A stretch of DNA of 62,960 bases, filler included, from Chrysochromulina tobinii (lineage: Eukaryota), in the NCBI GenBank assembly GCA_001275005.1. It is 4 parts of 4 records of this genome, joined end to end, with 100 filler letters (N's around TTAATTAATTAA, not from the genome) between each part and the next. Parts side by side here need not be neighbours in the genome. Positions count along the whole stretch, not along the records: positions 48,106 to 62,960 come from JWZX01001016.1; 3 more parts are not named here. One strand, written 5' to 3'. The translations under genes and the position numbers were made by a program. Positions 1 to 62,960 of this stretch are shown in pieces; within the stretch, counting starts at the first letter, position 1, and each line of letters starts with the position of its first letter. Under the pieces are notes generated by a model. The model saw only the letters and a list, made by a program, of their open reading frames with translations, was not told the origin of the DNA and did not search any database.

Positions 1-1
1 C

Positions 2-3000
2 GGTTGGCCGCCACCACCGCCTCGACCACCATCGCGCGAGCCATCGCCCCCGCCCCCACCGTCGCCACTTCCGCTCCCCCCGCCTCCGCGACCGGCCCCA
101 CCGTCGCCACTTCCGCTGCAAAGGCCTCCGCGACCGGCCCCTGCACCACCACCACCAGCTGCACCACCACCACCAAGCCTACCTCCACCACCAAGCCTAC
201 CTCCACCACCAAGCCTACCTCCACCACCAAGCCTACCTCCACCACCAAGCCCTCCACCACCAAGCGCTCCACCAGTTCGACCTCCTCATGCCCCGCCCGC
301 AATCCTGCCAGCGCCGCCGCCTACTCATCATGGGCTCATCGCCTTCTTGGTGGGCGGCATGCTTCTTGCCGTGGCCGCCGTTGTGGGTTTCTTCCTTGGA
401 GTTCTTCCTTCGCGGCTTGCAACGTCCGGCCGGCGCCTCCAAATGACAAAAGAAGCAAAAAGGGTAGACGACCCGGGAGGGGTGCTCGTTAGCACAACAG
501 TTGCACTGATCGTCGGGATCACGGTGGGGCAGGTCGCGGCGCTCGCGAAGATGCACGCGATCTCGGTGGTCGCTGCGGCCGTCTTGTCCACACTTGCTGT
601 TTGGGCGTCTATGATCCCTCCCGAGCTGGTCAAGTGGAAGCCGATTGGACCTGTAAGGCCTTTGTTCGCAGGCCTCTCCGCGAATAAGAGAGATGTTGAT
701 AAGCTCGAGGTTGTCAACGGCAACTTCGCGGCAGCCATTCAGACTAAGGTCTTGAATCAAATGAAGGAAGCAAAGAGCAGGGGAGTTCTGGCCGACGATA
801 CGGTCGTGGACTTCACGGGAGCCCAGCTCGATATGTTTGAGGTATCCGGCCTGCAAGAGAAGAGCTTCATCAAGGCAGGAGACACGTATTTTCAACTGGT
901 TGCCCTGCCGGGAGCCGACATGTTCACTCTCCACAGTCGCCTCAACGACGGCTCAGCAGTGGAAGCAGTGCATGTGCTGACGGGGACCGCCGAAACAACC
1001 GACGCCAAAGGGCTCGCGCCGACCGAGAACAACCTTAACCCTGGTCAGGTGGCAGGTATGGACCAGAGCTGGGAGCGCGTTGAGGACCCGTTCTCACCAG
1101 GGGATTATTACTGGTGGAACCCTTCGACCGGTGATACCACCTGGGATGAGCCTCAGTTGGCCTCGAGAGCTGCGCCGCCACCACTGGAGAGAGCGGAGGT
1201 TACAGCCGACTGCGGCAAGGCCTGTGGGATGGGACTCGCCAGATTAGAGCAAGCCCTGCTTCTCTGCGTCAATCCGCTCATAGGTGTTACGCACTTGGTC
1301 GTGCAGAACGTGGGGCCAACTGCTGTCCAGCTAGGTGTGCTTCTTGCCGCCCTTCCCGAGCTGATTGCTCTATGGTATCTAGCGCCATGGAGACAAGACG
1401 GCGAGATTGCAGGCCACTATGCGACCGCCAGTCCTTCTGTGTCCAGCAAAGGTGCCCATGGGGCTGCCGCCTACGATGATCTCGGCGAGCCAGCAGCAGG
1501 AGCGGCACACCTCGGCCTTGTCGAGATCATGATAGAGGATCTACATGTCGCAGAGCTGACGGTCAATGACTATTTAGGTCTCAACCCATCGATCTACTTA
1601 TGGTTGATCGTTCTGATTTGTGCAATGGTCAAGCTGGGTGACTCGCTGCTTGTGATGGTCACTGTCTTGAAGCTCGATGAGATGATTCCGGCGAAGCTGC
1701 AGCAGCGTATGAAGGTCTTGGACGGGGGGATCCAGCACACGGTGCGGGGCATGAAGAAGCAGTTCATGGCAGTGGTAGAGGACAAAGTGTCCACCATTCT
1801 GACTGTCACTTCCGAACCTGCGTCTTCCAAAGCGTTCTCGGCTGGCCCTGCAACACCCAAATGCCTCACGCCATACGTGGAGTCGGTGCAAGCAAAGCTG
1901 CGTTCAACCGGCAGCGCCATCCGGCTCTCGCCCTTAAAGGCGTTGGTGGTCATTGTTGAGCTCGTTCTGATTGTCGACCACATGGCCGTCGGTGGCACGG
2001 CGATGACCAATCTAGCGCTGAACTTTGCAACGACCTTGTTCTTGCCGAACCCCTGCTCTCCAAGGCACGGTGGTTTGGAGGGATTGTTTATGGATATCGA
2101 GCGTTGGTTGCCGCCGGGGAGGATCGTCGGCAACAGCACCAATTATGAGGACCGACAGGAACAGTACCAACGCGAGGTAGGTGATAAAGTTGATTGCGCC
2201 AACGAGCAAGACGTGCCCAGGTTTGAAGTAAACGAGGAGACAACAAACTTGCATAAGGACCAGTTGCAACAGATGGCTGTCAACTTAGCGGTGCCGGCTG
2301 CTGCACTGGTTGCCACATCTATGGCAATGTCGCGGGCCGTGCGAAGGAGCCTCTGCCCGGGCGAGCTGGAGCGTTTTGACAGCTCTGAGCTTGAATTTGC
2401 TCAGGAGGAGTACCAGCGCATCAGCGAGCTCAAGTACGTCGACAGCCAGGGGCCAGATTTCGAGAAGCAGGTGCAGCGATCTTTGCGCGCCACACTGTTT
2501 TGCTACAGTGGACTCGTGTGCGTGATGATGGTGGTGTGGATGATGATTGCGCCGCTGCACCCTGGTTTTGGGGCAATCTTTAGCACCGCAGTCGCACTCT
2601 CCGGCTTCTGTGTGGCGACCTTTGCGCTGGCCGTTCCTCAGCCCCAGGACTTTAATCGGTTCTTGAGTCGCCTGGTGTTCTTATTCGTGGCTTTGTTTGC
2701 TGCTCTGGCACTCGGATTGGCAGCACTGGTCGCTCCGCCGGTGAACAACATATCACAATCGGGCGACCTTCCCAACGGCGCAAGTACCAGTGGCGCTGTT
2801 GCTGACATCGATGCTAGCAGCGTCAAACTGGCGCAAGCCGCGATGCATTCTCTGATAGAATACGTGCACGAGGCTGGTAGTGGGGCGGTCGAGCTCAACG
2901 CGCGCCTGCTGGATGCCGAAGCGAGCGCCCCCGATCACATGCGCTGGCTGTGGAACGCTGTCTTCGGCAGCTTCGTTGCGCTGACTATCTTCCTAGGGTA

Positions 3001-3865
3001 CGACTTGCTTTGCGCGTGCATCGCGCCGCCAAATGTGGAGTACATATCTCTGGTCGAAGATGAGGAGGCACAGCCACCGGCTTCGGAAGCGCCACTGTCA
3101 AGGGGGGACGGAAGCGCCACCGTCAAAAACGTGTCGCTGGGCGTCAAGGGGGGGCTTAGAAGCTTTCCGACGCCGAAGGATGTCATAACCCACGAGAAGC
3201 TTGCCGTGCAGTCACGATTTCTACCACCGCCGATCCACCTTCCGCCACCAATCGATCGGGACACCATGTGGCAATTCAGCGTCGCCAGCGAGTGCTTGAG
3301 CGGCCGGCTAAGCTCCCGAACGAGCGCTTCCCGGGTCGGTCAGGAGGCGCTCCATGGAAGCGCTCGTTGCTCGTCGACGAGCGCTCGTTCCAGGAGTGGT
3401 CCCAAAAGCAACCCTTCAGTGAGCCTATCGAGCCCATCGAGCACTTCGCGACGATCCGCAGCCCCCGCCCCTGCAACGGAGCCTAGCGCGACCCCACCAC
3501 GCACGTGCACCGTGACGGTGAAAATGAATGCGGTCGTGGTGCGGATCACCCTCGATGAGAAGCTCCTTCGCCGCCCTCTTTCGACCGCGCTCGTCACACC
3601 GTTTTTGCGATCTTACAACGAGAAGCTGGGTGAGGCCCTAGGGCTGGCTGACGTGTTGTCCGTCACCGTCGACGGACGGCGGGTTCCTCGGATGGATGGG
3701 CTCGCGGGTGAACTTTTCCCGAATCTGGCGCACCGTGTGGAGCTCAAGCAGAGGCAGCCAGACGACGAACGCTGGCAACGACCAGGTTGCGACTCATCGA
3801 CGTCATCCGCAGGCGTGGGAGCAGCTGCATACGTTGCAGCATTGCACCGTTCCGGCATCATTTAG
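2..3865 (+). CDS. Multi-pass membrane protein with Pro-rich stalk and WW domain (5'-partial; start lies upstream of the window)
   Basis: The frame of ORF 347..3865 is open back to base 2 (GWPPPPPRPPSREP...PPPSLPPPPSL). A hydrophobic helix follows, then a WW signature (WERVEDPFSPGDYYWWNPSTGDTTWDEP) and several further TM-like segments. Confidence 0.75.
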   Translation, partial: GWPPPPPRPPSREPSPPPPPSPLPLPPPPRPAPPSPLPLQRPPRPAPAPPPPAAPPPPSLPPPPSLPPPPSLPPPPSLPPPPSPPPPSAPPVRPPHAPPAILPAPPPTHHGLIAFLVGGMLLAVAAVVGFFLGVLPSRLATSGRRLQMTKEAKRVDDPGGVLVSTTVALIVGITVGQVAALAKMHAISVVAAAVLSTLAVWASMIPPELVKWKPIGPVRPLFAGLSANKRDVDKLEVVNGNFAAAIQTKVLNQMKEAKSRGVLADDTVVDFTGAQLDMFEVSGLQEKSFIKAGDTYFQLVALPGADMFTLHSRLNDGSAVEAVHVLTGTAETTDAKGLAPTENNLNPGQVAGMDQSWERVEDPFSPGDYYWWNPSTGDTTWDEPQLASRAAPPPLERAEVTADCGKACGMGLARLEQALLLCVNPLIGVTHLVVQNVGPTAVQLGVLLAALPELIALWYLAPWRQDGEIAGHYATASPSVSSKGAHGAAAYDDLGEPAAGAAHLGLVEIMIEDLHVAELTVNDYLGLNPSIYLWLIVLICAMVKLGDSLLVMVTVLKLDEMIPAKLQQRMKVLDGGIQHTVRGMKKQFMAVVEDKVSTILTVTSEPASSKAFSAGPATPKCLTPYVESVQAKLRSTGSAIRLSPLKALVVIVELVLIVDHMAVGGTAMTNLALNFATTLFLPNPCSPRHGGLEGLFMDIERWLPPGRIVGNSTNYEDRQEQYQREVGDKVDCANEQDVPRFEVNEETTNLHKDQLQQMAVNLAVPAAALVATSMAMSRAVRRSLCPGELERFDSSELEFAQEEYQRISELKYVDSQGPDFEKQVQRSLRATLFCYSGLVCVMMVVWMMIAPLHPGFGAIFSTAVALSGFCVATFALAVPQPQDFNRFLSRLVFLFVALFAALALGLAALVAPPVNNISQSGDLPNGASTSGAVADIDASSVKLAQAAMHSLIEYVHEAGSGAVELNARLLDAEASAPDHMRWLWNAVFGSFVALTIFLGYDLLCACIAPPNVEYISLVEDEEAQPPASEAPLSRGDGSATVKNVSLGVKGGLRSFPTPKDVITHEKLAVQSRFLPPPIHLPPPIDRDTMWQFSVASECLSGRLSSRTSASRVGQEALHGSARCSSTSARSRSGPKSNPSVSLSSPSSTSRRSAAPAPATEPSATPPRTCTVTVKMNAVVVRITLDEKLLRRPLSTALVTPFLRSYNEKLGEALGLADVLSVTVDGRRVPRMDGLAGELFPNLAHRVELKQRQPDDERWQRPGCDSSTSSAGVGAAAYVAALHRSGII

Positions 3866-3982
3866 AGAGGTAAGTCAGGTGTTTTAGGTATCAAGGTGCT
3901 AAAGTCGGATTCGAAAGGTCTCTAGTCACTATTCACATGCCAATGTTCTATTCACATTTGCGAATCTTCTCGGGATCTTTTG

Positions 3983-5288
3983 ATGACAGTCACGTCCCAC
4001 CGCTTGGTGGCCGTGCTCGTGGCCGTCTTCAGCGCATCCGTCAGCTGCATCGGCCCGCTCGTCGTCCGTGGCGAGATCGGCGACCGCTCAGCCCTCCACA
4101 GTCTCCGCGGTGGATCCGCCGCTGCCGCCAGTATCGCCCCGCCTGCAGGTGATGTGCAGCCGGCAGTGCCGTTCGTGGAGCCCATGTGTCGCGTGGGCGA
4201 CGCGCGTTTCGTGCTCTTCCCGATCCAGTACGGCAAGCTGTGGGAAATGTATAAGAAGCACGTGGCCTCCTTTTGGACAACCTCGGAGATTGACCTTGGG
4301 CCGGACCTGCACGACTGGAATCGACTTACCAAGGGCGAGCGACACTTCATCACGCACGTGCTCGCCTTCTTCGCGGCGTCGGACGGCATCGTTGTCGAGA
4401 ATCTCGCCGAACGCTTCTGCGCCGACGTGCAGCTGCCCGAGGCGCGCTGCTTCTACGGCTTCCAGATCGCGATGGAGAACATCCACTCGGAGACGTACAG
4501 CCTGCTCATCGACACGTACGTGAGCGACGATGCCGAGCGGCAGAGGCTCTTCCAGGCGATCAACGAGGTGCCCGCGGTGCAGGCCAAGGCGGCCTGGGCG
4601 CTCAAATGGATCCGCTCGAACGCGTCCTTTGCGCAGCGCCTCGTGGGGTTTGCATGCGTCGAGGGCATCTTCTTCAGTGGCTCGTTCTGCGCGCTCTTCT
4701 GGCTCAAGAAGCGCGGCCTCATGCCGGGGCTCACGTTCTCGAACGAGCTCATCTCGCGCGACGAGGGTCTGCACTGCGACTTTGCGTGCCTCCTCTACTC
4801 CATGCTCGAGCATCCGCTGCCGCAAGACACGGTGCACGCGATCGTCCGGGAAGCAGTCGACATCGAGCGCAACTTCATCTGCGACGCGCTACCCGTCGAC
4901 CTGATCGGGATGAACGCGCGCTTGATGGGGCAGTACATTGAGTTCGTAGCCGACCGGCTGCTGCGCGAGCTCGGTGCGTGCTCGAGGATGCTCCCAAATT
5001 AGGATGCTCGATGATGCTCGCAATACCCCTTCGCCCACGCCCTCTCCTTTTGCCATGCCTGCGTGCACTGTTTACTCACATCTCTCTGTCCCTGTGCGTG
5101 CAGGCTGCGCGCCGCTGTACCACGCGTCGAATCCCTTTGACTGGATGAATCTGATCTCGATGCAGGGCAAGACGAACTTTTTCGAGCGCCGCGTCGGCGA
5201 ATACCAAAAGGCCGGAGTGATGTCGGGAAATCATCATCACGGTGAGCAGGGCGCGCAGCGCGTTTTTGCGCTGGACGCGGACTTTTGA
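3983..5288 (+). CDS. RRM2: Ribonucleotide reductase small subunit (R2); exons 3983-4973 and 5104-5288
   Basis: Motifs [30 protein letters not shown] and DEGLH. Removing the GT..AG intron 4974-5103 restores [26 protein letters not shown] and the C-terminal FALDADF. Confidence 0.96.
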
Positions 5289-6159
5289 GCTACAGTAGGG
5301 TCCCGTAGATTGAAAATTTTCATGAGAGCCGCGCTTTGGTAGTCCGTGTGCGTGCGAAGAATGTTCGAACAAAACCCCCTCGAATTCGATTCGGCCCGAA
5401 TGGAATTGGATTCGCGCTCCATCGACACGGTTACCGGTACACACATCTGTACCGTGTAGTCTGTAGACTGCCAGCTGGGGAGGACGGGAGTCGATGGAGA
5501 TGACGGAGGGGGATCCATGAAGAGGCGACTCCTGCCCTTCATGACTTGACTTTCGTCACTCTTTCGTCACGAGAGCCAAATTCACAATGATCAAACTCAC
5601 CGCAGGTGTGGTTGTGTTCAGTGTGGGTGTGAACGAGGGCTCCCCGCAGGCGAGCCGGCCAACCGGCCCGGCCGAGCATGCATGCATTGTGTTCCACATC
5701 CATATCGTATCCATATGCGGAAGGGGCGAGCACCGGTTCGTCGCCCCTTGTCCGCTTCGCAAGAGCGACGAGTCACCTCGTTCGCCATCGCGTGTTGTTG
5801 TTGTCGTGTCTACAGATGGACATCGTCGCCGTTCCGGCGGGCGCAGCCCCGGCGGCCGCGCTGGTCTTGCGAGGGGGTGATTCCCCCGCTGAGCTTCGCG
5901 ACCGCTGATTCATTCAACTTTCAACACGACGCTGGGCGCCACTCTTTGGTCTTGCAGAATTGCAGTGGTTGGAGCAGCGGGCAAGATGGGGGCCGCCTAC
6001 GCGAACGTGGCGGCGGAGATCAGCAGGGCACTTGTTGCAAGCACCGTCCGCGGGCGCGCAATAGGGTGGTGCATGAGGGTGGTGCGACGCTCTGGATGCG
6101 AACCGCTACCATCCAAGCTTTCAAGTCACCGGCGCGACAGCCGGCTCGGCTCTCGATCT

Positions 6160-9100
6160 AGGCTGCAGCGCTCGCTCTCGGAAGCTTGATGGACACGGGC
6201 GACTCCATGTTAGGCGTGCACCGCTGATCGCCCTGTCGGGTGTGACGCTCACTGCCGCATCGGCGTCGGCTACGCTCTCGATCAAAGCTGCTGCTCTTGC
6301 GCTCATTCGGAATCTTGAGCGGCGGAGGCCGCTCGCTGCTCGGCGCGCGCAACGTTGATTGCCCGGTCGGGTGTGACGCTCGCTGCCGCATCGGCGTCGG
6401 CTACGCTCTCGATCGAAGCTGCTGCTATCGCTCTCGGAAGCTTAAGTGGCACAGGCCGCTCGTTGCTCGGCGCACGCACCGCTGATCGCCCTGTGTCGGG
6501 TGTGACGCTCGCTGCCGCAGCCGCGTCAGCATCGCTCTCGAATAGAGCTGCTGCTCTTGCTCTCGAGCGCTTGAGTGGCACAGGCCGCTCGTTGCTCGGC
6601 GTGCGCACCGCTGATCGCCCTGTCGGGTGTGACGCTCGCCGCCGCAGCTGCGTCAGCAACGCTCTCGATCAAAGCTGCTGCGTGCTCTTGCTCTCATTCG
6701 GGAGCTTGAGAGGCAGCGGCCGCTCGCTGCTCGGTGCGCGCACCGTTCATCGCTCTGTCAGGTGTGGCGCTCGCCTCCACAGCTGCGTCGGTAGCGCTCT
6801 CGATCCAAGCTGCTGCTCTCGCTCAGGAGCTTGAATGGCTCAGGCCGCTCGCTGCTCGGCTCGCGCACCGCTGATCGCCCTGTCAGGTGTGACGCTCGCC
6901 GCCGCAGCAGCGTCGGCAACGCTCTCGATCGAAGCTGCTGCTCTTGCTCTCGGAAGCTTGAGCGGCACCGGCCGCTCGTTGCTCGGCGTGCGCACCGCTG
7001 ATCGCCCTGTCGGGTGTGACGCTCGCCGCCGCAGCTGCATCGGCTACGCTTTTGATCAAGCTGCAAGGCGAGTGTCCTTGCAGAGGCCAACGTGTGACGC
7101 TCGCCGCCGCAGCTGCGTCAGCAACGCTCTCGATCGAAGCTGCTGCTATCGCTCTCGGAAGCTTAAGTGGCACAGGCCGCTAGTTGCTCGGCGCGCGCAC
7201 CGCTGATCGCCCTGTCGGGTGTGACGCTCGCCGCCGCAGCTGCGCCCGCAACGCTCTCGATCCAAGCTGCTGCTCGCTCTTGCTCTCTTTCGGGAGCTTG
7301 AGAGGCAGCGGCCGCTCGCTGCTCGGTGCGCACACCGCTGATCGCCCTGTCGGGTGTCACGCTCGCCTCCACAGCTGCGTCGGTAAAGCTCTCGATCCAA
7401 GCTGCTGCTCTTGCTCTCAGGAGCCTGAATGGCACAGGCAACTCGTTGCTCGGCGCGCGCACCGCTGATCGCCCTGTCGGGTGTGACGCTTGCTGCTGCA
7501 GCTGCGTCGGCAACGCTCTTGATCGAAGCTGCTGCTTCTGCTCTCGGAAGCTTGAGCGGCACAGGCCGCTCGTTGCTCGGCGTGATCACCCGGTCGGGTG
7601 TGACGCATGCCGCCGCAGCTGCGTCAGCATCACTCTCGATCCAAGCTGCTGCTCTTGCTCTCAGGAGCTTGAGCGGCACTGGCCGCTCGCGGCTTGGTGC
7701 GTGCACCGCTGATCGCCCTGTCGGGTGTGACGCTCGCTGCCGCAGCTGCGTCGGCTACGCTCTTGATCAAGCTGCAAGGCGTGTGTCCTTGCAGAGGCCA
7801 ACGTGCGACTGCTCAGCACGCATGTCCTCTCTGAGGCTAATGCGTGTATGTGGTCTCCGATTACCCTACTGTTCAAGCCCCTGCTGCTCTCGCTCTCAGA
7901 GGCAGCACGCGCTGCGCTGATCACCCTGTCGGGTGTGACGCTCGCCGCCGCAGCTGCGTCAGCAACGCTCTCTATCGAAGCTGCTGCTCTTGCTCTCGGA
8001 AGCTTGAGCGGCACAGGCCGCTCGCTGCTCGGCTCGCGCACCGCTGACTAACCGCTGATCGCCCTGTCGGGTGTGACGCTTGCCGCCGCAGCTGCGTCAG
8101 CAACGCTCTCGACCCAAGCTGCTGCTCTCGCTTTTAGGAGCTTGAGCGGCACAGGCTGCTCGCTGCTCTTCGCGCGCAACGCTGATCGCCTTGTCGGTTG
8201 TGACGCTCGCTGCCGCAGCTGCGTCGGCTACGCTATTGATCAAGGCTGCTGCTCTCGCTCTCGGAAGCTGGAGCGGCACAGGTCGCTAGCTGCTCGACTC
8301 GCGCACCGCTGATCGCCCTGTCGGGTGTGACGCTCCCTGCCGCAGCTCCGTCAGCTACGCTCTCAATCCAAGCTGCTGCTCTTGCTCTCAGGAGCCTGAG
8401 CGGCACTTAAGCGGCACAGGCCGCTCGCTGCTCGGTGCGCACACCGCTGATCGCCTTGTCGGGTGTGACGCTCGCCGCCACAGCTGCGTCGGCTACGCTC
8501 TCGATCAAGGCTGCTGCTCTCGCTCTCAGAAGCTTGAACGGCACAGGCTGCTTGCTGCTCAGCGTGTGCACCGCTGATCGCCCTGTCGGGTGTGACGCTC
8601 GCGGCCACAGCTGCGTCGGCTACGCTCTCGATCCAAGCTGCTGCTCTCGCTCTCAGGAGCCTGAGCGGCACATAAGCGGCACAGGCCGCTCGCTGCTCGG
8701 TGCGCGCACCGCTGATCGCCTTGTCGGGTGGGACGCTCGCCGCCACAGCTGCGTCGGCAACGCTCTCGATCAAAGCTGCTGCTCTCGCTCTCAGAAGCTT
8801 GAGCGGCACATGCCGCTCGCTGCTCGGCTCGCGCACCGCTTATCGCCCTGTCGGGTGTGACGCTCGCTGCCGCAGCTGCGTCGGCTACGCTCTTGATCCA
8901 AGCTGCTGCTCTTGCTCTCGGGAGCCTGAGCGGCACGGGCCGCTCGTTGCTCGGCGTGCGCACCGCTGATCGCCCTGTCGGGTGCGACGCTCGCCGCCAC
9001 AGCTGCGTCGGCTACGCTCTCGATCCAAGCTGCTGCTCTTTCTCTCGGGAGCCTGAGCGGCACATAAGCGGCACAGGCCGCTCGCTGCTCAGCGCGCGCA

Positions 9101-10758
9101 CCGCTGATCGCCTTGTCAGGTGTGACGCTCGCCGCCACAGCTGCGTCGGCAACGCTCTCGATCAATTGAACACGGCTGCTGCTCTCGCTCTCGGAAGCTT
9201 GAGCGGCACAGGCCGCTCGCTGCTCGGCTCGCGCACCACTGATCGCCCTGTCGGGTGTGACGCTCGCTGCCGCAGCTGCGTCGGCTATGCTCTTGATCCA
9301 AGCTGCTGCTCTTGCTCTCGGGAGCCTGAGCGGCATGGGCCGCTCGCTGCTCGGCGTGCGCACCGCTGATCGCCCTGTCGGGTCCGAGCTGCTGCTCTCA
9401 CTCTCGGAAGCTTGAGCGGCACAGGCCGCTCGTTGGCTGCTGCTCTCGCTCTCAGAAGCTTGAACGGCACAGGCTGCTTGCCGCTCAGCGCGTGCACCGC
9501 TGATCGCCTTGTCGGGTGTGACGCTCGCCGCCGCAGCAGCATCAGCTACGCTATTGAACACGGCTGCTGCTCTCGCTCTCGGAAGCTTGAGCGGCACAGG
9601 CCGCTCGCTGCTCGGCTCGCGCACCGCTGATCGCCCTGTCCGGTGTGACGCTCGCTGCCGCAGCTGCGTCGGCTACGCTCTTGATCCAAGCTGCTGCTCT
9701 TGCTCTCGGGAGCCTGAGCGGCACGGGCCGCTCGATGCTCGGCGTGCGCACCGCTGATCGCCCTGTCGGATCCAAGCTGCTGCTCTCGCTCTCGGAAGCT
9801 TGAACGGCACAGGCCGCTCTTTGCTCGGCGTGCGCACCGCTGATCGCCTTGTCGGGTGTGACGCTCGCCGCCGCAGCTGCGTCGGCTACGCTCTCGATCA
9901 AGGCTGCTGCTCTCGCTCTCAGGAGCCTAAGCGGCACATAAGCGGCACAGGCCGCTCGCTGCTCGGCTCGCGCACCGCTGATCGCCTTGTCGGGTGTGAC
10001 GCTCGCCGCCACAGCTGCGTCGGCAACGCTCTCGATCAAAGCTGCTGCTCTCGCTCTCAGAAGCTTGAGCGACACATGCCGCTCGCTGCTCGGCTCGCGC
10101 ACCGCTGATCGCCCTGTCGGGTGTGACGCTCGCTGCCGCAGCTGCGTCGGCTACGCTTTCGAACAAGGCTGCTGCTCTTACTCTCGAAGCTTGAGCAGCA
10201 CAGGCCGCTCGCTGCTCGGCTCGCGCTCCGCTGATGCGTGCACCGCTGATCGCCCTGTCGGGTGTGACGCTCGCTCCCACAGCTGCGTCGGCTACGCTCT
10301 TGATCCAAGCTGCTGCTCTTGCTCTCGGGAGCCTGAGCGGCACGGGCCGCTCGATGCTCGCCGTGCACACCGCGGATCGCCCTGTCGGATCCAAGCTGCT
10401 GCTCTCGATCTCGGAAGCTTGAGCGGCACAGGCCGCTCGCTGCTCGGTGTGCGCACCGCTGATCGCCCTGTCGGATGCGACGCTCGCCGCCGCAGCTGCG
10501 TCGGCTACGCTCTCGATCCAAGCTGCTGCTCTTGCTCTCAGGAGCCTGAGCGACACATAAGCGGCACAGGCCGCTCCCTGCTCAGCACGTGCACCGCTGA
10601 TCGCCTTGTCAGGTGTGACGCTCGCCGCCACAGCTGCGTCGGCAACGCTCTCGATCAATTGAACACGGCTGCTGCTCTCGCTCTCGGAAGCTTGAGCGGC
10701 ACAGGCCGCTCGCTGCTCGGCTCGCGCACCACTGATCGCCCTGTCGGGTGTGACGCTC
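6160..10758. repeat. Tandem satellite, ~127-bp unit, roughly 35 diverged copies, running into a gap
   Basis: The anchor CCGCTGATCGCCCTGTC recurs at 6868/6995 and 7335/7462 (127-bp period). The period is not a multiple of 3, and the ORFs here shift frame. Confidence 0.95.
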
Positions 10759-10858
10759 NNNNNNNNNNNNNNNNNNNNNNNNNNNNNNNNNNNNNNNNNN
10801 NNTTAATTAATTAANNNNNNNNNNNNNNNNNNNNNNNNNNNNNNNNNNNNNNNNNNNN
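10759..10858. other. Artificial contig join (N-run + TTAATTAATTAA six-frame-stop linker)
   Basis: Exactly 100 nt; identical to the other two spacers. Confidence 0.97.
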
Positions 10859-11718
10859 TCCTCCTCCTCCTCCTCCTCCTCCTCCTCCTCCTCCTGAAAG
10901 CGCTCGAGCGCCTCGAGCTCGGCTATGGTCAGCAGGTGGCCGTCAGCCATCTTCCGCAGCAGCTCGTCGAGGTCGGGCGTCGCCGTCGCATTCGGATCGG
11001 AAAGGTCCTCAGCCAATCCGGCCAGCTGATTGAGCCGGTCATTCCAACTGCCACTGGCCACCGGCACGCTGTAGTATTCGTCCTCCGCCGGTGCCAGACG
11101 AGGTCTGGCCACCGGCACGCTAGCCACCGGCACTGTTCCCGCTCGCGGTTTCGTAGCGCGTACAGCCTCCATGGGCCCAACACCGTAACTGGCGGCCGAG
11201 CGGGTTGCGTTTGAAGAGCACATTGAGTATGGTAGAATGGTCGGATCTCTCGCATGGTCCATGCCATAGGCCTTCTCAAGGTCCGCCTCGGCAGCCTCAA
11301 AGGCCTCGACTGCGAGAACGGCGGCTACTCTCCGACGTTCCCGCTCGAGAAAGTTGTCGGCGTCGACTGGCCCAAATAGCCTCAGCTCCTCGAGTCGCAC
11401 ACGGAGCGCGTTCCTCTCCGCCTGCAGTTCTAGCGCGGTGGCGTAGTCTTCTCGATCACCCGCGGCGCGCATGCTCCGCGTGAGCTCATCAACGCGCCGC
11501 GTCAGCTCCACCACCGAAGGCCCAGACTCGGTGGTCGTTGGCAGCGGAGCAGAAGGTGGCAAGGCCGGGGCTGTCGCATTGGCAAGGTAAACTGTTTCGT
11601 CCTTCTCCTTCCTGCTGCTGTTCCTGCTGCTGCTCTTCCTGCTCGGTGAATCCTTCTTCTTGGGGGATTTGGCGTCGCCGCTCGCCGCGGTGCCGCCCTT
11701 ATTAGCCTTCTTCTTCAT
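10859..11718 (-). CDS. Hypothetical protein with UVR-like (UvrB/C) coiled-coil motif; 3'-partial
   Basis: ATG at 11718, Lys/Ser-rich N-terminus, motif ELTRSMRAAGDREDYATALELQAERNAL; ends in poly-Glu at the gap. Confidence 0.6.
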
Positions 11719-11991
11719 CCAAAGCCCGACCCTCCACGATTTTGGGCGCTGCCGCCGTCGCGAGCACTTTTTTGGTCGTTTAGAAGTACAGCCTTTTGTA
11801 CGCGCGTGATGCGAACCACTGGGACCTGTGCTGTGTGGTTTTGAGAGGGTCTCGCCGCTCCGGTCGAAATACCAAGCACGCGTAGCGCGAACAGAAGCGC
11901 GAGTGGTGCGTCGATTTTAGAAGCGCACGATTGGCGGCGGCGACGCGGCGCCGCGCAGTTACAGGAAGGCTGGTGCCCAGTGAATCGCAAC

Positions 11992-13980
11992 ATGACGACG
12001 AGCCACTACCGCTTCACTCTAACTGCACACCAACGAGCCGCTGGCCTCGCGCACGTCGGCACTGACGCTGCACATGGCCGGCTCTTCGAAAAGCTCGACC
12101 GCGGTGAAGGAATTAGCGTCGCCGTGCTCGGCGCCTCGGTCGCCCAGAATGGCGGATGCTTCACACAGCCAGGCCAGCGGTGCATGCTTCGGAATGGTCG
12201 CGTAAATGACACGCTATCTTGGGGAGAACCGCGCGTCCGCCAATTCAAGGGCTTCCTTGTGCGCTGGTTCGAGTGGTTGGAAACGACCTGGCCGCAGCCG
12301 CATACCCTGTACAACTCGGGGAGGGATGCCTCGTCTTTGAGCTCGCTGACGCCGTGCCTGGCAAGCCATCTTCCAAGCAATGGTGCAGATCTGTTGATCG
12401 TCGAGGCGGGCAGTATGTTCCTCTCGCACAGACCCGCCATGATTGAGCAGCTCGTGCGAGCGGTCGCCTCGATGCGAGTGCCTCCAGCTGTCGTGTTCGT
12501 CACAGTGCACGTGTGGTGCACTTTCGGCGGCAGCATTCGAAAGAAAACGGACGGCTTCAACATGCGCTCCCTGCCGTCGCGGCATTACGACTTTTTCCAA
12601 GGAGCATACGGTGCCCTTGCCAACGCCAGCGAAGCCGAGCTGACGCAGCCCGAGTTCATCCGTCAGTGGCAACGTCGAACACTCGGCGCGAATAGCACTA
12701 CCAATATGTACTGGAGACTCGTGGATGACCTCGAGGATGGCATCAATGATCTGTGCCGGCAGTACCGCATGAGCTGCGTCTCGATGCGTGACGCGCTGTC
12801 GAGCGGCTTCTACGGAGGCTGGCCTGGCTTTGAGATCGGCGACATTGCAGGTGACTGTCTGCACCCGTCGCATGGCCGCCTCGGCACAGACTACATGACC
12901 GACATGCTCGTGCACTGGACCTCCGAGGCCAGCGTGCGTGCGCGAGCCGAACGCGTGCCCGCGCTGACGAACGCCGCGGCCAAGGATGACACCGTGATTG
13001 CGCCAACCTTAGAGCGGCAAGCTCTGAAGCTCTCTTCCCCAATCGATTCCTCACCGGCGCTACCTTCACCACTTTTTCAGCGTGATTGGGAGCGCCCTGA
13101 AGGGGAGGTGGCTGCGTGTTACGCACTCAAGGATGCGGCCGCAACGTATGTGGATCATAGCCGTGGGGAAGCGCTGCTACCGTGGCGCACGGCTATTTGC
13201 TCTGAGGATGCGATTCGATCCGCTGCCAAGTCCACCCCCGGGAGATCGATGGACAGGCTGCTGTCGCTGTGCAACGCGCCGAACGCGACCTTCCCTACCC
13301 AGTGTACTACGCCAGGCTCGCGCGCTGCCCTCCCCGCTGCCACCACTTCGCCCTTGCCCACGTTGCCCACGTGGTCGTACTGCCCATATGACGAGCAGAG
13401 CCACAAGTTGTCGCCGGGCGTCTCCGCCTTCCGCGCTGGTGCTACGCTCCTCGTCGACTTGCCCACCTCATGGCTCCCGCGCTCGAATGTATCGCAGTGG
13501 ATTCCGTTCAACTTGACATTGCAATACCTTGTCTCGTGGCAGCCGGACATGGGCACCGCATGGATCAGCTGCCTTGCCCAGTGCGCGTGTGGCGAGCACA
13601 GTTCATTGGGGGCGCTTAGGCCCGAACGCCTCTCGAATGTCGGTGTCCTCTTCTCCGCTCGGCGCTTGTCCTCGGTGCGCAACGCCACCATCTTTGTGGA
13701 GAGGACCATCCCGATCCGCTTCCAAGCGCCGAGCGCAGGGCAAAGAGCCGAGTGCTTGCTTGCCATCCGGATGCAAGAGGGAGCTCATCAGGATGCTCGC
13801 GAGAAGGGGGCATCTGTCGGACAGACCGCAGAGCCTGAGGGCGAGGCACGGCCAGCCCGTTTCAAGCTTCGTGACGTGGTGCTGTCCACTCTGAGGAGCC
13901 CTTGTCAACACAAGGGCATGGCTAAGTTCCTGGCGATTCGCAACGGCCTGAAATGTGCGGACGAATCGTCGATATTGTAG
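11992..13980 (+). CDS. SGNH/GDSL-hydrolase-like protein
   Basis: Block I-like VAVLGASVAQ and block V-like GDCLHPS (DxxH) in an uninterrupted ORF of about 660 aa. Confidence 0.7.
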   Translation: MTTSHYRFTLTAHQRAAGLAHVGTDAAHGRLFEKLDRGEGISVAVLGASVAQNGGCFTQPGQRCMLRNGRVNDTLSWGEPRVRQFKGFLVRWFEWLETTWPQPHTLYNSGRDASSLSSLTPCLASHLPSNGADLLIVEAGSMFLSHRPAMIEQLVRAVASMRVPPAVVFVTVHVWCTFGGSIRKKTDGFNMRSLPSRHYDFFQGAYGALANASEAELTQPEFIRQWQRRTLGANSTTNMYWRLVDDLEDGINDLCRQYRMSCVSMRDALSSGFYGGWPGFEIGDIAGDCLHPSHGRLGTDYMTDMLVHWTSEASVRARAERVPALTNAAAKDDTVIAPTLERQALKLSSPIDSSPALPSPLFQRDWERPEGEVAACYALKDAAATYVDHSRGEALLPWRTAICSEDAIRSAAKSTPGRSMDRLLSLCNAPNATFPTQCTTPGSRAALPAATTSPLPTLPTWSYCPYDEQSHKLSPGVSAFRAGATLLVDLPTSWLPRSNVSQWIPFNLTLQYLVSWQPDMGTAWISCLAQCACGEHSSLGALRPERLSNVGVLFSARRLSSVRNATIFVERTIPIRFQAPSAGQRAECLLAIRMQEGAHQDAREKGASVGQTAEPEGEARPARFKLRDVVLSTLRSPCQHKGMAKFLAIRNGLKCADESSIL

Positions 13981-14652
13981 GCGGAGCAATGCATGAGGGT
14001 AAGACGTAAGTGCGAGCGATGCGTGCTTTGCGGGGGTTTATGAGTCGTTTCACGAATAGCGGATTGTTTACAATTGATTGTTTAATTCGATTCTTCTGTT
14101 TAGTGTTTTTCAAACTAACTGTGCGGACGCGTATCCGTAACCGTATGCCGCGCAGACGACGTAGGAACGCTGCTCGGCGAGCATGCCTCGCGAGCCGCGA
14201 ATTATCGTATGGTGCCTTTGTATCGCCACGCACGATCCATCGGGCTTCGAGGTACTTTGGCCATTCCAAAATTGGCATGGTCCGCGTCTGACTCTGAGTA
14301 CTGAGAAGTGAGAGTTGGTCCGGTCCTTGAGGTTCGCGACCGGGTCTCGGTGTCGTGTGTATGTTCAGGGTGGAGGGTGGGAAACTTCCTGTGGGGAAAC
14401 TTGTGGGTGTCCGCGCCCGGGATCCGTCGGCGTCTGTCCCGTGTGTGTCCCGGCTCCCCCCGGTGTTTTCTAACCGGGAGGGAAGTGCCGTAGCCGGGAC
14501 GGGCGGCGGTTTCGAGGATCTCCAAATCCAAATCTCCCAAGAGGTGGGTCGCCGTTGCAATTGAAATTATTGAAACACCGTGCGCGCGCCGCGCGTATCT
14601 CGACCCGTTGAAACGCCGCACACACGTCCGAGTCAGGTCCGGAGCGGTTTCA

Positions 14653-17600
14653 ATGCCGCCCATCAAACGACAGCCGAGCCAGGGGAAGGCGACACCGCCC
14701 ACCCGGAAGCCGGGCGCCGCAGATCACATCAAGCGTAATTCGATGGTTACCAATGGTGCGTCCGACGGCAAGCTCAACGAGCTCTCCAAGCTCAATGCCA
14801 CTAAGGCTGACGTGCAGACGACCAAAGAGATCCGCGAGGAGTTGGCAAGCGCGGGCGTCGATGTCCTTGCGGGCGCAGAGCTTCTGGATATGTCGCACAA
14901 GTTCGCCGAGTGGGTCAGTAACTACCGGTACAAGATGGGCAAGGATTCGCACGGATGGGGAAACCTCTTTAGAGAGTTGGACGTCGATGGATCCGGAGAC
15001 GTGACCTACGACGAGTTGCAGCGGGTGGTGCGCAAGAGGCTCGAGATCACGCCGCAACAGTTGTCGGAGCACCAGCTCAAGGCATTGTGGTGCGCGCTGG
15101 ATCCCAACGATAGCAACGACTGTAGTACGGACGAGATGGCCGCATTCTTCAAGCTCGCCGAGCGTGACACTGAGCGGTCCGGCCAGATCTACAAGCGCCA
15201 GGCCAAAAGTTTCACCGCGGCTGGCGCTGGCGACACGAAGCTGAAAGAGCTGGCCGAGCTCAACCAGCAGATAGAGTGCCAGCCAACCACTGAGATGCGC
15301 GCAGAACTTGAGCAGGCTGGCGTGGCCTTTCCCGACGACGCTGAACTGCTGTCGCTCTCGCACAAGTTCACCGAGTGGGTCGGCGAGTACCGCTACCGCG
15401 AGAGCAAGGATAACCACGGCTGGGCTAGTCTCTTCCGCGAATTTGATGAGGATGGCTCAGGATTCATCACCTGTACGATGCACTCTCACGCCGGCCGCGC
15501 TCGCGTTCCGACGCCTGCACCTGCACTCGCGCTTGTGGTGCTGACAGTTCCTGCTCCTCTCGACTCACGCCCATCCCTGTCAGATGACGAGCTCCTGGAC
15601 ACCGTGTATGGAAAGCTCCTCATCAAGAAAAAGGATATGCCCGAGGCAAACTTGAAAGCGCTGTGGTGTGTGCTCGATGCGGACGATTCGAATCAGGTGT
15701 TGGCGGACGAAATGGCTCGGTTCTTCAAGCTTGCAGAGAGGGACAAGGACTACACGGGCCCTGGCGCGAGGCGCCAGGACGCGAATTTCACCATGGCCGC
15801 ACGTGGCTTTGAGATCGATAAGGCATTTAAGGAGTTATCGAAAAATCGTGCGCTCGAGCCACCGCCAACAAAGGAGCTCAAGCAGGAAGTTGAGGCCGCT
15901 GGCGTCGCTATCCCGGCGGGTGACGAGCTGAAGGCGTGGGCTGAGAAGCTTATCAACTGGATCGAGGACTACAGGACCGATCAGCAGCTCGGTGTGTCGC
16001 ACTCGTGGAACAATCTTTTCCGCACCGTCGACGAGGACGGCTCTGGCTTTGTGACCTTCGACGAGCTGCTGAGATGCGTCCGTGGTCGGTTGCGCGTCCG
16101 GCCCAAGATGATGTCGGACTTGAAGGTGAAGGCAGTATTTTGCGCTCTGGACTTGGACGAGTCCAACCAGGTTCTCGCGGATGAGTTCGCAAAGTTCTTG
16201 AAGCTTGGCGAGCATGTGCTTGAGGAGCGCCAGAAGGCCGGGCTGACAGCGCGAAAATGGAGCACGAGTGGCGCCGGCGACGAGAAGTTGAAGGAGCTCG
16301 CCCAGATGAACATGGAGCTCGACTGCACGCCAACGAAGACTCTGCGCCAGGAGCTCGAGGCAAAGGGTATTGAGTTACCCGACGAAGATACGCTGAATGT
16401 GCTGTCAGTAAAGATCACCACCTGGCTCGAGGACTATCGATTGAAGCAACGACTTGGCGAGGCGACGGGCTACGGTGTTCTCTTCAGAACGATCGACGAG
16501 GATGGCTCAGGGTTTGTTACATACGACGAGCTGTACAACGTGCTACGTATCAAGCTGGGCATTCGGCAGAAGACCATGGCAGAGGACCTCATCAAGGCGC
16601 TGTGGTGTTCGCTCGATCTCGACGACTCGAACCAGGTGATGGCAGATGAGATGGCGAAATTCCTCCGCCGCGCTGAGAAGCATGGAGTCAAGGCCCCGGG
16701 CCTCAAGCAGTGGAAGTCCGGACACAAGAAGAGCGCAGCGGACGATTATAAGGAGTTGGCTGAGGCCGGCATCAAGGTTACACCAACGCTTGAGATTCGG
16801 CAGGAGCTCGACGCCCTAGGCATTGAGTTGCCAGGGGATAAGCAGCTGACCGAGTTGGCCAAGAACCTCACACAGTGGCTCAAGGACTATCGTCAAAAGG
16901 AGCGGCTGGGCGACGGCGGTGGCGGCTGGCACGTCTTGTTCAGGACGATCGACAGAGATGGATCTGGTTACGTCACCTACGACGAGCTGGTGGACGCGAT
17001 CCGTTCGAAGCTCAACATTAAGAAATCGGTCATGTCGGAAAATAGCATCAAGGCATTGTGGTGCACGCTGGACTTAGACAACAACAACCAGGTCGTGGCA
17101 GAAGAGATGGCCAGATTCCTCCGCCGCGCCGAGGTGAAACAAGTTCGGAAGAACGTGAGCACGATCGTTCGGCCGAGCTCACGCGAGGGCCAGCGGGCGG
17201 GCGCCCCCGCCGCCGCTCCTGCCCCAGCACCGACTCCTGCTCAGGAAACTCCAACGACCACATCGCCAGCAAAGGCAAAGGCCATCTACCCGCCCCTGGA
17301 GCGTCCGCTCGTGCCACCGGTTGGCAAGGGCATGCCCGAGAAGCCGAGCATTGTGCGCCGCAGGCTCATGGCAGCCGTTTTCAGCACAGACGGCCGCTCC
17401 AAGTCACCTCAGCGACAGGTTGAGGCGCAGTTCTTGATGTCCGATTACAACGCTAAGTACAAGCGCCGCATGCTCAACGAGATGCGGCAGACGCTGCTCT
17501 CCACGCCGATCCCCGAGGATAATGGCAGCCGGATTGGTGGCGGCCGGGTGCTGCCACTGTACGAGTCGGAGCGTCTCATTAGGAAGATGGAGCTCCGGGA

Positions 17601-17820
17601 TAACACGACGCTGGCGCAGTGGCAGTGGCCGAACCCGTCGGTCTTCAATAAGCGCGGCATGACGGCTTCAGCGAGTGCCGTGAGCCTCAGCCGACCTTCC
17701 TCTACCTACTTTACTGAGTTCATGGGCCGAGGAGACGTGGTGCCCACTCCGTCTCGACCCAAAACGGCGCTGGAGGCAGCGTTCACCCTTCAGACAAGCG
17801 CCTCGGCTGCCGCATTTTGA
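14653..17820 (+). CDS. Multi-EF-hand Ca2+-binding protein (5 repeats x 2 EF-hands); intron 15473-15583
   Basis: Loops DVDGSGDVTYDE, DEDGSGFITYDE (after splicing), DEDGSGFVTFDE, DEDGSGFVTYDE and DRDGSGYVTYDE, each paired with a DxDxSNQVxADE-type loop. Confidence 0.9.
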   Translation: MPPIKRQPSQGKATPPTRKPGAADHIKRNSMVTNGASDGKLNELSKLNATKADVQTTKEIREELASAGVDVLAGAELLDMSHKFAEWVSNYRYKMGKDSHGWGNLFRELDVDGSGDVTYDELQRVVRKRLEITPQQLSEHQLKALWCALDPNDSNDCSTDEMAAFFKLAERDTERSGQIYKRQAKSFTAAGAGDTKLKELAELNQQIECQPTTEMRAELEQAGVAFPDDAELLSLSHKFTEWVGEYRYRESKDNHGWASLFREFDEDGSGFITCTMHSHAGRARVPTPAPALALVVLTVPAPLDSRPSLSDDELLDTVYGKLLIKKKDMPEANLKALWCVLDADDSNQVLADEMARFFKLAERDKDYTGPGARRQDANFTMAARGFEIDKAFKELSKNRALEPPPTKELKQEVEAAGVAIPAGDELKAWAEKLINWIEDYRTDQQLGVSHSWNNLFRTVDEDGSGFVTFDELLRCVRGRLRVRPKMMSDLKVKAVFCALDLDESNQVLADEFAKFLKLGEHVLEERQKAGLTARKWSTSGAGDEKLKELAQMNMELDCTPTKTLRQELEAKGIELPDEDTLNVLSVKITTWLEDYRLKQRLGEATGYGVLFRTIDEDGSGFVTYDELYNVLRIKLGIRQKTMAEDLIKALWCSLDLDDSNQVMADEMAKFLRRAEKHGVKAPGLKQWKSGHKKSAADDYKELAEAGIKVTPTLEIRQELDALGIELPGDKQLTELAKNLTQWLKDYRQKERLGDGGGGWHVLFRTIDRDGSGYVTYDELVDAIRSKLNIKKSVMSENSIKALWCTLDLDNNNQVVAEEMARFLRRAEVKQVRKNVSTIVRPSSREGQRAGAPAAAPAPAPTPAQETPTTTSPAKAKAIYPPLERPLVPPVGKGMPEKPSIVRRRLMAAVFSTDGRSKSPQRQVEAQFLMSDYNAKYKRRMLNEMRQTLLSTPIPEDNGSRIGGGRVLPLYESERLIRKMELRDNTTLAQWQWPNPSVFNKRGMTASASAVSLSRPSSTYFTEFMGRGDVVPTPSRPKTALEAAFTLQTSASAAAF

Positions 17821-18777
17821 CGATCATGAACGACGTGCTGCACATGATTGGCTCTTAGATGAGGCACGAGCATTGACGGTGCCGATCATGCGCTGAGCGC
17901 TGAGTTGTGTGTGGTATGCACTACCATGAGCACGTGATGCGCGGGATGGCTTGTGTTGAGTGTATGATGCATGTGGCGAGCGCGATGATGAATGCTGTGT
18001 GACGTGGTGAGGCTGCGCGATGATCTTATGGGTGGGTGGCAGGTGCGAGTGCGCAGGCCGTCCTGTGCGGCCTTTGGCCGCGGCGGTCCACACCAGTGGA
18101 TGGTGGAGCGCGCAGTCGGAACAGGTGACCTCTCGACGTCACAGTGACCGGACCTGAGCGGAGCCGGAGCTGAAGGGCAAGGGGTGCGAAACGAATGAAG
18201 CGTGCACAGCGCGGTCCGTAGCGCACAGGCCCGACACGCCGCCACACGGATGCGACATCATGTCACAATGTCACAGTGTCTCGCGTCGTTGATGATCCGA
18301 TTGGATGCGATGCCGATCGGATGCGCGATGGCTCGGTCTGGCGCTCGGCTCGGACGGTGACGCTCCGGGTCCGGCCGGGCCATGACGTGCGAGCTGCGAC
18401 GTGGATCGTGGTTCGGCCCCTGGCGCGGGTGCGAGCCTCGTGCGTCGAGGAGATACCATCTAAGGTTCTTAAATAAGGAGGGGACGGGAACACATAGGAT
18501 TTCGCCGGCCATGTCGCATGTGCATGTCCCACCGGTGCTTTGACTGCTGTACGCGGTACTTCCGTACTTGCGTACTAACCTGACCGACGGTCTCGCAGGG
18601 CCTCACGCGTCACGGGGCGCAACGCGCCACGCCTCGCGTCGTGACGAGATGCGGGGCGCGCAGGGTGAACGCGCTATCTCCGGTCTCCTCCACACGGCAC
18701 GCAGACACGCGCACCGGCGCATCGTCCAGGCACTCGACTACAGAACAGATCGCTGTACGCTTTGACTCGCGAACACA

Positions 18778-19851
18778 TTACCATCCGTATTTTGCGGCCG
18801 TCTCTTTCTTCGACTTCATGCTCTTCGAGCTCCGGAGCGCCACGTCGCTCGCCTGTGCTGCCGCCTGCGCCGCGAGCGAGTTGATCTGGTGCTTGCGCTT
18901 CTGCAGTGAAGAGGGCTGGTACTGCTGCACCACGTCGCCGGAGGTGCGGCTCCAAAAATTGGCCGCGATTTTGGTCTCTTGCGGCGGCGGCGGCGCAACG
19001 AAGTCGTACTGGCGCGACTGGCCGATGATCTTCCGGAGCGCTGCCGGATCAACGTCGACAACCCGGCCATTGCTCAGGTCGTAGCCGCCGTAGCCCGCGA
19101 CCGCCTCGTCGTACCCCTCCACGGCACTGTCAAGGCTGTCGACGGGCGGGCCGCGCGCTGGGCCTGCTGGCACGTCGTACGAGAGTCCGACGTCCGGCGC
19201 GGCCGTGAGCGCAGCCGAGGACAGTCCAGTGCATGCGGGCGGCGCGCTCTCGTAGAGGCTCGTGTGCACCGTCGGACGCAGCAGCTGCGGCGCGGCCGTG
19301 GGCGCCGCTAGCTGACTGCCACTCGCGTGGGCATATGGCTCGTCAGCCGCGGTCGTCAGTCCCGGTTCCTCCACAGCCCAGGTGGCGCCACTAGGACCGG
19401 CGCCGCCGATTTCGGCCGGAGATGCCGATGGCGCAGCCGCTGCGGCCGACGCCTTGCGCACGAGCGGTTTCGCATTTGCAAAGAGCGAGCTCGCACTCTT
19501 CACCCCGACCTTGCCAGCATTCTTGGGTGCGGGAAGGAGCGAAGACAGCGCCGACCAGCCGCCGCCGCCCTTCGGAGCGCTTTTGCCGGCATCGGGCTCG
19601 ATTGCCGCGGGTCCTCTGTCGAAAAAGTCCGCAGGCAGCTTCGCCGCCTCCTCAAAGGGCAGGGCCACATCGTGCTTTTGCAGCAGCGCTTGCAAGTCGA
19701 CCTCCTTGCGGGGCCTCTTTGCTGGGGGGGCCGCGGTTAGAAGAGAGGTAGATGCAGCTGGTGGTGCCACAGGCACGGCCGGCGGCGCGCTGTCGGCGCC
19801 CGGCTCGTCGTCCTCACTGTCGGAGTAGGCGACCAAAGACCCTTTCTTCAT
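18778..19851 (-). CDS. PRCC: PRCC-like proline-rich protein
   Basis: N-terminal SLVAYSDSE and the diagnostic C-terminus KRKHQINSLA...KKETAAKYGW. Confidence 0.85.
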   Translation of the reverse strand: MKKGSLVAYSDSEDDEPGADSAPPAVPVAPPAASTSLLTAAPPAKRPRKEVDLQALLQKHDVALPFEEAAKLPADFFDRGPAAIEPDAGKSAPKGGGGWSALSSLLPAPKNAGKVGVKSASSLFANAKPLVRKASAAAAAPSASPAEIGGAGPSGATWAVEEPGLTTAADEPYAHASGSQLAAPTAAPQLLRPTVHTSLYESAPPACTGLSSAALTAAPDVGLSYDVPAGPARGPPVDSLDSAVEGYDEAVAGYGGYDLSNGRVVDVDPAALRKIIGQSRQYDFVAPPPPQETKIAANFWSRTSGDVVQQYQPSSLQKRKHQINSLAAQAAAQASDVALRSSKSMKSKKETAAKYGW

Positions 19852-19982
19852 GTTTCTCGCTCTTTTCACAAAAAGGTCAGCTCAATAATCGTGAAGAAAG
19901 CGGTCAGCCAGAAACGCTGCCAAGAGCGATGAGGAGTCTCACTCGCTCTCAGATCACCCTGACGAAGAGGTCAGACGCGAGT

Positions 19983-20924
19983 TCACATGTAGCGCCACAA
20001 GCACTCCCGATATTGTTGGTCGGGCGTGGAGTGAAGGTGGGTCGAGTCGTCGCTCAACCAAATCTCGCGCCCGCGTCCATAGAGAGGGCGCAGCACATAC
20101 TCCTCTGGGATGGGCTCCGGTGGGGGATCGAAGCGCTCGTACTCGACCACCGCGCCGTGCGTCTCGCCCTGCGTCGGGCGCAGCGGGTGGGAGAGCTTCA
20201 CGTGCGACGAGAAGACGCCGCCGCCCTCGTACCCATTCCGGCGTGGGAAGCCGAGCAGCACCGTGAGGCTCGAGATGCCTGCGTCCTGGTGCCAGCTGTG
20301 CTGCACGCGTCGCTGAAGTGGCACGATGTCGATGAGCGATCCGTGCGGCCGCGAGCCGCACAGCGCGCCCAAGCCAAGGACAAAGTCTCGTCCGTTGAGG
20401 TCTAGGCCGTGTGCCTGAAAGGCTGCCGTGAACGCCGCGCACGCATCTCCAGCAGTGGCCGCACGTCGCCAGCTGACCATGCACGCCGCATCCAGCCCTG
20501 TAGCCGCGGCGTATTGCTTCTCGCTCCATGCCGCTGGCACCGTCGGCAAGAACAAGTCTTGCCTCAACGCATATCGCAGTGCTGTGCGGAGCTCAGAGTT
20601 GCCTTCCCACGCCTCGCCGAGGCCGACGCCAGGGAACACGTCGTCTAGTGAAGCATGATAGCCGTGTGAGGTGCACGCCGGCGCACCAGGTAATCGCAGA
20701 CGCGGAGGCACGTCCCAGACTGGCACGTCCTCCACCTCTGTGCCAGGCAGCACAATTGGTGCTGCGGCCGCAGGACCAGGCGCGGGCTGAGCACTCCGTG
20801 CGGGTCGTCTCGTGCGACCCTTGCGCATGGCGTTAAGCTTGGCGGCAACTGCATCATCAGTAAGCGGTACGTTCGCGCAGGCGCCTGCGACGGCTGTGGC
20901 AGCGGAGAACACAATAACTCGCAT
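19983..20924 (-). CDS. Putative Fe(II)/2-oxoglutarate dioxygenase-like protein with N-terminal targeting peptide
   Basis: Hydrophobic N-terminus MRVIVFSAATAVAG; HxD motif (WHQDAG), a distal His (HLHSTP) and a downstream Arg. Confidence 0.55.
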   Translation of the reverse strand: MRVIVFSAATAVAGACANVPLTDDAVAAKLNAMRKGRTRRPARSAQPAPGPAAAAPIVLPGTEVEDVPVWDVPPRLRLPGAPACTSHGYHASLDDVFPGVGLGEAWEGNSELRTALRYALRQDLFLPTVPAAWSEKQYAAATGLDAACMVSWRRAATAGDACAAFTAAFQAHGLDLNGRDFVLGLGALCGSRPHGSLIDIVPLQRRVQHSWHQDAGISSLTVLLGFPRRNGYEGGGVFSSHVKLSHPLRPTQGETHGAVVEYERFDPPPEPIPEEYVLRPLYGRGREIWLSDDSTHLHSTPDQQYRECLWRYM

Positions 20925-21078
20925 CGAGGTGTCCGATCGCATCGAAAAATGCGATTTCGTCACCTCGTCAGCTCAGAACGACGCTTTTTCGACCGCTGAC
21001 ACACGAAACACTGCCAAACAGGGGTCGTGAACACGTTTATTTGACCGCGGCCACGGCCGCGGTAGTGCACTGCATCGC

Positions 21079-23769
21079 CTATGTTCCACCCGCCTTGACG
21101 GGCGCTGCCGCCTTGACGGGCGCTGCTGCAACCTGAGCCTTCTCGAGCTGTTTCCTGAGCTCCGCTATGCTCTTCGCTATGTTCTCTGGCGTGTCATCTA
21201 GAGCATCGCCCAAGTCCGCCGCCGCCTTCATGGGCACCGTCGCAGCCTTCTCCACCCGTCGCTTGAGCTCTGCTAGGTCCTTTCCCACCCTCTCCGCCTC
21301 AGCTCGGTCCGCCGCCGCCCTCATCGGCGCCCCAGCTGCCTTCTCAGCCTGTGCCTTCTCTAAGACAACAAGGTCGGCGGCTGCTTTGGCCGCCTTCGCC
21401 TTCTTTAAGGTCTTCTCCGCAGCCGCCTGCTTCTCGGCGGCCACGCGCTCGGCCACAGCCTTTTGGGCTAAGGCCTTCTCCGCGACTGCGCTCTCGGCCG
21501 CCGCCGCCTCTGCTGCGGCCTCGGCTACGGCGGCCGCCTTCGCAGCTTGCTCGGCCATCTCCGACTTGAGAACGGCGACCTTCTCTGCTTCAGCCTTCTC
21601 CACCTCCGCCCGAGCCGCCGCAGCCTCGGCCGCGCTGATCTTTTCCATCTCCATCTTCTCTGCCGCGGCCGCTCTCGTGACGGCTTGCGTCGAGGCTGTC
21701 TGCTCGGCCGCCGCAGCCTCGGCCGCCGTCTCCGCGTCTTTCGCCTTCCGCACGAGCTGCTCGGCCGACAATCGCTCCTTGAGGGCAATCTGTGCTAACG
21801 TGTTCTTGGCGTCCACATTCTCGGGCTTCACCGCATTCTCCATGGCGGTCTTATCGGCGGCCGTCGTCAGTGCCACCGTTGCCGCGCGCGCCGCCACCTG
21901 CTGGTCGACGGCGGCCTTGTCGGCCGTAACGGCCTTCTGCGCCGCCACCCTCTCCGCCACCTGCTTCTCCGCGGCTGCCGCGGCTGCCGCTGCCTTGTCT
22001 GCAGAGAGTGTTGCGGCCGCCGACTGCGCTGCCGCTGCATTCTTGGCCACCGTCTCAAGCGCCGCCACCTTCTCTGCCGCCAACTTCTCCGCCCGTGACC
22101 TCTCAGACTGAGCCTTGATCGTTGCTTGGGCGGCGGTCGCCTTCTTGTCCGCCGCCACCTTGTCCGCCGCCGCCTTCTCCAGCGCTGCCTGCTCCGCCAC
22201 TGCCATGGCCTCTACCAGCCGCACCTCTGCCAGGCTCTCGGCCGCCGCCTTCTCGGCCGCCGCCTTCTGCGCGTCCGATGCCGCCGCCGCCGCCGTCTGC
22301 ATCTTCGTCACCACCCGTTGGAACGCCACATCAGCCGTGACGAAGTCGTTCGCGTCGACCTTCGTGAGGGCGGCCAAGCTTGTGAAGAGGATCCCGATGG
22401 CCGCCGTGGTGAGCGTGGCAGGGCCCACCATCGTCCACAGATCCAGCGCATCTGTCTCGAGCTGGCGGAAGACGCGATTGTTGCGCACGTAGAAGGCTCC
22501 GATCGTCAGGGACGAGAGCACGATGACGGCGGTGACTGGCAACGAAATCGAGCTGTCGAAGACCGCCCACGTCTTCAAAACGGTCGCGAGCAGAATGGCG
22601 GCAATGCCCAGGTCGAACGCGGCGCGTGCGGTGCGCCACTCGGCGCCGTACTGGGTCGTCAGCCGCCCCAACGCGGTGTCTCGGATGTTGGGCTTCTCGT
22701 CCGTTCCGAAGCGGACTGTGCCATAGCTGCCATCGGCCAGCCGGTAGAGGAGCTGTTGCGAGACCACGACGCAGATGAGCATGAACCCAAACGTGGCGAC
22801 GTCGAGCACCACGAACGCCTGCAGTAGGTCGGAGTCCGGGACCGGGCGAGACGTCGACACCGACGAGGCGGCGCTCGTGACGCGAGACTCGGAGATGATC
22901 AGGGTACCGGGCAGGTTGAGAGCGCCGAAGGCGAAGGCAGCGAACAGGGCAGCACTGGACTTGAGCTCTCCGACGATGTTCATCGCGCGCTCTGGGGTTT
23001 TGGGGAACTCCTCGACAGGCAACAGCGGCCGCGCCCCCGGTAAGATTGGCTCTCTGATGCGGTCTGCCAGTTGGTCCATCTGAGCACCCAGCGTGCGCAG
23101 CCCGCTGGCCAAGGGGCCACCGAACGAGTCGAACCACTCCTGAGAGCGTCCCGTGTCGATGGGCAGCTGGGACGTCAGCTGACCGCGCAGGCGGTCCAAG
23201 CGGTCCAGGATGGCCTTTTTGGCATCGTCGACGGAGACCCTGTCGAATGAATCCAAGCGATCCTGGAAGCCTTTTCTGGCCTCGTCCATGGAGACCCTGT
23301 CAAGCACGTCCCGATCCAGGATGACTTGCTTGGCCTCCTCCACGGCCCTGTCGAACTCGTCCAAGCGATCTCGGATGGCGTTTTTGGCATCGTCCAAGGA
23401 GACCCCGTTGCGCCCGTTGATTGCTTTTATGTACTCTGTGTATTCGTTTGACAGGGGAGGCGTGGGCGAAGCGTCTGCTGTGGGCGCAGCGTTCGGTCCA
23501 GCCTCATCAACGACCACGGGCGGCTCAGGACCATTGTCTGCCGGACGCACTTTACTCTCCTCACGCGACTTGAGGTACTCTGCGTATGTCATCGGCTGAT
23601 TGCATTTCAGAGCAGTCGTGCGGGGGAAAGAGGAGCTCCTCTTGAGAAGGTAGCGTGTCGGCGAGGCTTCCCGTCTCAGCGTCGGAAGGTTATGGACGTA
23701 ATGAGGGAGGCATGACGACTGGTGTACGCCGGAAAAGCTGATGCTGCCAAGAGCAAGGAGGAGCGCCAT
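21079..23769 (-). CDS. Hypothetical membrane protein with signal/transit-like N-terminus, about 5 TM helices and a long Ala/Lys/Glu coiled-coil tail
   Basis: Start MALLLALGSISFSG; short VS(L/M/V)D(D/E)A(K/R) repeats; central hydrophobic block; AAEKAAA-rich C-terminus. Confidence 0.7.
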   Translation of the reverse strand: MALLLALGSISFSGVHQSSCLPHYVHNLPTLRREASPTRYLLKRSSSFPRTTALKCNQPMTYAEYLKSREESKVRPADNGPEPPVVVDEAGPNAAPTADASPTPPLSNEYTEYIKAINGRNGVSLDDAKNAIRDRLDEFDRAVEEAKQVILDRDVLDRVSMDEARKGFQDRLDSFDRVSVDDAKKAILDRLDRLRGQLTSQLPIDTGRSQEWFDSFGGPLASGLRTLGAQMDQLADRIREPILPGARPLLPVEEFPKTPERAMNIVGELKSSAALFAAFAFGALNLPGTLIISESRVTSAASSVSTSRPVPDSDLLQAFVVLDVATFGFMLICVVVSQQLLYRLADGSYGTVRFGTDEKPNIRDTALGRLTTQYGAEWRTARAAFDLGIAAILLATVLKTWAVFDSSISLPVTAVIVLSSLTIGAFYVRNNRVFRQLETDALDLWTMVGPATLTTAAIGILFTSLAALTKVDANDFVTADVAFQRVVTKMQTAAAAASDAQKAAAEKAAAESLAEVRLVEAMAVAEQAALEKAAADKVAADKKATAAQATIKAQSERSRAEKLAAEKVAALETVAKNAAAAQSAAATLSADKAAAAAAAAEKQVAERVAAQKAVTADKAAVDQQVAARAATVALTTAADKTAMENAVKPENVDAKNTLAQIALKERLSAEQLVRKAKDAETAAEAAAAEQTASTQAVTRAAAAEKMEMEKISAAEAAAARAEVEKAEAEKVAVLKSEMAEQAAKAAAVAEAAAEAAAAESAVAEKALAQKAVAERVAAEKQAAAEKTLKKAKAAKAAADLVVLEKAQAEKAAGAPMRAAADRAEAERVGKDLAELKRRVEKAATVPMKAAADLGDALDDTPENIAKSIAELRKQLEKAQVAAAPVKAAAPVKAGGT

Positions 23770-23942
23770 CGAGAAGCGTGTGCAATCTTCTCCAGATCCA
23801 ATCTTCCCAAAGTTGGCATTCAACTGGAGTCGTTTGCATACAATTGTACGTGTCACCACACGTACATGTAACACGTAAATTGGCCAAACCGGGGTCTGCT
23901 TCGACGTTGACGAAACTGTGTTCCGCGGCATCTCCGATCACA

Positions 23943-25235
23943 ATGCCGACGGACAAAAAACCCACGAGAACCGTCCTCACCGTGATCGCGGCGCTTGTGG
24001 TTCCAATCCTAGCCTTGGACAATGGCCTCGCGCGTAAGCCTCCGCTCGGCTGGAGCACATGGCTCACATGCGAGGACGACAAGGAATGCGGTCACGACGT
24101 GTGCAATGAGGCGGAGGTCAAGGCGTCGGCCCTGGCACTTCAGTCAAATGGCATGCAAGCTCTCGGATGGCACTACATTGTGCTCGACGACTGCTGGGCG
24201 TATGCGCGCAACACGACGACGGGCCGATTGACCTGGGATGCGTCGCGCTTTCCCTCCGGTATGCCTGCGCTCGTCGAGTGGATGCACGAGCGAAACTTCC
24301 TGCTCGGCTTGTACACGTCGGCGGGCAATGAGACATGCTCGAGCGGCGGGCGCCCGATCACGGTGCCGGGCTCGCGTGGCCACTACGATGTGGACGCCCA
24401 GACGTTTGCAGACTGGCGTGTAGATTACGTCAAGCTCGACTGGTGCGGCGACGTGAAGCATGAGCCCTGGGTGGGCCCAAGCGCCCATCACGAGTTCGCC
24501 ACAGCTATGAACGCGACCGGCCGACCCATGATACTTGAGGTGGTGGCGGGGTACTTCTTCACGGGTCCTGCACAGGTGGCCAGCGTGGCCAATGTGTGGC
24601 GCTTCTGCGAGGACCACCACGACAGCTGGAAGTCGACCGCAGAGAACGTCCTGTGCCGAGAAGACCAAGGTGCACGAAGCAGCTTGCCAGGCGGCTGGGG
24701 ATACATGGACGTGCTCACCACGGGCGGCGCGGGATGCTCGCTCGCGGCGCACTGCCCCGGCCAGACCGAGGACGAGTATCGCACCGAGTTCGCCATCTGG
24801 ACCCTCACGCAGTCGCCTCTCATGATCGCAACCGACGTGCGCAACATGAGCAGCTTGGCACAAGCCACGCTTCTCAATGCGGAGATTTTGAGCGTGCACC
24901 AGAGCACCGCCACGCTTCCAGGCCGGCGGCTGGCCACAGCAGCCGACGCGTGCGCACTGCCGGCACTCTGTGCCGTTTGGGGGCGCGCACTCAACGCAGC
25001 AGGTACCACCTGGATCCTTGCTCTCGTCAATCTCGACAATATCTCTGTGCAGGAGGTGAGCGTCAGTTTCGCCGACCTCGGCTGGAATGCATCGGCGATG
25101 GCGGGTGCGCTTGTTCGCGACCTGTGGGCACGGCACGATTTGCCCGATGCAACGGGGGGCAAGGTGACCGCAAGGGTGCCCACGCACGGCACTGCGCTGC
25201 TGCGAGTCGAGCGCATTGGCAATCGTGATCCATGA
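23943..25235 (+). CDS. Alpha-galactosidase, GH27, secreted
   Basis: LDNGLARKPPLGWSTW, IVLDDCW, DAQTFADWRVDYVKLDWC (nucleophile Asp) and SPLMIATDVR. Confidence 0.93.
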   Translation: MPTDKKPTRTVLTVIAALVVPILALDNGLARKPPLGWSTWLTCEDDKECGHDVCNEAEVKASALALQSNGMQALGWHYIVLDDCWAYARNTTTGRLTWDASRFPSGMPALVEWMHERNFLLGLYTSAGNETCSSGGRPITVPGSRGHYDVDAQTFADWRVDYVKLDWCGDVKHEPWVGPSAHHEFATAMNATGRPMILEVVAGYFFTGPAQVASVANVWRFCEDHHDSWKSTAENVLCREDQGARSSLPGGWGYMDVLTTGGAGCSLAAHCPGQTEDEYRTEFAIWTLTQSPLMIATDVRNMSSLAQATLLNAEILSVHQSTATLPGRRLATAADACALPALCAVWGRALNAAGTTWILALVNLDNISVQEVSVSFADLGWNASAMAGALVRDLWARHDLPDATGGKVTARVPTHGTALLRVERIGNRDP

Positions 25236-25961
25236 GTGTTGTGGTGTTGACACGACCCAGAAGAGGTCCTTAGGAATCCTAGAGACGGCCAGTGCGGAAG
25301 CGTTACCGCGAAAACTGAGCCGACTCGATGCATTCTCGGACTCAAATTGCCCTTCAAGACCCACGTGAGCCATGTCTCGTGTCTCGAGGCGCCGTCGAGG
25401 GGCTGTCACTTTTATAAAGACTTTAACGCGACGTTATACACACGTACTGCCTCCGGCAACTCGAAATACGGGATGGTCTCGCAGTACTTCGTTGCGCGCG
25501 CGTGCTGGCCAACCTGTCGATGTTCCATGGCCTCAGCCTGCCTCCCATCGCATCTCGCCCCGCCCCAGCTCGCAATTGATGCCGCTAAGATGCCGCGTTC
25601 TGACTACTGACTTAAAACCCAGGACGACCGGCCCGCGGCCGGAAAGTTCTGCTACGATTATATTACAATTTCGTACAAGCAACAAGGGACCCACAACTGA
25701 CGACAGAATTACATTTTTCTGATGAACCACATCCGCCACCGGCAAGCCGCACGCACCAGATTGCACAGTGACCAGAAACGGATGCAATAAAGCCCGGCGG
25801 GCGCGCAGCACATCGCGCCACCCTCAAAGCACGCGACTCAGTGGACTCGCACACAGACAGTCACACCTTCAGCTTCACTGGGAGCCAGTGCAGTGCACGA
25901 ACGCACTCGGAGCTCGTTCACTGGAGACGGCGCTCCAATTGACATGCGATCTCAAGAGATC

Positions 25962-27092
25962 TCACGAGATGCTCACACTCTTGCCATCGCCCTTGTTGCC
26001 CATATCGCAAGCGTCCGTCATGGTTTGCGTCACCACCACGGACTTGGTGAGCGTGTCGAGGCTCTTGCCCTCCTCCTTGGAGTACGCCTCGACCTGCGTC
26101 TGAATCCAGTCGTACGTGTACTTGAGGCCCTCCTTGAGCGGCGTCGTCGGCGCCCAGCCAAGCACCTGCTTGATGAGCGTATTGTCCGAGTTGCGGCCGC
26201 GTACGCCCTCTGGCCCGGGGATGTGCTTAATCGGGAGCTGCTTGCCCTTGAACTCGAGGACCATCTCAGCCATCTGGTTCATGGAGACCATCTCGTCCGA
26301 GCCGATGTTGAGCGGCTTCTTGTAGTCGGAGACCATCAGCCGGATGATGCCCTCGACGCAGTCGTCGATGTAGCAAAAGGAGCGGGTCTGCAGGCCATTT
26401 CCCCACATCTCGAACTCAACCGTCGAGGTGATCGCCTTGCGGCTGAAGGCGGCGGGAGCCTTCTCGCGCCCGCCCTTCCACGTGCCGAGCGGGCCGTAGA
26501 TATTGTGGAAGCGGCCGATGCGGCACTCCATGCCGAAATCCGCATCGTAATGCATCAGCAGCTCCTCTGTCATCAGCTTCTCGAGGCCATATGCGTCCTG
26601 CGGCTGTGCGGGCCACGCGTCCTCCTCCTTGAGGCCGCTCGCGCCTCCGAGGTTCTCGTCGAGCTGCTTATACTCGGGGTAGATGCACGCGCTCGACGCG
26701 TACCAGAAGCGCTTGACGCCTGCCTTGCGCGCCGCCTCGGCCACATTGAAGGAGATCATGGTCGAGTTGTACAGGATGCGGCTGTGGTTGGACTGGATGA
26801 AGCCCATGCCACCCATGTCGGCTGCGAGGTTGAAGCACCACTCGCAGCCCGCGACGGCCTTCTCGCAGGCGTCGGCGTAGCGCAGGTCGAGGTTGACGAA
26901 CTCGTCGCAAAACTCCTCCGGCTTCATGTACTCGTTCTCCTTCCAGTCCACGGCACGCACCCAGTGGCCCTCCGCCTTGAGGCGGCGCGCAAGGTGCGAG
27001 GCGATGAAGCCGCCTGCGCCGGTGACACAGATCTTGATGCCGGACGGAAAGTCTTTGGTGAATTTGCACTCGGACACGGGGGGGAGCACCAT
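25962..27092 (-). CDS. GME: GDP-mannose 3,5-epimerase
   Basis: TGAGGFIASH, NLAADMGGMGFIQSNH, ASSACIYP, YGLEK, GGREKAPAAF and GPEGVRGRNSDN. Confidence 0.96.
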   Translation of the reverse strand: MVLPPVSECKFTKDFPSGIKICVTGAGGFIASHLARRLKAEGHWVRAVDWKENEYMKPEEFCDEFVNLDLRYADACEKAVAGCEWCFNLAADMGGMGFIQSNHSRILYNSTMISFNVAEAARKAGVKRFWYASSACIYPEYKQLDENLGGASGLKEEDAWPAQPQDAYGLEKLMTEELLMHYDADFGMECRIGRFHNIYGPLGTWKGGREKAPAAFSRKAITSTVEFEMWGNGLQTRSFCYIDDCVEGIIRLMVSDYKKPLNIGSDEMVSMNQMAEMVLEFKGKQLPIKHIPGPEGVRGRNSDNTLIKQVLGWAPTTPLKEGLKYTYDWIQTQVEAYSKEEGKSLDTLTKSVVVTQTMTDACDMGNKGDGKSVSIS

Positions 27093-27662
27093 GTTTTGCT
27101 ACTACGTAGGTCGGAGTTCCGTCTGCGGAGCGTGGTCGGGGGCGCAATGTGAGATATGTAGGGAGAGTGGATGTGGGCATACACCGCACGTGAGTGAGGT
27201 ATGCAAAAGCGCTGCTCTTCAGCCTTGCTCGCGCTCAGGCGTATGAGAGTCATCAATTCCTGGGAGGGCGGGCGTGCGCACTCAGGGTGGAAGCGCCGAG
27301 GTGCGTCGCTCCTGCTTCGAGGTCGCTTCACAGTAGTTTCAGTGAATGCACTCTGAGAGCAAGCAAGCAAAGCAAGCAAGTGAGAGAAGCGATAGTGTGA
27401 ATAGAACTAAAGTGTGAATTCGGAGAGGGGAAATTCAAATCGATCGTCACCGCGCGCCAAAATTTGTCGTTCAATGACGTTCCAATCTCATGTGCGGTCA
27501 CGACTCTCAACGTCCACATTCTACTTGCAAGAAATCAAAATCAAAACAGAAGAAAGAATTGAGAAACGAGACCGCGAGGGGCTCGACGGCGTAGCAAACT
27601 CGAGGACACACGGTTTTTGTGGCCTCGCCTCGACAGACACGTCGCGGCTCGCGCCCGACTTC

Positions 27663-28709
27663 TCATCGGCGCAACTCGTGCTGGGCGCGTAGGCTGCGCC
27701 TGGCGCCCTCGACGAGCCCGCCGGCGCCGGCGCCACCCTTCAAGCTGCCATTGAGCGCAAACTGCAGCATGACGTCGATACCGTCCGAGACAATCTCATG
27801 CGCGGCCCACGCCACGTTGAGCGCCTCGGCCACCGCCGACGCGTCTGGCAGCAGCGAGTCGGCTTTGGCGCCGCCGCCCGGTCCAGGCAGCTTCTCAGCG
27901 AGCCCTGGAGCGGCTCGGATCGCGGCACGCCACGGGCTGCCGCGCGGGTCCGTAGCGAGGTACCCGTCGGCATCCAGCAACTTGTGACGTCGCAAGGCCT
28001 CGTGAATCTCCGTGGCTGTGGACAGCGTGAGACCCTCTATGCGTTCGGTGAAGAAGGCGGCCGTGGGCTTCTGCGCGCGCACCTCCAATTGGTCCGATCC
28101 GGCGGCGGCGCCGCTCGAGTTCCGCAGCTTGCGCACGCACTTGTTTACCATGCTCGCCGTGCGCTGGTCGCGTGGCATGTGCACAAAGAGTGTCGGTGGC
28201 ATAGGCTCGGGCAGCATCGGCGGTGGAACGGCCATGATCTGGGAGATCACAGCGCGGAAGCGAACCGTTCCGGCGAGCAGCAGCACGAACGCGCCACCCG
28301 AGGACGCGCCCAGGGCCACCAGTGGCAGCGCTGCCAAGTTGTGTCGCTCACGGAAGGCTGTGAGGGCCTTCTGCACGATGGGACCATCGGTATCGATGTC
28401 CCAGCAGCGCGAAATCAACCGATCTTGCGAGGAGATCGCGATGACTGCGAAGCCTGCGCGAAGGGCTGCCTTTACGATACGCACCTCCTCGGGAAGGCCA
28501 AGGCACTGCGGCGCCGCGCTGGTCGGCGCCCAGAAATCAGTGGCACTGTGCTGGCAGCCGTGCGCTAAAAATAGAACGGCTCTAGGACTCGTGGCCGGAA
28601 GCTCGTACATAGCCTCCGCCCCAGCGAGAAGTTCGTATGCGGGTCCGGCGGCCGACGTCGTCACGGCGACCATGACGAAAGTCATAAACAAAGTTGAGCA
28701 GCCTGTCAT
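27663..28709 (-). CDS. Secreted alpha/beta-hydrolase-fold protein
   Basis: Signal-like N-terminus, LFLAHGC, nucleophile elbow GASSGG and a C-terminal His (WAAHE). Confidence 0.75.
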   Translation of the reverse strand: MTGCSTLFMTFVMVAVTTSAAGPAYELLAGAEAMYELPATSPRAVLFLAHGCQHSATDFWAPTSAAPQCLGLPEEVRIVKAALRAGFAVIAISSQDRLISRCWDIDTDGPIVQKALTAFRERHNLAALPLVALGASSGGAFVLLLAGTVRFRAVISQIMAVPPPMLPEPMPPTLFVHMPRDQRTASMVNKCVRKLRNSSGAAAGSDQLEVRAQKPTAAFFTERIEGLTLSTATEIHEALRRHKLLDADGYLATDPRGSPWRAAIRAAPGLAEKLPGPGGGAKADSLLPDASAVAEALNVAWAAHEIVSDGIDVMLQFALNGSLKGGAGAGGLVEGARRSLRAQHELRR

Positions 28710-28968
28710 CGCGACCCTTCACCTCCGTGGGAGTCCGTGGGTGCGCACCAAGGTGCGTGAAAACTTTGGACTCGAGAGCCGTGTTGAGCGCCGCGTCATT
28801 AAACCGACGCCCCCCAAATAGAGTTTATGGACACGTGGTGTCGCGCCCCTCGAGTGCCGCGCATGGACGCCCACGGCGGCCGCTTCGGGGGTTCGATCTC
28901 ACGCGCGATCCTTCACGCAAGGTCGCATTTTCTCGCCGCTTTGTTCTATCGCGCGATCGATTTCCTCC

Positions 28969-29676
28969 ATGAGCGACGACTTCCTGCACATCGGCGACTT
29001 CATCACCGTCTACGATGACGTTTCCGACGGCTATGTAGGCGCGCACGGCATATCGAGTAACCAGGTTGCAATGCGCGAGGTCAGCGACCCTTTACACCCT
29101 AAGCTCGTCGCCAAGGAGGCCGTGTTCGTGCTGCTCCAGCAGCACAACTACGCAAGCTACCGGCAGATGCGCTCTTTCCTCGAGCGTGAGGGGTTGAGTG
29201 CGCACGCTGCCCTGTCTGATCCGCGCTACCGGCAGCTGTGCGACGCGGTTGACAGCGAGCGGGCCCACAATCGCCAAGAGTTCAACCAAACGTGTGGGCG
29301 CGAGGTGCGCTATGGCATGATCGTACAGCTGCAACAGGAGAGCTCGCACAAGTACCTGTCCGTCTCGCGCCAGCCGGCCGAACTGAACGCCGATGGCCGG
29401 CGCGTCGTCCTCGACGCGGAGGCGGCCGAGTCGGCGTGGGTGCGCATCATGCCAAGGCTGCGCGTGCATTCGGAGGGAGAGAAGGTGCATGTGGGCGATC
29501 CGGTGACGCTCGAGCACGTACAGACTGGCTTGCGATTGATGGTGGATCAGCGGCTGCCGGATGGGCGCTGTGAGGTGATTGCCACGCAGCAGGCGCTCAC
29601 TGGCTTCAAGCTCAACCTGTTCCGCCTCCACGACGACGACGCGTCGGCGCACGACACGCTGCTCGGCTCGCAGCCT
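28969..29676 (+). CDS. ITPR: IP3/ryanodine receptor family, N-terminal domain only (exon 1; rest lost in the gap)
   Basis: MSDDFLHIGDFI, VRYGMIVQLQQESSHKYLS and WVRIMPRLRVHSEGEKVHVGDPVTL match the IP3R N-terminal beta-trefoil. Probable donor GTGCGT at 29677. Confidence 0.82.
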
Positions 29677-29731
29677 GTGCGTCCCGTCCCAAAAAGGAAA
29701 CCTCTTCGGCTCGGCATGCAAGTGCTCACCA

Positions 29732-29775
<44 letters not shown>

Positions 29776-29875
29776 NNNNNNNNNNNNNNNNNNNNNNNNN
29801 NNNNNNNNNNNNNNNNNNNTTAATTAATTAANNNNNNNNNNNNNNNNNNNNNNNNNNNNNNNNNNNNNNNNNNNN
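29776..29875. other. Artificial contig join
   Basis: 100-nt N/TTAATTAATTAA/N spacer, preceded by a poly-C run. Confidence 0.97.
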
Positions 29876-29876
29876 C

Positions 29877-29906
29877 GCCGCCGCCGCCGCTGCCGCCGCT
29901 GCCGCC

Positions 29907-29937
<31 letters not shown>

Positions 29938-32795
29938 CCGCCAAGCCCGCGCACGTGCCCGGTACCCCAGACGAGTCCGATCCGCATGTCGTCGACGCGA
30001 CGCGCGTCGACGATGTCGCGAACCCGCCGTTTTGCGCGGTGGCGCGGCGTGAGCCGTCGACGGTACCCTCAAGCAAGGTCACCATGGCCAATATGATCAG
30101 CCTTTTCGAGCTACTGCGTCGGCCGCCCAAGCTGCCGCTCGCTGTGTACGTAGAGCTCGACTGTTGGAACCTCAAGCCCCCCGACGACGACGACGAGTCC
30201 GATGCATGCGCGCCCGAGGCTGCGGCGCCCGATGCATGCGCCCCCAAGGAGGCGGCACCCGATGCATGCGCGCTCGAGGCGGCGGCACCCGAGCCGGCGG
30301 CGCCGTCGAAGGCGCCGCCCAGGGATAAATGCCTCATCGACGAGGTCGCTGGCGACGGCGCCGCACGCAGCGAGCAGCACAAGCAGCAGCACAAGCAGCA
30401 GCACAAGCAGAAGGCGAAGCCGGTGCCGCCGATCGCCGACCCTCTCGGCATCCTCTCGAAGCCGCCCGCGCCTGCCGACCTCTTCCTGTCGCGCGCCGAG
30501 ATCAATGAGCAGAAGCCGCTGAGCTCCAGGTGCAAGCAGACCTCCGACAAGCAAGGTCTTGAGGGGAAGACGCCGTCGGCGGACGAGACTGCGGGCGATG
30601 ACGACAAGGCCGAACCGGAAGAGGTGTACATACCGAACGGCGTCTTCTTCTCAGGGCCGCACGATAGCGCGTTCACGCCCGCGAACGCGCCCGCCTCGTC
30701 GCTGCCTGTGCCCGCGAGCAACGACGACGACGAGGAGGAGGAGGACGACGAGGACGACGACGTTGACGACGACGACGACGACGAGGGCGAGGAGGAGGAG
30801 GAGCATGAGGAGGACGAGGCGGGCAAGGCTGCAAGTGCCCCGGCCCACCCAGCCGCCAGACCCGCCGTGTCTGCCATGGCGCCCGAGCCCGTGGCCACGG
30901 GAGGCAGAGGCGCGCCAGTCAAACGTGTCTTGGTGCCGGCGCTTGGACTACCGGTACCGGGCTACCGGCCTGGCTCGGCCACGGAGGCAACCCCAACTGT
31001 CGACACCTTTGGTTGGCCGAGTCCACCCGGCCCGCCCCCGCCGACCGCCTTTGCCCCGGCGGTTGCCCCGGCGGTTGCCCCGGCGGCTGCCGCGGCCGCT
31101 GCGAACGGCGAGGGTGGCGAGGACGGCGCAGGCGCCACCCTAGTGGTCGTCACCAACCCACCGAGTCAACCGACTGGCCACACGATCACGTCAAATATCT
31201 ACGAAGTCGAAGGGCTAGGCGAGTCTTTCCGTTCCAACGGCGGCCACGTCTTCCTCATCCAGATCGAAGACGTCGTGCAGCCGACGGCCGCAGCGACGGC
31301 CGCGGCGGCGGGTTTAGCGAACCCGGCGGCGGCGGAGCTTTCGCTGGAGGCGCAAGCGGCGGCGCTCGAGCTCACGTCGCCGCGTGACCAGCGCACCTTC
31401 ACCATCTACTCCTCATGGTCAGGTCGTTATACCATGCAGCAGTTCATCGATATGCGGCCCGAGCTGACCGAGATGTCAGCCTCGGCCCTCGAGCTCTGGA
31501 TCGCGGGGCTTCAGGCGCTGCTCAAGCAAAAAGAGTGGTCGCCCCCCGCGCAGGAGCTCATGGCTTTCTGCTTCGGTGGTGAGCTCCTCTCCTCCTCCTG
31601 CTCTCCTGAGGGCTCCGCGCCTTCCTCGCCCATTGGTCCACCGCCGTTGGGCAAGGGCGGCTTAGCTGAGGTCGTCGCGGCCGCGAAGGCGGCGGTGACC
31701 GAGGATGGGGAGCTGCTCGATTTGGACATGCCGTCTAAGGCGAGCGCACCGGACGAAAAGGCGAAGCTTGACAATGGGTTCGGGTACGATGGGCCCGCGA
31801 AGACTGGATTGCATGCGCCGCGGGCTTCGATGCGGCCGCCTCGGCTGCCATACTTGGCCGCTCGTGAGCTGGGTCTTACGGCAGAGGCGCTTGGCGATCT
31901 CGAGTCTCGCCTCGCGTGCGCGCGCAGCCTTCGGGCGGGCGACGGCTGGCGCTTCGGCACCGATGCCAAGCAGATGAGCACGAGCACCATGGGCGCTGCG
32001 ATGGACGACGCGCTTGATCAGTTTCGCGCGCAGCAGGCGGCCAAGGCTGAGGCAGCGAAGGCGAACGGGGCGGCGGAGGCGGAGGCGCCACTTGGCATGA
32101 CGGTGGAGGCGGCGGCTCTCAAGGTACACAAGGCCACGGCAGTCGCCAAGGCGGTCGAAAACGGCACGCCGCCGATGCCGCCTCCGCCTCCCCCCCAGCG
32201 CTCTGCGGTCGCTGCTAAGAATGCAGTGGCGGAGGCGGCGGCGGTAGGCGAGGGCGGGTCGCAACGAAATCTCGAACGAAATCTTGAACGAAATCTCGAC
32301 GAGGCGTTCCGAGACGCTGACGGTGACGCTGAAAGCGCAGACGACGGCGCCAAGGACTCGGGCTTGGACTCTGACGGAGACACCGACGATTCGAACCCGG
32401 ACCCACGCCGGGGCGGCATGTCGACGGGCGGCGAGTGGCTGAGCCCCGCGGATGGCTGGACGGTGGAGTACGAGGAGCCCATTCTGTGGGAATTGCACTT
32501 TTGGGCCAAGGGGTACGACCGCACGCAGCTTGAGTACAATGCATGCGTCATCGAGCAGCTGCACAAGATGGCGCGTACTTCGCACGAGCAGATTGTAGCG
32601 CGCACAGCCTCCGAGTACCTCGAGCGGCTCGACAAGCTGCAGGCGAAGACGCTGCACGGGAAGCCCTTTGGGCACCGGTGCGCGCGCTCGATCAGTCTGA
32701 GCACCAAGAGCGACGCTGATGAGGACGAGGAAGACGAGGCGGGCAAGGACGACAGCAGCGGCGACGACGAGGCAACGGACAAGGGTGCGGGCTGA
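29877..32795 (+). CDS. Large low-complexity hypothetical protein (5'-partial)
   Basis: Open frame of more than 946 aa with acidic tracts, short repeats (DACAP, QHKQ, RNLE) and globular-looking patches. Confidence 0.65.
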
Positions 32796-33842
32796 GGAGG
32801 TGGCCGCGGCGGCGGCTCAGACGGTGGTGCTCATAGCGTGTGTGAGTGCGCCCTGGCAAGAGAACCTGTACGCATGGAGTGAGAGGCTCTCCCAGGAAGG
32901 TCGGAGCCGGAGAGAGGCGCGCGTTGAGCATGCAGCACATTCATGCCCTCGAGCGCCCCCGAGCTCCCCCGAGCTCAGCTTGAAGTTTGGATTGAGAGCG
33001 GACGGTCTGCACCTACCCCGTCCGTGTGAGCGTTCAGCATGCAATTGAGATTGAGCTCTGAGGTCATGTCAAAGGTGGGTTCGCTGATTGTATTCGCGGT
33101 GGCGACCGTCGTGGCGTCAACCATCATGCGATGTCGAGTGGCGAGGAGGCCGTTATGCGTCGGGGCGTCCGTCGTGTCCTTGCGGGCTCGCTCCGGCGAC
33201 TCCGCGGACAGACTGATGAAACGTGAACGAGGCCGCGGGGCCGCGCCGCGCGGGGTCGCCGCCTCGGCTCGTCCTCCGCTGTCGCCTGTCCCTGCCTCGC
33301 CGCCGCGGGCGCATGTGGCCGCGGGGCGGACCCGCCCGCGCGCGCTCCCGAGCCCGCCCTCCCGCGCCTCCCCGGTCCGGTAAACGGTTTAAGATTAAGT
33401 ATTACTAGGTCGAACCGGACGAAACGACCGCCGGGGGGCCGCGCCCGCGTCTAGCAAAGTAACGCCCCGCCGGGACGGTAAAAAGCCGGGTTGGACCGTT
33501 GTCTGATCGGTCCCTCCCCGACGAGCGACGACACCGGTCCCGGCCCGATCGCGATCCGGACCGGACGACTCGACTCCCCGGGTCCCCGCTCCGTCCTGGG
33601 GCGTAAGGCTTGTAAGCGTTGTAAGCGTTATGACTTAAGTGGAGCGGTAAGCTTACAACGGCTAAACGGCCGATGGCCACAGGGGCGGGACACCCAGCCA
33701 CGAGCCACTTCGCATGTCGCACTGACGCTCGGGGACCTTGCCAGGGGGTCCGAGAGGAAGCCGAGAGTCGGGAAGGCATATTGGAGGCCTCTGGCAGATC
33801 TGCATACACCCGCACTTCGCGCGCAGCATCCCTCGGGTCAGA

Positions 33843-35033
33843 TCAGGCCTGGGCAGCGCCACCACCAAGCTGCAGTAGCTGCGGCTGCTTGACCTGCTGC
33901 TGCTGCCAGCCAGTAATCTGCTCATACAGCGTCTGCGTAATGTCGGTGATGAGCAGCCGATCGCCCACCTTGTCGACGCCCATCTCGGCAAGGTTCTGCT
34001 CGGTGAGCGAGAAGATGACGTCGCCCTGTACGCGGTGCTCGACGAAGATGTCGATGTATTCGCCCAGGTTGACCGCCTTGAGCACCTTGCACAGGTCCTT
34101 GACCGTCCAAGAGGTGGGCTGGTTCGAGAGGCCCAGTTTCTTCAGAGGCGGCACGGGATGCGTCGCGAGCTGGATGCCGAGCGCCGACGACCAGTTGACG
34201 ATATCGTCGTAGAGCTGCGTGAGCAACTCGATGAAGTACAGCCGATCGCCCACCAGGTTGAAGCCGAGCTCCTTCAAATGATCCTCGGTGAGTAGGAAGA
34301 CTGTGCCGCCGTCGACGTTGTGCGCGAGAAAGTTGGGAGCCAGATCTCCAAGCCCAAGCGCATCGAGCCACGTCGCGAGCTGCTCGCCGTTCCACGTGAG
34401 CACGTTGCGGTGCAGCCCGAGCGTTTTGAGGTCGGGCAGACCGCGGATCGACGCCAGGTTCTGCGCGATCGACTTGCAGTTCAGCTCGTATTCGTACAGG
34501 TCCTTGTCGCCCCACTCGACAAAGCCTCGGTACACTCGAAGGCCGCTCGTGCCCTCGCCACTCGGGCACTCGGCCGCAGCGGTTTCTACCTGCTTGCTTG
34601 AGCGCATGCCGAGATAGCTCTGCCACACGCCCGAGCACTGAAGCTTGAAGTCGTACGTGTCGCGGTCGGACCAGTCGTTGCGCCCGCGCTTGACCTCAAT
34701 GCCAGTCACGTACATCTTGGAGGGGCACTCGATCGTCTTGTCCTCCACCTCGTTCTTAAACCATAGGCCCGACCAGCTCGTCCAACGCACTCCACACTTG
34801 AGCTTGAAGTCGTACAGGTCGCGGTCCTCGTGCCGCGTGCGGCCGTACTTGACGCGGATGCCGGTCAGGAAGCCCGACGGGCAGTGCAGTGACTTGGATT
34901 CGATGGGCCGGTTGCTGTCGAAGCTGAGGCCCATCAGCCCAGTCCACGCCGCATCCACGGCCACACCGGCAAGGCAGAATGCGAGCAGCGCGAGCGCCGA
35001 GCGGGACGCCACCATTGGCCTCCTCAGCGTCAT
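33843..35033 (-). CDS. Signal peptide + three-repeat beta-prism (VMO1-like) domain + two SAM domains
   Basis: SALALLAFCLAGVAVDA; three CPS..TG...R....D.D.Y...L.C repeats; SAM signatures WNGEQLATWLDALGL...VDG...LKELG...GDR and WTVKDLCKVLKAVNLGEY...VQG...LAEMG...GDR. Confidence 0.8.
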   Translation of the reverse strand: MTLRRPMVASRSALALLAFCLAGVAVDAAWTGLMGLSFDSNRPIESKSLHCPSGFLTGIRVKYGRTRHEDRDLYDFKLKCGVRWTSWSGLWFKNEVEDKTIECPSKMYVTGIEVKRGRNDWSDRDTYDFKLQCSGVWQSYLGMRSSKQVETAAAECPSGEGTSGLRVYRGFVEWGDKDLYEYELNCKSIAQNLASIRGLPDLKTLGLHRNVLTWNGEQLATWLDALGLGDLAPNFLAHNVDGGTVFLLTEDHLKELGFNLVGDRLYFIELLTQLYDDIVNWSSALGIQLATHPVPPLKKLGLSNQPTSWTVKDLCKVLKAVNLGEYIDIFVEHRVQGDVIFSLTEQNLAEMGVDKVGDRLLITDITQTLYEQITGWQQQQVKQPQLLQLGGGAAQA

Positions 35034-35258
35034 GTTGCGAGTGGAGCGATGAGGTAGAGCTCCCGAGATTGAGCTCACACGAAAAATTTGTACATGCATA
35101 CGAACGAGTATAGTTGCGTGCGATAAGTGCCGGGCGACGAAGTGTCGATGGCCATCCAAGTGTGAACGGATAGTGTTTCCGCAGCCATGGAGAGCCGCGC
35201 GTCGCGCGAGTGAGACGCTCCGCCTGAGAGCGCGCGGCGCGTTGGCGCATTGCGCGCG

Positions 35259-36618
35259 ATGCTGACTCAAAAGGAGGTAGCAGCGCTCGTCGAGATCTTG
35301 GCGGCGGGCTACAGTCTCGAAGCGGCAGCCGCAGCATTTCAGAGGGCCTTTGTGCGCGCTGACCACTTTAGGGTGGCTGCGGCAATCTGCATGATGCTCG
35401 AGGACAACCTGCTCCCGGCAAAGGAGGTATCGACGGCGCTGTACATCGTCCACGACCTGTACAAGAGCGAGGCCCCGGTGGTGCATCCGTTCCTATCCTT
35501 TCTCGTGCAGCTGCTGCAGCCCAGCAGTCCTTGTGCGCTGCAGCTGCACGAGCGCAACCTGCTTTGTCTGCTGCTCGCGCAGCCGCCTGACAAGGACGTG
35601 GGCAAGAAGACGCCCGCGCAGCTGGAGACCATGTGGAGAGATGGCGAGCAGCAGCCGCTTCCCAACCTGGTGCGCGCAGGCCGCCGTGCTTGGTGCACCT
35701 ACAGCATGCGCCAGCACTCTGTTGCTCTCTGTGCTCACGCTTGCTCGTGCGCCCTGCACCGCGCGCCGCACGCAGGTACAGCTGAGGGCCCCCTTTGCAG
35801 AGCGGGACGCGCAGGTGCCTGAGATGCGGCGGGCAGGCATCAGCGCCCTGGTGCCTGACCCGCAGCCGCTGGACGCGCCGGGGTCAGGCGCGTCGGCTGC
35901 GGCCACTGATGGGGAGGTTTTGGGCCTCGAGCAGCATCTCGGCCTGCTGCGATTCGAGCCGCAGCTGCTGCGGCCGCCGCCACCGCTGCTCGACTCGCGC
36001 GACGAGGAAGTCATCTGGCTCAACCCGCAGAGCGACTACTCTTTCGATGTCTTGTGGGATCACTCGATGGGCGCGGACAATGTCAAAGGGGCCGAGGTGC
36101 GCGAGCTCATGAGCAAGGCCTTCCGTGGGCCGCTTGTGCCGGGGCAACAGCAGCAGGTGCTCGCCGAGCTAGAGAGCGACGGCAAGCTTGTGTATCACTG
36201 CGGTCTGACGCCCAAGCGTTTACCCGACCTCGTGGAGAACAATCCGATCATCGCCATCGATGTGTTGCTCAAGCTTATGTCATCGTCACAGATCACCGAC
36301 TACTTCTCGGTACTCGTGAACATGGACATCAGCCTGCACTCGATGGAAGTGGTCAACCGGCTGACGACGGCCGTCGACCTGCCGACGGAGTTTGTGCACC
36401 TGTACATCTCCAACTGCATCTCCTCGTGCGAGAATATCAAGGATAGGTACATGCAAAACCGATTGGTGCGGCTGGTCTGTGTCTTCCTGCAATCCCTGAT
36501 CCGCAACAAGATCATCAACGTGCAGGACCTGTTCATCGAGGTGCAGGCATTCTGCATTGAGTTCAGCCACATCCGCGAGGCGGCGGGCCTCTTTCGGCTG
36601 CTCAAAACGCTCGAGTAG
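35259..36618 (+). CDS. CNOT11: CCR4-NOT subunit 11; intron 35670-35775
   Basis: [41 protein letters not shown] and [19 protein letters not shown]; a phase-0 GT..AG intron joins the two ORFs. Confidence 0.95.
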
Positions 36619-37096
36619 ACGCAAAGAGGGCCCGAGGGGCGCCGCGTCCAGCAGATCCTCCGACGGTGCCGTATCGCGCGGCGTGCTAGGCCGACTACTC
36701 CGCGCGTCGCGCTTGTGACATAAACAACACGGATCTTCACCGCCCCCGATGCGGGCCCGTGTCCCAGTGCGCTCCGCTCTACAGCCCACCGCGGCTCCGC
36801 ATGCTTCTGTCGGCGCAGACAAAAAAATTTACCCGCAATCGTATCATCCGATCGCAACCCGATTATCGCGTGAGAGATGTCAAGATTTCTTACATTGTTT
36901 CCTTGCGACTCGCGGTCTCGCGGGTCCGATAACGAAAAATCATACCCATAGACGCACGCACCCCCAGCAGAGGCACGCGTTAGGGCGAGGGGCAAAATGT
37001 TATAACACAGCAAGTTGAACGCCCTCCCGTCACTCTCCGCGGTCTCTGCACAAGCGGGTACGTTGGGTGTTCCCTAACGCCTAAGCGCCGGCCTCT

Positions 37097-37703
<607 letters not shown>

Positions 37704-37870
37704 GATGTCTGTAGAGGAAAAAAACTAGCGACGTGTAGGCTGCGTGGATCGCGTTCATACCGAAAATGCTTGTATTCACAGATACTCAAAATTGACCGTG
37801 TTTCTCAAGCAACCTTGCTTACTGATGTTTGTGGAACTCAGATCCAGGTTACCTTTATTGACCATCCAGG

Positions 37871-38905
37871 TTACCTTGTGCTCCTTCGGCGCGTCGCCGC
37901 CAGTTCCTGCTCGGCCGTGAGTGGCTCGTCTTTTCCATGGTAGCCGCGCTGGCGGTTGAGGAGCAGCTCGGCAAGATCGTCGAGCTCTCGTAAGCTTAAG
38001 AGCGCGCCACCCTCGTCTAACGGGTAACGCCATGCGTCCCAGCGCCTTCGCCCTAGGTGCTTGCCATCGAGCTCCCAACTCATGGGGATACCGCGCCGCT
38101 GGGCATCCAAGATACTGTCGGCGGGCCCGGAAGTGTCAGTCGGCTCGCCGAGCAGGGTCGCCGCGGCCTTGCACCAACCCTTCCAAACGCCATCTGACCA
38201 GCTGGACGGTCCGCCGACCACAAACGTAACGTGCGACGGCGACGGATTACCCTCGGCTGCGGCTGCCGCTAGCCTCGCAGCCACCTCGAGCGCGAACGCG
38301 GCTGAGATGGCTGGCTTCCACCCCTTGACGCCGGTTCCAAGCGCGGGGCACGCAACATCCGTCGCACCCAGGCGCACGGCCTCTGCAAAGGCGCTTCGAT
38401 ACGTGGAGAAGAGCACGTTGTCGGGCGGAGTGAAATGCGGGAGGCCACGAAGCTTGATGACCTGCGTGTCAGCCTCGACCACGCCGCTCATGACGTGGTC
38501 GCGCTCGCCGCCCGTGTACTGGCCCTCGTAGCCGAATTCTGAGTCGGGCACCACGGCATGCACGACGTGGTCCGCCAAGACGGCCCCGAAGGCTGGCGTG
38601 GAGACCGCGGCACCGGCAGGGCAGCGCACGACCTTTGATGGACCATGTTTTACTCCAGACGTCCATCGCGTGAGGTCACGGCGGATGCCACTGCTAAGCG
38701 TCGCTGGCAGCGGCTCGATTGCAAGGCAGGCCTGCTCGAGCTCAGGGCCGGCCAGCTTTCGGAGTGCGCCGTCCACATTCACGCGCGAGACGAAGCGCCA
38801 GTAGGTGGGCTGACCGTTTCCGACGAGTGAGTCATTGGCCGATGTGATGAGCGCCTTCGTGGGCGTCTTGAGTATGTCGCCGCGCTTCAGCGTCACGCGG
38901 AGCAT
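37871..38905 (-). CDS. Macro-domain (ADP-ribose-binding/hydrolase-like) protein
   Basis: GDIL, ITSANDSL, VDGALRKLAGPEL, VVHAVVP and ACPALGTGVKGW. Confidence 0.85.
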   Translation of the reverse strand: MLRVTLKRGDILKTPTKALITSANDSLVGNGQPTYWRFVSRVNVDGALRKLAGPELEQACLAIEPLPATLSSGIRRDLTRWTSGVKHGPSKVVRCPAGAAVSTPAFGAVLADHVVHAVVPDSEFGYEGQYTGGERDHVMSGVVEADTQVIKLRGLPHFTPPDNVLFSTYRSAFAEAVRLGATDVACPALGTGVKGWKPAISAAFALEVAARLAAAAAEGNPSPSHVTFVVGGPSSWSDGVWKGWCKAAATLLGEPTDTSGPADSILDAQRRGIPMSWELDGKHLGRRRWDAWRYPLDEGGALLSLRELDDLAELLLNRQRGYHGKDEPLTAEQELAATRRRSTR

Positions 38906-39070
38906 GAAGTACCTCCAGACCGGTGCGAAGCATTCTCGTCAAGCTCATCTGTCAAGTAGAGCTAGTCAAGACAAGTCAAGTTGCATGCGATTCCGGGTAC
39001 TACTATTGTAACTGAATTTCGAGTTGTCGTGTACACGCGAGATCCTTCACAGCGCGCCGGAACTCATATT

Positions 39071-40258
39071 ATGGCTACACAAGCCCCACACAAGCCGCCT
39101 TCGGCCGCCGCCACCTCGCCGCCACCGGCTGCCGCCGCAACGCCGCCCCCGGTCGCTGCGAGCCGAAGCGAAGATGACGGTGAAGACATTGAGTGCCTCT
39201 TGTGGACATGCAAGGAGTGCTACGTCTACCAGATCCCGCCGCTCAAGAATGAGAGCGGGCATCGCGCCAACGACTGGGATGTGAATAAATGGCTGTGGAG
39301 CGGCGCGCTCAAGGTGACAGCCACGGGCTCGTTGCTTAAGATTATCCTGTATGACCCGGCAACCGGCGCCCTGTTTGCCACGTGTCCGGTGGCCGCACAT
39401 GGCAACAAGGCGGTCGATCAGGTCATCGATAGCAGCCGCTACTTTGTGCTGCGATTGGACGACGGCAAGGGCCGGCACGCTTTCATCGGCATGGGCTTCC
39501 GCGACCGCAGCTATGCCTATGATTTCAACGCGACGATGCAGGATCATTGGGACGGCGTGCGGCGAGGCAAGGATGCCGACGAGCAAGCGAAGCTGATGGC
39601 CGAGCGCGCCGCGAGCGAGCCCATGCGCGACCTGTCGCTCAAGGAAGGTGAGAAGCTCAATATCAGCATCAACGTGCCGGGCGCCGGATCCAAGCCCCGA
39701 GCGGCGCGTCCCAAGGTCGAGGGTGGCGCCTTCTCTTTGCCAGGTAAGCCCGGGGTGCTCGCGCCGCCGCCCAAGCCCGGGGTGCTCGCGCCGCCGCCCA
39801 AGGCTGGGGTGCTCGCGCCGTCCAGGGCCGGGGCACCGCCGCCGTCCTCTGCTGCGGGACCGCCGCGGCCTCCGACGCCGCCAAACACCGCACCCGCAGA
39901 GGGCGCCGCGCCGCCGGCCGCCGCCGCGCCTGTGCCCGCGCCTGCGCCTCCGCCCCCGCCGCGGCCGCCGACGCCCCCCGGCGATGACGACTTTGGCGAC
40001 TTCTCTGCCGCCTCCGGCAGCGCTGCAGAAAAGGGCGGTGATGCCGACTTTGGCGACTTCCACAGCGTGTCGCCCAAAGCATCGTCATCGTCCAGCGTGC
40101 CGCCTAAGTCGTTGGCGGCACCTTCATCTACGTCTGCTGCTCTGCCCTCGCCCGCTGCCCCGCTGAAGGATGTGGACAAGGACAAGTCGAGCCAAAAGCA
40201 AGACACGGAGGACACTGGGGGCTACTTTAGCAAGGCGGTGGCATTTTTAACGGGCTAA
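39071..40258 (+). CDS. NECAP: NECAP adaptin-ear-binding protein
   Basis: YVYQIPP, GHRANDW, VIDSSRYFVLR, HAFIGMGFRDRSYAYDFN and DLSLKEGE; two DFGDF motifs. Confidence 0.92.
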   Translation: MATQAPHKPPSAAATSPPPAAAATPPPVAASRSEDDGEDIECLLWTCKECYVYQIPPLKNESGHRANDWDVNKWLWSGALKVTATGSLLKIILYDPATGALFATCPVAAHGNKAVDQVIDSSRYFVLRLDDGKGRHAFIGMGFRDRSYAYDFNATMQDHWDGVRRGKDADEQAKLMAERAASEPMRDLSLKEGEKLNISINVPGAGSKPRAARPKVEGGAFSLPGKPGVLAPPPKPGVLAPPPKAGVLAPSRAGAPPPSSAAGPPRPPTPPNTAPAEGAAPPAAAAPVPAPAPPPPPRPPTPPGDDDFGDFSAASGSAAEKGGDADFGDFHSVSPKASSSSSVPPKSLAAPSSTSAALPSPAAPLKDVDKDKSSQKQDTEDTGGYFSKAVAFLTG

Positions 40259-41331
40259 ACCAGCCCGTGGCGGTGCTCTCGAGCGCGGCGGCTGAGAAAC
40301 GACGACGAGATCTCGTCGAGATCTCGTCGAGAGCAGGGCTAAGCCAGCCCGGGCGCGGCGTCCGCGCTGCCCGCTGCGCTGCGTCACGGCTGCGGCCGCG
40401 TTGTGGGCTCCACTCGGCTGTGCGGTGTGGCGCGCGCCGTGCTCATGGAGGCGCGCGTGCGGTTCCGACTTCCGCGTGGCGAGAGGTGCGTTGACTGTCA
40501 ACGACGGTGGCGGCGACGCGCGCGCTCTTCGAGAGCGGAGGTGAATTTCGAGCATTGAGCATGTGTGCATCTTCGGATACGGATAGGGCAATAGCGAATC
40601 TCTAATGGACGCGGACCGAGTTGTATTATTTGGCAGGTATTGCATGCGAGTAGGAGTACAGAGTCGCGAGAGAGTGTCCTCGCGACGAAATAAGACGTCG
40701 ATAGCGGGATCACAGTTAACTTTCCGCACAGTCACCGCTCCGCGCTTGTACCGAACGGAACGCGAATCGCGATCGCGTAACGTACCCGAGCGCCCCTCGA
40801 AAAGTCAAAAGACGCTACACGGTCCCGTGACCGGTCCCGGCGTCAAAATTCTCCAAGTCGAAACCCCACGTCCACGCCGCGCCGCGCGCCCAACGACGCA
40901 CCGCGACCGCGACTGCAGGGGACAGGGGCGGGGGCGGCGGGGAAGCCCCCGTGTGCGCCTCGGACGCGGCCGAGCCGCATGCCCGAATGCCGAACGTGTG
41001 GTACAAACCGCGAAAAAAACCTCGCGGGAAGAGTCGGGAGTCCAGGCTGGGCAGTGAGTGGGCAGACGTCTCAAGCAGGACACGCCGCTTTCCACGCGCG
41101 CACGCCGCAGGTTCCCAAAGCGCGCGCGGCATCGCATGACGATCTCCGATGATCTCCGATGCCGCGCATGATGATCTCCAGTGTCGTGTATGGCGGCCGT
41201 ATAGTGCCACCGTAACCGTCAGCCAATTGCCATACGAGCGCGCTGTGCTGGGCGCATAGCCCGCCAAACGCTCGAGCTGTTGCGTCGTCCTGGGCGCGCC
41301 GCGCTGGGCGCCTCGCCCGCCAAACGCCGGC

Positions 41332-42807
41332 TTAGTTTGCAAAAAAGGCGGCGGCCTTGCTGAAGTAGGTCTCCGTGCCCTCCTTCGAGTCTTGCCTTTG
41401 GCTCGGGTTGACGAGCTCGATGCCCTGGACAGGAGTGAATGCGAGTGACGAGGCAAGGCCGTTTGAGGCGCCCGAGGAGCCCGCAGTGCGCTGCTTCTTG
41501 TTCTTCTCGGCCAGCAGCTTCTGCTCCTTGGCCGAGACGCGCATCTTGCCGTGCTGCTGCCCCTTGCTCAGGAGGCCCACGCCGAGCATCCCATCGGAGC
41601 TAGTGTCCTCTTCCTCTCCAAATCGCACGCGGTTGGCCAGCTGCCTCATCTGCGTCATGCCATACCGCTCCTTCATCTTGCGCAGCCGCCGGCCACCGCG
41701 CCGCTTGCCACTCGACTCTGGCGGTACTGGCAGCGCCTTGACCACCTTACCCGGTGCAGGCTCCTGCAGCTTGGTCGCTCGCATCTCGATCTCATCTCGG
41801 AAGCCCTGCCCGACGAGCCCGCCTCCCTTGTCGGCAAATGTGTCCACCCGCGCAGAGAGGGTCGCCTTGCCTGCGACGAGACGCAGCACTTTGTTACGCA
41901 GGCCGGGCGCCGTGTTCTGCACGATGTCGCAGGCCGCTAGAAATCCACCGTGCACGAACTGGCTCGAATTGGCCATGCCGCCGAGCGCCTTCTTCTTGTG
42001 CCCGAGCACCTGCAGCACTGTGGAGGGCATCGCGGCAAGCTTGTGCAGCCCGCCCGCGGCGCCGATGAGTTTGGCGGCGATCGCCGTGCCTACGAGGTTC
42101 GACAGGTTCGGGGCGACGCGGTGCATCTGGGACTCGACGTACGCGAGGAGCGTCGTCTTGTTGTCCGCGAGGGCAAGGACCTGCTCGCACGAATCGAGCA
42201 CGGTTGCGAGAGTGCGCTCGGGCAGCGGCGTGCCGATCGTCGTCGACGCAGTGACGGTGACCACCATGATGGTCGCCGACGGCAGGATGCCCGTCAGGTC
42301 CACGTCGGACAATTCGATCTCGTTGCCAAGCTTGATCACGACACGCGCGTAGTCGAGCGGGTTGATGACGAGCGAGTCGAGCTCGGGGAAGCGGTGCGCG
42401 TACTCGTCCTTGATCGTCTTGGCGATCGCTTCCACCTCGTCGTCGATGTCGACCACCATCTCGTTGCACCGCACGATGAGCTTGTGAGCCTCCTCCTCGT
42501 CGTCCTCCGTTGCGTCACCTCTGCTGCTGCCTACTGACGGCTCCGCGTCGGCAGTCGACACGCCCGAGGAAGACTCGCCCGCACTGCCCGAAGAAGAGGC
42601 GATACGTTCCATGAGATCCGACATCCTCGACGAGCGCAGCAGCCCGGTTACTGCCCTGGACCGCCGCACGCCACCGTCCTCAGCCGTCATGTCAATGTCT
42701 CCATCCTCACCATCGCCCTCGAATGCCTCCTCCTCATCAATAGGCCCACCTTCTTCCTCGTCGTCGAGGTCATCCAGGTCGTTCAGGAACGCGTCGAGGC
42801 TGCCCAT
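41332..42807 (-). CDS. PRPF31: U4/U6 snRNP protein Prp31
   Basis: RFPELDSLV, APNLSNLVG, KATLSARVD, KRRGGRRLRKMKER and GLASSLAFTPVQGIELVNP. Confidence 0.96.
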   Translation of the reverse strand: MGSLDAFLNDLDDLDDEEEGGPIDEEEAFEGDGEDGDIDMTAEDGGVRRSRAVTGLLRSSRMSDLMERIASSSGSAGESSSGVSTADAEPSVGSSRGDATEDDEEEAHKLIVRCNEMVVDIDDEVEAIAKTIKDEYAHRFPELDSLVINPLDYARVVIKLGNEIELSDVDLTGILPSATIMVVTVTASTTIGTPLPERTLATVLDSCEQVLALADNKTTLLAYVESQMHRVAPNLSNLVGTAIAAKLIGAAGGLHKLAAMPSTVLQVLGHKKKALGGMANSSQFVHGGFLAACDIVQNTAPGLRNKVLRLVAGKATLSARVDTFADKGGGLVGQGFRDEIEMRATKLQEPAPGKVVKALPVPPESSGKRRGGRRLRKMKERYGMTQMRQLANRVRFGEEEDTSSDGMLGVGLLSKGQQHGKMRVSAKEQKLLAEKNKKQRTAGSSGASNGLASSLAFTPVQGIELVNPSQRQDSKEGTETYFSKAAAFFAN

Positions 42808-43264
42808 TTGTCTGTCCACACGCGCTTCGCCGCAAGCACTCACCGATGTGCCCAAGATGTGCCCGTGCCGCACACCCGCGCACACCCTGCACGCACACCC
42901 ACCGATTGCGCACCGGAAACTGTGAACGTACCGGGTGCCGGTATGTTCAGGATCATGAAGGCTGTCCCGGAACTGAATGTATGTGGCTGAATTGTGCTTT
43001 GTGCGAGGAGCACAATCACCTCACATTCCATTTTATAACGCACAATTTTATAACGGCACCCGCCCGCCCCGGCACCGAGAGCAGATGTGGAGCTCCGAGT
43101 CGCGCTTGTCGCGCGCGTGCGACGGTGCTGGTATACGCGCTGCCTAGTGTTGAGTGCTCTGCCAAAACTCTGCAGCCACCCCCCTATAGCCACACGCTCG
43201 GATACCGCTCGGATTGGCATGGATATCGTAGCCTGTGGCGCCACCTTCTTGTCCACACAGCTGC

Positions 43265-45678
43265 CTACATGTCGAGGATGGCGTTGAAGGTGGGGCTTGC
43301 ACGCATCGCGGCGATGCACTTCTTCACGTCAGGCTTCCAGTAGCCGCCAATGTCAACGCTGGGGCCCTGGCAATCAATGAGCTCCTGCACAATCTTGACC
43401 TCGTTGGCGACGAGCTGCTTTGCCATCGGCGCGAAGCTCTCGTCGTGTTTCGCCATCGCCTCAGCCCAGTAGAGGGCAATGTAGAAGGTGGAGCCGCGGT
43501 TGTCGAGCTGCTTCACCTTGCGCGACGGTGACTTGTCGTTGTCCAGCAGCTTGCCAGTGGCCTCGTTGAGCGTGTCCGCGAGCAGCTGGACGCGCTTGTC
43601 ACCCGTCTTCGACGCGTGCTCCTCGAGCGAGACCGCGAGCGCGAGGTACTCGCCGAGGCTGTCCCATCGCAGGTGGCCCTCCTTAACAAACTGCTGCACG
43701 TGCTTCGGCGCCGAGCCGCCGGCGCCCGTCTCGTACAGCCCGCCGCCCGCGAGCAGCGGCACGATCGAGAGCATTTTGGCCGAGGTGCCCAGCTCGATGA
43801 TGGGGAAGAGATCCGTCAGGTAGTCACGCAGCACGTTGCCAGTGACAGAGATCGTGTCTTTGCCCGCGCGCGCGTTGGCCATCGACGCCTTAATGGCGGG
43901 CACCGGCGCGAGGATGGAGAGGTCGAGACCCTTCGTGTCATGCTCCTTGAGGTACTCCTTCACCTTGCCGATGAGCGTGCGGTCGTGGGCACGCTCCTCG
44001 TCGAGCCAAAAGATAGCCTTGGCGTTCGTGGCGCGCGCGCGCGTCACGGCTAGCTTCACCCAATCTCGAATGGGCGCGTCCTTGGTCTGGCACATGCGCC
44101 AGATGTCGCCCACGCCGACCTTGTGCGCAAAGATCTCCTTGCCCGAGCCACTGTCCACCACCTTGACAGTGCCCGCCTTCTTGATCTCGAAGGTCTTGTC
44201 GTGGGAGCCGTACTCCTCCGCTTTCTGTGCCATCAGACCCACATTGGCTACGCTGCCCATCGTGCTCACGTTGAACTGGCCGTTCGCCTTGCAATCGTCG
44301 ATGACGGCCTGGTACATGGTGGCATAGCAACGGTCGGGGATGATCGTCATCGTGTCCTCGAGCTTGTCGTGCTTGTTCCACATCTTGCCCGAGTCGCGGA
44401 TGACGACAGGCATCGAGGCGTCGATGATGACATCCGACGGCACGTGCAGGTTTGTGATGCCTTTGGCCGAGTCGACCATCGCAAGCGGCGGCCGGGTCGC
44501 GGCGGCCGCCTCGAAGTCGGCCATGATCGCGTCCTTATTAGGCATCTTCGCGATCGTGTCGTACACGGCTCCTAACCCGTTGGTCGGATTGGCGCCCGCG
44601 GCCTTGAGCGCAGCTCCGTGCTTGGCGAAGGCATCCTTGAAGAAGATCTCGATGGCGTGGCCGAACATGATGGGGTCGGAGACCTTCATCATGGTGGCTT
44701 TCAGGTGGAGCGAGACCATCAGGTTGTCTTTTTTCGCGCTCGTGAGCGACGCCTCGAAAAAGGCGCGTAGGTGGGCGGCGGACATGCACGCCGCGTCGAT
44801 TACCTCGGCCGCCTGCAGCTTCGTCTCGGCCTTGAGCACCTGCACGGCCGATCCGTCGGCCGGGTGAAGTTCGATGCGCACCGAGGTGGCCGTCGGGACC
44901 GCCGTCGAGAGCTCCGAGCCGAAAAAGTCGCCTTCGGACATGTGTGCCACATGCGTCTTCGACTTGGGATCCCAAGCGCCGAGCTTGTGCGGCCGCTTCT
45001 GGGCGTACGCCTTGACCGGGCCGGCGACGCGCCGGTCCGAATTGCCCTCGCGCAGCACTGGGTTAACGGCGGAGCCGAGCACCTTGGAGTACTTGGCATG
45101 GATCGCCTTCTCCTCCTCCGTCGAGGGCGACGACGGGTACTTGGGCACATTGAAACCCTTGGATTGGAGCTCCTCGATTGCGGCATGGAGCTGCGGGATG
45201 GAGGCCGACACGTTGGGCAGCTTGACGATGTTGGCGGCAGGCGTCTTGGCGAGCTCGCCGAGCTTGGCGAGCTCGTCATCGACGCGCTGCTCCGGCTTAA
45301 GGCGGTCGGAGAACTGCGACAGGATGCGGCCTGCCACAGAGATGTCGACGGACTCAACAGCGAGGCCAGCAGGCTTCGTAAAGCGCTCTATGACGGGCAG
45401 CAGCGCAAAGGTAGCGAGCGCCGGCGCCTCGTCCGTGTACGTCCACACGATCTTATTGGGTTTGCTCGAGCTGCAAATGGCGAGAGTCGCGATTGGTCAC
45501 TCAGTCCAGGATCATCATGGCGAGTCAGGGGAGACAGCCACGCACGCACGCAGGCAGCGGTGGAGGGCGCTCTGTGCTGGCTGCGTTGATGCGCGTACGT
45601 GGCGAGCGCGCGGACGCCGATGGACACCACGGGCGAGCGCGTGAGGGCCCGCGGGGCGCGAAGAAGCAACGTCGCCAT
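43265..45678 (-). CDS. icd: Monomeric-type isocitrate dehydrogenase with mitochondrial presequence; intron 45598-45471
   Basis: [52 protein letters not shown] and [11 protein letters not shown]. Exon 1 ([27 protein letters not shown]) splices in frame. Confidence 0.95.
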
Positions 45679-45956
45679 CAAAATTGTGGTCGAGATTCGT
45701 CAACCCTTAATTTTCCCAAAATCGGCAAGTTTTGGACTTGTCTGCCCTCTATAAATCTGCCCTCAACGAGTCATTTTCAGGGTGGCCTGCGTTTGCACTG
45801 ACGTTCTGTAATTGCTCGATTGGTACAGAACGAAGGCCAGTTTCAGTAGGAACTTCCTACATGTGCAAGCAGATTCGTGTCAAAAGTGCGCCAAGATTCG
45901 CGTCTTTTCAGATCCGGACGAGGAATGCCGCAGATCTTCCAACAGTGGTCGTCCAC

Positions 45957-47180
45957 ATGCTTGCACGCCGTGCGCCAGTCCTATCTGCTGCGCTGCGCTC
46001 TCGTGGCCTTTCCCGCCTTGCCGCGGTGTCGCACTCACTCCTTCCGCCGCAGCTGCCCGGAAGGCCGTTTGAGGACGAGGCTGACGAGATGGTGTTGAAG
46101 ATCATGCATGGGATGGCCGTCCGGTGCCACGCTGCCGGGAACGTGCACAGCGCCGTGAATGGTTTCCGTGCGGTGCTGAAGAGCCGCCAAGCCGGCGCGA
46201 GCGCCAAATCGCCGTGCACCTTGCACGCCATGGGCAACCTCGCCGCGTGCTTGCGCCAGGCCGGCGAGCTCGCAGAGGCCGAAGGGCTCGCCCGCGAGCA
46301 GGTCGCGTGCTCGGAGCGCCTGCTCGGAGCGGCCCACCCGGATACGCTCGGCGCCAAATCCAACCTCATGGCCGTCCTGCGCGATGCCGGCAAGTACGAT
46401 GACGCTGAGCCGCTCGGCCTCGCGCTGCTTGAGGATGCAAGGCTCACGCTCGGGCCGACGCATGCGTCGACGCTCGCCGCCCAGTCCAACCTGGCGCAGA
46501 TTTACCTGGCGCAGGGACGGCACAAGGACGCGGAGCCGCTCATCCGTGAGGACCTTCGCCACTCGTCCCTCGTGCATGGCGCGCACCACACGGAGACGCT
46601 CGTCGCGCTTTCTAACCTCGCCAACGTGCTCACTGCGCAGCGCAAGCTCAACGAGGCAGAGCCACTTATGAGAAAGCACGTGGCGCTGTGCCGCGAGGTG
46701 CACGGCGAGCGCCATCCGCACACGCTCGTCGCGATCCACAATCTCGTCGAGCTGCTCCGCCGGCAGGGCGGCGCAGAGGTTGAGGCGCTGCTACTGCTGC
46801 GCGAGTACAGTGATGCGTCGTCGAGCGTGCTCGGCGAGCGCCATCCCGACTCGATCGACGCGGCCGAGAGCCACGCCGCGCTGCTCGTGCACCTCGGACG
46901 GCTGCCCGAGGCGATCCAGATCGTACGCAAGCTCCACGGCGACGCTCACGTCTGGACCATCTCGCTCCTCGATAAGCTCGTCCACCGCCTATGCGCGGAC
47001 GGGCAGCCTGCCGCGGCCGAGCCTTACGCGGTCGAGCTAGTGGATGCGACCGAGCGCGCGCTCGGCGCCGACAACAACGCCATGCTTCGCTCGCGCTTGT
47101 TGCTCGCGGCCGTGCAGTCCAAGAAGACGGAGGAGGTGAAGCCGTACGGAGCGATTACCTACAAGACTCGAATCTATTGA
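45957..47180 (+). CDS. Kinesin-light-chain-type TPR protein, probable mitochondrial presequence
   Basis: 42-aa repeats LGxxHPxTLxAxxNLA; Arg-rich N-terminus MLARRAPVLSAALRSRGLSR. Confidence 0.85.
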   Translation: MLARRAPVLSAALRSRGLSRLAAVSHSLLPPQLPGRPFEDEADEMVLKIMHGMAVRCHAAGNVHSAVNGFRAVLKSRQAGASAKSPCTLHAMGNLAACLRQAGELAEAEGLAREQVACSERLLGAAHPDTLGAKSNLMAVLRDAGKYDDAEPLGLALLEDARLTLGPTHASTLAAQSNLAQIYLAQGRHKDAEPLIREDLRHSSLVHGAHHTETLVALSNLANVLTAQRKLNEAEPLMRKHVALCREVHGERHPHTLVAIHNLVELLRRQGGAEVEALLLLREYSDASSSVLGERHPDSIDAAESHAALLVHLGRLPEAIQIVRKLHGDAHVWTISLLDKLVHRLCADGQPAAAEPYAVELVDATERALGADNNAMLRSRLLLAAVQSKKTEEVKPYGAITYKTRIY

Positions 47181-48005
47181 GCTGTCTCAGCCGCAACGCA
47201 CCGAGCGACGCGACAGCACCTTGTACCATTAGCGATGGGTGCCCGCATGGCCCTCCTCTGCACGAGGGCACCTTGTACCATCGATGAGCTGAGCATGAAG
47301 ATCAGCTTCAGATACGCAGCACAGGCGGTGGTGCGGCTGGGCCACCTGAAACTGTGTGAACGGCGAATCTCGCTCGTCTCAGGGGACGGTCTTCATTTAT
47401 TGCTGAATGTTCCGCGCACTGACCACTGTCTGCTGCCCGCCAGACCATGGATTCGACGCGGTGTATAATAAAGAATGCCACAATGTGTGCGAGTCCCGTC
47501 TATGCGTAAACGAAATAGAAAATTTCAGAAATACTATCGACTCTCGATCGAGCTAGTCGCATTCGTTACATTCGGTGACGCGCGACACGCCGTGTCGCGT
47601 CACGCCCGGTCCTCTGCCGACTCCTCAGACGGTGTGGGCGGGTCCCGCTCGTTCGACGTTGAGTGAAGCTGAGATCAGGTTGCGCACCTGGCAGAAGTGA
47701 ACTTTTTTTGAGCGCGCCGCAGGCGAGGAAAATTTCGACATGTAACGGCGGTGGTGACATGTATACGGCTAACCTATACATAGTAAGATTCCCCAGGATC
47801 TAGCATCTACACTACATTCGAGTAATTTTGCTCCATGAGTGCTGCATGCGATGCATCTTTGACAGGATGCTCTCTGACTCCCCTCTGCAGACTGCACACG
47901 CCCCGGTTGGCGGCTAGTAGAGCCGCGTCTAGCCGGCCCGTCGCCCGAGATCATTGTTGAGCCGCGCGAACGCTTCACTACAGGCAAAGCGAAGACATTG
48001 CCAAA

Positions 48006-48105
48006 NNNNNNNNNNNNNNNNNNNNNNNNNNNNNNNNNNNNNNNNNNNNTTAATTAATTAANNNNNNNNNNNNNNNNNNNNNNNNNNNNNNNNNNNNNNN
48101 NNNNN
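48006..48105. other. Artificial contig join
   Basis: 100-nt N/TTAATTAATTAA/N spacer. Confidence 0.97.
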
Positions 48106-48296
48106 ATCAAGGCCAATCAGGGGGTTCATCAAGGCCAATCAGGGGGGTCATCAAGGCCAATCAGGGGGTCATCAAGGCCAATCAGGGGGGTCATCAAGCT
48201 CGCACCTGCTCCGTGCCCTCATCAGGGGTCATCAAGCTCCATCAAGGCCAATCAGGGGGGTCATCAAGGCCAATCAGGGGGTCATCAAGCTCGCAC

Positions 48297-50918
48297 CTGC
48301 TCCGTGCCCTCATCAGGTAGGGCGTGCGCCTCAATCCATTCCCCAAGGGCCTCGGCCTCCTCCGGATCTTCCCACAGCACATGAGGCAGCACCGCGATCG
48401 TGTCCACCACCGTCACCGCACGCCGCCCATGGGCCGCCGCGCATGACTGCAGCAGCTGCGCGGCGCGCCGGAGTCGCCTGTCAATTAGGGGTCAATCAAG
48501 GTACAATTAGGGGGCAATTAGGGGTCGCGCCGGAGTCGCCTGTCAGGCACGTAGCCATTAAGGTCAATTAGGGGGCAATTAGGAGGGTCAATTAAGGTGC
48601 AATTAGGGGCAAGTCGGGCGGAGTCGCCTGTCAGACACGTAGCCGCCCCCCTGCCCGTCGACGCCCTGATCGCGTGTGAAGGCACGAGCATCGCGCAGCA
48701 GCATTGCCACGTGTCGCGGCAGCTCCACACTCTTGGCGGCGACGCGCACGTGCTCGAGCACCTGCCATCAACGGCAATCAATGACAATCAGCGTCCAATA
48801 GGGTCCATCTCGGCACGATCTCGAGCACCTGCCGTAGCGTGAGCTCGGGTTGTTCCAAATTAGGAAGCCCGGTCCGCTCCAAATCTGGAAGCCCGATGGC
48901 GCAACCCCCCGGGTCATCAGCGCCCGACTCGGCGCGTCCGGCGACCCCAAGCAGCAGCTCGAGCACGCCGTCGTCCGAAACGGGCGTCACTCGTCGACGC
49001 AAGAGGAAGCGATCGTACAACGCAGCGAGCTCCTCCGACTCCGGGCCTGCCATGGGGTAATTAGGGGGCAATTAAGGACCAATTAGGGGACAATTAAGGT
49101 ATAATTAGGGGCAGGTAGGGCCCATCAGATGCCAATTGGAAGGCATGCAGAGGGGCAATCAGGAGCAGTCAATCAGTGGGGCAATCAGAGAGGTCATCAG
49201 GAAGGCAATCAGGGAGGCCATCAGAGGACGCACCCTCATTCGAAGCCGCAATTAGGGAGGTCATCAGGAAGGCAATCAGGGAGGCCATCAGAGGACGCAC
49301 CCTCATTCGAAGCCGCGACCGCCGAGAGCAATTAAGGCAATTAGGGCAATCAGGGAGGCCATCAGAGGACGCACCCTCATTCGAAGCCGCGACCGCCGAG
49401 AGCAGAGGTACACACTCGCGCGTGGCGCCGTCGTCAAAGAGCCGCTCGTTGAGCAGTGTGAGCAGAGTGTTGAGGATGGCGGAGTTGGCTTTGAATACCT
49501 GATGAGAGGGGCAATCAGACTGATGAGGGAGGCAATCAGTGTTGAGGATGGCGGAGTTGGCTTTGAATACCTGATGAGGGGGGCAATCAGGCGCAATTAA
49601 GGGCACGCTTGATGGTCATCAGTGTCACAAGGTGGCCATCTGAGGGCACTCATCAGTGGCAATCAGACCTCGTCCAAAAAGAGGAGCTCTGCCGCGGGCG
49701 CATAGCCAGCCGTCGCCCGTCTATACTCGTCACGCTCCAGCGCCGCCAGGGAGAGCGGCCCAAAGAGTTCCTGTGGGGTCGAGAGGCGCCGTGGTGAGCG
49801 CATGCATGCTGGGAGAGCGGCCCAAAGAGTTCCACAGGGTTCCAAGCGGCCTAAAGAGTGCCTCGGGGGTTGTGAAGCGCGTCAGGGTGCGCTCGAAGAG
49901 GCGGAGCTGGGCGGCGGAGGAGAGGCGGCGACACAACTCCGACTTGGCGGTGCCTGATGAGGGAGGCAATCAGGGAACCATCAGGGTTCATCAGGATTCA
50001 TCAGGGGACCATCAGCGGGTCAGCAGGGGGCAATCAGCCGCACTCAGCTGCACTCAGCTGAATTCAGTGGCAATTAGAAGCCATCAGCGGTCATCAGCGG
50101 TCATCAGCGGTCATCAGCGGTCATCAGCGGTCATCAGCGGTCATCAGCAGTCATCAGGGAGGTCATCAGCGTACCAGGCGGGCCGAGGAGGAGAAGGTGT
50201 TCGCTGCCAACCAGGGCCAGCAACAGCAGACGTGCCTCTGTGCCACGCTCCACGAGGCCACTCTCGAGGACTCGACCGGCCGTCTTCAGAGCCGCTGCCA
50301 TTGAAGCCCGATCGCAAGCAGCAGCACCAGCACCAGCAGCACCAGCAGCACCAGCACCAGCACCAGCAGCACCAGCACCAGCAGCGCCAGCACCAGCAGC
50401 ACCAGCACCAGCAGCACCAGCAGCACCAGCAGCACCAGCAGCACCAGCACCAGCAGCACCTTCAGGCTGGGTCGACAGCGCGCATTCGAGCTCAGGGTCG
50501 TCACGTCGTCGCTCACTCAGCCGTTGCTGCACTCGTGCCATAGCGCGAGCGCGTAACGACATCGGATCCTCTTGCACAACTGTGTCGCCTTGCATGCGCA
50601 TCATTGCCCCCTGGCCTTGCATGCGCATCATCGCCCCTTGGCTGCGAGTTCCCTTCGTTACACGGGCACCTCTGATTGCATGCTGATTGCCTCCCTCATC
50701 ACGAGTTCCCTTCGTTACACGGGCACCTCTGATTGCATGCTGATTGCCTCCCTCATCACGAGTTCCCTTCGTTACACGGGCACCTCTGATTGCATGCTGA
50801 TTGCCTCCCTCATCACGAGTTCCCTTCGTTACACGGGCACCTCTGATTGCATGCTGATTGCCTCCCTCATCACGAGTTCCCTTCGTTACACGGGCACCTG
50901 CACCCGAGCGGCTCGCTG

Positions 50919-50957
<39 letters not shown>

Positions 50958-53900
50958 GCTGCTGCTGCTGCTGCTGCTGCTGCTGCCGCTGTGCGGTCGC
51001 GGCGCGCATCACCGCCAGTGGGTCGACATGGGCGAGACAGTCGTGGACCACGTCACACATCGCATCAAGGGGCGTCGGGCGTGGCTCGCCTACGAGAAGG
51101 CCGTGCACCTGTTTCACACAGGTCGACCGAACCCACTCAGAAAGATTAAAGAGAAACCATCATCAGGCACTCAGCAGGCCATCAGCATGCAATCAGCAGG
51201 CCCTCACCTCGAACCCCTGCTCGCGCTGCAGCCGTCGAAGGCGCGCGTGCGTGGGTGCATCCAGCGGCGGATCGGGTAGCTCGCCGTCCGAGACGAGCAA
51301 GATGTCGGCGCCGCTGTACACCACCTGATGAGGGAGGCAATCAGCATGCACTCAGGGATGCCATTAGGATGCCATCAGCGACCGCGAAGCTGGCCGGTGG
51401 CGGAGTGGTGCAATCAGAATCAGTCAGAAGCAATCAGAAGCAATCACCTCCTCCGCTACTGGAGTCTCAATCAGAAGCAATCAGAATGCAATCACCTCCT
51501 CCGCTACAGGAGTCTCGAGCACATCGAGGGCACGACGGAGGGGGCCTGCCACGTCAGTACCGCCGCCGAAGCTGCACACACGCGAGATCGAGCGGGAGAT
51601 TGATCGCACACAAGCGAGATCGAGCGGGAGATTGAGCAGAAAGGCGAGATCGAGCGGGAGATTGAGCATGGTGATGAGTGCACTCGGAGGCAATCATCAC
51701 GTGCACTCGGAGGCAATCAGAAGTGCAATCACATGCAGGGGTCATGAGTGGTGATCACCTGCATGCGAGAAAGTCGAGCAGTTTGACGAGACTTGCTCGG
51801 TCTGTGAGCCCAGCAGTCGAGCCACCAGCTCGGCGCCGGCGCCGACGCCACGTGTTGCTACTCGGCGGTGGGGTGAGCGCGAGCTCCGCCAGATCTGATT
51901 AGCGAGGCAATTAGGGAGGCAATTAGGGAGGCAATTAGGGAGGCAATTAGGGAGGCAATTAGGGGGTGAGCGCGAGCTCCGCCAGATCTGATGCATGCCC
52001 GAAGAGGCAAAGAGGATGGTAATTAGGGGGCAATTAGAGCGCAATGAGGGGATAATGAGGGGTAATTAGTGGCCATCAGCTGCAATCACGCGCCATCAGG
52101 GAGCGTGAGGACACTCACCGGATTGGCCCGAGAAGGCAAACAGGAGGCAAGGGCGGCCTGCCCCATGGGCGGCCTTGACAGCCTCAAGCACGACTGCCTT
52201 AGCAAGCTGCTCTCGCCCGCCTGCCATCGAATGGGACGTGTCCAAACATACGACCAGCGGACCGCCCGAGGTACGCGGCAGACGCGAAGGGCGCTTGGGC
52301 AACGGCCGCCCCGGCGCCTCTGCCCATCCCTCGAGTGCATAGCCCAAAAGTTGACGCTCGGCTAGCCGACGAAGGAAGAGGCGTCGGCGACCGCCACGGC
52401 GCTCAGCACCCGCCGACGGTGAGTCGCGAGCATCATCATGCCCATCATCATCTCCGTCATGCTCGTGGCCGTCCCAGTGCTTCGCGCCGTCCCGGGCACT
52501 CGCGGGCAACTTGGCGAGTAGGGCGAGCTCCGACGGGGCGGTGCGCGCGAGATCCCCAGTGCGCGTCAGCCCACCTGATGAAGGAGGCCATCAGAGGCAC
52601 TCAGAGGCACTCACGAAGTCATCAAGTAATCAGACCATCTGATGAAGGAGGTCATCAAGAGTACTGGGTAGTCATCAGGGGTGCAATCCGCCCACCAAGC
52701 TCCCGGGGTGCAAGAGGGTGATGAGGGAGGTCATCAAGGGTACTGGGTAGTCATCAGGGGTGCAATCAGCCCACCAAGCTCCCGGGGTGCAAGAGGGTGA
52801 TAAAGGAGGTCATCAAGGGTACTGGGTAGTCATCAGGGGTGCAATCAGCCCACCAAGCTCCCGGGGTGCAAGAGGGCTTAATGCAGCGGACGGTGCAGCA
52901 TTGGGATCGGCGAGACTCCCCGACCCGCGTACAGGCACGCCCTCTGACGTGGCACGCCGACCCAGGCTCGCGAGCAGCGTACTCAGCGCGTCGAGCTCAC
53001 TCAGCTGCCGTTGAACTACCTGATGAGCGTGGCATTTGTGACGTCATCAGTGACCATCAGCGGCAATCCGACGTCATCAGTGACAAATAGGAACAGCCAT
53101 CGGAGAGCCTCAGGGGTTCACAGCTGCGATTGGAGAGCCTCAGGGGTTCACAGCTGCGATTGGAGAGCCTCAGGGGTTCACAGCTGCCGATTGGAGAGCC
53201 TCAGGGGTTCACAGCTGCGATTGGAGAGCCTGAGGGGTTCACAGCTGCGATTGGAGAGCCTCAGGGGTTCACAGCTGCGATTGGAGAGCCCCAGGGGTTC
53301 ACAGCTGCGATTGGAGAGCCTCAGGGGTTCACAGCTGCGATTGGAGAGCCTCAGGGGTTCACAGCTGCGATTGGTCCACCCGACGTGCTTCCACAGCCCA
53401 TCCCGCAATCATGCGCAATCAGGGCGCCTCCTCAGTGGCCCTCACCTCGATCGTCTTCCACCCGACGTGCTTCCACAGCCCATCCCGCAATCATGCGCAA
53501 TCAGGGCGCCGCCTCAGTGGCCCTCACCTCGATCGTCTTCCACCCGACGTGCTTCCACAGCCCATCCGCCAAGCTGAACTGCTGCCCAGGCGCGGCGGTG
53601 AGGGCGCCAGCGTCGGCACCGGCTGCACCGCCGAGGGCCTCAATGGCGCGCACGCCCGCGAGTGGCGCGGACCACTCGGCGCCCAGCGCCTCGGCGAGCT
53701 CGCGCGCGAGATCGTCGATCTGCCGCGCGAGATCGTCCTCAGTCAGTGCCGCCGGCACGTCCTCGGCTGCCTCCTGATCCTCCTCGCAGAGCGTTGGCGC
53801 GCTTCCAAAGTCTTGGTCGGCTCCGGCGCGAGCGTCCGTTTCAAGCTCGGGCTCCTCGGCGAGCAGCTTGCCCTGCGCTTGGTCAAAGCTCACGGCCGCG

Positions 53901-54265
53901 CCGAGCACCGCTGTGAGCGCGGCAGCAACCAGAGACGGATGCCGGGCCGTCATGCGTGGCAAGCCGAGATCGCTCATGGTGCGCGTCAAGTGGCCGAGGA
54001 GGGGCTCGGGCGGCCATGGCGCGTCAGAGTCGATGCCGCCAAAGTCTGGGCAGCGCCCGGAAACGAGCGCGCGCCGCCATGCCGATAAGCCGCTCGCGGC
54101 CGCCGAGAGCTCTCCGAGGCTCGCCGTGGGCTCGAGGACGCCGGAGCGAAGCAGCCTGCCCACAAGTGGGTCATCGACGGCGGTGGCGGAAAAGGCGAAA
54201 CTCGGCGGAGGCCGAGCGGCCGGCGAGAAGAGAAGGCTGGGAACGAGGGCCAAGCCGATGAACAT
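48297..54265 (-). CDS. ViaA-like VWA domain fused to RavA-like MoxR AAA+ ATPase (3'-partial, 14 introns)
   Basis: Manually spliced exons: 54265-53528, 53019-52854, 52574-52119, 51894-51759, 51571-51496, 51324-51208, 51108-50898, 50669-50175, 49953-49862, 49770-49669, 49498-49375, 49046-48829, 48761-48628, 48477-48297. All phases agree. VWA motifs: [42 protein letters not shown]+ motifs: Walker A GPPGTAKS, TRFTTPEELFGPLS, Walker [35 protein letters not shown]. Confidence 0.88.
50670..50897. repeat. 57-bp tandem repeat x4 (putative intron 7 of the fusion gene, or an in-frame insert)
   Basis: Each unit is exon sequence GGTGCCCGTGTAACGAAGGGAACTCG plus TGATGAGGGAGGCAATCAGCATGCAATCAGA. The block is bounded by GT..AG on the minus strand. 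Confidence 0.9.
53098..53373. repeat. 30-bp intronic minisatellite, about 9 copies
   Basis: Unit GATTGGAGAGCCTCAGGGGTTCACAGCTGC. Confidence 0.95.
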
Positions 54266-54408
54266 GGGACCGGCCGTGCGCCGAACGGGGTGTGAACAAA
54301 CTGGTGTGAACTGACGGGCGAAGATCGCCGTGGGCGAGCTTTTTGGCACACACGATAACACGATTCGGGATGTTGACATTCCACGGGGCTCACACAGGCG
54401 CCACCGCA

Positions 54409-55239
54409 TCACAAAACTGTGCTGCCCCCCTCTTCCCGCTGGACCAGCCCGCGGCACTGGCCTATGCAGCGAACTAGGCTGCCCACCTCGTCGGTGATGC
54501 AAGAGCAGTTGCCACGGGCAAAGATGCCCGCGACTCTGTTCCCATGGTGGTGCTTGCTCTCGCCCTTGCTCTCGCCCGCATGCAGGTTCGTCAGAGCGGC
54601 CGAGACCGTAGGCGCTGCTGTGAACGGCCGCGTGTGCTCTCCGAAGCACTGGCCGTGCTCGCCGCGCCCAAACGCCCACACACGGCCCTCCACGTCCAGC
54701 GCGAGCGTGTGGTCGCTGCCGCACGCCGCGCTGACCACTCTCGTCTCCTCTCCGAGCTTCGGCACGATCGTTGGCTCGCGCTGCCAGACCTTGCCTTGCG
54801 ACCAGAGCACGGGCTGGCCGAGCTGGAGCCACCGGTCGCTGCCGCACACGTACAGCTCGCCCGCCTCCGTGACGAACGCCGAGTGGCAATCTCCGGCTGC
54901 GACGCCCACGACGACGCGCCCGGGGCCCTCGGGCATGGCGACGTGCCGAAGCGCGTAGGGCACGGCACGCTCGGCCGAAGCGATCCCGAGCTGCCCAAAG
55001 CGGTTGCCCGTGGCGTCGGTCGCCCACGAATACGCCCTTCCAAGCGCGCGAGCCACCGCCACGCAGTGGCTTGCGCCGCAGCTCAGCGCGTCCAGTTTGG
55101 GCAGCGCCGGCTCTATCGGCGGCAGCGCCTTTTTCGCTCCGGCATCGCTGACGCTCACGGTGCCGTCCGTGGTGAGGTGATAGGCGCGCCCATTGGAATC
55201 CGTCACCCGCCGTACATGTACGGGTGGCGGCGGCGCCAT
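54409..55239 (-). CDS. RCC1/BLIP-II repeat protein
   Basis: LSCGASHCVAV, NRFGQLG, VAAGDCHSAFVTEAGELYVCG and AACGSDHTLALDVEGRVWAFGRGEHGQ. Confidence 0.88.
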   Translation of the reverse strand: MAPPPPVHVRRVTDSNGRAYHLTTDGTVSVSDAGAKKALPPIEPALPKLDALSCGASHCVAVARALGRAYSWATDATGNRFGQLGIASAERAVPYALRHVAMPEGPGRVVVGVAAGDCHSAFVTEAGELYVCGSDRWLQLGQPVLWSQGKVWQREPTIVPKLGEETRVVSAACGSDHTLALDVEGRVWAFGRGEHGQCFGEHTRPFTAAPTVSAALTNLHAGESKGESKHHHGNRVAGIFARGNCSCITDEVGSLVRCIGQCRGLVQREEGGSTVL

Positions 55240-55494
55240 GGCCTCTGGTGAGGTCCTGACCGGTCGGGCCTCCTTGAGGAAAAGTCAAGGGAAAGTGTGA
55301 AAGCTTGTTCTCCTCAGAGACACTCCGTGTCACTACCCACGCATCCGTATGTACGCCGGTCCGGTGTCTTGGGTGTCGAATTCTAAACATTGGCTGTGAA
55401 AGAGTCGGTTCTCGGGGATTCTGGACGTGGTTGGAATCCTAGTTGTCTCTACAGAACTAGGGCCCAAAATTGCCAAAAAAAAGCTCCCTTGGCA

Positions 55495-58400
55495 ATGCTG
55501 TACACGAAGTCTGCCCTCGAGGCGCATGCGGACAAGGCGGCCATTGAGACGGCGTGGGACCCGCGCAAGCCCGGCTTCTACTTTTTGACCCGCGCCGCCG
55601 TGCTGGACCTGACCGCCTCGCAGCTGCAGCGTATGCAGGAGATGCGCGACTCGAAGCTGCTCGTGAAGGTGCTCATCGACCTGAACGACGCCTTCCAGGG
55701 CAAGGGGCTGATCGAGAGCGTCCTCTTCGTCAGCCACAGGTGGGAAGACCCCGCGACGCCAGACGAGACCGGCGCGCAGCTGGCGGCGATCAAGGCGCAC
55801 CTGCTCGACCACCCCGAGATCCAGTTCGTCTGGTTCGACTACTCGTGCATGCCACAACGCTCGAGCGGCTTATCGCCGGATCAGGACGACCGCACGCCCG
55901 CGGAGAAGGCCGAGTTCGACCTCATGCTCAAATCGATCGCCGACCTCTACCTGACGGCCAAGGTGCTGATCCTGCTCGACACCATGTACCGCACGCGGTT
56001 CTGGACGACGATGGAGGGCTGGTGCGCGATGCAGAAGGTGACGCCGCAGGGCGTGCGCCCGGCAAGGGCGGGCGAGTCGCGTGTCACCGTCGTGTGCATC
56101 CACAACGCGACGCAGCACGACGAACGGGCCCTGCTGGAGATGTCGACCAAGACGGCGGAGGAGATCACCAAGTTCCTCGCGTCGCCCGACGTGGCGGTGA
56201 CGAACAAGAAGGACAAGACGACGATGCTGCCGATCGTCGGCAAGACCGACGAGCGCGTCCGGGAGATGATGAGCGGCATGCACAGCGTGATCCCAGAGTC
56301 GCACGAGGAAGAGCTGCGAGAGGACGACAACCCGATAACGCTCTTCATCGACTCTGCACGCGAGAGGGTGGGGAGCTTGTTTGGAATCACCCCCTTGGTC
56401 ATGGAGCGCGAGGGTGCGACGACAGGAAACGCCGCTGCCTCCGAGCTGCATGTGCAGATCCCCGTGCGCGCGAGCAGCGCGCCCGAGCCCTTCTACCAGG
56501 GATTCCACCCGGGCATCACGTGCGGCCGTTCGGGCATGAACCCGATTGTGGGCATGCGCTTCCACCTGCGCGGCAGCGAACCATCGTCCGACCTGTGCCA
56601 GGCGGAGTACGATAAGCTGGACGACGCCGAGAATGGCCTGTACGAGGCGATTCCGCCGCCGCCGCCCGGGCTCAAGCTCGAGGGCGGCTCGCTGCCTGGC
56701 TACGCTGCCGACTACCCGGGCACGTACCGTCTCGCCGACGGCAAGCTTGTCAACGGCCGGCCCGCGTATCAGCACACGACTGATGCAACTCTCTGGATAG
56801 CGTTCGATGGAGTTGATAGCTGGATGGGGCAGCCTGAGTCGCTACTTGGTGAGAAGAAGGGCTTCCTAGGCCTACGAGACCGAGCTGCAGCTTCGCCCGA
56901 CGTGAGCGCTAAGACATGGAAAGCGAGCGGTGGTGCAGGCGCTGGTTGGGTTGAGGCGCCGCAGCTCAAGTGCACCGCTTGGACGCCGCCGCCGCTGCCG
57001 CCCGGGCTCAAGCTCGAGGGCGGCTCGCTGCGTGGCGTCGCGGCCAAATACATGGCGCTGCCCGGCGAAGCGGCCAAATACATGGGCGGGTACCGTCTCG
57101 TCGTCGGCAAGCTTGTCAACGGCCGGCCCGCGTATCAGCACACGAGCGATGCTACTCTCTGGATTACGTTCGCTGGAAATGGCTGGATTGGGCAGCCTGA
57201 GTCAGCACTTGGTGAGGAGAAGGGCAACCTGGACCTACGAGACCCAGCTGCAGCTTCGCCCGACGTGAGTGCTAAGACATGGATGGCGACCGCGGGCGGT
57301 GCAGACAATCCTTGGGTTGAGGCGCCGCAGCTCAAGTGCACCGCTTGGACGCCGCCGGCGCTGCTGCACGGGCTCAAGCTTGAGGGAGGCTCGCTGCCTG
57401 GCGGCGCCGCCGAGTACATGGGCGGGTTCCGTCTCGCCGACGGCAAGCTTGTCAACGGCCGGCCCGCGTATCAGCACGTGACCGATGGATCGCGCTGGCT
57501 CGCCTTCGATGGAGCCATCTGGCGTGGGCAAACCGTGGCCGACCTTGGTCAGAAGCGGGGCGTTCTACAACTCCCGGATGAAGCTGCTGCCACCCCGGAT
57601 GCGAGTGCTGCGCCGTGGCTCTGTGGTTGGGCACCGCAGCCGCAGCTCCAGTGCATCCCTTGGACGCCGCCGCCGCTGTCGCCCGGGCTCAAGCTCGAGG
57701 GCGGCTCGCTGGCCGGCGCCGCGGCCGAGTACATGGGCGGGTACCGTCTCGACCGCAGCAGGCCTGTCAACGGCCGACCCGCGTATCAGCACATGGCCCA
57801 TCTCACGCGCTGGCTCGCGTTCGATGGAGCCATCTGGCGTGGGCAGCCCGAGGCCGACCTTGGCAAGAAGCGGGGCGTTCTGCAGCTCCCAGACACAGCC
57901 GCTCTCACCCCGGATGCGAGTGCTGCGACGTGGCTCGCGGAGACGGGCTCTGGTTTGGCTGCGCAGCCTCAGCTCAAGTGCATCCCTTGCATCCCGCCGC
58001 CGCCGCCCGGGCTCAAGCTCGAGGGCGGCTCGCTGGGAGGCGGCGCGTCCGAGTACATGGGCGGGTACAGTCTCTACAGCGGCAAGCTCGTCAACGGCCG
58101 ACCCGCGTGGCGGCACACTACGCATTTCACGTGTTGGCTCGCGTTCGATGGAGCCATCTGGCGCGGGCAGCCCGAGGCCGACCTTGGTCAGAAGCGAGGC
58201 TTTCTGCAGCTCCCAGACGCAGGCGCTCTCACCCCGGATGCGAGTGCTGCGACGTGGCTCGCGGAGACGGGCTCTGGTTTGGCTGCGCAGCCGCAGCTCA
58301 AGTGCATCCCTTGCATCCCGCCGCCGCCGCCCGGGCTCAAGCTCGAGGGCGGCTCGCTGGGAGGCGGCGCGTCCGAGTACATGGGCGGGTACCGTCTCGC

Positions 58401-59385
58401 CGACGGCAAGCTTGTCAACGGCCGACCCGCGTATCAGCAAATGACTCTGGGATCGAGCTGGGCGGCTGATGGATCGCGGTGGATCGCGTTCAATGGAAAA
58501 GATAGCTGGATTGGGCAGTCTGAGGCTGACCTTGGTAAGGGGAATGGTATACTGTTGCTACTAGACGCAGCTGCTGCGACGCCCGACGTGAGCACTAAGA
58601 CGTGGAAGGCGTGGGCGGGAGCGACGGGCTCTGGTTGGGTTGAGGAGCCGCCCCTCAAGTGCATCCCTTGGACTCCTTCGCCGCCTCCGCTGTCGCCCGG
58701 ACTCAAGCTCGAGGGCGGCTCGCTGCCCGGCGCAGCGGCCGAGTACATGGGTGAGTACCGGCTCGTCGTAGACGACCGAGTCGGGTGGCCGCCCCAAGCG
58801 GTCAAGGCTGGCTGGCCAGGCAACCACATGCTTGTGAACGGCCGACCCGCGTGGCGGCACACGACGCATCTCAAGTGCTGGCTCGCGTTCGATGGAGCCA
58901 TCTGGCGCGGGCAGCCCGAGGCCTCACTTGGTCAGAAGCGGGGCTTTCTGCAGCTCCCAGACGCAGGCGCTCTCACCCCGGATGCGAGTGCTGCGACGTG
59001 GCTCGCGGCCGGCGGCCCGGGCTCTGCGGGGGCTGCGCAGCCGCAGCTCAAGTGCATCCCTTGTGCTGCACCGGAGTTGTCCCAAGTCGAGCTCAAGGAG
59101 CTCCCGGTCAAGCACTTTCGCGGCCCCTGCGCCGACTGCTGCAAGCCGCTGGCGCCGTGCTGCTGCGTCTCGGCGGACGGCGAGGCGATCTTTGGCTGCG
59201 TGCCCACGGAGCCGGGCTACATTCTGCCGGCGTGCCTCCACATGGCCTTGTGCCCGCAGCTGGGGTGCGATCCAAAGGGGGGCTTCTTGCAACTCGATTG
59301 CAGGGAATTCTGCTTTTACACTTTGCTTCCCTTTGTTTGCTGCTGTCAAATTTTTGCACCACCTCGCTTCTCTTTTTTTTGGTAG
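55495..59385 (+). CDS. HET/TIR-like domain + degenerate ZZ finger + seven ~105-122-aa repeats + Cys-rich C-terminal module
   Basis: HET-like FVSHRW, VWFDYSCMPQ and YRTRFWTTME; ZZ-like HPGITCGRSGMNPIVGMRFH...DLCQAEY; GLKLEGGSL repeat starts at 56668, 57004, 57370, 57685, 58009, 58333 and 58699; tail CADCCKPLAPCCC. Confidence 0.8.
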   Translation: MLYTKSALEAHADKAAIETAWDPRKPGFYFLTRAAVLDLTASQLQRMQEMRDSKLLVKVLIDLNDAFQGKGLIESVLFVSHRWEDPATPDETGAQLAAIKAHLLDHPEIQFVWFDYSCMPQRSSGLSPDQDDRTPAEKAEFDLMLKSIADLYLTAKVLILLDTMYRTRFWTTMEGWCAMQKVTPQGVRPARAGESRVTVVCIHNATQHDERALLEMSTKTAEEITKFLASPDVAVTNKKDKTTMLPIVGKTDERVREMMSGMHSVIPESHEEELREDDNPITLFIDSARERVGSLFGITPLVMEREGATTGNAAASELHVQIPVRASSAPEPFYQGFHPGITCGRSGMNPIVGMRFHLRGSEPSSDLCQAEYDKLDDAENGLYEAIPPPPPGLKLEGGSLPGYAADYPGTYRLADGKLVNGRPAYQHTTDATLWIAFDGVDSWMGQPESLLGEKKGFLGLRDRAAASPDVSAKTWKASGGAGAGWVEAPQLKCTAWTPPPLPPGLKLEGGSLRGVAAKYMALPGEAAKYMGGYRLVVGKLVNGRPAYQHTSDATLWITFAGNGWIGQPESALGEEKGNLDLRDPAAASPDVSAKTWMATAGGADNPWVEAPQLKCTAWTPPALLHGLKLEGGSLPGGAAEYMGGFRLADGKLVNGRPAYQHVTDGSRWLAFDGAIWRGQTVADLGQKRGVLQLPDEAAATPDASAAPWLCGWAPQPQLQCIPWTPPPLSPGLKLEGGSLAGAAAEYMGGYRLDRSRPVNGRPAYQHMAHLTRWLAFDGAIWRGQPEADLGKKRGVLQLPDTAALTPDASAATWLAETGSGLAAQPQLKCIPCIPPPPPGLKLEGGSLGGGASEYMGGYSLYSGKLVNGRPAWRHTTHFTCWLAFDGAIWRGQPEADLGQKRGFLQLPDAGALTPDASAATWLAETGSGLAAQPQLKCIPCIPPPPPGLKLEGGSLGGGASEYMGGYRLADGKLVNGRPAYQQMTLGSSWAADGSRWIAFNGKDSWIGQSEADLGKGNGILLLLDAAAATPDVSTKTWKAWAGATGSGWVEEPPLKCIPWTPSPPPLSPGLKLEGGSLPGAAAEYMGEYRLVVDDRVGWPPQAVKAGWPGNHMLVNGRPAWRHTTHLKCWLAFDGAIWRGQPEASLGQKRGFLQLPDAGALTPDASAATWLAAGGPGSAGAAQPQLKCIPCAAPELSQVELKELPVKHFRGPCADCCKPLAPCCCVSADGEAIFGCVPTEPGYILPACLHMALCPQLGCDPKGGFLQLDCREFCFYTLLPFVCCCQIFAPPRFSFFW

Positions 59386-59835
59386 CTCCCTGAAGGATTC
59401 GAACCCGCAGCCTTTCGCACCGCTCGGCTCGGCCCCCGCCCCGCGAGCCCCTCGTGTGCTCCCACCGCTGAGCGCCCCCCTGCCCCTCACGCCTGCTCCA
59501 CCCGGCTCGCTGCGCTCAGGGTCTGTTGCTGGGAGTTGAGATGTGGCAGCTCGACGTGGCGCTGCATGGATGATCCATGCAAGGCTTGCTGAAGTCGCTG
59601 CGAGCCTCCCTCGGACCAGCCGCAAGAAGCGTGCCTCTGCGGGGTTGCCTCTTCGGGGGGTGTCTTGTTCCCGCCGTGCATGCGACACCGCCGCTCAGCA
59701 TGTGTGACCTCACGCGGTGAGGCTCCGCGCGCACCGAGCGTCGCGTTCTGCATCGTGCAGGGCAGCGTGCTGCCCTTTGGCGATGCACCGTGCGTCTGCT
59801 TCAACGGCCGCGAGAACAGGGGCAGACGGCCCGTT
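59373..59835 (-). repeat. Dispersed repeat, copy 1, containing a tRNA-like segment (A box, B box, CCA, A-run)
   Basis: Minus strand reads GCTCAGCGGTGGGAGC...GGTTCGAATCCTTCAGGGAGCTACCAAAAAAAA. Homologous to 60726-60890 (direct) and about 61800-62462 (inverted). Confidence 0.65.
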
Positions 59836-60135
59836 TCGTTTCACGTACGTAGTACAAAATAGTACAATCTTTGTACGACATACACTCGCCTGACGCCTGT
59901 GGCGTGTTCGCCTCCGGCGACGAGTTGGAGGTTCCGCACTTAACAGCCAATTCACACCTCATTTTTCTCCAGTTTCTGCAAATGTCGGAGAGGGCGAGGA
60001 CGGCCGCGGCCAACGTGGGCCTGGCCACGGCGGGCTTGTTGCCTACGAACATGCTGGGGAGCGCGGTGCCGGGGCGCCTCGCCATGGGGCTGCCGCCGTC
60101 GGGGCCGGTGCAGCTCGGGGCCGGTGCAGCTCGGC

Positions 60136-60739
60136 TGTCGGGTCTTGCCTCTCCTCCACCGGATCTGGCCTCGCCTCCATCTCTGGATGTTGCGTCTCGT
60201 CCGCTGGGTCTAGCCTCTCCTCCACCGGATCTGGCCTCGCCTCCATCTCTGGATGTTGCGTCTCGTCCGCTGGGTCTAGCCTCTCCTCCACCGGATCTGG
60301 CCTTGCCTCCATCTCTGGATGTTGCGTCTCGTCCGCTGGGTCTTGCCTCTCATCCACCGGATCTTGCCTCTGCTTCATCCCTGGATGTTGCTTCTCCTGC
60401 ATCCGTGGATGCTGGGAGCCAATGCAGGTCGAGCGCTTTCGCGGCCCCTGCGCCGTCTGCTGCAAGCCACTGGCGCCGTGCTGCTGCGTCTCGGCGGACG
60501 GCGAGGCGATCTTTGGCTGCGTGCCCACGGAGCCGAACTACATTCTGCCGGCGTGCCTCCACATGGCCTTGTTCCCGCAGCTGGGGTGCGATCCGAAGGG
60601 GGGCGTCGAGAACTTTGGCGATGGTCGAAGGGGGGGCAAAAGGAGCATGGTTTGCAAGTGGCTGTGCCTCGTCAATTTGCTTGCCACTCTCTTTGTTTGC
60701 TTCCGCTTCCGCCGTAGTTTTGTTTTGGTGGCGCCCTGA
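60136..60739 (+). pseudogene. Partial paralogue: 60-bp (20-aa Ser/Cys) tandem repeats followed by the Cys-rich module
   Basis: 60435-60605 is nearly identical to 59116-59285. It is preceded in frame by (SAGSxLSSTGSGLASISGCCVS)-type repeats; no HET or GLKLEGG domains. Confidence 0.55.
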
Positions 60740-60924
60740 AGGATTTGAACCCGCAGCCTTTCGCACCGCTCGGCTCGGCCCCCGCCCCGCGCGCCCCTCG
60801 CGTGCTCCCACACCGCTGAGCGCCCCCCTGCCCCTCACGCCTGCTCCACCCGGCTCGCTGTGCTCAGGGTTTGTTGCTTGGAGGTGTGGCAAGTACTTCT
60901 GCGACGCCTAATCGGTACCTACAC

Positions 60925-61738
60925 ACAACGGGGCATTTAGGCATGGCTTTGAGGCTTAGAATTCCACGAGGGACTGCAATGATGTTGGATCCATGTCTAC
61001 AGTATACGGCTTCCGCGGGGAGAGAGCGATCGTCGGCGATCGAAAGGGTCTTGCTACGTGCTCGGTGTGACGGGCGGGAGGCGCGCGAACAGGTCTCTCG
61101 GCTCTCCCCACAAACTCAGTCTCGGGTGTTGCGATTCGATCATGATATTCATGTGGCCACGTCGCAGGCGTGGTAAGGCGTGGTATCCGGTATCTTCGTC
61201 GTCTGTGTGTATGGCTGTGTCGGTCTTCTCCGCATGCGCCTGGTCTTTGATTCTGGACAGTCGTAACTCGTGTGACTTAACACTTTTATGTCATGAGACC
61301 GTGACACATGTGACTCAGCAAACAGAAACACTCCACCGCCCCACGCCGGATGCGGGTGGTCGGAATTCAATGATTACACTCTTTACACCGACTCGCGACG
61401 GGACTGCGGAGCGCGGGCAGTAACAGTGCCGCGTAGCACCGGTCTGTCGCGTCTGTCGTGTTAAAGTTCACACTCTTGAGGTGCGTGCAGGTGCGTGAAA
61501 CGGGTACGAAGCGCAGTGGTCGGTTTCTCAGATCTCGCCTCTGAAACTCGTGACGGCTGTCCCTTACACTTGCTCCCCACCCCCGATAGTTCGAAAGTTT
61601 GTAGCGATACCCTTTCGATCGCCGACGATCGCTCTCTCCCCGCGGATGCCATCGTACCGGTAGACATGGATGCAAAATCACGGCAGTCTCTCGTGTGGCG
61701 TGTTCTAGGACTCACAGCCATGCCTCCTCGACCCGTTG
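60925..61738. repeat. Diverged inverted repeat, arms ~60925-61058 and ~61601-61738
   Basis: Core CCGCGGGGAGAGAGCGATCGTCGGCGATCGAAAGGGT and its exact reverse complement; the flanks also align. Confidence 0.85.
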
Positions 61739-61874
61739 GCCGTTTGTTGCGCACTCCGACGAACGAGAGCGAAGAGAGGCCCCAGGCGAGGCAGCATGTG
61801 CGGCGGAGACAGGGCGCCCTCTGCCCCTGTTCTCGCGGCCGTTGCAGCAGACGCACGGTGCATGGCCAAAAGCA

Positions 61875-62960
61875 TTACGCTGCCCTGCACGATGCAGAAC
61901 GCGACATTCGCTGCGCGGGGAGCTCACCGCGTGAGGTCGCGCATGCTGAGCGGCGGTGGCGCATGCACGGCGGGAACAAGACACCCCCGAAGAGGCAACG
62001 CCGCCGCTCACAGGGGGAAGCACGCTTCTCGCAGGTCCGAGGGAGGCTCGCAGCTACTTCGGCGGATCCATGCAGCGCCACGTCGAGTCGCCTCTTCTCC
62101 ACTCCCAGAACCAGACCCTGAGCGCAGCGAGCAGGGTGGAGCAGGCGTGAGGGGCAGAGGAGGCCGAGCTGAGCGGTGGGATCACACAAGGGGAGCGCGG
62201 GGCGGAGGCCGAGCCGAGCGTTGCAAAAGGCTGGGGGGTCGAGTCCCTCTCCCCGGGTACAACATGAAAGGCTGGGGGGGTCGAGTCCCTCTCCCCTGGT
62301 CCAAAAGGAAAGGTTGGGGAATCGAGTCCCTCTCCCCTGGTCCAAAAGGAAAGGCTGCGGGTACGAGTCCCTCTCCCCGGGTCCAAAAGGAAAGGTTCGG
62401 GGGGTCGAGTCCCTCTCCCCGGGTACAATCGCATGCTGGTTCGAATCTTTGAGGTGGTACCAACGTAAGTCGGTTTCTTGTTGAAAGGCGAAAGATTCAA
62501 CTTGCACGCAGCAAACAGCTTCGCTGGAGTCATCGCTGGTCGCCGCTGAATTTCCTTGAATGCAGCAAAGACCGAGAGTAGTCATCAAAGTGGTGACGTA
62601 CAGAACCTGGCGAGGACCTTCCCCTCCCAGTTTCTCGACGCTACCAAGTGGATCGCACCCCAGCTGCGGGCACAAGGCCATGTGGAGGCACGCCGGCAGA
62701 AAGTAGCTCCGCTCTGTGGGCACACAGCCAAAGATCGCCTCGCCGTCCGCCGAGACGCAGCAGCACGGCGCCAGAGGCTTGCAACGGTCGGCGCAGGGCC
62801 CGCGGAAGTTCTTGACTGAGACCTCTCGAGCGGCGGCTGCCCGAGCGCGACGCTCCTCTTTAGCGCGAAGTGCTGCGGCCGCCTGCGCGGCCGATAATTC
62901 AGCGGCGGTTGCAATGGTGCACTTGAGTGCTGGCTGTGAAGCCCACGCAGAGCCCGAACC
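61875..62960 (-). CDS. Convergent paralogue of the 55495 gene (5'-partial; true stop uncertain)
   Basis: From 62960 the frame reads GSGSAWASQPALKC (end of the repeat domain)...NFRGPCADRCKPLAPCCCVSADGEAIFGCVPTE...CPQLGCDP. Confidence 0.7.
   Translation of the reverse strand, partial: GSGSAWASQPALKCTIATAAELSAAQAAAALRAKEERRARAAAAREVSVKNFRGPCADRCKPLAPCCCVSADGEAIFGCVPTERSYFLPACLHMALCPQLGCDPLGSVEKLGGEGPRQVLYVTTLMTTLGLCCIQGNSAATSDDSSEAVCCVQVESFAFQQETDLRWYHLKDSNQHAIVPGERDSTPRTFPFGPGERDSYPQPFLLDQGRGTRFPNLSFWTRGEGLDPPSLSCCTRGEGLDPPAFCNARLGLRPALPLCDPTAQLGLLCPSRLLHPARCAQGLVLGVEKRRLDVALHGSAEVAASLPRTCEKRASPCERRRCLFGGVLFPPCMRHRRSACATSRGELPAQRMSRSASCRAA
62226..62462 (+). repeat. Five ~41-bp units resembling a tRNA T-arm + 3' end, then a final GGTTCGAATC...ACCA
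   Basis: Units of the form AAAGG(N8-9)(T/A)CGAGTCCCTCTCCCC(G/T)GGT(A/C)CAA start at 62226, 62267, 62309, 62350 and 62391. Confidence 0.85.

Follow-up and report, generated by a model that had tools for sequence, protein, structure and literature searches.

Introns of one gene of Chrysochromulina tobinii share their short-repeat filler with hundreds of other introns, and we propose, giving the proposal about an even chance of being correct, that new introns of this type arise by microhomology-primed copying of a nearby unspliced intron into a staggered break. Below, the window denotes the whole stretch of 62,960 nucleotides that was analysed.

Gene structure and intron content

The gene in question encodes a fusion of VWA and MoxR AAA+ domains, which we take to be ViaA/RavA-like, and its features are collected in Table 1. 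Its last exon, which corresponds to ≈170-190 aa in orthologues, lies outside the window. While the original prediction counted 14 introns, a model with 13 introns yields 1158 stop-free codons and an orthologue alignment that is gap-free at the junctions; the earlier numbering implies an extra intron between introns 6 and 9. This supposed 14th intron is probably the array of 57 bp x 4.5 at positions 50645-50899, which is antisense, in frame and stop-free, and which is apparently an unspliced coding insert. RNA mapping, which had been put forward as a check, bore out most of the 13 junctions through contigs of three RNA runs (X12, X13 and X15). Contigs from two of these runs enter the 57-bp array by 28 nt and none crosses it among the joints listed, where RNA contigs can prove the presence of a junction, not its absence. 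One RNA contig (X13 record 17) leaves 318 nt between 50174 and 49045, equal to exons of 92, 102 and 124 nt. Intron 12 is retained in contigs X15 record 21 and X12 record 10, and an RNA-only unitig break at 48483 is compatible with its spliced form, while at intron 13 the RNA pieces end at 48297 and are followed by 41-43 other letters.

Table 1. Features of the gene, with positions counted along the window
Feature	Position	Strand	Length, splice sites and support	Content
VWA + MoxR AAA+ fusion gene	48106..54265	-	ATG at 54265	
Assembly gap	48006..48105	.		N runs with 12-nt linker; conceals intron 13 end and last exon
Intron 1	53020..53527	-	508 nt, GT-AG; RNA joint in X15 record 23	82-bp units with 40 nt of exon end plus donor; 30-bp array
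Intron 2	52575..52853	-	279 nt; RNA X12 record 14, X13 record 19, X15 record 23	9-nt junction repeat; 79-bp units with 23 nt of exon end
Exon 3 site, empty here	52255..52274	-	protein level only	relative (P0018, P0050, P0051) has insert of duplication plus filler
Intron 3	51895..52118	-	224 nt; acceptor at 51895 used in RNA X13 record 19	internal acceptor at 51988, unused, then 25-nt exon-start copy
Intron 4	51572..51758	-	187 nt; RNA piece ends at donor; acceptor from orthologue alignment	AG supplied by 5-nt junction repeat; no terminal 20-mer
Intron 5	51325..51495	-	171 nt; gene model and orthologues; no RNA junction among listed pieces	second donor with exon-end copy; terminal 20-mer exact
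Intron 6	51109..51207	-	99 nt; gene model and orthologues; no RNA junction among listed pieces	20-mer absent at 3' end
Antisense same-family insert within exon 7	50645..50899	+	apparently unspliced	27-nt target copy plus 30-nt filler, 4.5 units, 19 codons per unit, in frame
Intron 7	49954..50174	-	221 nt	pure unit filler; terminal 20-mer exact
Intron 8	49771..49861	-	91 nt, GC donor	opens with 17-nt diverged copy of next exon start; second copy, 22 nt, internal
Intron 9	49499..49668	-	170 nt	internal acceptor plus 33-nt exon-start copy; three 20-mer variants
Intron 10	49047..49374	-	328 nt	two extra donors; exon-end copies up to 30 nt
Intron 11	48762..48828	-	67 nt; RNA joint in X15 record 21	both splice sites from exact 14-nt junction repeat
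Intron 12	48478..48627	-	150 nt, GC donor	15-nt junction repeat plus internal copy
Intron 13	48106..48296	-	extends into assembly gap	second donor with 21-nt exon-end copy

Much of the repeat content described in the original prediction was recovered: the units of 82 bp (intron 1) and 79 bp (intron 2) are present, GTGGGCTGA opens both intron 2 and the following exon, second acceptors and extra donors were found, and five introns end in TCATCAG. The sequences GGCAG/GTGCTCGAG and TGACAG/GCGACTCCG, reported at both ends of an intron, hold for introns 11 and 12, respectively, in the 13-intron numbering. An exact run of at least 9 nt in common with the intron's own 40-nt flanks occurs in 10 of the 13 introns versus 7 of 156 intron/foreign-flank pairs, so that the presence of own-flank copies, also noted earlier, is beyond chance. 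Junction-repeat scores of 10-15 were obtained for four of the 12 complete introns (132 non-cognate donor/acceptor pairs reached a maximum of 7), and the repeat measures only 2-5 nt in eight. Many internal exon copies form arrays of the type (duplication+filler)n, which later slippage between two target copies could make.

That the duplications are artefacts of assembly appears extremely improbable, even if the gene ends in a gap and the DNA run may represent the same culture: unitigs of this run (X1) are identical to the window at 48288-49233, 49538-50109, 51329-51931 and 51935-52613, and the same build recurs in many other assemblies, with only the array copy numbers being less certain. Summed contig depth amounts to 17,000-27,000 at filler versus about 80, and was not taken as a copy number.

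A genome-wide family of inserts of one build

A motif scan retrieved 121 independent inserts of one build, being (from 5' to 3') a target copy, usually with a GT/GC start, a variable run of 10-11-nt units, CTGATTGCCTCCCTCATCAG or a variant thereof, and the target. The 20-mer of the CTGATTGCCTCCCTCATCAG type represents a branch-point-like site plus acceptor. The donor is provided by the upstream target copy and the acceptor by the 20-mer or a duplicated AG, leaving the protein unaltered; insertion thus produces a spliced intron with one site carried and the other co-opted, in support of the earlier reading that a local exon copy and a shared motif together deliver a branch-point-like site and an acceptor. 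Within the window, a search for the 19-mer (allowing up to 3 mismatches) gave 14 matches, all in this gene, where 0.01 were expected, and the 14 filler blocks per 63 kb likewise all fall in this gene, its neighbours having long uninterrupted ORFs and zero blocks. The notion of a local burst has nevertheless to be abandoned, as filler blocks occur at ≈3 per 10 kb in other loci, away from seeds; the introns do cluster by gene, but the family is genome-wide rather than restricted to a single gene.

For the following counts redundant loci were removed beforehand, namely 13 for the exact-core count, 20 for the duplication, upstream-sharing and strand counts, and 21-22 for the intron likeness, suffix-score and variant counts. 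A duplication of the downstream exon start, 10-69 nt in length, was detected in 60 of the 121 blocks versus 27 of 460 control sites and is perfect in 26 of those 60, while 61 blocks are without a long duplication. The filler typically begins directly at the end of the target copy and terminates at the acceptor; left-junction microhomology of at least 2 nt was seen in 12 of 50 cases, a count without a computed null. The inserts thus combine a variable target duplication with one fixed and one truncated end. At the fixed 3' end, G is next in 170 of 188 exact cores, followed by GT/GC in 131 of these 170, where the constancy of the 19-mer itself is built in by the selection of loci with an exact 19-mer; among 20-mer variants that were not scanned for, the corresponding numbers are 214 of 233 and 150 of 214. 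Upstream of the core there is no master consensus: 80 distinct units were present among 159, the top 10-mer lies just upstream in only 10 of 121 blocks, and at least 30 nt are in common in 39 of 7226 block pairs, mostly as plain unit runs. Block flanks were called as 140 sense versus 16 antisense (background 352:345) by a strand classifier which recovered three of nine held-out exons and made no call for 146 of 307 blocks. The ratio of same to opposite strand among block pairs is 126:9 within 2 kb versus 24:53 beyond 5 kb.

Several origins were considered and rejected. CTGATGA had pointed to a hammerhead or C/D snoRNA, but the two Rfam hits are weak, score far below the gathering threshold and lie outside the filler core. 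TTAGGG occurs within one unit variant and had pointed to telomerase, but most units lack it and 128 loci contain no three consecutive copies of it. A MITE was dropped since the TSD is not fixed and the hairpin is weak, and a single master template since few block pairs are alike upstream of the core.

Age of the introns

Orthologous sequences indicate that the 13 introns were likely gained recently. In four sequence clusters (the P0006, P0007, P0008 and P0009 groups) all 13 positions are spanned by unspliced-looking ORFs, the contigs reaching 18, 21 and 205 kb. The nearest relative (P0002; 96/97 in a tree which 13 proteins entered with the linker of the model removed) crosses positions 1-5; it reads through its own 40-residue insert and therefore looks unspliced. 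Intron positions in orthologues had been named as a check, and all 13 are absent at the protein level, the comparison being one of proteins rather than DNA. We consider it very improbable that these are old introns which were lost in other lineages and later filled by a minisatellite, flank copies being by-products of slippage. Such a history could appeal to the protein-level comparison, in which some ORFs could derive from transcripts or from gene predictions already spliced (as do P0011 and P0049), but it requires the loss of all 13 introns in four clusters plus that of positions 1-5 in the nearest relative, whereas relatives break off at other positions, and it leaves the exon-start copies at intron 5' ends and the insert at an empty site unexplained.

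This insert, present as filler in a relative at the exon 3 site that is empty here (Table 1), is the one protein-level presence/absence case, while zero presence/absence differences emerged from 11 pairs of homologous or paralogous loci, which had been selected because they contain the motif. No close relatives were found in four environmental runs compared at 80%, the filler motif is absent from viral contigs, no exon 3 relatives were present in viral or prokaryote contigs, and an exon 1 search returned zero matches.

Likeness between neighbouring introns

Look-alike introns are neighbours. In a test restricted to culture-type loci, with non-culture loci omitted, the best match of an intron lay in its own locus in 21.5 of 58 cases versus 2.2 ± 1.8 (maximum 10) in 300 shuffles, and a suffix score of at least 40 was reached by 9 of 409 within-locus pairs versus 25 of 23,387 between-locus pairs. 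Both tests exclude pairs whose downstream exons are homologous. In the current gene, introns 3, 10 and 12 have rare CTAATT units and 16 nt in common, and introns 1 and 6 have 14 nt in common across the donor, with 0 occurrences of these sequences in 1.18 Mb of other loci. Rather than a common vocabulary, as had been suggested, the filler therefore seems to be copied from neighbouring introns.

At locus L028, two GC-AG introns of 101 nt, separated by 2.9 kb, match at 95.6% in an alignment of 113 nt; one carries the exon copy of the other, with shared bases on both sides, and is, to judge by sequence, a whole copy of it. Bases shared past the AG in look-alike pairs average 4.1 versus 2.2 (p = 0.0001) in nine loci, which include an opposite-strand pair (L116) that is maybe an inverted duplication. 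A scan for captured foreign exon pieces gave filler artefacts only, and missed L028 itself. The local likeness of introns could equally stem from gene conversion between existing introns.

Proposed mechanism and alternatives

According to the proposed mechanism, repair of a staggered break in a gene would use the 3' part of a neighbouring intron as its template, duplicating the target site and so placing a ready-made acceptor between the two copies. The broken end would pair by 2-7 bases with the exon start directly after a nearby acceptor, following which the intron would be copied backwards over a variable length and the end would rejoin where it briefly matches the start of a unit. An unspliced molecule would serve as template, whether nascent RNA of the gene itself or DNA close by. 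Each family intron could seed another, which would account for clustering by gene, for the bias towards the sense strand and for the absence of a consensus, while later slippage between target copies and among units would generate arrays, extra donors and second acceptors. Templated insertion, as originally predicted, remains the best explanation; its iteration within one event does not stand in the same way, as slippage could suffice.

Target-primed reverse transcription is marked by one fixed end, one variable end and duplications of variable length. These same features would suit a non-autonomous mobile element (a SINE-like or Replitron-like introner) whose fixed end measures 20 nt, whose movement would depend on a dedicated reverse transcriptase or HUH enzyme and whose consensus would be blurred by local hopping and slippage, an explanation that we regard as unlikely. 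A comparable element is Replitron-1 of Chlamydomonas, which inserts after RG in one orientation with variable TSDs and carries sequence from the parent flank, a single Replitron locus being reported for a Chrysochromulina as well (PMC10288648). Replitrons, however, measure 0.9-3.6 kb, have direct repeats at their termini and come with a Rep gene or a partner, whereas no such body is present here, and the accessible portion of that report does not describe them as intron makers (PMC10288648). The common body is no longer than 20-30 nt, the 20-mer differs at 6 or more positions in 7 of the 12 complete introns of this gene, and the consensus body and genome-wide occurrence in both orientations of a SINE-like element were not found; copies are nearly all sense-strand and acceptor-like, while random insertion should give many neutral ones in both orientations. 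The filler ends are self-complementary (CTGAT(GA)/(TC)ATCAG, 5-7 nt), but every unit starts so, and the hairpin of the 20-mer does not exceed that of shuffled sequences in strength (z -0.72). A crude motif look through 0.75 Mb of loci revealed no autonomous partner, (Y/F)xDD giving 4 matches in long ORFs.

It seems less probable still that birth occurred by tandem duplication or staggered-break repair at G/GT-like sites, the filler being added later via gene conversion and slippage among neighbouring introns and favoured for better splicing. A 15-40-nt duplication by itself is probably below spliceable size, the filler usually extends from the end of the target copy to the acceptor, and the antisense coding insert is of identical build without splicing to select for it. 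Consistent with duplication first, the splice sites of introns 8, 11 and 12 come from the duplication, introns 4, 6 and 8 end without the 20-mer, and unit numbers differ between the homologous loci L002 and L004, so that slippage is active. The neointrons of Daphnia pulex, attributed to staggered double-strand breaks, similarly have terminal direct and internal repeats (55 of 90) and repeat events at one site (PMC4202315); their inserts are AT-rich and mostly of unknown source, whereas here hundreds have one acceptor cassette and traceable local templates.

Comparison with known systems

Introners (ILEs) are known in Micromonas, Aureococcus, Symbiodinium, Polarella (classes 4/5 and 6/8/10) and a marine Chrysochromulina sp. 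MAG (PMC9860276, bioRxiv 10.1101/2020.10.14.339549). They resemble the present family in comprising many related introns, with one splice site carried, the other derived from target duplication and the protein unchanged, but have class-specific TSDs of 3-8 nt and copies similar from end to end; the family of the Chrysochromulina sp. MAG has 4-bp TSDs and carries the 5' site. In contrast, duplications here range from ~1 to over 40 nt (junction scores at this gene 2-15), and it is the 3' site that travels with the insert. The body consists of a unit array that varies, and the nearest look-alike is often a neighbour, L028 being the one pair similar over the whole intron.

Intron transposition by reverse splicing, including the R-loop model, likewise involves intron-to-intron copying, coding-strand bias and nearby insertions (PMC3443670, PMC4540971), but inserts a whole intron cleanly, whereas here copies are mostly 5'-truncated, the target is duplicated and exon bases past the AG are shared, as are bases on both sides at L028. 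Tandem genomic duplication of AGGT, in which both splice sites come from the duplicate as in introns 11 and 12 (PMC3443670), adds nothing foreign, whereas here shared filler lies between the copies. The original statement that these introns do not cleanly fit either the introner model or that of AG/GT tandem duplication is thereby supported, in that they match neither fixed-TSD introners nor plain tandem duplications.

Implications for intron gain

Genome-scale intron gain is now credited to transposons. The source of most new introns is unknown (PMC3443670), and a description of the present family was not found in the literature searched. In this family, intron gain by break repair and the copying of one intron from another, which are separate models, come together in hundreds of loci or more, with traceable parent-daughter pairs. 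Considering that a 2022 introner screen demanded whole-intron similarity and discarded low-complexity families, and that the one Chrysochromulina row found in a 2025 table gives 0 families, the same process could be missed elsewhere. As a tentative possibility, the family is a transposase-free, self-seeding swarm, in which break repair is primed on the gene's own unspliced transcript and introns breed locally, maybe making up a large share of the introns of this genome. Since the organism is culturable and RNA data exist, template, target and rate are directly testable. If this is true, current introner screens, in which low-complexity and partly similar introns are discarded, would fail to see self-seeding families.

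Introns of the VWA-MoxR gene

The gene under study, a fusion of VWA and MoxR AAA+ domains on the minus strand of the window, has named homologues, full-length or partial, in the haptophytes Prymnesium, Isochrysis and Tisochrysis. VWA and MoxR domains are encoded by separate genes in bacteria, and the gene may represent an old transfer followed by fusion. Its model contains 13 introns (11 GT and two GC donors), the joined exons giving 1158 codons with no stops and the last exon being located inside or beyond the assembly gap. RNA contigs skip introns 1, 2, 3 and 11 with breakpoints as predicted, keep exactly 318 nt (exons of 92, 102 and 124 nt) across introns 7-10, and end at the donors of introns 4 and 13. 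The RNA check of junctions proposed with the original prediction supports most of them; the placement of introns 5 and 6, and of intron 4's acceptor, comes from orthologue alignment. Intron 12 is retained in two RNA records (contigs of two runs), and an RNA-only break is consistent with a spliced form also being present; young introns may here splice incompletely, or the RNA libraries may contain DNA.

A copy of the intron's own flank is present in 10 of the 13 introns versus 7 of 156 intron/foreign-flank pairs, and junction-repeat scores reach 10-15 in 4 of 12 introns, the maximum among 132 mismatched donor/acceptor pairs being 7. Flank copies far exceed chance, and the claim that these introns hold or adjoin copies of their own exon boundary is borne out. 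Unitigs of one DNA run, possibly from the same culture, cover much of introns 3-5, 7-9 and 10-12 in four stretches with zero differences; array lengths are provisional.

Fourteen introns had been claimed; the model has 13, and a 57-bp array in exon 7 was treated as a coding insert belonging to the filler family (filler being variable units that end in a branch-point/acceptor sequence), because it is antisense, in frame, missing from orthologues and entered by RNA contigs. The exon 7 linker is far longer than that of orthologues. Similar arrays in three motif-holding loci are candidates for further in-frame coding inserts, as judged from their translation (see table).

Coordinates of features in the window and in motif-holding loci of the metagenome collection (L-handles)
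Location	Feature	Remarks
6149-10758	4.6-kb degenerate tandem array, units ~127-138 bp	Abuts assembly gap; without filler motif
43268-45496	Intronless monomeric isocitrate dehydrogenase	PF03971, 1200 bits
48106-54265	VWA-MoxR fusion	Whole in several haptophytes
48478-48627	Intron 12	GC donor
50317-50460, 50915-50991	(GA/AGA)n and poly-Gln coding repeats, exon 7 linker	Beside antisense insert
50587-50642	Duplicated 9-codon unit, exon 7 linker	
56724-62956	Arrays with 324-366, 66, 21 and 41-bp units	L021/L022 match some stretches at 77-95%
L073:7230-7373, L048:1995-2239, L037:8416-8727	(Duplication+filler)n arrays	Match the window's 19-codon unit when translated antisense
L116:1-830	Filler blocks on both strands in 830 nt	Near-identical units; 7 shared bases after AG

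Elsewhere in the window, the isocitrate dehydrogenase is of a mostly bacterial type and was possibly acquired by transfer, and the arrays at the window's end, parts of which match two other loci, belong to a gene or element family that is repeated and dispersed.

A widespread intron family

In 4 of the 64 parts of the metagenome collection, an exact search with the 19-mer core of the filler returned 134 stretches at 128 loci, with ~2400 estimated. These derive from mixed-culture assemblies and other metagenomes, and removal of redundancy left 121 independent filler blocks. An upstream copy of the post-acceptor sequence (10-69 nt; 26 perfect) accompanies 60 of the 121 blocks, some of the 60 being units within arrays, versus 27 of 460 controls. 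This target copy begins with GT or GC in 28 of 35 simple cases; the base after the core is G in 170 of 188, followed by GT/GC in 131, and variant cores outside the seed scan display the same downstream pattern. The units between target copy and core measure 10-11 nt and are of 80 kinds among 159, adjacent units being identical in 33 of 90 instances versus 4% at random. CTGAT and CTAAT match the branch-point consensus, CTRAY, as putative branch points.

The 49 long loci contain 289 additional blocks, strongly biased to the gene's strand, at 10 per 10 kb up to 1 kb from the seed and 3-5 further out, the far blocks being overdispersed (50 of 76 bins empty; variance 1.30 versus mean 0.66). In the VWA-MoxR gene, introns of this common type are densely clustered. 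Clustering by gene, for which a scan had been proposed, is present, but the type extends well beyond this gene.

Likeness among neighbouring introns

At distances up to 3 kb the vocabularies of units resemble each other more (0.060 versus 0.037 +/- 0.004, 500 shuffles), long shared 3' ends are ~20-fold enriched within loci, and in culture-type loci the best match of an intron lies in its own locus in 21.5 of 58 cases versus 2.2. Gene conversion among existing introns could equally generate such local likeness. Locus L028 contains two 101-nt GC-AG introns on one strand, 2.9 kb apart, which are 95.6% alike along 113 nt, a stretch that takes in a few bases to either side; further out the flanking exons do not align. 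Each splice restores a reading frame locally, and one intron holds a copy of the other's exon, which identifies it as the daughter. L021, L035, L072 and L100 show truncated counterparts, and each of these has a target copy of its own. After the AG, look-alike pairs have more exon bases in common than do random pairs (4.1 versus 2.2, nine loci), and such bases could not be supplied by an excised intron. In the studied gene, introns 3, 10 and 12 have 16 nt in common, and introns 1 and 6 have 14 nt in common across the donor, neither sequence occurring in 1.18 Mb of other loci. Separately, the blocks on both strands of L116 may represent an inverted copy or overlapping inserts.

Age of the introns

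Among 18 aligned homologues, 11 span all 13 intron positions unbroken, position 11 being in a poorly conserved stretch. Two of these, a gene model and a transcript, are uninformative on introns. The remaining nine belong to four clusters, and contigs of 13.6, 18, 21 and 205 kb carry some of them; they are probably unspliced ORF calls, since other entries of those sources continue into unrelated tails. The orthologue comparison suggested beforehand thus found, at the protein level, uninterrupted positions in all nine. P0002, the homologous protein nearest in the tree, spans positions 1-5 and reads through its own insert.

Three proteins represent a closer relative, at 80% across a portion of exon 3. 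At the protein level they pass from the exon through a 12-residue filler-type peptide into a second, frame-shifted reading of those exon bases; all 23 of 23 matches to ECMLIA, a peptide typical of filler read-through, lie in filler. This relative appears to carry a duplication+filler insert at a site empty in the studied gene, one record having a single unit and the others two. Because it lacks the residue expected from an AG|GT junction, the insert may be unspliced at that point. The homologues P0010, P0012, P0013; P0020, P0022-P0026; and P0002 break off, or have insertions, at positions of their own near model residues 427 and 434, which suggests that other lineages may have gained introns separately within the same exon.

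Proposed mechanism and known systems

The analysis establishes the build of the family, its fixed 3' end, the variable-length duplication, and the strand and neighbour biases. Break repair that copies a neighbouring intron is a mechanism to which we give an even chance. A staggered break would open the target, the broken end would pair with the exon start just behind a nearby acceptor, repair would copy the intron backwards from that acceptor, and the copied end would rejoin, at times through a few bases of the unit start (2-5 bases in 12 of 50 cases, a raw count without a null). Since templates then continue with GT/GC, priming would select targets already holding a donor. The rarity of neutral antisense and intergenic copies would follow from a nascent-RNA template; one opposite-strand look-alike pair in L021, ~13 kb apart, fits a DNA template better. 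RNA-templated repair in cis is a known route, and polymerase theta makes templated insertions. Against the proposed copying, no empty allele of the gene's 13 introns was found as DNA, 11 locus pairs chosen for holding the motif showed no presence/absence difference, half of the 121 blocks are without a long duplication, and a search of the loci for further captured exon pieces found none.

Known systems were compared through the accessible portions of PMC9860276, PMC12130899, bioRxiv 10.1101/2020.10.14.339549, PMC10288648, PMC4202315, PMC4540971, PMC3443670, PMC8469720, PMC11282704 and PMC4580454. The family behaves as an introner carrying its 3' splice site would, but lacks a fixed target-site duplication and whole-length similarity. 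Its footprints are those described for Daphnia break-repair introns (PMC4202315), from which it differs in having a shared, traceable source. The motif had no match in the searched portion of the PMC9860276 supplement, and no description of the family was found in the mainly open-access literature searched. The evidence of neighbour copying, the RNA check and the orthologue test are added by the present analysis. Of the templated insertion (local copy plus motif) originally envisaged, target copy and shared filler hold, but the filler seems to be copied from neighbouring introns and not drawn from a free vocabulary. The family is real, and may represent intron gain by templated insertion.
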